Shown here: positions 1-20,000 of the stretch, in pieces
How positions within the stretch are numbered: position 1 is the stretch's first letter
Layout: the number at the start of each line of letters is the position of its first letter
Virus record (IMG/VR): IMGVR_UViG_3300042317_001647
Coordinates: 53,003 to 73,002 of that record
Length of the DNA stretch: 20,000 nt
From: an uncultured virus (IMG/VR IMGVR_UViG_3300042317_001647)
Taxonomy: Duplodnaviria > Heunggongvirae > Uroviricota > Caudoviricetes
Reading direction: 5' to 3' (one strand)
Notes under the pieces: model-generated
Databases searched by the model: none
Told to the model about the DNA's origin: nothing
What the model saw: the letters and a program-made list of their open reading frames with translations, nothing else
Program-made: the position numbers and the translations under genes

Positions 1-2
1 TA

Positions 3-428
3 TACCTATGTCAATCCGAGCTCGAATATACTAGAATTATCGAATTCGTAGATGCACTTCATAATGAAAAAACATTAATTGCACAAGAGTATATTGGTGA
101 TCGCCCAGGTGAGGATTTAAGAGTGTTTGTGGTTGGTGGCAAAGTTCTGGGCGCAATGAAAAGAACCGCACCAAAAAATGACTTTAGAGCCAATATATCA
201 AATGGTGGGACTGGCGAGAAATACGAAGTTACCCCAGAAATAGAAGAGATTGCAATTGACACAGCAGATGTGCTAGGATTAGACATAGCCGGTATTGATT
301 TGCTTTTTACAAAAGAAGGATTTGTTGTGTGTGAAGCAAATTCAAACCCAGGATTTAGCGGATTTAACCAATATTGTAATGTTAATGTCGCAGACCACAT
401 TGTAAACTATATAGAAAATATGTTATGA
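3..428 (+). CDS. RimK-family ATP-grasp ligase, C-terminal part (5' truncated by window)
   Basis: Frame is open from the window edge (YLCQSE...AQEYIGDRPGEDLRVFVVGGKVLGAMKR...DFRANISNGG...GIDLL...VCEANSNPGF), matching RimK/LysX ATP-grasp motifs. Confidence 0.88.
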   Translation, partial: YLCQSELEYTRIIEFVDALHNEKTLIAQEYIGDRPGEDLRVFVVGGKVLGAMKRTAPKNDFRANISNGGTGEKYEVTPEIEEIAIDTADVLGLDIAGIDLLFTKEGFVVCEANSNPGFSGFNQYCNVNVADHIVNYIENML

Positions 429-2494
429 TTAAAAAAATATTATTAAACCCTTGGACGGCATTATTAACATTGATTGTAATATTAAGTGTTCGAATTTCTG
501 ATCCAGAATTTGTGGAAAGTGTTAGATTACGATATTTTGACACGCTTATTTCAGCAAAACCTATCACAAATAATCCAATTTATACTATTAATATCGATGA
601 AAACTCATTAGATAAGTATGGACAATGGCCATTTAAACGCGATATATATTCCCAAATAGTCGAAGATCTATATAAACATAATGCTGGATTGGTTGTTCTC
701 AATATTTTAATGCCTGAAACCGACCGCCAAGGTGGGGATAAGATATTGGCTGAAACATTAAAAAATAATCAGATTATCTTACCAAGTATACCAGCCGATT
801 TTACTAAAAATACACCAAGAATCACAGGTGCAGCTGTATTAGGACCAGATTATTTAGATAGGATAATCCAATACCCAGGTATCATTTCAAATATAGAGAT
901 TTTAAACGACAAAGCAGCAGGTGTTGGCACAGTTAATACCTTACCAGAAATAGACGGTGTTAATCGTAGAATGCCATTAGTGGTTTCAGTTAAGGATAAG
1001 TTATACCCATCGTTAGGTTTAGAAACATTGCGGGTTGCGGCTGGTGATACTACATTCCAAATCAAACTAAATGAAAATGGTGTTGAAAAACTGAGAATTC
1101 CTAAATTTGGACCGATCACTACTGATAATTTAGGCCGTATCTGGATTGATTGGAGTCAGAAGTCTATCAACAAAGGTTTAAATACTATCACAGATGATTA
1201 CGATTTTATTGGTGGGATCGTCATTGTTGGACCAACCGCAGCAGGGATTGGTAACCCAATACCAACTGCCAATGGTGCTATCTTTCCACATGAAGCACAA
1301 GCAGCAGTAATAGGAACAATGATGAATGGGGTTTTTATCCAACGCCCTGATTATGCAGATGGCGTGGAGGTATTAGTATTATTAATAACTGGTACTATAT
1401 TGTTATTCCTCACTAGATGGATTTATATTGGGCTAGCATCAATAATTGCACTGTCAGTTGGTGCCGTATTCGCCAGTCACTATGTATTTTTAACATATTT
1501 GTATCTGTTTGACATAACTGCTTTCGTAAGTGGTATAGTGTTGGTTGGTTTACATGCTTACGGTGTTAAATTCCTCAGTGAATTCTTTCAAAAGCAACAA
1601 ATTAAAAAACAATTTGGCACTTATTTAAGCCCTGCTTTAGTAGAAAAATTACAGAAAAATCCTGAATTATTAACATTAGGCGGTGAGTCACGTGAACTTT
1701 CAATTATGTTTACAGATGTACATGGATTCACATCTATTTCAGAACATTATGGTAAAAATGTACAAGGATTGACACAAATAATGAACCGTTATATGACTGC
1801 TATGACCGCAAAAATCATTGAAAACGATGGAACATTAGACAAATATATCGGCGATGCTCAAATGGCGTTTTGGAATGCCCCACTAGATGACCCCGATCAT
1901 GCAAAACATGCTGTAAAAACAGCATTACAAATGTTAATTAACTTAAAGGAGTTTAATGATGAGATCGAGAAAGAGGGGGTACCTGCATTCGGTATGGGAC
2001 TTGGTATTAACACTGATACTGTCGTTGTTGGTAATATGGGTAGCAATCAGCGCTTTGATTATACTTGCCTTGGAGATGGGGTTAACCTCGCTTCACGTCT
2101 TGAAGGCCAAAGCAAGCCATACGGCGTCAAAATCGTTCTGGGCACGAAGACAGCAGACTATATCAAAGACGAATACTTTATAATCGAACTTGATAAAATC
2201 GCGGTAAAAGGTAAGAAAGAAGGCGTACACATTTTTACTGTGTTAAGCCATTTGGATGATTTTAATCATGATGATTATTATTATCCAGCATTATCTTACC
2301 ACAACCAAATGTTAAATGCCTATCGAAGCAAACATTGGGATGTGGCTTCTGAAATGTGTAAACAATTATTATGTGAGTTTGATGGTGACATGGATCATTA
2401 TTATGAAATGATGATTGATCGTATTGCTGAATACAAAAACAGTAATTCATTACCAAAAGTTTGGGATGGCACATTTGTTGCCACTAGTAAGTAA
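425..2494 (+). CDS. CHASE2-domain membrane adenylate/guanylate cyclase (class III)
   Basis: N-terminal CHASE2 motifs (INIDENSLDKYGQWPFKR, PEIDGVNRRMPL), three TM segments, then class III cyclase motifs (MFTDVHGFT, DKYIGDA, GLGINT, GDGVNLASRLEG, VKGK). Confidence 0.95.
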   Translation: MIKKILLNPWTALLTLIVILSVRISDPEFVESVRLRYFDTLISAKPITNNPIYTINIDENSLDKYGQWPFKRDIYSQIVEDLYKHNAGLVVLNILMPETDRQGGDKILAETLKNNQIILPSIPADFTKNTPRITGAAVLGPDYLDRIIQYPGIISNIEILNDKAAGVGTVNTLPEIDGVNRRMPLVVSVKDKLYPSLGLETLRVAAGDTTFQIKLNENGVEKLRIPKFGPITTDNLGRIWIDWSQKSINKGLNTITDDYDFIGGIVIVGPTAAGIGNPIPTANGAIFPHEAQAAVIGTMMNGVFIQRPDYADGVEVLVLLITGTILLFLTRWIYIGLASIIALSVGAVFASHYVFLTYLYLFDITAFVSGIVLVGLHAYGVKFLSEFFQKQQIKKQFGTYLSPALVEKLQKNPELLTLGGESRELSIMFTDVHGFTSISEHYGKNVQGLTQIMNRYMTAMTAKIIENDGTLDKYIGDAQMAFWNAPLDDPDHAKHAVKTALQMLINLKEFNDEIEKEGVPAFGMGLGINTDTVVVGNMGSNQRFDYTCLGDGVNLASRLEGQSKPYGVKIVLGTKTADYIKDEYFIIELDKIAVKGKKEGVHIFTVLSHLDDFNHDDYYYPALSYHNQMLNAYRSKHWDVASEMCKQLLCEFDGDMDHYYEMMIDRIAEYKNSNSLPKVWDGTFVATSK

Positions 2495-2589
2495 TACTAC
2501 ACTTCTTGGAACGCTGGTAGCGAATCAGCGTTCCAAAGGTGGTAGCCACCTATCGCCTTCGTAACAGAGTCACGGTCCTACGGCAATTC

Positions 2590-3144
2590 TTACCACCACA
2601 AAAATATTCCTTGTAACATTAGTCCAAGACCACTGGCGGCCACAATAAAACTTCCAAAAAACAAATAGATGTTAGCTGATAATATACTGGTTGACAATAA
2701 TACAATGGCTAATTGATATGCTGAACTCGCATAAGAAATCCAAGGTGTTTTTGTTTTAGCAACATCACGTGCTTCTTCCAAAGCTTTGGCATCTTCTAAT
2801 AACTCCTGTTTTCCTTCACGTGTGGTTGGATCACTTTCATAACTGGCAGCCTTATCTAAAAACTTTTTAGAAAGTTCAGGCGTGTCAGCATCTGATGCTG
2901 CTAATTCATACATGGTTTGTTTCATACTTTTTGCTTGATAAAAGTTCCATAAATCATTAGCTTTAATAGTGTTATTCATTATAGTACTGTTCAATGTTCC
3001 GCTGATATATGTATTAGCAGCTAATAATGCAGCAAAAATATTAATTACTAGTCCAGCTCTACTTTTGATTTTATCCCCAGCAGAGGATATTTGCTTTTCT
3101 TCAGCTTTCCTCGCTGCTTTTAATCCTAAATCTTCAATTCCCAT
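2590..3144 (-). CDS. DUF4337-like membrane protein
   Basis: TM helix, ANDLWNFYQAKSMKQ motif, C-terminal QLAIVLLS TM pair. Confidence 0.75.
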   Translation of the reverse strand: MGIEDLGLKAARKAEEKQISSAGDKIKSRAGLVINIFAALLAANTYISGTLNSTIMNNTIKANDLWNFYQAKSMKQTMYELAASDADTPELSKKFLDKAASYESDPTTREGKQELLEDAKALEEARDVAKTKTPWISYASSAYQLAIVLLSTSILSANIYLFFGSFIVAASGLGLMLQGIFLWW

Positions 3145-3153
3145 TTTGTTTCC

Positions 3154-3444
3154 TTAACAATTCCATCGTTTACGAGCTTTACATATTGGCTTATCCGGTG
3201 TGCTTGAACAATCTATGTTATGCATCTTTTTTTGTCCATTTGATCTTGCACAAAAACTTTTTCTTCGATTGGCATCTTTACTTCCTTTCTTAATCTCACT
3301 AGGTTTAGTAGTAACTGCTGTTTTTAATTTAGAACCAGGATTTTCCCGTTTATAAGAATTAACTGCTTTTTGACTCATACCATCCGTATTGTCTTTTTTA
3401 TTTACTTTTTGCCAATCTTCATTTATAAATTCACTTACTCTCAT
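3154..3444 (-). CDS. Basic phage protein with RRKSFCAR...RWNC motif (DUF6321-like); start reassigned to MRVSEFINE
   Basis: ORF track; the MRVSEFINE start is typical of these phage genes and removes the overlap with the upstream HNH gene. Confidence 0.7.
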   Translation of the reverse strand: MRVSEFINEDWQKVNKKDNTDGMSQKAVNSYKRENPGSKLKTAVTTKPSEIKKGSKDANRRKSFCARSNGQKKMHNIDCSSTPDKPICKARKRWNC

Positions 3445-3458
3445 TACTGTCCCTAATA

Positions 3459-4418
3459 TCAAGGTCTTCGTACAATATTTATCCATTTTGTACGAAGATT
3501 AGTTGCTCTGTTTTTTGCCAATAATGATTTCATTTTAGAAATATAAGAATTAAATTCTTCATCATTCATTGAAGCATATTTTCTTCCCATTATTTCTTGT
3601 TGGTTGGTTTTCTTTCCTTTTTTGGCTATACTTATTTTAGCACCAAAATCTTCAGCCTTTTTAATACCTTTACTTTTTTCACTCATCTTCTTTCTTGTTT
3701 CATCAGATATTACTCTTCCTTTACCGGCTTCTCCAATTTTTCGTTTGGTGAGTTCAGAGTGCTTATACGTTTTTCCTATATACCATCCTTCACCCGGGCA
3801 GTCGTTTGAAAATGTATCTTCTATACCGTTCGTCCAACATTTTCTCCCTTTTACATTAGTATTACCAAGTTGTGCCAATCTTGATTTTTCAATAGAAATC
3901 GGGCATTTCTTTCTTCCAGTATTATATTTTATTACTGCTTCTATTGCAGCTGCAGATGGTTTTCGCCCTTTATTAGAAGCTGATATTTTATCTTTTGTTT
4001 CCTGAGAACATTTTTTACCCAATTTTAATTCTGACATATATTCAGACCAATTTATTTTTGCTTGTTCAAATTCTTCACCAGACTGTATTTTTCTATGCAT
4101 GTCTAGAGTTCTTGCAGATGTCATATACCATAATGCACAAACCATTTTTGATCTATTTTTACCATCTGTCATTTCTAGTAATAATTTATGACAATTATAA
4201 TGTTCTTCTGCTGTCAATAAAACTTTGTTCCATAATGATTTTTTATATTCTGGAAATATTGATTTTGGTAGTACGTGATGCTCTTCGTAATATTGATACA
4301 GAGGGTTTGTCTTTCTATATTTTTTACGAGGTTGTTGAATTGCATATTCTATTATAGTATAATAGTGTTGTGTTGCTAAATTAGCAGCAAACACACCTTG
4401 ATGTTGATAAATATTCAT
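3459..4418 (-). CDS. HNH homing endonuclease with NUMOD3 DNA-binding repeats
   Basis: EEHHVLPKS...LTAEEHYNCHKLL HNH core; repeated SQETKDKIS / HSELTKRKIG / SDETRKKMSE NUMOD3-like motifs; GGAG RBS upstream. Confidence 0.9.
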   Translation of the reverse strand: MNIYQHQGVFAANLATQHYYTIIEYAIQQPRKKYRKTNPLYQYYEEHHVLPKSIFPEYKKSLWNKVLLTAEEHYNCHKLLLEMTDGKNRSKMVCALWYMTSARTLDMHRKIQSGEEFEQAKINWSEYMSELKLGKKCSQETKDKISASNKGRKPSAAAIEAVIKYNTGRKKCPISIEKSRLAQLGNTNVKGRKCWTNGIEDTFSNDCPGEGWYIGKTYKHSELTKRKIGEAGKGRVISDETRKKMSEKSKGIKKAEDFGAKISIAKKGKKTNQQEIMGRKYASMNDEEFNSYISKMKSLLAKNRATNLRTKWINIVRRP

Positions 4419-4486
4419 GTTGATACTCCTGTAAAGTATTAAAGTAGTTGGGAATCCCCATTCCGCGAACTACATTCTTATTTATC
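4419..4486 (-). promoter_or_regulatory. Late-type box plus two hairpins in the HNH leader, the second covering the RBS
   Basis: Minus strand reads GATAAATA..GTAGTT-CGC-GGAAT-GGGG-ATTCC-C-AACTAC..TTAATACT-TTACAGG-AGTATCAA-C-ATG. Confidence 0.6.
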
Positions 4487-4735
4487 ATTTTTTTGTTCAC
4501 TTTCTCGCATTTGAAGAACTGTATTCAATTTTGCAGTAATTCGAAGGCAATCCGCATCAACTAGACGAATTTTATCAATTAGTGAAATTAATTCTTTATT
4601 TGCATCTACCAGTACCGGATTAATCTCATTTATTGTAAAATCCCAAACATATTTCACCATTTTCAACATATATCCTGCGGCAATTATTGGAAATCCATAA
4701 CGATTTATAATATCTGCTATTTGTGTTATATCCAT
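4478..4735 (-). CDS. Small single-TM coiled-coil protein (paralog 3)
   Basis: GFPIIAA TM motif followed by a heptad region; abuts the neighbouring ORF. Confidence 0.75.
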   Translation of the reverse strand: MDITQIADIINRYGFPIIAAGYMLKMVKYVWDFTINEINPVLVDANKELISLIDKIRLVDADCLRITAKLNTVLQMRESEQKNDK

Positions 4736-5017
4736 TTAATCTCTCCTACAATCATCTCTAACTGATCTCGCAATTCTGTCCAAATCAGGGCGTAATCCCA
4801 GTTTTGCAGAAACTGTAACATCGATTTTTACCAATTCATTAGATGTTATTCTAACTCTGTTCTCTAATGCAGTAACTATACTAGCAAATGTCCTAACAGA
4901 TGTAATTACATCACCAAGTACAAATTTTAATGCGGTGAATATAAATGCACCTAACACACAACTACCAAGAATTGGGGTTATTGTATCAGAAAAAAATTTT
5001 ATATATTCTGGGCTCAT
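4736..5017 (-). CDS. Small single-TM coiled-coil protein (paralog 2)
   Basis: TM segment then ALENRVRITSNELVKID, similar to SMDGRVKQMNVDIIEID in 5014..5463. Confidence 0.75.
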   Translation of the reverse strand: MSPEYIKFFSDTITPILGSCVLGAFIFTALKFVLGDVITSVRTFASIVTALENRVRITSNELVKIDVTVSAKLGLRPDLDRIARSVRDDCRRD

Positions 5018-5463
5018 TTTGTAATTCCTTCTACTTTTTCCATAATTGAATCAACGTTTTTATCGATTGCATTATCAACCGCATTCTTAAGTTTCTCACG
5101 AATTGATTTTTTAGGAATCTCAGGAGCTGGGTTAGTTTGTATTGGTTGTTTCACATCATGACTATTCATTACCGCTGCTACTTCATGATGTATTTTTTCT
5201 GGCAATGATTGAACATTTAATGCTTGTGAAATCAATTTATCAATCTCAATAATATCAACATTCATCTGTTTCACTCGTCCATCCATTGATTTAATTAAAA
5301 ATGTCATCTTCTTAATGGATTTGACCACTGAACCCAACACCAGCTGAATTGCTTGCATAACAAACCAGCCACACACGACTGCAAGGGCTATTGGGAATCC
5401 TGCTTGTTGTACCAGACTAAAAAAATCAAAATTAGGGATACCTATGTCCACATACTTCTCCAT
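5014..5463 (-). CDS. Single-TM coiled-coil protein (paralog 1)
   Basis: GFPIALA TM motif; AATAAATA late-type box just upstream on the minus strand. Confidence 0.75.
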   Translation of the reverse strand: MEKYVDIGIPNFDFFSLVQQAGFPIALAVVCGWFVMQAIQLVLGSVVKSIKKMTFLIKSMDGRVKQMNVDIIEIDKLISQALNVQSLPEKIHHEVAAVMNSHDVKQPIQTNPAPEIPKKSIREKLKNAVDNAIDKNVDSIMEKVEGITK

Positions 5464-5489
5464 TAATAGTAGTATTTATTAAAAAATGC

Positions 5490-5517
5490 TTGACATCACG
5501 TTTGGCTGATGTATAAT
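5490..5517 (+). promoter_or_regulatory. sigma70-type promoter with internal inverted repeat
   Basis: TTGACA-N16-TATAAT; ACATCA/TGATGT inverted repeat overlapping both hexamers. Confidence 0.7.
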
Positions 5518-5548
5518 AAGCTCATCTTAAACAACAGAGGTACCGAAA

Positions 5549-5620
5549 ATGGCTAGAAGTAGAAATAACAAAGTAACCGGTCAACCAAGAACAAAAGCAC
5601 GTGTAAAACGTAACAAATAA
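5549..5620 (+). CDS. 23-aa highly basic peptide MARSRNNKVTGQPRTKARVKRNK
   Basis: Own promoter upstream, GAGG RBS at 5537-5540, ATG...TAA; below the ORF-track size cutoff. Confidence 0.55.
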   Translation: MARSRNNKVTGQPRTKARVKRNK

Positions 5621-5623
5621 TTC

Positions 5624-5651
5624 TTGACAAATATAAATATAATGCTATAAT
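5624..5651 (+). promoter_or_regulatory. sigma70 promoter (extended -10) with nested TATAAATA box, upstream of tmRNA
   Basis: TTGACA-N16-TATAAT with TG-n before the -10; TATAAATA at 5632-5639. Confidence 0.75.
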
Positions 5652-5657
5652 AAGCAA

Positions 5658-5897
5658 ATAGTCTAACTTAAATCTGGTACATAGTATAAATGATCAGGAG
5701 TGGTACGCCATTATTGAACCATAGTTAGATATTTAATTTATCTATGCTAACATATAGAAGTCATAGAGTTCTATTTAGTAGCTCTACCTTAACAGGCTGA
5801 AGTCGCAAGGGTGTGCGGTATAGATATACAGAATTGTTGTAATTCCTTCAACGAGGAAGCGTTCAAGACGCGGGTTCGAAACCCGCCAGCTCCACCA
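5658..5897 (+). ncRNA. ssrA: tmRNA acceptor piece (permuted gene); 5' boundary uncertain
   Basis: Ends GAC-GCGGG-TTCGAAA-CCCGC-CAGCTCC-A-CCA, the canonical tmRNA 3' end; CGTTCAA, CCTTC and TTGTTG pair with the coding piece. Confidence 0.9.
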
Positions 5898-5980
5898 TAA
5901 GAACATAGGTTGGTATCAGAGTGGGGCCATAGCCATAAACTCCCTGCCCCTTAAAAGGGGAGTATCTATGTTTTTATGAT

Positions 5981-6197
5981 GGGGCTGTATTGGATTCGAT
6001 TGGGCGAAGAGTTAGAGAAGGCAACAGGAGAGATGACTGACCTAATCAGCATAAACATAGTAATCGCAAACGATTCTAAATTTGAATTCTACACTGTAGA
6101 TGGCATCTTTGATGCTATCGCTGCTTAATAACCAGCGAATTCTGGGGTAGGAAATACCTTATAACCAAAAATACCTAGTAGGGAGAAATCCCTACTA
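5981..6197 (+). ncRNA. ssrA: tmRNA coding piece, tag (A)ANDSKFEFYTVDGIFDAIAA
   Basis: Starts GGGGCTG..GGATTCGA; pairs with CAGCTCC giving G3.U70; resume codon GCA at 6066, TAA TAA at 6126-6131; tag ends in AA. Confidence 0.92.
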
Positions 6198-6204
6198 TCT
6201 TTTT
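6176..6204 (+). terminator. Intrinsic terminator after tmRNA
   Basis: TAGTAGGGA-GAAA-TCCCTACTA followed by TCTTTTT. Confidence 0.8.
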
Positions 6205-6229
6205 ACACATTCACATTCAAAAGGGTATT

Positions 6230-7369
6230 ATGAAGTCTTTTAAACCTGTTCAAGTGTCATCATCTGGTACTGAAGTTTCAGTTAAACAGTCATTTACACC
6301 AGTTTCACCTAAACAATTGTCAGATTTAGGCGCATCCAATCCTCGTGTACTCCAATTACTTTCAACATTTGATTCACCAACCGGGATTATCGATTACGGG
6401 GCGGATGTTATGTCAGATATTGCCAAAAAATCAGAAGCTTTATTAAATGAAGTCAAAGATGCTGACGTTGACTTCGTTGAACAACAGTTAACTAGTATTC
6501 TAACAATGGCGAAGACATTTCACCTGAATACGAACAATAATTCAGATTCAAATATCTCAAAACTCTTTGGAAAGATCAAAGAAAAGTTTATTAATGTCCG
6601 TGAACAACTTTCAGCAGAATTCACTGATGTGTCCACACAAATGGACAAAATTATTGACGAAATTGATCAAGCCAATCACAGAATTATTGCCAAATTAAAC
6701 GGTCTGCAAGTGCAATACCGTGAAAATTTGAATGAATATCACAGATTAGAAAATTTGATCAAAGATGCAGAAGAAGCATACCAAATAATGGCAAAAGAAA
6801 TTGAAAAAATGCGGGTTAACGCATCAGATCTCCTTGCCGCCGAAGAAGTTAATAGAAGTACAAAAAATTTAGATCGATTGGAGAAGAAAATCGATTATTT
6901 GAAGAAATTTCAAATGATGGCTATTCAAAATGCACCTTCAATTAGTCAAATGGAAGATAGTGCTGCAACATTACTCCAAAAATTCCATGATATCAAAACT
7001 ATGACTATTCCATTATGGAAAAGACAAATCAGAATGTATATAGATGGTCAAGAATTAAGAAAAAGTGCAGCATTAGCAGCAGCAGTAGATGATGCAAACA
7101 ATACTCTAATTAAAACCAATTCAAACATCATTAGTGCTAATTCAATTGAATCAGCAAAATTAAACCAACGTTCATTGATAGATGATGCTACAATAGAACA
7201 TGTACATCAAAACCTAATCAGTACATTAGGAGAAATTGTGCAAATAAACAATACTGGTAAAGAAACTAGAATTAAAAGTGCATCGAGAATGGATGAAATG
7301 AAGCGCATGTATGCTTCCATTTCATCTAATGCTGGACGGACCACTATTGCAGGACCAAAAACCCATTAA
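6230..7369 (+). CDS. Toxic anion resistance protein (TelA/KlaB family)
   Basis: Coiled-coil protein with IDYGA, QNAPSI, TIPLWK and NQRSLID motifs typical of TelA. Confidence 0.85.
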   Translation: MKSFKPVQVSSSGTEVSVKQSFTPVSPKQLSDLGASNPRVLQLLSTFDSPTGIIDYGADVMSDIAKKSEALLNEVKDADVDFVEQQLTSILTMAKTFHLNTNNNSDSNISKLFGKIKEKFINVREQLSAEFTDVSTQMDKIIDEIDQANHRIIAKLNGLQVQYRENLNEYHRLENLIKDAEEAYQIMAKEIEKMRVNASDLLAAEEVNRSTKNLDRLEKKIDYLKKFQMMAIQNAPSISQMEDSAATLLQKFHDIKTMTIPLWKRQIRMYIDGQELRKSAALAAAVDDANNTLIKTNSNIISANSIESAKLNQRSLIDDATIEHVHQNLISTLGEIVQINNTGKETRIKSASRMDEMKRMYASISSNAGRTTIAGPKTH

Positions 7370-7399
7370 TTTTTTAACAATCAACCGAGATAAGTAAAA

Positions 7400-8080
7400 A
7401 TGGCTATTGATTTAACTAAAAGAGCAGAAAAAGTAGGTATCATCCTAACTAAAAAACAAATCCGTGACATTCCATGCCAAGTAAAACTGGCAATTGATCG
7501 CAGTGGGTCCATGAATACCCTATATCGCAACAAAGTCGTTCAAGATGTGGTAGAACGAGTGCTAGCAATTGGTATGAACATCGATAAAGATAAAATTATT
7601 GACATTTGGGCATTTCATAATGATTCATTTGAGCTGCCATCAGTCAATATTAGCAACATCGAAGACTTTGTTGACCGTGAAATCGTCAAAAAAATTAGTG
7701 AAGGTGGTACAGAGTATGCACCAGTCATGAAAGACATCGTTAATAGTGCCGCACCAGTACAAACTGGCCTATTTGGGAAGTTGTTTGGGAAGAAATCTAA
7801 TTCAACTGACCCATCATTAGCTATTTTCATCACCGATGGCGAGAATTTCGATCAACAAGCAACTGAAAAGGTTATCATAGAATCACAATCTAAAGATTTA
7901 TATTGGGTTTTGATCGGTATTGGTGGTGGGAACTTCTCATTTATCGAATATTTGGGCGAAAAATACCCAAATGCCGGTTATTTGAAGATAGATGATATCG
8001 AAAGTATCAGTGATGAAGACTTATATGAAGACATTATCAGCCAAGAATTTGCTGATTGGGTCGGAAAGTTTAAAAAATAA
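7400..8080 (+). CDS. vWA-domain protein of ter clusters
   Basis: MIDAS motif DRSGSM, GGTEYAP, FITDGE, WVLIGIG. Confidence 0.88.
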   Translation: MAIDLTKRAEKVGIILTKKQIRDIPCQVKLAIDRSGSMNTLYRNKVVQDVVERVLAIGMNIDKDKIIDIWAFHNDSFELPSVNISNIEDFVDREIVKKISEGGTEYAPVMKDIVNSAAPVQTGLFGKLFGKKSNSTDPSLAIFITDGENFDQQATEKVIIESQSKDLYWVLIGIGGGNFSFIEYLGEKYPNAGYLKIDDIESISDEDLYEDIISQEFADWVGKFKK

Positions 8081-8108
8081 TTGACATACCTGAATTTACA
8101 GGTAGAAT
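8081..8108 (+). promoter_or_regulatory. sigma70-type promoter with palindromic site
   Basis: TTGACA-N16-TAGAAT; TACCTG-N6-CAGGTA palindrome in the spacer. Confidence 0.6.
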
Positions 8109-8143
8109 GAAGATTCTTTCAACAAACACACAGGTAATAATCA

Positions 8144-9151
8144 ATGTTACAATATTTTAAAGGTTCTTTTTTGATTGCTGGTATCGGTATCGTACTAGCA
8201 TATTTGATCGGTGGGCTCGAAGCAGCCTGGATCACGTTAGTTTTATCAATTCTTGAAGTTAGTTTGAGTTTTGATAATGCCGTCGTGAATGCACAAGTTC
8301 TAAAAGGAATGGATGATATATGGCGTCATCGTTTCATTACCTGGGGTATGGCTATTGCTGTATTTGGTATGAGAATGGTGTTTCCATTAGCAATTGTGTC
8401 AGTTGCATTGGGAATTAACCCATATTCATCATTCATGTTAGCAGTTAATGACCCAGAACAGTATTCTCATGCGCTAGAATCAGTCCATACCTCAGTCATG
8501 GGTTTCGGTGGCACATTCCTAATGATGGTTGCATTAAAGTTTTTCATCGATCATGACAAAGATACGCATTGGCTTAAACCAATTGAAGAAAGATTCACTA
8601 AATTAGGCAAAATTGAAGCAATACAATCTGCAATTACATTAGTATTGGTATATATTGTTTACAAAATCATCGGATCCACACATAATGAAACAGAAGCATC
8701 AGCATTCTTGGTCGCAAGTGTATTCGGATTAGTAACGTACATTCTTGTCGATGGTTTAGAAGCAGTAATCGGGACTGATGATGGCACGGTTACAGGTGCA
8801 GTAGCCAAATCCGGGTTAGCATCGTTTCTTTACTTGGAAGTATTAGATGCAAGCTTCAGTTTCGACGGAGTATTAGGTGCATTAGCATTGACAAACAATA
8901 TTTTCATCATCATGATTGGCCTTGGTATCGGTGCGTTATTCGTAAGAAGCTTAACATTACTAATGGTAGATAAGGGCACTGTTGATGAATTCATTTACCT
9001 AGAGCATGGTGCATTCTATGCAATATTTGGATTGGCTATCATCATGTTCGTAAATACTGTATACGAAATTCCAGAAAGCATTACAGGGTTGATTGGTGCT
9101 GCATTCATTGGTGCATCATTGATCTCTTCAATCAAACACAAATCAATTTAA
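8144..9151 (+). CDS. DUF475 / TerC-like integral membrane protein
   Basis: LEVSLSFDNAVVNA, LEVLDASFSFDGV and YLEHGAFYAI motifs; many TM helices. Confidence 0.92.
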   Translation: MLQYFKGSFLIAGIGIVLAYLIGGLEAAWITLVLSILEVSLSFDNAVVNAQVLKGMDDIWRHRFITWGMAIAVFGMRMVFPLAIVSVALGINPYSSFMLAVNDPEQYSHALESVHTSVMGFGGTFLMMVALKFFIDHDKDTHWLKPIEERFTKLGKIEAIQSAITLVLVYIVYKIIGSTHNETEASAFLVASVFGLVTYILVDGLEAVIGTDDGTVTGAVAKSGLASFLYLEVLDASFSFDGVLGALALTNNIFIIMIGLGIGALFVRSLTLLMVDKGTVDEFIYLEHGAFYAIFGLAIIMFVNTVYEIPESITGLIGAAFIGASLISSIKHKSI

Positions 9152-9174
9152 TTAAACTACCAAGAGGTAATAAC

Positions 9175-9744
9175 ATGGCAATTAATCTTGCAAAATCTGA
9201 AAATAAAGGTATCAACCTAACCAAATCACAACCTGCCATGGGAAAGGTAAAGGCAGTATTATGGTGGAATGTTCCAGATAACAATCCAAAATATGATTTA
9301 GATGTATCAGCGTTTGTTTTGAAAACAACCGATAATGGTCCGAAGTTGTTAGGTGATGACTATTTGGTGTTCTATAACAATGAAGCGACACCTGAAAAAA
9401 GTGTTTCAAAAACACCAGATATGCGTCAAGGTGGTACCGAAGAGGTTTTCATCGATATCAATACGTTACCAGCAACAGTTGATGAAATTTCAATTGTTGT
9501 AACCATCCATGAAGCTGTATCTCGTGGTCAGTCTTTTGGTCAGGTACCTGAAGCAGGTATCAAAATCTTAAATGCTGATACCAATGAGGAAATTGCATTC
9601 TATGATCTAGATGCTGACTACAAAAATGAAACAGCCGTTCAAGTTGGATCATTCTTCAAACGTGATGGACAATTCTCATTCCAGGCAATTGGAGCCGGGT
9701 TCGATGGTCTTGAGTTAGGCGATATCGTCAGCGGTTATCAATAA
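9175..9744 (+). CDS. terD: TerD-family stress protein
   Basis: MAINLAK, YDLDVSAF, LVFYNN, VTIHEA..RGQSFGQV, FQAIGAGF. Confidence 0.9.
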   Translation: MAINLAKSENKGINLTKSQPAMGKVKAVLWWNVPDNNPKYDLDVSAFVLKTTDNGPKLLGDDYLVFYNNEATPEKSVSKTPDMRQGGTEEVFIDINTLPATVDEISIVVTIHEAVSRGQSFGQVPEAGIKILNADTNEEIAFYDLDADYKNETAVQVGSFFKRDGQFSFQAIGAGFDGLELGDIVSGYQ

Positions 9745-9752
9745 TCCATTTT

Positions 9753-9778
9753 TGTGGGGGTAATTCCCCCACATTTTT
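9753..9778 (+). terminator. Intrinsic terminator
   Basis: TGTGGGGG-TAATT-CCCCCACA-TTTTT. Confidence 0.8.
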
Positions 9779-9791
9779 CATAAGGAAAATT

Positions 9792-10160
9792 ATGTTAGAA
9801 AAAATCAAAAGTTTTTTTACTAAAAAACAACCAATTCAGAAAGTAGATACTAAATCTAATGTGTCTTCGAAGTATGTTTCAAATAGTGATAAACGAAATA
9901 AATCACAAAAGCATGATCTTGATATAGATTCAGAAACAGTGGATAACGTAATCAAAGCATCAGTTGACGTGTGGGATTCATATGCTGCGGCAAAGAGTGT
10001 AGACTCAAGTTCACACAATGCTAACCACTCACATAGTTCATATAGTTCATATAGTTCGCATGATTATGGATCATCACATAGTAGTTCCTCTAGTCATTCT
10101 CATAGTTCGCATGACTACAGTTCTTCAAGTGATTCAGGCTCATCCAGTTCGTATGATTAA
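9792..10160 (+). CDS. Hypothetical protein with Ser/His/Asp low-complexity tail
   Basis: AAGGA RBS; tail built from ATAGTTC-type short repeats. Confidence 0.75.
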   Translation: MLEKIKSFFTKKQPIQKVDTKSNVSSKYVSNSDKRNKSQKHDLDIDSETVDNVIKASVDVWDSYAAAKSVDSSSHNANHSHSSYSSYSSHDYGSSHSSSSSHSHSSHDYSSSSDSGSSSSYD

Positions 10161-10167
10161 CTTTTTT

Positions 10168-10242
10168 GCACCCGAAGCTACTAGGTATAGCACAAGCCTC
10201 TAAAACTTGCGACAATGGGTTCGAATCCCATCGGGTGCACCA
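10168..10242 (+). tRNA. tRNA with CUA anticodon (amber suppressor)
   Basis: GCACCCG/CGGGTGC acceptor, GCTA/TAGC D stem, CAAGC-CTCTAAA-ACTTG anticodon arm (C31.A39 mismatch), ATGGG-TTCGAAT-CCCAT T arm, ACCA. Confidence 0.85.
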
Positions 10243-10281
10243 ACCAATACATTTTATATGAGAAACATTGAAAATAACGTT

Positions 10282-10644
10282 ATGAAAACAGTAAAAATTA
10301 AAAGAGAAGAATTACTCGCAGTAGTTCGTGAAAACAAAGAAAAACATATTGTTGAATTCAACGAATCAGTTGAAGATTTCAAAAAAGCAGCGGTAGTCAT
10401 TACTAAAAATAACTTAAAACTTGTCAATACAGGCGATTTGAACAATATTGCAAAAGTTAAAAACTTACCATCTGTTCCTAGTTCATATGAACAAAGCTAC
10501 ACTCGTGCAATCAGAATGCTCGAATTAAGTATCGACGATGTCATTGAGTTAGATGACACCACGTTTAATCAATTAGTGTTAGATGAATGGAATTGGAAGT
10601 CAAACTTTCAACTGTCTGGTTCATTATATAAATCATTGATGTAA
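10282..10644 (+). CDS. Hypothetical phage protein (start moved out of the tRNA)
   Basis: MKTVKIKREELL...AIRMLELS...FNQLVLDEWNW; the ORF-track start lies inside the tRNA; ATG 10258 is an alternative. Confidence 0.75.
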   Translation: MKTVKIKREELLAVVRENKEKHIVEFNESVEDFKKAAVVITKNNLKLVNTGDLNNIAKVKNLPSVPSSYEQSYTRAIRMLELSIDDVIELDDTTFNQLVLDEWNWKSNFQLSGSLYKSLM

Positions 10645-10652
10645 ATTTTATT

Positions 10653-10865
10653 TTTATAGTATAGACCAGCACGGTAAGGAACACGCCCGTAGCAAAGGGT
10701 AAACAGAGAGTTTTCATAGAGAACAGTTAGACTGTGTATAGTATGCTTAAGTTACTGTGTTCCCTGTCACAGTCAGGAAAAAGTGCATAATATAGGTAGA
10801 GCTATGGCAAAGCTGTGAAACCTATTGAGAGGAAATATCTAGAACCCCAAGACTGTTACTATAAA
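10653..10865 (+). ncRNA. Candidate ~210-nt structured RNA
   Basis: Closed by TTTATAGTA/TACTATAAA; internal ACTGTG/CACAGT, ATAGGT/ACCTAT and ACAGT/ACTGT stems; no ORF. Confidence 0.4.
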
Positions 10866-10871
10866 TAGTAA

Positions 10872-10900
10872 TTGACATACAATATAAAATTTGATATAAT
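10872..10900 (+). promoter_or_regulatory. Consensus sigma70 promoter, extended -10
   Basis: TTGACA-N17-TATAAT with TG-n. Confidence 0.8.
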
Positions 10901-10962
10901 AAGAATTATGAAACAGTTATAGATTACAAGACTTTTTAACAATTTAAAAAACTCCTTTTTTT

Positions 10963-11006
10963 ACCCAAGTATCGGCTTGATCCATCAAGTTGGCTTGGGT
11001 TTTTTT
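10963..11006 (+). terminator. Intrinsic terminator/attenuator in the leader of the 11034 gene
   Basis: ACCCAAG..CGGCTTGA-TCCA-TCAAGTTG..CTTGGGT-TTTTTT. Confidence 0.75.
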
Positions 11007-11033
11007 ATGCCAAAAATTATTCAAGGAAAAATT

Positions 11034-11576
11034 ATGATAGAATTAGCATGTGATGATGTGGTATTCCACTTCAATAAAAAACATTTAGAAGACGCTAATA
11101 TCCCAATGTGGATTATTAAAGCAAAAGGTGACTCATTTTATATTGATCACGTAGATTGTCGTAAAGGGTGGTGTACAAAAGAAACACCAGATTCCAGTCA
11201 CACAAAAGGATCCATCAAAATCAAAGATTGTTTACTGGTTATTGATGATTCTAATACCGCTATCATTGATGATCTAACTGAGTTTGATAAATCCAGATTA
11301 AAAAATCGTGAAAAGGGTATTTCTAGAATTATTACAGAATATGGTAATTCATTACGCGAAGCATTAGCTCAAACAAAAATAAAACATGGTCCCATTAGAA
11401 CATATGGTGGCGGTTGTGGTACTTTATGGTTCATTACAGAGATTTTAAAACCTGAGCATTTGACAGTTTTACAAATTCAATTAGGAGATAAAGTTAGAGT
11501 TTTGAAAGAAAATGAAAGTTATTACAGGTATTATGATGACCCAGAGGAAGACTTTGATGACGATGAAGATTTCTAA
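11034..11576 (+). CDS. Hypothetical phage protein with acidic tail
   Basis: AAGGA RBS at 11023-11027 before ATG 11034; VFHFNKKHL...TKETPD..HTKGSIKIK. Confidence 0.8.
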   Translation: MIELACDDVVFHFNKKHLEDANIPMWIIKAKGDSFYIDHVDCRKGWCTKETPDSSHTKGSIKIKDCLLVIDDSNTAIIDDLTEFDKSRLKNREKGISRIITEYGNSLREALAQTKIKHGPIRTYGGGCGTLWFITEILKPEHLTVLQIQLGDKVRVLKENESYYRYYDDPEEDFDDDEDF

Positions 11577-11584
11577 AAAATAAC

Positions 11585-11613
11585 TAGACATTTGAGATCA
11601 GCTGGTGTATAAT
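11585..11613 (+). promoter_or_regulatory. sigma70-like promoter
   Basis: TAGACA-N17-TATAAT. Confidence 0.55.
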
Positions 11614-11619
11614 GCTTGC

Positions 11620-12145
11620 ATTAGGCAAATAAATTTAGGCAACGATAAATATGATTTCACAGGCACTTTTTCAGGCTATACACTTCTGATACACTCGCAC
11701 CGGTGGTTTGACAGGTGCCCCAGGAAATGGAATGTTCTTCGCATGGAGGGAAACAGCTGAGTAGAAGCAGCGACTCATTCGACTACTTGCACATTGTGAT
11801 GCAAATGATGATTGGATACGCCTACGTACAACCAATTTCGAATGTTTGAACAAAAGATAAAAAGGCTAAATGACCAGGTAATTCCTGGACGTATTAGGAA
11901 TATGGTAGAGTATTTTCCTAATGCCACCGTTGGACAACAGAAACAAAAACGCACTTCGAGGTATCGGCCAACCGCCTCTGTAACCAGTGTAACTCTACTA
12001 ATGAAGTCAACTCAGTTGAAATTATTTTTTTGCTCCCTTTATGGGGGCAAAAGTAAATCGTAATCTAGTTGAATAGGTAAGATAGAAATTATAAAAAATG
12101 TGATGAGCGATAGCGAAGAACAGGAGAACGTTAGTTCTCCTTTAG
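11620..12145. other. Large hairpin-rich non-coding block (ncRNA or replication origin)
   Basis: Raised GC, no credible ORF, at least 8 inverted repeats. Confidence 0.5.
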
Positions 12146-12172
12146 TATTATAAAATACATCATGAGAATTAT

Positions 12173-12751
12173 ATGATTGGGTATAAAAGAAATTCTTTAT
12201 ACATTAAAGCTAAAGAAATATTTGAGCAAGATTGTAGGGATGTAAAATTAGATGATCAATTGGAACAATGGAAAGATGTAATGAATCATTATGGTTTTGA
12301 ACATCTTGGTAGTGGTTCAAATGGTTCTGCATATATGTATCCTGGTTATTCTTGGGTGTTTAAGATATTTCGTGGTGATGATGCCTATTTGTGCTTCATT
12401 AGATACGTATTAAGCAATCAGGACAATCCTAATCTACCTAAAATTAAAGGTGGGATAATACAAATTACTTCAGATACATATCTGGTGAGATTAGAGAAAC
12501 TACACCCGTTATTACCTGGTGAATATGATAAGATTTCAGTTGTTATAGATGATATGGCCTATTCTTTGATTGATCGACGATCATATCATGAACTCAGTAA
12601 TCATCAAAAGAGATCAATCAATAAATTCCCGTGGATTTACAAATTTTTGAAGTATTGGTGCGATAATATCGTCTATGATTTAGATTTAAGAGAATCTAAC
12701 ATTATGGTACGTGGTGATACACCGGTATTGTTGGATCCTGTATCTTTGTAA
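12173..12751 (+). CDS. Protein kinase-like fold protein
   Basis: Gly loop LGSGSNGSAY, WVFKIF lysine, catalytic DLRESNIM, metal-binding LLDP. Confidence 0.78.
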   Translation: MIGYKRNSLYIKAKEIFEQDCRDVKLDDQLEQWKDVMNHYGFEHLGSGSNGSAYMYPGYSWVFKIFRGDDAYLCFIRYVLSNQDNPNLPKIKGGIIQITSDTYLVRLEKLHPLLPGEYDKISVVIDDMAYSLIDRRSYHELSNHQKRSINKFPWIYKFLKYWCDNIVYDLDLRESNIMVRGDTPVLLDPVSL

Positions 12752-12850
12752 TGTAAAAAAATCTGATTTTTTAATAGACAGTCAACCAAATGGTACTAAA
12801 TACATTCGTAAGGCTTGTTTGAAGCCATTTTTCAGAAACTGATGAATTAT

Positions 12851-13303
12851 ATGAGTAAAAAAACAATTTTGATCATGGGATTACCGGGCTCTGGTAAAAC
12901 TACCCTAGCCAATGAACTAAAAAAGAAATTAGAACTTGCAGATTACCAAGTTCATTGGTACAATGCCGATGAAGTAAGAGAAAAATTTAATGATTGGGAT
13001 TTTTCATATGATGGGAGACTTCGTCAAGCACAACGAATGAAAAATTTTGCTGATGAGGTTGAAAATGGCTATATACTAATAGATATGGTAGCACCATTAC
13101 CTGAATTTAGGGAAATTATTAACCCAAATATCACAATATGGGTTGACACCATTGAAAAAAGCAGATACAATGATACAAATAAATTGTTCATTCAACCAGA
13201 AAACTATAATTTTAGGGTTACTGAACAAGATGCTGTAACATGGGGTGATAAAATTTATAATGAACTTCACACCAATGTAGTAGAATTCTTAACACTCTAC
13301 TAA
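12851..13303 (+). CDS. Adenylyl-sulfate kinase-like P-loop kinase
   Basis: GLPGSGKTT Walker A, NADEVR, WDFSYDGRLRQA, IWVDT. Confidence 0.8.
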   Translation: MSKKTILIMGLPGSGKTTLANELKKKLELADYQVHWYNADEVREKFNDWDFSYDGRLRQAQRMKNFADEVENGYILIDMVAPLPEFREIINPNITIWVDTIEKSRYNDTNKLFIQPENYNFRVTEQDAVTWGDKIYNELHTNVVEFLTLY

Positions 13304-13398
13304 AATATGCTGAAAAACAGCTATTTTGACTAGTAAATAAGAATTTTTACTAAATAAAAATACAATTATAAAAAAATAAAAACTTTTTTAAAAAGTGC

Positions 13399-13427
13399 TT
13401 GACAAAGAAACTAAATAATTGTATAAT
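13399..13427 (+). promoter_or_regulatory. Consensus sigma70 promoter of the attenuator leader
   Basis: TTGACA-N17-TATAAT with A/T-rich upstream region. Confidence 0.8.
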
Positions 13428-13478
13428 ACGCTTCATCAGTTGGGGTCAACCGATGAAATTAAAGGAAAATTGATACAA

Positions 13479-13616
13479 ATGGAAATGCAATCATTACATC
13501 AACAATTTAAACTACAATCAACCTTAAAAGGCGGCTCGATTGCGTCTGTATGGTGTGCATTTAGTTTAATTAATGATCGCACACCGGAGTATCGTGAGGG
13601 TTCTTTGAAGACATAA
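13479..13616 (+). CDS. Putative 45-aa attenuator leader peptide
   Basis: AAGGA at 13462-13466 (in-frame TTG 13470 is an alternative start); last codons overlap the antiterminator strand. Confidence 0.6.
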   Translation: MEMQSLHQQFKLQSTLKGGSIASVWCAFSLINDRTPEYREGSLKT

Positions 13617-13676
13617 TTTAATATTATAAGTTAATTTTTCAAAGAACCCTGAAAGTGAAAACTCTCAGGGTTTTTT
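13597..13676 (+). terminator. Mutually exclusive antiterminator/terminator
   Basis: 13597-13611 pairs with 13636-13650 (15 bp); alternatively AACCCTGA 13645-13652 pairs with TCAGGGTT 13665-13672 (GAAA loop) plus a T tract. Confidence 0.8.
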
Positions 13677-13704
13677 AGTTTTAGACTCCTTAAAAAAAAA
13701 GTAG

Positions 13705-13733
13705 TTGACAGACACAGAAACACAGATTATAAT
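13705..13733 (+). promoter_or_regulatory. Consensus sigma70 promoter at the head of the tRNA array
   Basis: TTGACA-N17-TATAAT. Confidence 0.75.
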
Positions 13734-13873
13734 ATGAAGTACAGTGGTATAGAGAATGAAATATTGGTCTCTATTAGAAAACGCGATTCTGCTCACCACT
13801 ATAAAAATGAGCTATTAATGAGGGCGGTCTAGGGGATGAGAAGCACCTTGTGTGGTGTGTGGAAAAACCTAGA

Positions 13874-13962
13874 AATATTAAAACACATTGAGAATAGTAG
13901 AATTTGATTTCTACGGAATGTAGACAGTGGATTTGAACGACCCACCAGTGTGTTTTAATATT
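13874..13962 (+). ncRNA. Long-stem cassette S1
   Basis: AATATTAAAACACATTG / CAGTGTGTTTTAATATT, 17 bp with one G.U. Confidence 0.5.
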
Positions 13963-14028
13963 AAAACATACTAGATCAGCATTAAGAATTACGGTTCTTG
14001 ACAAGTTAAAGTGAGTATGTTTTAATAT
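13958..14028 (+). ncRNA. Long-stem cassette S2
   Basis: ATATTAAAACATACT / AGTATGTTTTAATAT, perfect 15 bp. Confidence 0.5.
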
Positions 14029-14077
14029 ACACTCTTCACTGACTACGAATCAGTTAAAATGCATAGCAGGAGAGTGT
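14029..14077 (+). ncRNA. Mini-RNA displaying an Arg(ACG) anticodon stem-loop
   Basis: ACACTCTTC/GGAGAGTGT closing stem; ACTGA-CTACGAA-TCAGT inside. Confidence 0.5.
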
Positions 14078-14088
14078 TATAAGTTATT

Positions 14089-14181
14089 GGGTGTCTTGAG
14101 GCTATGGCGTGTGCCTCTCTTGACTGTAAATCAAGTCCCTCGTGGTAAACATTCGCGGTTCGAATCCGTGGACACCCACCA
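14089..14181 (+). tRNA. tRNA-Tyr(GTA)
   Basis: GGGTGTC/GACACCC, CTTGA-CTGTAAA-TCAAG, long variable region, T arm, ACCA; unusual 5-bp D stem. Confidence 0.9.
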
Positions 14182-14194
14182 ATTTTTTAATTAT

Positions 14195-14273
14195 CTCCGT
14201 GTAGCTCAGTTTGGTAGAGCGCTCGATTTGGGATCGAGAGGATTCGTAGGTTCAAATCCTACCACGGAGACCA
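14195..14273 (+). tRNA. tRNA-Pro(TGG)
   Basis: CTCCGTG/CACGGAG, CTCGA-TTTGGGA-TCGAG, ACCA. Confidence 0.93.
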
Positions 14274-14274
14274 A

Positions 14275-14388
14275 TTTATATAAAAACACATTCACGGTTA
14301 GGGGATACTGAGCATCTGGACGCAGGGGCTATCCGAAAGTGTAGGCATACATACCGAAAGCTCAGAAACGAGTGTGTTTCTATATAAA
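14275..14388 (+). ncRNA. Long-stem cassette S3
   Basis: TTTATATAAAAACACATTC / GAGTGTGTTTCTATATAAA (18 of 19 paired); inner CTGAGC/GCTCAG. Confidence 0.5.
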
Positions 14389-14395
14389 AGTTTAT

Positions 14396-14470
14396 ATCCT
14401 GGTAGTTTAATGGTGAAAACACTGGATTTTCATTCCAGTAATCCGAGTTCGATCCTCGGTCGGGATACCA
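14396..14470 (+). tRNA. tRNA-Glu(TTC)
   Basis: ATCCTGG/TCGGGAT, CTGGA-TTTTCAT-TCCAG, ACCA. Confidence 0.9.
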
Positions 14471-14476
14471 AATTAT

Positions 14477-14576
14477 ATCTGTATAGCTCAGTCTGGTAGA
14501 GCACCTAACTATGTGGCCTAGGTAAACACATAGAGCATTAGGAGGTCGCGGGTTCGAATCCCATTACAGATGTCCA
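14477..14576 (+). tRNA. tRNA-like gene with a 29-nt hairpin insert in place of the anticodon loop
   Basis: ATCTGTA/TACAGAT acceptor, canonical D arm, CCTAA/TTAGG stem enclosing CTATGTG/CACATAG, TTCGAAT T loop. Confidence 0.6.
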
Positions 14577-14587
14577 TTATGAATAAT

Positions 14588-14666
14588 GGCCGATGGGACT
14601 GCATGGAGTGGTCACTTGCCTGTCACGCAAGATATCAGAGGGGATTGTTACCCCTATCGGTCGCCA
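14588..14666 (+). tRNA. tRNA-Asp(GTC), non-canonical T loop
   Basis: GGCCGAT/ATCGGTC, CTTGC-CTGTCAC-GCAAG, T loop ATTGTTA, GCCA. Confidence 0.8.
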
Positions 14667-14672
14667 AATTAT

Positions 14673-14727
14673 GGGGCAAAAAGATGAAATCCTGTCAAGG
14701 ATTTTAACAGCAATTATAGCCCCGCCA
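14673..14727 (+). ncRNA. Armless tRNA-like mini-element
   Basis: GGGGC/GCCCC-G-CCA; AAATCC-TGTCAA-GGATTT hairpin containing GTC; CAGCAA motif. Confidence 0.4.
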
Positions 14728-14742
14728 ATTTTTGAGGTAAAA

Positions 14743-15273
14743 ATGTTAGATATAACTATAACAGGATTATACGAAGCAAGTTTATGGGCACCAACCCATA
14801 CTAAAGTCATTAGCATTGTTGATCCAACTACCAAAGTATTTGAATGTGATGTTCCACATCATGTAGAAAGATTTCATGATATTGAAGTACCATTAGAAGG
14901 ATATCAACATCCTACTTTACAAAATATTGAAAATATTTTAGAATTCAGTAAAACATTTACTGATACTGATAAAGTTTTAATTCATTGTCATGCTGGTGTT
15001 AGTAGAAGTACAGCAACTGCTATTCTAGTACTAATACAACATGGCATGGGTATTAAAGAAGCGTTTGAGAAGGTTTATTCAATTCGTGATTGCATGAATC
15101 CTAATGTAATGATAATTAATTACGGTGATGAACTATTGGAATGCAATGGTGAATTGTCCGATTATTATAATAAATGGTCTGATGATAACCGTATAGAATA
15201 CGGACGATTTGGTGGACAAACATGGGATAGTAATACAGATGCTATGAAAAATATCTTGCAAATGTTCAAATAA
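14743..15273 (+). CDS. Cys-dependent protein tyrosine/dual-specificity phosphatase
   Basis: HCHAGVSRS (CX5R) and FHDI motifs; GAGG RBS before ATG 14743; the ORF-track start lies within tRNA-Asp. Confidence 0.9.
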   Translation: MLDITITGLYEASLWAPTHTKVISIVDPTTKVFECDVPHHVERFHDIEVPLEGYQHPTLQNIENILEFSKTFTDTDKVLIHCHAGVSRSTATAILVLIQHGMGIKEAFEKVYSIRDCMNPNVMIINYGDELLECNGELSDYYNKWSDDNRIEYGRFGGQTWDSNTDAMKNILQMFK

Positions 15274-15295
15274 TACGTTATAATTTACACAGTTT

Positions 15296-15350
15296 TAGGA
15301 TACATGCAGCAATTAAAAAACATTCTTGAAAAATGAAAAAGCGTATCCTG
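15296..15350 (+). ncRNA. CAGCA-stem RNA A, Ser(TGA) anticodon mimic
   Basis: TAGGATAC/GTATCCTG stem, CAGCAA, CATT-CTTGAAA-AATG; TTGCAA-N17-TATAAT at 15256-15284. Confidence 0.65.
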
Positions 15351-15358
15351 ATAATTTT

Positions 15359-15434
15359 GCTACTGTGGCAGTGATGGTTCATGCACTGGACTGAAAATTC
15401 AGCTATACTGGTTCGATCCCAGTCGGTAGCACCA
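15359..15434 (+). tRNA. tRNA-Phe(GAA)
   Basis: GCTACTG/CGGTAGC, CTGGA-CTGAAAA-TTCAG, ACCA. Confidence 0.9.
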
Positions 15435-15459
15435 ATTTTAACTTTACAATTTGGTAATT

Positions 15460-15738
15460 ATGGAATATATTAACCCAGACAATCCAGAACTCACTATTAG
15501 CGTATCTGATACAACAATAGTTTTTATGAAAAATGGAAGATCGCATAACACAGATGGACCAGCAATTATTAGATATGATGGCCGCAGAACTTGTTATTGC
15601 CAAGATGGGAAATATCATAATGAACACGGCCCTGCTGTTATTACTAATTTCACAGAAGAAGAATATTGGTTGCATGGTAAAAAGATCTATTTAAAAAGTA
15701 AATGGGAACAACAAGTTCTTGAAGATCGAACCATCTAA
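15460..15738 (+). CDS. Hypothetical protein with HxxxGPA beta-repeats
   Basis: HNTDGPAII and HNEHGPAVI repeats, EYWLHGK. Confidence 0.75.
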   Translation: MEYINPDNPELTISVSDTTIVFMKNGRSHNTDGPAIIRYDGRRTCYCQDGKYHNEHGPAVITNFTEEEYWLHGKKIYLKSKWEQQVLEDRTI

Positions 15739-15917
15739 TCAATGGATACTCTGACCCAGAGGATAAGAAGTGTGGTGATACACATGGGTGGTATGCTTTG
15801 AACCAAAAGCACGTTGGCAATACGAGAATTCTGTTCCGCCAGAACCTGCAAGTTGATAACCATGAAGTACAAGTGGCAACCTCTGTGATAGCCGGGAATA
15901 AGAAAGCACCAATTTTA

Positions 15918-15991
15918 GCCTCCTTGGTTTAATGGGAGAACACTAGTCTTACACACTGGTTGCGGTAGTTCGATTCTATCAGGAGGCACCA
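15918..15991 (+). tRNA. tRNA-Val(TAC)
   Basis: GCCTCCT/AGGAGGC, CTAGT-CTTACAC-ACTGG, ACCA. Confidence 0.92.
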
Positions 15992-16009
15992 AACACAAAG
16001 GAAACTATT

Positions 16010-16336
16010 ATGGACGAAGAAACCCGAAAGAAATTTTTTACAAAAACTGAAGATACCGGTAGACATGTTGTTTATTCATATCGAACTGGTAAAACCTACT
16101 ATATTGAAGTTATCGGTGATAATCACACTAAATGGGGTGATCTTAATCCGAGTACTGGTAAATTAGAAGGTAGTTATGGTAGTAAATATCGTGGTTCTAT
16201 CGATTCTAATGATAGTTTGATTACAGAAACCAATGGATTTACTAATATCACGGAATTACAGCCTGGATACAGTCCATATGCTGAAATTGAACGCCGTGAT
16301 GCACAATATCCAGATAAAATAATTGACAACGTATAA
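16010..16336 (+). CDS. Hypothetical phage protein
   Basis: AAGGA RBS; TGRHVVYSYRTGKTYYIE...WGDLNP. Confidence 0.8.
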   Translation: MDEETRKKFFTKTEDTGRHVVYSYRTGKTYYIEVIGDNHTKWGDLNPSTGKLEGSYGSKYRGSIDSNDSLITETNGFTNITELQPGYSPYAEIERRDAQYPDKIIDNV

Positions 16337-16359
16337 AAATGCTGTATAATTAACAGCAT
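16323..16359 (+). promoter_or_regulatory. sigma70 promoter with palindrome over the -10 (copy 1)
   Basis: TTGACA-N16-TATAAT; ATGCTGT-N7-ACAGCAT. Confidence 0.75.
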
Positions 16360-16368
16360 AAACAGTTT

Positions 16369-16431
16369 TAGGATACATTCAGCAAACAATTTACACTGAA
16401 CTTTTAATTCAACTAGTAAAAACGTATCCTG
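16369..16431 (+). ncRNA. CAGCA-stem RNA B, Lys(TTT) anticodon mimic
   Basis: TAGGATAC/GTATCCTG, CAGCAA, TGAA-CTTTTAA-TTCA. Confidence 0.7.
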
Positions 16432-16497
16432 CTATAACAACATAGGAAATAATTATGAAACGAAAGACAAAAACAGAAAAAGAAGGCAAGAAAATTT

Positions 16498-16573
16498 GGG
16501 ATCGTAGTTCAATTGGTTAGAACACCGGACTTTTAATCCGGGAATTCGAGTTCGAGTCTCGGCGGTCCTACCA
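16498..16573 (+). tRNA. tRNA-Lys(TTT)
   Basis: GGGATCG/CGGTCCT, CCGGA-CTTTTAA-TCCGG, ACCA. Confidence 0.92.
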
Positions 16574-16577
16574 AATT

Positions 16578-16682
16578 ATATAATAAAGCATATTAGCGTC
16601 TGATCAGCGTTGTGTGGATCACAGTTTGAGCTCCGGGCTTGAATGAAGACGGTTCAATTCCGTGTAGTATGCTTTATTATAT
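16578..16682 (+). ncRNA. Long-stem cassette S4 with a T arm
   Basis: ATATAATAAAGCATATTA / TAGTATGCTTTATTATAT (18 bp); ACGG-TTCAATT-CCGT. Confidence 0.55.
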
Positions 16683-16688
16683 GATTTT

Positions 16689-16807
16689 ATATTAAAGTGC
16701 ATTAATCAGTCACCTTGACATCACTGGCCAGAAGGATGTTAAGCTTGAGGGCCGGAGACAGGAGGATGTGTAGCATTCGTGTTCCCTCGTTTAATGCACT
16801 TTACTAT
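16689..16807 (+). ncRNA. Long-stem cassette S5
   Basis: TAAAGTGCATTAA / TTAATGCACTTTA (13 bp, extendable); inner CTTGACATC/GATGTTAAG. Confidence 0.5.
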
Positions 16808-16814
16808 ATGATTA

Positions 16815-16933
16815 TATAATAAACCACACTATAAATGGTGGTAAGATACGTTCGATTCGTATTGAGGTACACTGGTGTGTTGAGTGCGACGGCAACCGAA
16901 GGTTCGAATCCTTCCGTAGTGTGGTTTATTATA
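16815..16933 (+). ncRNA. Long-stem cassette S6 with two T arms
   Basis: TATAATAAACCACACTA / TAGTGTGGTTTATTATA perfect 17 bp; ATACG-TTCGATT-CGTAT and GAAGG-TTCGAAT-CCTTC. Confidence 0.55.
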
Positions 16934-16951
16934 AAATTAGACTAATTAGGT

Positions 16952-17025
16952 GTGGCCGTGTCGGAATTGGTAGACGACCCTGATTGTGATTCAGAATTTT
17001 ATGGGTTCAAGTCCCATCGGTCACC
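16952..17025 (+). tRNA. tRNA-His(GTG), no encoded G-1 or CCA
   Basis: GTGGCCG/CGGTCAC-C, CCTGA-TTGTGAT-TCAGA, ATGGG-TTCAAGT-CCCAT. Confidence 0.85.
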
Positions 17026-17100
17026 CCTAATTAGTTTTGGTAACTACCCAGATGATTGATAACCTCAAATAATAAATACTCAGTAACATATAGGAAAACT

Positions 17101-17475
17101 ATGAGAGCTTATTTTTTAACAAACATGTACCTGAGTTCTATACAACACGGTATACAATCTTTGCATGCACTGCAAGAGATCAACAACAAATATGGTACAA
17201 CTAACGAACTATTGGTAGATTGGGCTGAAAACCACAAAACTGCAATTGTATTGAATGGTGGTACTAGTGAACAGATGGCAAACATTGTCAATTTGTTAAA
17301 CAATGAAACAAACGAATATCCATGGGCGATTTTTAATGAACCATCGATTGACAATGCATTGACTAGTATTGGTATTATTGTTCCTGATACAATTTATGGG
17401 CGTGAAAGGTCTGATTTTGGTACATTCGAATATGAATTATCACAATTACTGAGAAATCGTGGATTTGCGAGGTAA
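17101..17475 (+). CDS. Peptidyl-tRNA hydrolase type II (Pth2)-like phage protein
   Basis: AGGA RBS before ATG 17101; GIQSLHA, W...KTAIVLNGG, FNEP...ALTSIGI resemble the Pth2 fold pattern. Confidence 0.65.
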   Translation: MRAYFLTNMYLSSIQHGIQSLHALQEINNKYGTTNELLVDWAENHKTAIVLNGGTSEQMANIVNLLNNETNEYPWAIFNEPSIDNALTSIGIIVPDTIYGRERSDFGTFEYELSQLLRNRGFAR

Positions 17476-17477
17476 GT

Positions 17478-17642
17478 ATGGCAGGTAAAAGAACATCGGA
17501 TATCGTTAAAAGAAATCTTGACTATGTAGAACAAGATATGCTAAAATTACAGCAACAATTAAGCGAAGCAACGGAAAAATATGAGGCTATGAAAATAGCA
17601 TATCATCATGCATTAGCCTGTGAAAAAACTCCGTTTAAATAG
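17478..17642 (+). CDS. 54-aa coiled-coil hypothetical protein
   Basis: GAGG RBS; MAGKRTSDIVKRNLDYVEQDMLKLQQQLSEATEKYEAMKIAYHHALACEKTPFK, TAG stop. Confidence 0.6.
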   Translation: MAGKRTSDIVKRNLDYVEQDMLKLQQQLSEATEKYEAMKIAYHHALACEKTPFK

Positions 17643-17648
17643 AATTAT

Positions 17649-17725
<77 letters not shown>

Positions 17726-17853
17726 AACTCTAGAGCTGGGCAACCTTAATATCATTTGAAACACTATCTTCGGATGGGCGCAGTAATAAAAACGAGGCTG
17801 GTAGAGGTCTCCCGAGTATTGTATGATGTTAGATACTCAAAAAATATATAGAA

Positions 17854-17894
17854 ATCTGTCACTTATGTATAAATACATACAAGGAGTGACAGAT
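17854..17894 (+). promoter_or_regulatory. Start-sequestering hairpin with T4-type late promoter at its apex
   Basis: ATCTGTCACT / AGTGACAGAT stem covers the end of AAGGAG and the ATG; TATAAATA at 17868-17875. Confidence 0.85.
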
Positions 17895-18615
17895 GAACTA
17901 CTGCAAAATTTACAATTTGATTGTTCGTAACAGAATTATCAATCCAATTGATGGATATACCGAAACACATCACATAATACCAAGATCATTAGGCGGATCT
18001 AACGATTTAGATAATTTGGTTAAGTTATCTGCTAGAGAACATTATATTTGCCATTTATTATTGATGAAAATGTATAAATATGGCACAGTTGAATGGTGTA
18101 AAATGGTGAAAGCATTTTCATTTTTGTCGTATGGGCATAGTAATTATCATAACAGGTATGTTAATAGTAGATTTTATGAATTATTAAGAAGAAATTTTAG
18201 TTTAGCACAATCAGTGATGCAAACGGGTATTCGAAATTCACAATATGGTACTATGTGGATATGTAATTTAGAATTGAAGAAAAATAAAAAAATAAAAAAG
18301 ACAGATATAATCCCAGATGGGTGGATTAATGGAAAGGTTGTAAATTTTGATTCACACTATAAAAAACTACAAGAAAAAATAATAAAAAAACAAAATTTAG
18401 AACAAAAAACAAATGACAAAATAATAAGATTAAAAGAAATAATGTATTATTATAGAGATAACGATATCTCTATGCGAAATTTGACTAAAAAATTTAATGT
18501 AGGTCACAATATTTATAAATCATTTGAATTATATTTTAAAGATGAATATTATGAAATAGTTAAAACCAAAAGTGGGAATAGTAATACAACAAAAGGCAGA
18601 TATAAGCTCGATTAG
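17893..18615 (+). CDS. Free-standing HNH homing endonuclease
   Basis: ETHHIIPRSLGGSNDLDNLVKLSAREHYICHLLL; NSQYGTMWI motif; stop codon lies inside tRNA-Asp. Confidence 0.92.
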   Translation: MNYCKIYNLIVRNRIINPIDGYTETHHIIPRSLGGSNDLDNLVKLSAREHYICHLLLMKMYKYGTVEWCKMVKAFSFLSYGHSNYHNRYVNSRFYELLRRNFSLAQSVMQTGIRNSQYGTMWICNLELKKNKKIKKTDIIPDGWINGKVVNFDSHYKKLQEKIIKKQNLEQKTNDKIIRLKEIMYYYRDNDISMRNLTKKFNVGHNIYKSFELYFKDEYYEIVKTKSGNSNTTKGRYKLD

Positions 18616-18680
18616 TGTAATGGTTATCACGTTGGATTGTCGATCCAAAAATAGGAGTTCAATTCTCCTATCGAGCGCCA
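18606..18680 (+). tRNA. tRNA-Asp(GTC), second copy
   Basis: GCTCGAT/ATCGAGC, TTGGA-TTGTCGA-TCCAA, GCCA. Confidence 0.88.
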
Positions 18681-18685
18681 AATAT

Positions 18686-18779
18686 GGGTTGTAAATGGAT
18701 GAGCATTAGGGTTCGATTCCCTTTAAGTATGGTAATGAATAGCAATTGCAGCTCGGTAGTTCAAGTCTACCGCAACCCA
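18686..18779 (+). ncRNA. tRNA-like RNA with two T arms and no anticodon
   Basis: GGGTTGT/GCAACCC, GAGC/GCTC, AGGG-TTCGATT-CCCT and GGTAG-TTCAAGT-CTACC. Confidence 0.55.
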
Positions 18780-18789
18780 AATATTTTGA

Positions 18790-18864
18790 GCGGGTATAGC
18801 TCAGTGGTAGAGCTTCAAGTTGCCAACCTGAATGTCGTGAGTTCGAATCTCATTACCCGCTCCA
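18790..18864 (+). tRNA. tRNA-Gly(GCC)
   Basis: GCGGGTA/TACCCGC, TTGCCAA loop, TCCA. Confidence 0.92.
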
Positions 18865-18873
18865 AAATAAATA

Positions 18874-18910
18874 TTGACAATGAATAAAAATGCTGTATAA
18901 TACATAGCAT
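18874..18910 (+). promoter_or_regulatory. sigma70 promoter with palindrome over the -10 (copy 2)
   Basis: TTGACA-N16-TATAAT; ATGCTGT-N7-ATAGCAT; near duplicate of 16323-16359. Confidence 0.75.
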
Positions 18911-18919
18911 AAACAGTTT

Positions 18920-18983
18920 TAGGATACCTACAGCAACAATCATACATTTGACAGCTAATCAAACCCGTAAAATGTGTATCCTG
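18920..18983 (+). ncRNA. CAGCA-stem RNA C, Ser(GCT)-like anticodon mimic
   Basis: TAGGATAC/GTATCCTG, CAGCAA, TTTGA-CAGCTAA-TCAAA. Confidence 0.65.
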
Positions 18984-19022
18984 ACAGAATATTCGAGGCT
19001 AGTCACCAGCGAATAAGACCAA

Positions 19023-19141
19023 TAGGTTAGTTTCAGCAATTTTATTAAATCTTATTGTAAAAGAAAGTTCTGGGTTCGAATCCCAGCGTTAGGGTTGGTC
19101 ACTAATGTAGTTTAATTGGGAAAACTTAAAATGCTAACCTG
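19023..19141 (+). ncRNA. CAGCA-stem RNA D with a circularly permuted tRNA module (YrlA-like)
   Basis: TAGGTTAG/CTAACCTG, CAGCAA, then anticodon arm (TGT), T arm, looped acceptor stem and D arm, in that order. Confidence 0.7.
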
Positions 19142-19151
19142 TAATAACAAT

Positions 19152-19225
19152 TGGGATATGGTGTAGTGGTAACACAACTGGTTTTGATCCAGTCATCCAT
19201 GGTTCGAATCCGTGTATCCCTGCCA
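19152..19225 (+). tRNA. tRNA-Gln(TTG)
   Basis: TGGGATA/TATCCCT (1-72 mismatch), ACTGG-TTTTGAT-CCAGT, GCCA. Confidence 0.92.
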
Positions 19226-19253
19226 ATTTTTTAACTATTATCGGAATGATATA

Positions 19254-19667
19254 ATGCTAGTAATTGAACAAGAAGTAAAAAAACCTTACAACTTAATCCC
19301 TGAGTATCCTAGATACACTGGTACTGACCTTATTGAAGCGGTAACAGTTTCAGTCGGAAATTATAGAAACTATAAATCCGAAACATTAAGAAATACACCA
19401 CATCACTTAAAAACATTTGTTGAACAATACTTTGTTGATGCGGATAAACATTTCGAACGATTGATGGATGTTGTAATTCAAATTCCAAAATCATTCACTG
19501 CGGAAGTAACAGACTATAGTTCCATTAAACTGGTTCATAATGATGTTTCTTACTTCTTGAACTTGCGAGTTGATCTTGATTCCAAATCAATCGCTGAGTC
19601 AGAATTCGTTTTATCACTTGTAAAACGAACACGCTTTATGGAATCAGAAAAAGAACGATTATCTTAA
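19254..19667 (+). CDS. Hypothetical protein
   Basis: ORF track, with the start moved out of tRNA-Gln to MLVIEQEV. Confidence 0.7.
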   Translation: MLVIEQEVKKPYNLIPEYPRYTGTDLIEAVTVSVGNYRNYKSETLRNTPHHLKTFVEQYFVDADKHFERLMDVVIQIPKSFTAEVTDYSSIKLVHNDVSYFLNLRVDLDSKSIAESEFVLSLVKRTRFMESEKERLS

Positions 19668-19677
19668 CTGATTAATA

Positions 19678-19768
19678 AGGGTGATTACAGCACAAAAATG
19701 CCGAAGCCGATAAGCGGGTATCTTCTGGGAGTTCGAATCTCCCGGCTCCGAAACAATATATCATCCTG
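19678..19768 (+). ncRNA. CAGCA-stem RNA E with T arm and acceptor-like helix
   Basis: AGGGTGAT/ATCATCCT-G, CAGCA, CGAAGCCG/CGGCTCCG, GGGAG-TTCGAAT-CTCCC. Confidence 0.6.
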
Positions 19769-19793
19769 TGATTTTAATTAACAAAGGTGTAAA

Positions 19794-20000
19794 ATGAGAA
19801 AATTAAATATGTTATTCATGATTGGTGCTTTAGCATTGGTTACTGGATGTGCAACAAACACAGATATCGCCAAATTACAAGGTGAAATCGATGTAATTAC
19901 TACAAATCAAAAAACATTGAGTACTGGATTAGTAGATACTAATCGCGCTCTATCAACTGTTAGTTCAAAAGTTGATAATGCAGTAAAAGCAGCAGAACGA
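19794..20000 (+). CDS. Lpp/OprI-like outer-membrane lipoprotein (3' truncated by window)
   Basis: MRKLNMLFMIGALALVTG-C lipobox followed by coiled coil ...SKVDNAVKAAER; AAGG RBS. Confidence 0.75.
   Translation, partial: MRKLNMLFMIGALALVTGCATNTDIAKLQGEIDVITTNQKTLSTGLVDTNRALSTVSSKVDNAVKAAER

Follow-up and report, generated by a model that had tools for sequence, protein, structure and literature searches.

Directly ahead of the tRNA genes in the 20,000-nucleotide stretch of viral DNA analysed here (the window, as I will call the whole of it) lies a short module that I read as a ribosome-coupled transcription attenuator, placed between two tandem strong promoters that head the tRNA array, and I would give this reading an even chance of being correct. 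What carries it is a leader ORF whose frame is open in two clades of phages and whose last codons form one arm of a long hairpin competing with an intrinsic terminator, together with a folding model in which the position of the ribosome on those codons selects between the two structures; translation of the leader, its timing, and any effect on termination or tRNA output are inferred from that arrangement.

Genomic setting and the two promoters

The window is the end of a 73-kb viral contig that is rated 20% complete, a length and rating that together point to a jumbo phage as the source, and its DNA is present in lake-water metagenome runs. The surroundings of the module are a translation and RNA island, with a permuted tmRNA at 5784-6219, a tRNA with the anticodon CTA at 10168, a Polynucleobacter-1 RNA at 11692-11847 and, from 14089 to the contig end, an array of 12 tRNA genes with small ORFs between them and a gene for a dual-specificity phosphatase within it. 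A P-loop kinase gene adjoins the module on its upstream side, and the flanking proteins encoded in the window include CHASE2-cyclase, TelA, TerF-like, TerC and TerD proteins.

Protein and DNA-pattern searches of IMG/VR and the JGI metagenomes showed that the module is kept by jumbo phages of two DNA clades, a close one (L018, L019/L020, L022 and L026) that is 92-93% identical to the window, and a distant one (L027/L028, on contigs of ~300 kb, and L029-L031) in which other homologous segments are 70-84% identical to it; in both clades, every locus that reaches far enough has the module directly upstream of a tRNA array. The arrays of two relatives hold 25 tRNAs over 11-12 kb and serve 19 amino acids each, with tRNA-Trp missing from the array of one relative and tRNA-Asp from that of another, on contigs that are only ~25% complete. 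Each relative's array also contains 3-4 hairpin RNAs of the form GGATAC...GTATCC; kinship of the module with these was not supported, as 15 and 48 out of 500 shuffles scored as high in local alignment.

At the protein level, ten non-redundant peptides, each 42-47 aa long, came out of a profile search of 1.84 billion representatives together with a word-index search; P0004, P0005, P0007 and P0011-P0015 are known as peptides only, the readable DNA being limited to the two clades. A blastn search with 13300-14100 found no match among GenBank phages, two further viral DNA scans returned the same seven contigs and nothing else, a scan for DNA of the 'PEYRD' clade found none, and a hairpin pattern scan of genome contigs gave 0 matches. 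The sole protein-pattern match in genome contigs, L048, was set aside as false, since it crosses a stop between two bacterial genes and is without tRNAs.

All elements of the module lie on the plus strand. The first promoter, P1 (13399..13427), is TTGACA-17-TATAAT and thus a 12/12 match, as expected from the consensus promoter that the initial annotation had placed ahead of the leader; both hexamers are kept in both clades, the spacer varies, and transcripts would be expected to start near 13434. The second, P2 (13705..13733), is also a 12/12 promoter, has an A tract before it and stands 30 nt past the T tract of the terminator; its -35 hexamer is kept in both clades, its -10 hexamer is weaker in the distant clade, and judged by its sequence it is predicted to start the array independently of P1, in keeping with the earlier caveat that a second promoter downstream could give basal expression. 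Sites with 12/12 matches to TTGACA/TATAAT number seven in the 20-kb window, every one on the plus strand, and the 13.5-kb array region of a relative has seven on the strand of the array, counting P1 and P2. Now considering that P2 and five further 12/12 promoters lie in the relative's array, the array does not depend on the switch, and with so many promoters read-through from P1 can only add to its transcription.

Four metatranscriptome runs (two of them being one sample, and one without a match) gave RNA-library contigs covering 13427-13610, 13427-13599 and 13694-13932, from which starts, ends, strand and level are not readable and in which DNA carry-over is possible. The start at 13427, from one lake sample, is a weak hint only for P1, as contigs cannot show starts; similarly, the uncovered stretch 13611-13693 is a gap that proves nothing, and neither do the contig ends at 13599 and 13610, in the 5' arm of the long hairpin.

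The same layout admits a different account, in which P1, the ORF and the terminator are a monocistronic unit for a 45-aa peptide with a function of its own, the long hairpin serves to stabilise the 3' end or to be processed by an RNase III-type enzyme, and P2 is the real promoter of the array. I regard such a stand-alone small gene as possible though rather unlikely. It draws on the unit being complete in itself, with P2 within 30 nt of the T tract, and on the variable cargo after P2, where the DNA just 3' of the promoter differs among relatives and three close-clade loci have an inserted ORF.

RNA folding and the modelled switch

The RNA expected from P1 (13434-13685) has a folding energy of -67 kcal/mol and, measured against 200 shuffles, a z-score of -4.6; its distant-clade counterpart has z = -4.4. 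At the 5' end (13434..13455), a hairpin with a 9-bp stem, one A-C mismatch and a GGGT loop is part of the MFE fold in each clade and is, on these folds, probably a 5'-end stabiliser; between the clades one of its pairs changes from U-A to A-U, and wobble changes preserve other pairs. Further along, TGATAC at 13471..13476, which abuts the start codon, is the 5' half of a long-range helix whose 3' half, GTATCG at 13589..13594, lies within codons 37-39, for which both clades use identical codons; this helix encloses the ORF body, forms in the consensus fold as well as in each clade's MFE fold, and is invariant in 5/5 sequences. In a consensus fold of five distinct sequences (RNAalifold), the 5' hairpin and the TGATAC/GTATCG helix persist and the ORF body forms an irregular helix, with five compensatory pairs falling in the 5' hairpin and ORF body; the program also pairs the Shine-Dalgarno-like AAGGA of the leader with TCCTT at 13687-13691. 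The latter belongs to a box, AGACTCCTT (13683..13691), that follows the terminator, is invariant in 9/9 aligned sequences and is predicted to be able to pair with AAGGA or with GGAGT at 13586-90. The folds of the two clades share no pause hairpin that could synchronise polymerase and ribosome, and a local hairpin at 13551-13584 is not conserved in the distant clade.

The long hairpin (13597..13650) is the candidate antiterminator and consists of a 15-bp basal stem, a 2x2 internal loop and a 7-bp apical stem (13614-20/13627-33); at -23.6 kcal/mol, it ranks top of the 12 inverted repeats in the 20-kb window. Its basal stem is the 15-bp pairing of 13597-13611 with 13636-13650 that had been annotated from the outset and that computation reproduces, with one G-U among the 15 pairs; the 5' arm is made of codons 40-45, and the stop codon of the leader lies within the hairpin. 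Overlapping it is the intrinsic terminator (13641..13682), a stem of 13641-52 with 13665-76 followed by T6-AG-T4, in which the extended stem is worth -17.8 kcal/mol and the G+C core (13647-52/13665-70) -12.0 kcal/mol; this is the terminator originally given as 13645-13676, with a stem that starts at 13641. A simple terminator scan of the window does not have it on its list, probably because the outer loop is too long for the model used by that scan.

If the module is an attenuator, polymerase would start at P1 and the nascent RNA would bear the 5' hairpin and the short ORF. A first ribosome that keeps pace and stands on the last codons or the stop would cover the 5' arm at 13597-13611, leaving 13636-13652 free to pair with 13665-13676, and polymerase would stop at the T tract; with the ribosome absent, or lagging short of codon ~37, the long hairpin, as the more stable structure, would form first and withhold the bottom of the terminator stem, and polymerase would pass P2 into the tRNA genes. 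Furthermore, with codons 36-39 paired to the start region, translation would be restricted to the co-transcriptional round, and the trpL leader likewise has a folding that would limit re-translation.

In modelled RNA free of ribosomes, the long hairpin has a pair probability of 0.96-0.999 and the terminator core one of 0.001-0.24, and the MFE structure holds the long hairpin, not the terminator. A ribosome was then represented by blocking the RNA from 15 nt before the A-site codon to 14 nt after it: for A-site positions at codons 1-35 all 15 hairpin pairs were kept, except at codon 29, a near-tie that flipped to the terminator, whereas codons 36-38 were mixed and codon 39 to the stop gave the full 12-pair terminator. 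In the model, this footprint geometry is what an attenuator needs. The original proposal that stalling at any codon permits read-through is matched in the model by codons 1-35 other than 29, but is not supported for Tyr, which occurs in the window leader at codon 38 only, where a stalled ribosome would favour termination; in the distant clade, Glu and Arg are found only at or beyond the switch point.

It should be stressed how narrow this contest is. Of the extended terminator stem, 10 nt also belong to the 15-bp stem, and of its G+C core only 4 nt (13647-13650) do; the best structure containing the core, which has a truncated hairpin of 10+7 bp, lies 2.8 kcal/mol above the MFE. The antiterminator had been said to exclude the terminator, which is right in that the stems overlap but too strong in that the core can coexist with the truncated hairpin. 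Given a gap of this size, termination may be substantial even when no ribosome is present, and from so narrow a contest I would anticipate that termination efficiency is shifted by degrees and not switched on and off. That the core forms beside a truncated hairpin at this small cost also suits the stand-alone gene, as do the 15+7 bp of the hairpin, which has an internal loop and would be of sufficient length for a double-strand-specific RNase, and the further 15-17-bp inverted repeats downstream in the same leader region; however, a stand-alone gene that needs its terminator would have no reason to keep a more stable competitor of the base of that terminator invariant.

Constraint on the leader and its RNA

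The leader ORF (13479..13616) begins with ATG at 13479 and runs for 45 codons to a TAA. The ribosome-binding site first annotated for it is there, as an AAGGA (13462..13466) kept in both clades, but it lies 12 nt ahead of the ATG, which is atypically long, the spacing being 11-12 nt for the leader versus 5-8 nt in other genes of the window. The leader frame is open in 9/9 aligned DNA copies from the two clades, which include seven contigs re-found with frame-blind DNA patterns, and the other two frames have 3-5 stops each. Between the clades, the indels in the ORF are in frame (9 nt in total), one serine is kept although the two clades encode it differently (AGT versus TCT), and the synonymous changes fall in the first two thirds of the ORF. 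These patterns make it likely that the leader is translated.

Its predicted product belongs to a family of peptides of 42-47 aa that end in PEYR[E/K]GSLKT, a C-terminus that is invariant in 9/10 non-redundant members and is accompanied by a nearly invariant Trp 20 residues upstream; L6, H7, G19, W25 and S29 are conserved, and the relative P0011, known as a peptide only, has a different C-terminus. One clade of peptides has two residues inserted between PEYR and KGSLKT, and such a two-codon insertion is easier to reconcile with two separate RNA elements, the GTATCG that pairs with TGATAC and the hairpin arm, than with a single peptide motif. Conservation is poor in the middle of the peptide, with 48% identity between the window and distant-clade peptides. 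AlphaFold, run on the leader peptide with an 11-row alignment, gave a pLDDT of 57.5, lowest at the invariant end, and no confident fold; six leader peptides had 0 matches in Pfam and only insignificant ones in PHROGs (E 0.2 or worse), and the ESM Atlas offered unnamed small-protein clusters only.

The constraint on the conserved end is seen most clearly at the nucleotide level. In the last nine degenerate codons that keep their residue (PEYR.GSLKT), the codon is identical between the clades in 9/9, against same-codon rates at identical residues of 56% and 47% in two neighbouring genes and of 7/10 in the earlier part of the leader, and this points to an RNA-level constraint exactly at the hairpin arm and the GTATCG helix. 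The codons form part of a nucleotide-invariant block from ~13584 to 13716 that takes in the hairpin arms, the terminator with its loop, the AGACTCCTT box and the -35 hexamer of P2. Changes between the clades fall in the hairpin loops and the T tract (one change) and in none of the 13 innermost stem pairs; one distant-clade change weakens a stem pair from G-U to G-G, and the terminator stem and loop are invariant. Since the hairpin and terminator pairs never vary, covariation neither supports nor contradicts them, and the stem covariation looked for by the initial annotation is therefore absent, although the pairing itself is kept in the two clades.

These results bear differently on the readings that compete with attenuation. 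For a stand-alone gene, the conserved positions (L6, H7, G19, W25, S29 and the C-terminus) are what one would hope to see, but the conserved end of its peptide is constrained in its nucleotides and split by the two-codon insertion, and the middle, only 48% identical between clades, comes with no significant family match and no confident fold. The invariance of the C-terminus in 9/10 members, the nearly invariant Trp and the position of the stop codon within the hairpin could also speak for an arrest peptide, in which PEYR[E/K]GSLKT and the upstream Trp would stall the ribosome at the stop in response to a ligand and force termination, the stalled ribosome holding the 5' arm of the hairpin. I consider this very improbable, as the 9/9 identical codons argue for selection on RNA over selection on peptide, one clade has two residues inserted inside the motif, and the tools used matched 0 known arrest motifs.

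A third possibility takes the RNA as all that matters, the module being an RNA-only element (for example a cis-acting anti-terminator or insulator for the untranslated array, or a small RNA) in which the reading frame is tolerated but not used. It would account for the strongly negative z-scores of the folds, the five compensatory pairs in the 5' hairpin and ORF body, the poor Shine-Dalgarno spacing, and an invariant block whose terminator loop and AGACTCCTT box simple attenuation leaves unexplained; even the different C-terminus of P0011 could reflect a change of frame over conserved DNA. However, a frame that stays open in both clades where the other frames have their 3-5 stops, with indels in frame and a serine kept through the AGT/TCT switch, speaks for a translated ORF; transcripts from P2 would be without the element, and in Rfam no family reached its gathering threshold in the module, the best being His_leader with 23.4 bits versus 49 (E 0.25). 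An RNA-only element thus seems to me improbable.

Twenty residue types and known leaders

The leader was first noticed for containing all 20 amino acids, and its 45-codon ORF does hold 20 residue types, with no tandem repeats beyond QQ and GG and with no run or enrichment of one regulatory codon found in it; the 16 residue types counted earlier in part of the leader are there in codons 18-38. All 20 types are present by chance in 1.3% of stretches of 45 residues from proteins of the phage group and in 2.1% of random draws. Among the ten non-redundant family members (42-47 aa), 7/10 have all 20; two of the three incomplete members are without Phe and one is without Ala, Asp and Trp. In a redraw test, residues identical to the window were kept and the rest redrawn for five 50%-cluster representatives, giving completeness chances of 0.33, 0.035, 0.11, 0.025 and 0.16; 4/5 representatives are complete, and at least four complete ones are expected with a probability of 4e-4 (BLOSUM-conditioned draws) or 1e-3 (background draws), while shuffling residues within alignment columns gave 7 complete rows in 6/20,000 trials, both tests ignoring shared ancestry and having been devised after the pattern was seen. 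Under these approximate nulls, it is suggestive that the relatives keep all 20 residues beyond chance, and the conservation of codon diversity foreseen in the initial annotation holds in 7/10 members, above the nulls, but not in the incomplete 3/10. Also, residues present in a single copy shift columns between clades: Asp is found in three different columns, Cys has shifted in P0010, where Phe stands in place of the usual Cys, and Val moves in P0015 and P0011.

A second peculiarity lies in the codons. The leader uses GGC twice and TCG, GCG, CGC and CCG, and the earlier remark that such GC-rich codons are unusual here proved sound, all of them being rare in the long ORFs of this phage (TCG is 2% of Ser codons, GCG 6% of Ala, CGC 6% of Arg, CCG 9% of Pro and GGC 13% of Gly). 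Both DNA versions of the leader have codons for 23/24 of the tRNA classes in the relatives' arrays, and both are without AGA, AGG, CGG and ATA, which make up 5% of codons in the long ORFs; random ORFs drawn with the codon usage of the phage have both properties in 0.09% of cases at 45 codons and in 0.05% at 42. By a rough estimate, coverage of isoacceptors (both Leu, Ser and Thr classes) adds little beyond the presence of all 20 residues, because these residues are frequent.

From these two properties comes a bolder version of the attenuator, a pan-tRNA gauge in which a codon for every amino acid is selected and a shortage or cleavage of almost any tRNA leads to read-through. The leader would then cover 23/24 classes of array tRNAs and avoid codons that the array cannot read, and the loss of a tRNA would slow the pioneer ribosome and let polymerase from P1 enter a near-complete set of tRNA genes. 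I find this doubtful, for all the unexpected statistical support that it has, and the sensing of tRNA cleavage by the leader is pure conjecture. The RNA-constrained C-terminus by itself accounts for nine residue types, and leaders of relatives whose arrays are without tRNA-Trp or tRNA-Asp still contain Trp and Asp; taken together, the residues of the C-terminus, the placement of Tyr, Glu and Arg, the incomplete members and the gaps in the arrays speak against a strict sensor of all residues. The retention of all 20 in 42-47 codons is nevertheless an unusual statistical signature, which a stand-alone gene leaves unexplained and which needs explaining even if attenuation is wrong.

The attenuator reading has familiar relatives. 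Like the module, the trp, his, leu, thr, pheA and ilv leaders have a promoter, a short ORF and a stem that competes with an intrinsic terminator, and in the logic proposed here, as in theirs, the position of the ribosome decides which stem forms. The module differs from these amino-acid operon leaders in having maximal residue diversity in place of a run of regulatory codons, tRNA genes downstream in place of biosynthetic enzymes, a full promoter after its terminator, and no match to an Rfam leader model; unlike trp and his, it has no conserved pause or anti-antiterminator hairpin, and its untranslated default in the model is read-through. Closer in what they would sense are the bmrCD and whiB7 leaders, where ribosomes slowed or stalled by any cause favour read-through of a terminator. 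The Bacillus subtilis bmrCD leader (PMC4191407) and the mycobacterial whiB7 upstream ORF (PMC10274678) are reported to be ribosome-mediated attenuators answering to general translation stress. They control bacterial resistance or stress genes, whereas the output of the module would be a phage tRNA array.

Two further comparisons concern the parts of the module. Bacterial rRNA operons have tandem P1-P2 promoters and are regulated at initiation and through boxA anti-termination; the module resembles them in having two strong tandem promoters before stable-RNA genes, of which the first may plausibly be regulated and the second basal. A boxA in the module was not established, the resemblance of the 5' arm being weak and judged by eye. 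Similarly, T7 transcripts have RNase III processing hairpins, and lambda sib adjoins the terminator tI, its RNase III structure forming only in read-through RNA. The module shares with such hairpins a stem of ~22 bp, an internal loop and an adjoining or overlapping terminator, a structural resemblance only, and differs from sib in that the hairpin is upstream of the terminator and inside an ORF.

Phage tRNA arrays are under discussion as a means of coping with host codon bias and of evading tRNA-cleaving defences, and to my knowledge hardly anything is known of how phages control them; the literature searched held no published account of a leader-peptide switch controlling tRNA genes. If the reading favoured here is right, the module would be a compact and portable sensor of translation capacity that uses trp-style logic with a leader built for diversity and not for one amino acid, and if the pan-tRNA gauge were also true, it would give these phages a homeostatic counter to the depletion of host tRNAs or to anticodon nucleases.

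A repeated unit within the tRNA array

The tRNA array contains a repeated unit in which a promoter matching all 12 positions of TTGACA/TATAAT is followed by a conserved leader and then by a stem-loop RNA (GGATAC...GTATCC) about 60 nt in length, the -10 of the promoter lying within the loop of an ATGCTG...CAGCAT hairpin. Two copies occur in the window (16323-16435 and 18874-18985), and the unit is also found in the related loci L018-L021, L023-L025, L039 and L040, with 3-4 copies in each relative's array. The stem-loop RNA may represent the 'mimic' or a Y-like RNA family. When the unit was compared with the module heading the array (promoter P1, 45-codon leader ORF, long hairpin and terminator, 13399-13682), the similarity was not significant. 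The array also holds a 21-codon ORF (16456-16521) with seven Lys codons and AGGAA nearby, which overlaps into tRNA-Lys (16498-16573) and could be either a codon-matched mini-leader or a mere effect of A-rich sequence.

Other structured RNAs and unusual tRNAs

The phage encodes a permuted (two-piece) tmRNA (5784-6219) with the tag peptide ANDSKFEFYTVDGIFDAIAA, and upstream of it, at 5490 and 5624, lie two promoters that match in 12 of 12 positions; part of this tmRNA is kept at 84% in the distant clade (L027-L031), near the neighborhood of the module there. The same clade keeps, 79% conserved, a Polynucleobacter-1 RNA that occupies 11692-11847 in the window (Rfam RF01718, 64.6 bits), is preceded by an 11/12 promoter at 11585 and may point to a freshwater betaproteobacterium as the host. 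Furthermore, a tRNA with the amber-reading anticodon CTA, labeled 'Pyl' by ARAGORN, is located at 10168-10242, and relative L020 has a tRNA with this anticodon as well. Both tRNA-Tyr (14089-14181, 93 nt) and tRNA-Thr (14476-14576, 101 nt) are unusually long; tRNA-Tyr measures 83 nt in L018, L020 and L022 and 93 nt in L026, which suggests that some copies contain an insertion or intron.

Neighboring protein genes

Immediately upstream of the module is a P-loop kinase (12815-13303) with matches to APS_kinase, KTI12 and AAA_33, and a dual-specificity phosphatase (14593-15273) lies within the array, a pairing beside tRNA genes that we take to be reminiscent of tRNA-repair enzymes. Elsewhere, the regions 425-2494 and 6230-9744 of the window encode a CHASE2-adenylate/guanylate cyclase together with a cluster of the tellurite-resistance type, which consists of TelA, a vWA TerF-like protein, TerC/DUF475 and TerD.

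The head of the array

Between P2, the second promoter (13705-13733), and tRNA-Tyr there are three overlapping inverted repeats of 15-17 bp (13874-90/13946-62, 13947-62/13957-72 and 13958-72/14014-28), which may be stems for processing or another set of alternative stems. Positions 14014-14092 are 95% identical between the window and the distant clade, and one RNA-library contig, in which 40 other letters stand in place of 13962-14068, looks like a variant. Also, three close-clade loci have an ORF inserted between P2 and tRNA-Tyr (L018, at about 3790-4650, L022 and L026), and in the window and in L020 that place is taken up by other sequence; the head of the tRNA array is a hot spot of cargo exchange.

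What the first reader, a model, noticed from the sequence alone, without database searches (positions are those of the whole stretch)
13874..16933. Family of cassettes closed by 13-19 bp stems of shared sequence, also used in the tmRNA intervening segment
Seen: six cassettes (13874-13962, 13958-14028, 14275-14388, 16578-16682, 16689-16807, 16815-16933) begin with an AT-rich arm of the type TAAAACACATT / TAAAACATACT / TAAAGCATATT / TAAAGTGCATT / TAAACCACACT and end in its near-perfect complement. They enclose unrelated, GC-richer, structured 40-85 nt cargo. The tmRNA intervening segment has the same kind of stem (CATAAGAACATAGGT 5896-5910 / ATCTATGTTTTTATG 5964-5978). G.U pairs on the + strand favour function as RNA. 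Inference: a common processing signal (RNase III-like or a phage nuclease) releasing an array of small RNAs, or a family of tiny mobile elements inserting next to tRNA 3' ends (several start right after CCA).
Basis: partly seen in the sequence, partly recalled or inferred. Interest (0 to 1): 0.74.

Follow-up and report, generated by a model that had tools for sequence, protein, structure and literature searches.

The report
Constant-stem RNA cassettes in phage tRNA array
Six small hairpin-closed units among the tRNA genes of a giant freshwater phage belong to a large, apparently undescribed family. A near-constant stem, usually starting on a tRNA's CCA end, frames many different swappable small RNAs.

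Summary
All six cassettes and the tmRNA intervening segment are closed by 13-23 bp stems. Five such stems of 15 bp or more lie in the window; shuffles give 0.05.

The stems belong to a wide family. Two arm types carried by cassettes 1-3 gave 181 and 27 distinct cassettes in viral contigs. The same search over 185,579 prokaryote genomes gave 2 tiny contigs.

Of the 181, 121 start exactly on a tRNA's CCA end, mostly tRNA-Lys(UUU). The stem covaries.

Cargo falls into at least 119 unrelated groups. It is uncoupled from the flanks: near-identical flanks carry unrelated cargo, and the same cargo sits in unrelated flanks. Cargo families keep their own helices through compensatory changes. No Rfam family matches.

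Best reading: these are RNA-level modules in the tRNA/tmRNA precursor. The stem marks and protects an excised spacer RNA, host nucleases do the cutting, and recombination in the shared arms shuffles the cargo. Cleavage and cargo function are unproven.

Earlier agents of this scan reached the same reading in other genomes. I found no paper describing it.

The parts
13705..13733 (+). perfect-consensus sigma-70-type promoter upstream of cassettes 1-3 and the first tRNAs
   Evidence: TTGACA-17-TATAAT, 12 of 12. A consensus match only.
13874..13962 (+). cassette 1: 17-bp stem (type-2 arm ATATTAAAACACATT / AGTGTGTTTTAATAT), 55-nt cargo
   Evidence: Arm type found with other cargo in 27 distinct viral-contig cassettes. 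Absent or replaced in L004/L005.
13958..14028 (+). cassette 2: 15-bp perfect stem (type-2 arm), 41-nt cargo; its 5' arm overlaps the 3' arm of cassette 1
   Evidence: (I10, I11). Conserved in L004, L007, L370, L372.
14275..14388 (+). cassette 3: 8 + 10 bp stem around an A x C mismatch (type-1 arm TATATAAAAACACAT / TGTGTTTCTATATA), 76-nt cargo; 3 nt after tRNA-Pro CCA, 7 nt before tRNA-Glu
   Evidence: Its cargo family has 12 aligned members, 10 of them in unrelated flanks (L261 and L335 share the window's). One helix is kept by 3 of 6 compensatory pairs.
16323..16350 (+). perfect-consensus sigma-70-type promoter upstream of tRNA-Lys and cassettes 4-6
   Evidence: 12 of 12.
16498..16573 (+). 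tRNA-Lys(UUU), whose CCA end is the first base pairs of cassette 4
   Evidence: In the wider family tRNA-Lys(UUU) is the upstream tRNA in 85 of 128 cases where a tRNA ends within 10 nt of the cassette.
16573..16687 (+). cassette 4: 23-bp stem, 69-nt cargo with a T-arm-like hairpin (16648-16664) abutting the 3' arm
   Evidence: (I2). Conserved in L004, L006, L007, L008. In L007/L008 it is separated from tRNA-Lys by an inserted endonuclease gene and keeps its stem.
16689..16807 (+). cassette 5: 13-bp core stem plus distal helix, 85-nt cargo with a 9-bp inner hairpin
   Evidence: The inner hairpin varies only by G.U/A-U changes among W, L006 and L007.
16815..16933 (+). cassette 6: 18-bp stem, 83-nt cargo with a T-arm (16898-16914) one base from the 3' arm and a second TTCGATT hairpin (16845-16863)
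   Evidence: (I4). Arm changes: CCACAC/GTGTGG in the window, CTACAC/GTGTAG in L007, CTACAC/GTGTGG in L006. The whole unit is absent in L004/L005.
16939..17037 (+). tRNA-His(GUG) whose leader and trailer pair to extend the acceptor stem by about 10 bp; CCU instead of CCA
   Evidence: I7; z -4.78. A real tRNA embedded in the same kind of closing stem.
5896..5978 (+). intervening segment of the permuted tmRNA gene: 15-bp stem starting on the CCA of the acceptor piece, 53-nt cargo
   Evidence: L004's copy has arm ATAAAACATATTAG. The same cargo sits with exact type-2 arms in L389 beside a tRNA.

Best explanation
The six units are members of a large phage family of hairpin RNA cassettes. They lie in the spacers of tRNA/tmRNA transcription units, on the tRNA strand. 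A near-constant stem of about 18-20 bp closes a 40-100 nt cargo. In the canonical form the stem's first pairs are the discriminator and CCA of the upstream tRNA, paired to UGG(U), and the next tRNA starts on or next to that UGG.

Inferred mechanism: the stem is an RNA-level module. It brings together the two cuts that free the neighbouring tRNAs. One cut lies just after CCA, as RNase E makes at hairpins that follow CCA in E. coli proline tRNAs. The other is the RNase P cut at the next tRNA's 5' end; RNase III in the stem is an alternative. The spacer would be released as a hairpin-closed small RNA, which I expect to resist exonucleases because both ends lie in duplex. The phage-encoded permuted tmRNA uses the same module as its intervening segment.

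The cargoes are many separate small structured RNAs of unknown function. The shared arms act as short homology, so cargo is exchanged, deleted and duplicated between sites and between co-infecting phages. The homing endonucleases in these arrays would help this.

Shown: the family, its placement, stem covariation, cargo/flank uncoupling and cargo covariation. Inferred: transcription as one precursor, the cleavage sites and enzymes, stability, and any cargo function.
For: - Stems are real and non-random.
- Same strand as the tRNAs, downstream of 12/12 consensus promoters.
Arm type 2 gave 35 stretches, 27 distinct. Only 2 small MAG contigs matched in 185,579 species genomes.
- Placement: 121 of 181 start 0 nt after an ARAGORN tRNA end. 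59 of 181 have the next tRNA 1-2 nt after the arm.
- Flanking triplets are CCA/TGG in 141 of 181. Where the 5' triplet is not CCA both sides sometimes change and keep pairing (TTA/TGA 5, TTA/TAA 3); other variants (CCA/TAG 6, CCA/TGT 5) do not pair fully.
- The discriminator is paired in 117 of 138.
- The innermost stem pair covaries: A-T 70, C-G 44, G-C 29, T-A 11. Position 13 is U.G 135, C-G 25, U-A 21.
- Type 1 and type 2 arms differ by a flipped pair (A-U to U-A). The adjacent A x C of type 1 is A-U in type 2.
- In L007/L008 cassette 4 keeps its 22-bp stem although an endonuclease gene now separates it from tRNA-Lys. The stem therefore serves the cassette, not only the tRNA.
- Uncoupling: 270 of 277 pairs with 90% or more identical upstream tRNA carry unrelated cargo. 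117 of 122 same-cargo pairs have a flank under 70% identical.
- L173 and L210 are identical but for 1 to 3 bases over about 300 nt upstream and 210 nt downstream, with identical arms and wholly different cargo.
- Cargo structure: in 14 cargo groups with 3 or more members, 235 predicted cargo pairs split as 172 invariant, 30 compensatory, 21 one-sided but kept, 12 broken. The family of cassette 3 gave 97.1% paired cells, with 0 of 500 shuffles reaching the covariation score.
- Known precedent for a single cut right after CCA that removes a following hairpin: PMC5291269 (abstract read).
Against: - No RNA ends were seen. The only RNA data are metatranscriptome contigs at low, even depth. They cannot show ends and may contain DNA.
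- Cargo taken alone is only weakly more stable than shuffles: median z -0.42, and 40 of 119 representatives have z above 0. Much cargo could be filler.
- The alifold-based pair counts lean towards pairing by construction.
- No phage RNase III (0 of 5), RNase P RNA (0 of 5) or CCA-adding enzyme (0 of 3) was found. An RNA-ligase-family hit occurred in 1 of 3. There is no dedicated enzyme to point to.
- A complete 364-kb relative has only one canonical cassette plus one related hairpin for 31 tRNA/tmRNA genes. Most tRNAs mature without it.
- The fixed A x C mismatch and the U.G wobble are mirror images, so they do not tell the strand.
Confidence: 0.55

Rival explanations
1. Only the stem matters. 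It is a processing or insulating hairpin for maturation of the neighbouring tRNA ends (above all tRNA-Lys 3' and tRNA-His/Met 5'), and the cargo is tolerated filler that drifts and is swapped neutrally.
For: The stem is far more conserved than the cargo. Cargo shows a weak thermodynamic signal. Placement is strongly biased: Lys(UUU) upstream in 85 of 128, Met 32 and His 21 downstream. A hairpin after CCA is a known RNase E context (PMC5291269).
Against: Filler would be expected to shrink, yet cargo stays 38-98 nt. Cargo families persist at 74-96% identity across unrelated flanks and keep helices by compensatory changes. Tandem cassettes (4-5-6, 1-2) and cassette 4 in L007, which lies far from any CCA, keep their stems.
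Confidence: 0.2
2. The cassettes are DNA-level selfish or recombination modules. The inverted-repeat arms would be ends or sites (MITE-like or attC-like) acted on by a phage nuclease or recombinase, for example the homing endonucleases in the array. This moves cargo or tRNA genes between sites.
For: Presence/absence and replacement occur within near-identical flanks. Cassette 6 is lost in L004 between the direct repeats TTTAYTATA of neighbouring 3' arms. An extra cassette in L006 carries cassette 3's arms and other cargo. Homing endonuclease genes lie at 3459-4418 and 17893-18615, and one sits exactly between tRNA-Lys and cassette 4 in L007.
Against: There are no target-site duplications: the flanks are complementary (CCA/TGG), not direct repeats. 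No transposase or integrase was found among 20 window ORFs. Orientation is fixed relative to the tRNAs, and cargo covaries in RNA fashion including G.U. Ordinary recombination in 18-bp shared arms suffices to explain the swaps.
Confidence: 0.15
3. Cassettes 4 and 6 (and the cargo with T-loops elsewhere) are aberrant tRNA-like genes whose leader and trailer pair. They would be decayed tRNAs or tRNA mimics such as Y-RNA-like or tmRNA-like domains.
For: A T-arm lies directly against the 3' arm in cassettes 4 and 6. 23 of 181 cargoes carry GTTCRANTC. tRNA-His next door is a real tRNA inside such a stem. L250's cargo hits tmRNA weakly (20 bits against a cut-off of 47).
Against: ARAGORN and the Rfam tRNA model call none of the six, and 0 of 181. 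YrlA matches only at tRNA positions, at 18 bits against 69. No Ro/TROVE gene was found in 0 of 5 records. 158 of 181 cargoes lack a T-loop motif.
Confidence: 0.07

Closest known systems
Small stable RNAs co-transcribed with phage tRNA clusters (T4 species 1 and 2 RNAs; recalled, from no call)
   Same: Small non-tRNA RNAs encoded within a phage tRNA cluster, cut out of the same precursors by host RNases, with function still unknown.
   Different: As far as I recall, T4 has two fixed RNAs. It has no shared closing stem, no CCA anchoring and no exchangeable cargo. No sequence model was available to test similarity.
RNase III processing stems (rRNA operon leader-trailer stalks; T7 early-transcript hairpins; recalled)
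   Same: Flanking sequences pair into a long helix that encloses the RNA to be released, and an internal mismatch lies in the helix.
   Different: Here the helix is 13-23 bp, AT-rich and of near-constant sequence. It begins on a tRNA CCA end and encloses about 40-100 nt. RNase III cleavage is untested, and the phages tested carry no RNase III gene.
One-step RNase E removal of the hairpin that directly follows CCA in E. coli proK/proL/proM (PMC5291269; abstract read)
   Same: A stem-loop begins right after the encoded CCA, and a single endonucleolytic cut downstream of CCA would free both tRNA and hairpin. The first bases after CCA here are A/U-rich.
   Different: Those hairpins are Rho-independent terminators of monocistronic genes. 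These are internal spacers followed at once by another tRNA, with large variable tops.
Intervening sequence of permuted (two-piece) tmRNA genes (PMC11915505; passages read)
   Same: A segment between the CCA of the acceptor piece and the 5' end of the coding piece that is absent from the mature RNA. The window's own tmRNA uses a cassette of this family there.
   Different: The database paper does not describe a shared stem between intervening sequences and tRNA spacers. Here the same arms and even the same cargo occur at tRNA junctions.
Bacterial Y RNAs / YrlA (PMC4201824; search listing and start of abstract only)
   Same: A long stem formed by the 5' and 3' ends, plus a tRNA-like module with a T-arm. 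This resembles cassettes 4 and 6.
   Different: No YrlA model match on any cassette. No Ro/TROVE gene. Most cargo has no tRNA-like part.
Integron attC sites (recalled)
   Same: Imperfect inverted repeats with conserved ends, extrahelical or mismatched positions and a variable centre of similar size. Associated with modular exchange.
   Different: No integrase was found in the window. The arm sequence does not resemble the recalled core sites. Cargo shows RNA-type covariation, and the elements are tied to tRNA ends on the transcribed strand.

Membership tests
CCA-anchored constant-stem cassette family of phage tRNA arrays (undescribed; defined) | 5' and 3' ends pair into a stem of 13 bp or more that encloses 40-100 nt | tested here: met
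   All six cassettes and the tmRNA segment.
CCA-anchored constant-stem cassette family of phage tRNA arrays (undescribed; defined) | Arm sequence (CCA)UAU(A/U)AAAACACAYU paired to ARUGUGUUU(C/U)(U/A)AUA(UGG) | tested here: inconclusive
   Cassettes 1 and 2 carry the type-2 arm and cassette 3 the type-1 arm exactly. Cassettes 4-6 and the window's tmRNA segment carry diverged arms (TAAAGCATATT, TAAAGTGCATT, TAAACCACACT, TAAGAACATAGG).
CCA-anchored constant-stem cassette family of phage tRNA arrays (undescribed; defined) | Begins on the CCA end of a tRNA (or tmRNA acceptor piece), or follows another cassette in tandem, on the tRNA strand | tested here: met
   Cassette 4 lies 0 nt after tRNA-Lys, the tmRNA segment 0 nt, cassette 3 is 3 nt after tRNA-Pro, and cassettes 2, 5 and 6 are in tandem. 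Cassette 1 follows a 130-nt leader. In the family, 121 of 181 are at 0 nt.
CCA-anchored constant-stem cassette family of phage tRNA arrays (undescribed; defined) | Cargo exchangeable between identical arms and flanks | tested here: met
   L006 has an extra unit with cassette 3's arms and other cargo. Cassette 6 is absent in L004/L005. For the family.
RNase III processing stem | Cleavage by RNase III within the helix, giving 2-nt 3' overhangs | not testable with these tools
   No raw RNA reads were available. No phage RNase III domain in 0 of 5 records.
tRNA (Rfam RF00005 / ARAGORN) | Cloverleaf recognised by the models | tested here: not met
   No call on any of the six, even at E up to 10. 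0 of 181 family members are overlapped by an ARAGORN tRNA.
Y RNA / YrlA (RF02553) | Match to the YrlA model, and a Ro (TROVE) protein partner | tested here: not met
   The only YrlA matches are 18 bits (cut-off 69), at tRNA positions. TROVE was found in 0 of 5 records.
Known self-cleaving ribozymes and other Rfam families | Match to any of 4227 covariance models | tested here: not met
   No family on any cassette in the window or in 23 related loci.
MITE-like transposable element | Direct target-site duplication and a shared internal sequence among copies | tested here: not met
   The flanks are complementary (CCA/TGG in 141 of 181), not duplicated. The interiors fall into 119 unrelated groups.
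Integron attC / gene cassette | Tyrosine-recombinase integrase beside the array | tested here: not met
   No recombinase family among 20 window ORFs. The rest of the genome was not scanned for one.

The most novel reading that the evidence does not exclude
The constant stem is a natural plug-and-play RNA scaffold. It would be a universal clamp, anchored on a tRNA's CCA end, that lets giant freshwater phages express, excise and stabilise any of a pan-genomic library of more than 100 swappable small structured RNAs. These could be decoys or aptamers aimed at host RNA-targeting or tRNA-targeting defences. The arms would double as the recombination handles that trade these RNAs between phages.
Probability: 0.25. 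Interest if true: 0.85.

Novelty: new variant of a known kind. Interest (0 to 1): 0.68.

Why it matters
If the reading is right, phage tRNA arrays are more than tRNA supplies. They would be expression platforms for a large, fast-shuffling repertoire of small RNAs that nobody has catalogued. The conserved stem gives a simple handle for finding them in metagenomes.

The same module inside a phage's two-piece tmRNA ties tmRNA permutation to ordinary tRNA-spacer processing. It offers a testable model of how the intervening segment is removed.

The stem could also serve as a compact natural scaffold for producing structured RNAs in bacteria.

The family is absent from Rfam. It was not found in six literature searches. 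Other agents of this scan have met it in other genomes, so this window adds a member and some new links rather than a first sighting.

Tried and rejected
- Rfam: at gathering and at loose thresholds, on the window and 23 related loci, nothing matched the cassettes.
- Named phage genomes: BLAST against 50,697 records hit only tRNAs.
- Bare 15-mer arm scan: swamped by chance hits. Only 3 of the 80 loci whose DNA was held had the partner arm.
- RNA evidence: three freshwater metatranscriptome runs of one sample hold 42-47% of the words. They are kept only as contigs, at low depth across genes and spacers alike. There are no ends, no strand and possibly DNA, so nothing can be said about expression or cleavage.
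- Antisense targets: the longest matches of the seven window cargoes to the 73-kb contig are 9-12 nt, within shuffles. The host is unknown, so host targets were not tested.
- A phage enzyme for the stem: RNase III, RNase P RNA and CCA-adding enzyme were not found. An RNA-ligase family hit occurred in 1 of 3. I therefore dropped the idea that the nick between the cassette's 3' end and the tRNA's 5' end is sealed into a circle.
- Weak kinase hit: ORF 12173-12751 hits a T7 gp0.7-like kinase PHROG, annotated as stimulating RNase III (E 3.6e-8). This is a hint only.
- Cargo stability: cargo alone is weakly stable, so 'all cargo is highly structured' was dropped.
- Reading cassettes 4 and 6 as tRNA-Arg(CCG)-like and tRNA-Ser(CGA)-like by hand did not give a credible D-arm, and no model supports it.

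Full report
**Setting.** The window is the last 20 kb of a 73-kb IMG/VR virus contig judged about 20% complete. Complete relatives that carry the same element are 364 kb with terminal repeats. The window holds:
- a permuted tmRNA gene (5805-6219);
- 13 ARAGORN tRNA genes on the + strand;
- a Polynucleobacter-1 RNA;
- a tellurite-resistance-type gene set;
- two HNH/NUMOD3 homing endonuclease genes.

Perfect-consensus sigma-70-type promoters face the two cassette groups, at 13705-13733 and 16323-16350.

**The observation.**
- Each unit folds end to end with z-scores of -3.4 to -5.7. In each case 0 of 200 shuffles folds as well.
- A scan for uninterrupted stems of 15 bp or more (2 G.U or fewer, 30-140 nt enclosed) finds 5 in the window. 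Twenty dinucleotide shuffles gave a mean of 0.05.
- Across the 73-kb contig, stems of this quality are confined to the tRNA/tmRNA region.
- Cargo is GC-richer than the window (0.35) for cassettes 3-6 and the tmRNA segment (0.48-0.53). It is not for cassettes 1 and 2 (0.38, 0.34).
- Cassettes 4 and 6 carry a T-arm-like hairpin directly against the 3' arm (16648-16664, 16898-16914).
- The neighbouring tRNA-His is a true tRNA sitting inside a comparable leader-trailer stem, and it lacks an encoded CCA.

**Close relatives.** A neighbouring ORF retrieved five viral contigs with 97-99% identical flanks.
- The cassettes are conserved there, and arm changes keep pairing. Cassette 6 reads CCACAC/GTGTGG in the window, CTACAC/GTGTAG in L007 and CTACAC/GTGTGG (G.U) in L006.
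- Units come and go. Cassette 6 is missing from L004/L005, and the junction falls between the direct repeats TTTAYTATA of two neighbouring 3' arms.
- L006 has an extra 126-nt unit between cassettes 4 and 5. It has the arms of cassette 3 and unrelated cargo.
- Cassette 1 is replaced in L004.
- In L007/L008 a different tRNA-Lys allele and a DUF559/NUMOD3 endonuclease gene sit between tRNA-Lys and cassette 4. Cassette 4 keeps its 22-bp stem there.

**The wider family.**
- Type-1 arm (cassette 3). It was searched as TATAARAACACAY, 38-99 nt, RTGTGTTYCTATA. They reduce to 181 distinct cassettes, 64-124 nt long.
- Type-2 arm (cassettes 1 and 2). It gave 35 stretches, 27 distinct.
- Prokaryote genomes. 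The same type-1 pattern over one genome from each of 185,579 species gave two hits. Both are on 1.5- and 2.8-kb contigs of freshwater MAGs. The element therefore belongs to phages, not hosts.
- Placement. Of the 181, 121 begin 0 nt after an ARAGORN tRNA's CCA. The upstream tRNA is Lys(UUU) in 85 of the 128 cases where a tRNA ends within 10 nt of the cassette. 59 have the next tRNA starting 1-2 nt after the arm, most often Met or His. None is itself called a tRNA.
- Stem base. The flanking triplets are CCA/TGG in 141 of 181. Where the 5' triplet is not CCA, both sides sometimes change and keep pairing (TTA/TGA 5, TTA/TAA 3). Other variants, such as CCA/TAG (6) and CCA/TGT (5), do not pair fully. 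The discriminator base is paired in 117 of 138.
- Covariation. The innermost stem pair covaries freely. Position 13 is U.G in 135, C-G in 25 and U-A in 21.
- Arm types compared. Type 2 differs from type 1 by a flipped A-U pair, and by an A-U pair where type 1 has a fixed A x C.
- One complete genome. A 364-kb member has one canonical cassette (tRNA-Lys to tRNA-His), one related hairpin and a stem-closed tmRNA segment. It has none outside the tRNA regions.

**Cargo.** The 181 cassettes fall into 119 cargo groups by BLAST clustering. Cargo and flanks are uncoupled.
- Among 277 pairs whose upstream 76 nt are 90% or more identical, 270 carry cargo from different groups (median identity 0.47, i.e. 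unrelated).
- Among 122 same-cargo pairs, 117 have a flank under 70% identical.
- In the clearest case, L173 and L210 are identical but for 1 to 3 bases over about 300 nt upstream and 210 nt downstream. They have identical arms and wholly different cargo of different length.
- The same cargo families occur inside both arm types (compare).

Cargo families are conserved RNAs rather than noise.
- The family of cassette 3 has 12 aligned members, 10 of them in unrelated flanks. One helix has compensatory changes in 3 of its 6 pairs, and it crosses another invariant helix. Overall 97.1% of cells are paired, and 0 of 500 shuffles reach the covariation score.
- Over the 14 groups with three or more members, 235 predicted cargo pairs divide into 172 invariant, 30 compensatory, 21 one-sided but kept and 12 broken. 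That count leans towards pairing because the structure was predicted from the same alignments.

Against a strong claim: cargo alone is only slightly more stable than shuffles (median z -0.42; 40 of 119 above zero). Only 23 of 181 cargoes have a T-loop motif.

**tmRNA link.** The window's intervening segment starts on the CCA of the acceptor piece and ends at the 5' strand of the tRNA-like domain. L004's copy has an arm of the cassette type. The same cargo, about 90% identical, sits between exact type-2 arms in L389. There a tRNA follows 9 nt downstream, and Rfam finds no tmRNA in the 688 nt held. The intervening segment is therefore a member of the family, not merely similar.

**Mechanism.**

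Shown: a selected helix joins the 3' end of one tRNA (or tmRNA piece) to the 5' end of the next RNA, on the transcribed strand.

Inferred: the two cuts that mature those ends would release the spacer as a hairpin with both ends in duplex.
- One cut lies just after CCA. RNase E makes such a cut where a hairpin follows CCA in E. coli proline tRNAs (PMC5291269, abstract).
- The other is the RNase P cut at +1 of the next tRNA.
- RNase III cleavage in the stem is an alternative.

No phage RNase III, RNase P RNA or CCA-adding enzyme was found, so host enzymes would act. Cargo function is unknown. The shared arms give 18 bp or more of identity at every cassette. Together with the homing endonucleases in these arrays, that is enough to explain deletion, duplication and exchange without a dedicated transposition system.

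**Comparison and novelty.** The nearest known things each share one aspect:
- T4's co-transcribed stable RNAs (recalled);
- RNase III processing stalks (recalled);
- hairpins removed after CCA by RNase E (PMC5291269);
- tmRNA intervening sequences (PMC11915505, passages);
- Y RNAs (PMC4201824, listing only).

None combines a near-constant CCA-anchored stem with a large pool of exchangeable cargo. Six literature searches found no description. Notes of this scan show that other agents met the same family in other genomes and read it the same way. Those notes are not independent evidence. I re-derived the family from this window before seeing them.

Noticed in passing
window 10168-10242 (+): ARAGORN calls a tRNA with anticodon CUA (amber suppressor type, labelled Pyl). 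Rfam tRNA scores 54 bits. ORFs in the window read open under table 11, so recoding was not apparent.
   Followed up: no
window 14476-14576 (+): A tRNA called Thr(UGU) of 101 nt. Its anticodon arm is lengthened by a 7-bp hairpin with an 11-nt loop, an insertion of about 25 nt. It is absent from relatives L004/L007.
   Followed up: partly
window 14588-14668 (+): An unannotated tRNA-like RNA. It has a 7-bp acceptor stem ending GCCA, an anticodon-type arm with GUC, an odd 6-bp hairpin in place of the D-arm and a weak T-arm. ARAGORN and Rfam do not call it.
   Followed up: partly
window 15742-15904 (+): A 162-nt non-coding block ending in CACCA just before tRNA-Val. It is precisely absent in L007/L008, and part of it is 78% identical to a stretch near the tRNA genes of the 364-kb relative (L350:431-512).
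   Followed up: partly
window 15256-15350 and 16323-16435 (+): A repeated unit: a consensus promoter followed by a hairpin AGGATACAT...CGTATCCT. It gives sub-threshold hits to the Dictyostelium Class I RNA model here and in L127/L128 (29-40 bits against 41.5).
   Followed up: no
window 11692-11847 (+): Polynucleobacter-1 RNA motif, 64.6 bits. Also present in relatives L004 and L007.
   Followed up: no
window 12173-12751 (+): An ORF with a weak match to the PHROG of T7 gp0.7-like protein kinase, annotated as stimulating RNase III (E 3.6e-8). It lies next to a P-loop kinase ORF.
   Followed up: no
window 425-2494 and 6230-9744 (+): A CHASE2-adenylate/guanylate cyclase protein, and a TelA / TerF-like vWA / TerC / TerD gene set, in a phage genome.
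   Followed up: no
L007 6597-7259 (also L008): A DUF559 (Vsr-like) + NUMOD3 endonuclease gene inserted exactly between a divergent tRNA-Lys allele and cassette 4. This looks like a homing event at the family's favourite junction.
   Followed up: partly
L368 2284-2748 (- strand; G003 about 362.3-362.7 kb): A GOLLD RNA (204 bits) lies inside the tRNA array of the complete 364-kb relative.
   Followed up: no
L006 1181-2070: An insertion of about 890 nt next to tRNA-Val, relative to the window. It is also seen as a joint in metatranscriptome contigs.
   Followed up: no

Follow-up and report, generated by a model that had tools for sequence, protein, structure and literature searches.

A family of handle RNAs carrying tRNA parts in phages, with a Ro60-fold protein as its putative partner

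Relation to described RNA families

Two described RNA families come closest to the small RNAs reported here, whose common element, which we call the handle, is a 7-bp terminal stem followed by 3 nt and then CAGCAA (AG-N5-N3-CAGCAA). YrlA and related Y RNAs (Rfam RF02553; Chen et al. 2014, PMC4201824) are, in the part of that account available to us, alike in joining a terminal stem to a tRNA-mimic module and in being encoded beside a gene for a Ro60-fold protein; in vivo Ro binding and tRNA modifications are further features of that family. However, the YrlA motif near the 5' end, GNCGAAN0-1G in the same partial account, is absent from the handle, and the YrlA partner is a TROVE+vWA_Ro60 protein whose gene is on the same strand and no more than about 4 kb away, whereas the putative handle partner is a DUF2828+DUF7788 protein. 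The YrlA order of modules (V, T, acceptor stem-loop, D) is found in copy 4 of our locus (Table 1) and in 32 permuted members of the family, unlike copies 1-3 and 5; the handle cargo is often a bare anticodon stem-loop, and copy 4 retains an anticodon arm, unlike YrlA. With the RF02553 model, copy 4 scored 25.9 bits and the best relative 48.9 (range 26-49), below the cut-off of 69, and none of the 22 phages of Table S2 of PMC4201824, as far as that source was available, was among the DUF2828 phages examined.

The Class I RNAs of dictyostelids (Rfam RF01414; Kjellin et al. 2021, PMC7919456), as described in the accessible portion of that work, resemble the handle RNAs in their length of about 60 nt, covarying stem, fixed G-C pair, unpaired motif ending in CAGCAA, variable A-rich middle, CUGU end and multi-copy genes. 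The short end-joining stem, conserved structure, fixed 5' G and CUGU end that define Class I are all found in the handles, and the AsuR-10 northern probe given there predicts a 3' stem identical over seven letters to that of copies 1-3. The two families differ in spacing: the Rfam consensus of Class I places 4 nt between stem and core and the handles here only 3. When the 11-nt Class I motif is compared with the handles, at a spacing one base shorter, C6, C9 and A10 are set by our search rule, A11 is present in 88% and T3, not fixed in the handles, in 44%. RF01414 gave 29.2 (copy 1) and 23.1 bits in the window and 25.3-32.1 bits in nine members (cut-off 41.5), with no match in giant-virus arrays; for comparison, the available text of PMC7919456 set the threshold for candidates, with a model of its own, at 25 bits. 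An earlier sequence-only reading of this DNA had named a match to a characterised Rfam family as a possible objection, and at the cut-offs of both families there is none. Class I RNAs are known to be bound by the RRM protein Rnp1A/CIBP; the accessible part of PMC7919456 reports no Class I RNA outside Dictyostelia and contains no sign of anticodon cargo. Class I genes have a DUSE element 60 nt upstream; the phage copies instead follow sigma70-like promoters.

A third comparison is with the phage tRNAs that rescue cells from PARIS/AriB, which in the available part of PMC12409363 are likewise tRNA-like phage RNAs with Lys, Thr and Asn anticodons located in tRNA clusters. Those tRNAs are functional, cleavage-resistant and restore decoding, whereas the handle RNAs could act by competition or inhibition at most.

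Copies in the window and the handle family

The window is a stretch of 20,000 nt from an uncultured Caudoviricetes virus (IMG/VR IMGVR_UViG_3300042317_001647). The pattern AGG-N7-CAGCA occurs in it six times, always on the + strand; 200 shuffles averaged 0.29 occurrences and never exceeded 3. The sequence-only reading had described a family of five copies sharing this spacing, and these are confirmed with coordinates within 1 nt, but it had overlooked a sixth, permuted one.

Table 1. Features of the handle RNA locus (positions in the window).
Feature	Position	Strand	Description
tRNA gene cluster housing copies	14089-19225	+	12 ARAGORN calls in span
Copy 6, permuted	14673-14727	+	acceptor-like helix 14673-14677/14719-14723, then GCCA, around inverted-order handle
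Copy 6 handle parts	14687-14694; 14698-14704; 14708-14713	+	3' strand; 5' strand (after 3-nt loop); CAGCAA core
Sigma70-like promoter	15256-15284	+	10/12 consensus bases; upstream of copy 1 and tRNA-Phe
Copy 1	15297-15350	+	handle + Ser(UGA)-type anticodon stem-loop 15321-15335, 4-bp stem
Sigma70-like promoter	16323-16350	+	12/12, 16-nt spacer; upstream of copy 2 and tRNA-Lys
Copy 2	16370-16431	+	handle + Lys(UUU)-type anticodon stem-loop 16397-16411
Sigma70-like promoter	18874-18901	+	12/12; upstream of copies 3 and 4
Copy 3	18921-18983	+	handle + Ser(GCU)-type anticodon stem-loop 18947-18963, 5-bp stem
Copy 4	19024-19141	+	handle + circularly permuted tRNA; anticodon arm 19050-19064, Thr(UGU) type
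Copy 4 inner parts	19070-19086; 19087-19092/19102-19107; ~19110-19125	+	T arm; acceptor strands, loop-joined; D arm
Copy 5	19678-19768	+	handle (one G-U pair) + acceptor-like helix + T arm 19727-19743
Copy 5 acceptor-like helix	~19702-19709/19743-19750	+	one mismatch

The compensatory stem changes and the four 7-nt loops noted by that reading are as it stated, including the identity of the copy 2 loop with that of the adjacent tRNA-Lys (16498-16573). Copy 4, which it had grouped with the stem-loop copies on account of its anticodon-like loop, contains in fact a complete circularly permuted tRNA, with anticodon arm, variable region, T arm, looped acceptor stem and D arm. In the copy 3 loop, position 33 is an A and not the canonical U33 of relatives, and copy 5 has an unpaired D-like loop, no anticodon arm and an acceptor-like helix that in its relatives terminates in GCCA. 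In copy 6 the 3' handle strand comes first, and its G-C acceptor-like helix ends in CCA; its fold is more stable than those of shuffled sequences (z -2.88), and the layout recurs in a relative (L019). Folded singly, copies 1-5 showed no gain in stability over shuffled sequences (z -1.2 to -1.6), and the minimum-energy folds of copies 1-3 lacked their anticodon hairpins. None of the six copies was called by ARAGORN or scored above the Rfam tRNA cut-off, and they do not have the cloverleaf, anticodon and free acceptor end of a functional tRNA gene.

The promoter-like sites of copies 1-3 end 13-20 nt 5' of the copy, as claimed, but they also precede downstream tRNA genes and ORFs, so that they may not be the copies' own. 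RNA-library contigs from one sample, which had no DNA control, read through copies and adjacent ORFs at similar depth.

Handles were found at no fewer than 137 viral loci, with up to 14 copies in one 21-kb locus. Of 29 stems picked without regard to pairing, 19 are paired at all five variable positions, where shuffled partners give 1.7. In 80% of 144 handles CTG is followed by T, AG and CTG themselves being built into the search rule. A modular family with a covarying terminal stem and a Y-RNA-like design is supported. Shared sequence, a location in tRNA arrays and the ordinary stability of the copies taken alone would suit repeats without function, or decaying tRNA genes, that recombination has spread; yet the stems covary, the strand bias is strict, the loops are kept on A/T stems unlike those of tRNA, and the family is linked to one gene across distant phages, all of which makes such an origin highly improbable.

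The tRNA-like cargo

The sequence-only reading treated random loop sizes and sequences in homologues as an objection, and they are not random. Among 124 non-redundant short members, 84 have a 7-nt loop (22 in shuffles) and 35 match the anticodon loop of a real tRNA exactly (0.34 expected); within the 84, permuting the loop letters alone leaves 1.7 exact matches instead of 35. The cargo loops are under selection, and the short cargos are, by sequence, true anticodon-loop mimics, although 40 of the 124 short members are without a 7-nt hairpin and many long cargos are without a T arm. The anticodon classes represented are mostly Lys, Ser, Thr, Ile, Tyr and Arg, on stems that are A/T-rich and not tRNA-like (28% G+C in cargo arms, 60% in tRNA anticodon arms). 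The cargo does not make up for missing anticodons, since a close relative has complete Ser(UGA), Ser(GCU) and Thr(UGU) tRNAs as well, and the copies cannot decode, because none has an anticodon and a free acceptor end together.

U or A stands last (position 36) in 47 of 51 assigned cargo anticodons, compared with 919 of 1592 tRNA genes. Classes of tRNA with U or A at this position carry t6A or i6A at position 37, and the bias would suit loops that titrate host tRNA-modifying enzymes or synthetases and so shift host translation instead of blocking nucleases. We regard such sponges as quite unlikely, considering that the phage's own tRNAs would need the same enzymes and that part of the U/A bias may come from A/T richness.

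As to defence nucleases, the part of PMC12409363 available names Lys(UUU), Thr(UGU) and Asn(GUU) as the targets of AriB, and PrrC as requiring ct6A37, a modification that a bare loop may go without. The full AriB site is no more frequent in cargo (2 of 23 cargo arms, 16 of 95 tRNA anticodon arms); its 4-letter core is commoner (18/23 versus 43/95), a count confounded by the A/T-rich stems. The lack of enrichment of the full site speaks against the decoy role for PrrC or AriB put forward in the sequence-only reading, as does the one known phenotype of the putative partner protein, for which the RNAs are dispensable.

The DUF2828+DUF7788 protein and possible functions

A DUF2828 gene is present in 39 of 50 handle-bearing records and in all three near-complete ones. 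Conversely, starting from the protein, 78 of 80 DUF2828+DUF7788 loci (related phages and not independent events) have handles: 252 lie on the strand of the gene and none on the opposite strand. Cultured phages with copies near the gene infect E. coli, Vibrio, Aeromonas, Listeria, Campylobacter and Mycobacterium, the linkage spans distant phages, and the protein is encoded in 710 phage records of a cultured-phage collection. Of 41 loci with giant-virus arrays, only 4 have the gene within 5 kb, and at seven distant DUF2828 loci the strict handle rule found none, handles there emerging only under a looser rule set after they had been seen. The gene is absent from the present contig, which stops about 7.7 kb short of its place in a close relative (L235), where it starts about 7.7 kb past the point equivalent to position 19918.

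The predicted structure of this protein of about 470 aa (pLDDT 79, pTM 0.70) has the Ro60 fold, a helical-repeat ring with a vWA domain. Foldseek gave a Ro60 structure as best match (E 7.8e-8, TM 0.59), all 11 matches at E <= 0.001 among those listed being Ro60, and structural alignment to Ro60 gave Z scores of 14.1 (rmsd 4.9, 398 aligned), 13.0 and 11.4 over 382-398 residues, the next being 9.0; D273, S275 and S277 of the vWA DxSxS metal site are invariant. The proposal of a Y-RNA-like partnership stands as regards a covarying stem and a linked gene whose modelled product has the Ro60 fold, but not as regards TROVE: classical Ro60 (PF05731) was found in none of 48 records, most of them fragments, nor in the three near-complete ones, and no handle lies within 1 kb of three TROVE-type Ro60 genes.

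The same protein family includes gp130 of phage Bas63, which, in the available part of a PhageMaP study (bioRxiv 10.1101/2024.10.10.617714), counters the Ppl defence in Bas63 and does so alone when plasmid-borne or in T7. Its authors saw the Ro60 likeness of gp130 and surmised that Y RNAs are among the neighbouring tRNA genes; the RNA genes are not identified in the available account. We find four unannotated handle RNAs in Bas63, between tRNA genes beside g130 and downstream of it. Since gp130 suffices alone, they are dispensable for Ppl counter-defence.

We consider it probable that the handle binds the DUF2828 protein, which would assign an RNA partner and a putative binding motif to a protein of unknown function. 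Because the handle travels with the protein, the two probably form an RNA-protein tool against host attack on tRNA. Normal tRNA processing would excise the copies from the transcripts of tRNA operons, and the protein ring would stabilise them and present their tRNA parts (bare anticodon stem-loop, circularly permuted tRNA or acceptor/T minihelix) to tRNA-recognising host proteins. The likeliest targets are tRNA-directed defence nucleases or sensors, which would be occupied or inhibited while phage translation goes on. To the combined reading, RNA partners of a second Ro60-fold protein family with cargo displayed against tRNA-directed defence, we give an even chance, and to bait as the main function slightly less than that. 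If the loops are bait, phage tRNA clusters would fight tRNA-targeting immunity by competition besides replacement, a form of RNA anti-defence without decoding.

The RNAs could instead act as a tether or gate like classical Y RNAs, linking the Ro-like ring by their tRNA-like part to host processing, decay, modification or repair enzymes (PNPase-like, ligases) or blocking the ring until it is required, with the protein active and the RNAs tuning it. The shared fold, the YrlA order of arms in copy 4 (PMC4201824, available part) and the activity of gp130 without its own RNAs are consistent with this, as are, in the accessible part of PMC12135203, a Thermus phage Ro60 and Y-like RNAs that bind and dampen host PNPase. 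RtcB lies directly 5' of DUF2828 in one clostridial record, and RtcB and an RNA ligase are near the gene in Listeria phage LP-048; however, RtcB, whose co-occurrence had been anticipated, is in none of the 48 records of this phage group, and many different, exactly kept anticodon loops would be superfluous for a tether. We hold this reading to be a minority possibility. Regulation in cis, with handles on operon transcripts controlling the protein's own mRNA or guiding tRNA-operon processing and cargo secondary, appears improbable. A copy lies within 300 nt upstream of the gene in 64 of 73 loci, 183 of 395 copies have a tRNA gene no more than 40 nt away, and copies run right up to the start of the gene in Aeromonas phage LAh_6; but other loci have copies up to 10 kb away, they are downstream in Bas63, Kingsolomon and a Staphylococcus phage and on the opposite strand in one giant-virus locus (L074), and the cargo loops are under selection.

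A broader version of the bait reading would be a second Ro-type RNP system of DUF2828+DUF7788 proteins and CAGCAA handles that extends from phages to giant viruses and eukaryotes; its cellular members would be the Class I RNAs of Dictyostelium, and its phage version a programmable anticodon-loop bait for immune enzymes that attack tRNA. We think this rather unlikely as a whole; the likeness would offer a candidate partner protein for an RNA class thought unique to social amoebae. Handles also account for unannotated gaps in many phage tRNA clusters and for one annotated 'pseudo-tRNA' of KVP40.

A handle RNA family with a covarying terminal stem

All five small RNAs that had been proposed from the sequence alone are present in the window, displaced by at most 1 nt, each holding a variable tRNA-like cargo on a constant handle made of a 7-bp terminal stem, 3 nt and CAGCAA. 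The pattern AGG-N7-CAGCA matches six times, always on the + strand, against 0.29 expected, the sixth match being a permuted copy; in the first 53 kb of the contig we found no further copy with an AG start and CAGCA core. The window forms the final 20 kb of a virus record (73 kb) estimated to be 20% complete, and it also contains a tRNA cluster (14 ARAGORN calls, tmRNA included), ter genes and an adenylate cyclase gene (see table). Promoter-like sites lie upstream of copies 1-3, two of them perfect, and such sites are over all not commoner than in shuffles (54 vs 47.9). Folded alone, copies 1-5 are no more stable than shuffles. Four other non-coding elements, each closed by a long terminal stem (z -2.5 to -3.5), occur only in related viral loci; two have T-loop-like hairpins, and no Rfam family reaches its cut-off over any of the four.

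Features of the window (positions within the 20 kb)
Position	Strand	Feature	Remark
425-2494		CHASE2 adenylate cyclase	
5835-6128	+	Permuted (two-piece) phage tmRNA with tag peptide	134 bits vs cut-off 47
6230-9744	+	TelA, vWA-TerF, TerC-like DUF475 and TerD genes	Immediately 3' of tmRNA
10168-10242	+	tRNA, CUA anticodon	Possible amber suppressor
11692-11847	+	Polynucleobacter-1 RNA motif (RF01718)	64.6 bits vs cut-off 37; promoter-like site precedes
14280-14392	+	Non-coding element	
14476-14576	+	tRNA body, 7-bp hairpin and 4-nt bulge in place of anticodon loop	Distinct from the CAGCAA handle; no homolog over 60 nt in the loci compared
14590-14668	+	tRNA-like gene, GUC anticodon, atypical T loop	Found by eye; missed by ARAGORN and Rfam
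14673-14727	+	Sixth copy, permuted	3' handle strand written first; acceptor-like helix closes it, ends CCA
15297-15350	+	Copy 1	7-nt loop, Ser(UGA) type
16370-16431	+	Copy 2	7-nt loop, Lys(UUU) type
16580-16688	+	Non-coding element	
16690-16812	+	Non-coding element	
16818-16934	+	Non-coding element	
18921-18983	+	Copy 3	7-nt loop, Ser(GCU) type
19024-19141	+	Copy 4	
19678-19768	+	Copy 5	Acceptor-like helix and T arm

The exact handle pattern occurs in at least 137 viral loci, with 239 distinct members among the matches listed. A tRNA gene lies within 1 kb of 349 of 395 copies and within 40 nt of 183 of them. Because counting base pairs among members picked for pairing is circular, we tested the pairing blind in two ways, using loci retrieved with the partner protein described below. 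In the first, a complementary partner was found at 204/268 anchor sites on the gene's strand, against 2/18 on the other strand. In the second, for which the 3' end was chosen regardless of pairing, all five variable positions pair in 19 of 29 distinct stems, whereas in 2000 partner shuffles the number of such stems averaged 1.7 and never exceeded 7. The covariation suggested by the compensatory changes in the window is also seen in these loci. Identity with a characterised Rfam family can be set aside, as none reaches its cut-off over any copy. Bacterial genomes contain nine pattern matches, of which one (L146) adjoins a DUF2828 gene and the rest look isolated or due to chance. None of the annotated stable RNAs of phage T5 carries the handle.

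Linkage to a DUF2828+DUF7788 gene

The sequence-only reading had named Ro60/TROVE or RtcB as possible partners, a suggestion that found no support: classical Ro60/TROVE is found neither in the phage's own record (0/1) nor in any of 48 records, and RtcB in none of the 48. The lead to a different partner came from the cultured match LAh_6, in which copies crowd a gene with DUF2828. Of 50 records with handles, most of them fragments, 39 contain this domain, as do all three near-complete ones. When the search started from the protein, which also carries DUF7788 (PF11443/PF25043), handles were found in 78 of the best 80 of 594 loci, all related phages; 252 handles lie on the gene's strand and 0 on the opposite one (1.7 expected), and 64/73 protein-first loci have a copy whose end is no more than 300 nt upstream of the gene. 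Within the cultured-phage collection 710 records contain the protein, and DUF7788 exceeds its cut-off in 2/401 genomes of one bacterial phylum.

Under a strict handle rule, copies also lie close to the gene in warpig, KVP40, LP-048, NCTC12673 and Bas63, and Kingsolomon has a handle with a variant start there. The strict rule recovers none in seven further, distant DUF2828 loci, which on reading by eye share the geometry but start with different bases. A general rule, framed after these distant loci had been seen, gives same-strand matches within 1 kb in 14 of 16 DUF2828 loci (three first found via the motif, and one, L327, with doubtful matches) and none on the opposite strand, with about 0.1 expected each. 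Beside TROVE genes it gives 0/3. DUF7788 is absent from the four phage controls, T5 and three phages with a TROVE-type Ro60, whose records were covered in part by the handle scan. An Erwinia jumbo phage has no handle within 4 kb of its gene. In the L327 Subdoligranulum record (2722-5434), RtcB is directly upstream of DUF2828; its two handle matches are both inside the RtcB gene, and no convincing handle lies nearby. The classical TROVE Ro60 gene of Streptomyces phage Phredrick is preceded by an unannotated permuted tRNA-like RNA (L150 4001-4082) that resembles the tRNA part of copy 4 and is devoid of the CAGCAA handle.

The contig under study has no DUF2828+DUF7788 gene. Relatives that match much of 13386-19918 at 85-98% identity have it about 7.7 kb past the point of correspondence, from which we infer that the phage of the window encodes it as well.

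The 470-aa protein of one such relative (G012) matches DUF2828, DUF7788 and PHROG 850, 'RNA-binding protein'. Ro60 structures are the top matches of its model (pLDDT 79; Foldseek E 7.8e-8, TM 0.59), with Z scores of 14.1, 13.0 and 11.4 over about 390 residues and a next-best of 9.0; a sequence search of the PDB with this type of protein returned nothing significant. The predicted fold is Ro60-like, and a shared fold alone shows no function.

Mimicry of anticodon loops by the cargo

For cargo statistics, short members (up to 72 nt) were clustered to 124, leaving out nine bacterial-genome and six tandem-array or giant-virus-type loci. A hairpin with a 7-nt loop is present in 84 of the 124 and, after shuffling, in 22; there is scarcely any enrichment of loops of 4, 5, 6, 8 or 10 nt, and an excess of 9- and 11-nt loops is read as 7-nt hairpins counted further out. 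The anticipated enrichment for valid anticodons is evident in the 35/124 loops identical to a real tRNA loop, against 0.34 (1.7 when the loop letters alone are permuted), the reference being 1592 tRNA genes of the same loci, mostly phage rather than host tRNAs. Among assigned anticodons 47/51 end in U or A, with Lys, Ser, Thr, Ile, Tyr and Arg leading. Cargo stems are A/T-rich (28% G+C vs 60%). Forty of the 124 have no 7-nt hairpin, and some rows of a wider cargo list are T loops miscalled as anticodons.

Copy 4 had been described as a stem-loop with a Thr(UGU) anticodon; its anticodon arm is of that type, but it belongs to a full circularly permuted tRNA. Among longer members, 32 are permuted tRNAs and 92 have no T arm. 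The tRNA circle can also open at the acceptor end, which gives normal-order tRNAs interrupted by the handle at their anticodon stem, as in an element of Aeromonas phage LAh_6 and in KVP40, where it is annotated as tRNA-Pseudo-3 (L262 5304-5419). A conserved class of handle RNAs of about 160 nt has long, non-tRNA-like cargo (L003 2849, L014, L063, L102, L136 and others); one long cargo looked SRP-like and matched no Rfam family.

Possible roles and related RNAs

We consider it likely that the handle binds the DUF2828+DUF7788 protein, which would then hold each of these RNAs after their release from transcripts, presumably by tRNA processing. In three RNA runs from one freshwater sample the region appears in read-through contigs that resolve neither ends nor strand, and a fourth gave only small pieces; such contigs over the copies are no evidence of discrete RNAs. 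That non-decoding RNAs keep so many exact loops would be best explained if they served as bait for tRNA-directed defence. Loops of Lys, Thr and Asn tRNAs, targets of the anti-phage nuclease AriB (PMC12409363), are represented in the cargo. Against bait, the full AriB site is not enriched, the nuclease PrrC requires a modified A37 according to the same source, and many cargos are something other than anticodon loops. The main rival is a role as tether or gate, as is known for Y RNAs (PMC12135203). Bas63 gp130 is a member of the DUF2828+DUF7788 family, and according to the PhageMaP study it resembles Ro60, counters the Ppl defence and suffices alone to help T7; this last finding argues against the RNAs being essential for the Ppl phenotype.

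These RNAs may be Y-RNA-like in action, but differ from YrlA (PMC4201824) in motif, partner and score. For some jumbo phages, PMC7824862 mentions a ROT/TROVE protein that has a tRNA-like partner. Our literature searches turned up no description of handle RNAs and nothing that ties DUF2828 to them; the handle RNAs are a real and apparently undescribed variant of Ro-partner RNAs, now with a named partner open to testing. The handle is similar to Dictyostelium Class I RNAs (PMC7919456) in its length, stem, core and CUGU end, but scores below the Rfam cut-off and differs by one base in the spacer, so that the likeness is a lead; for DDB_G0281243, a protein pulled down with a Class I RNA, a lookup gave no identity. 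The junction pattern is also matched in 41 giant-virus-type loci (L271-L311), mostly in the form of tandem arrays with 10 handles at most; a DUF2828 gene occurs within 5 kb in 4/41, and DUF7788 is present in two of three such records searched. Examples of these arrays, whose period is close to 65 nt, are L032 2880-3460 and L074 2999-3345, the latter divergent from its DUF2828 gene.
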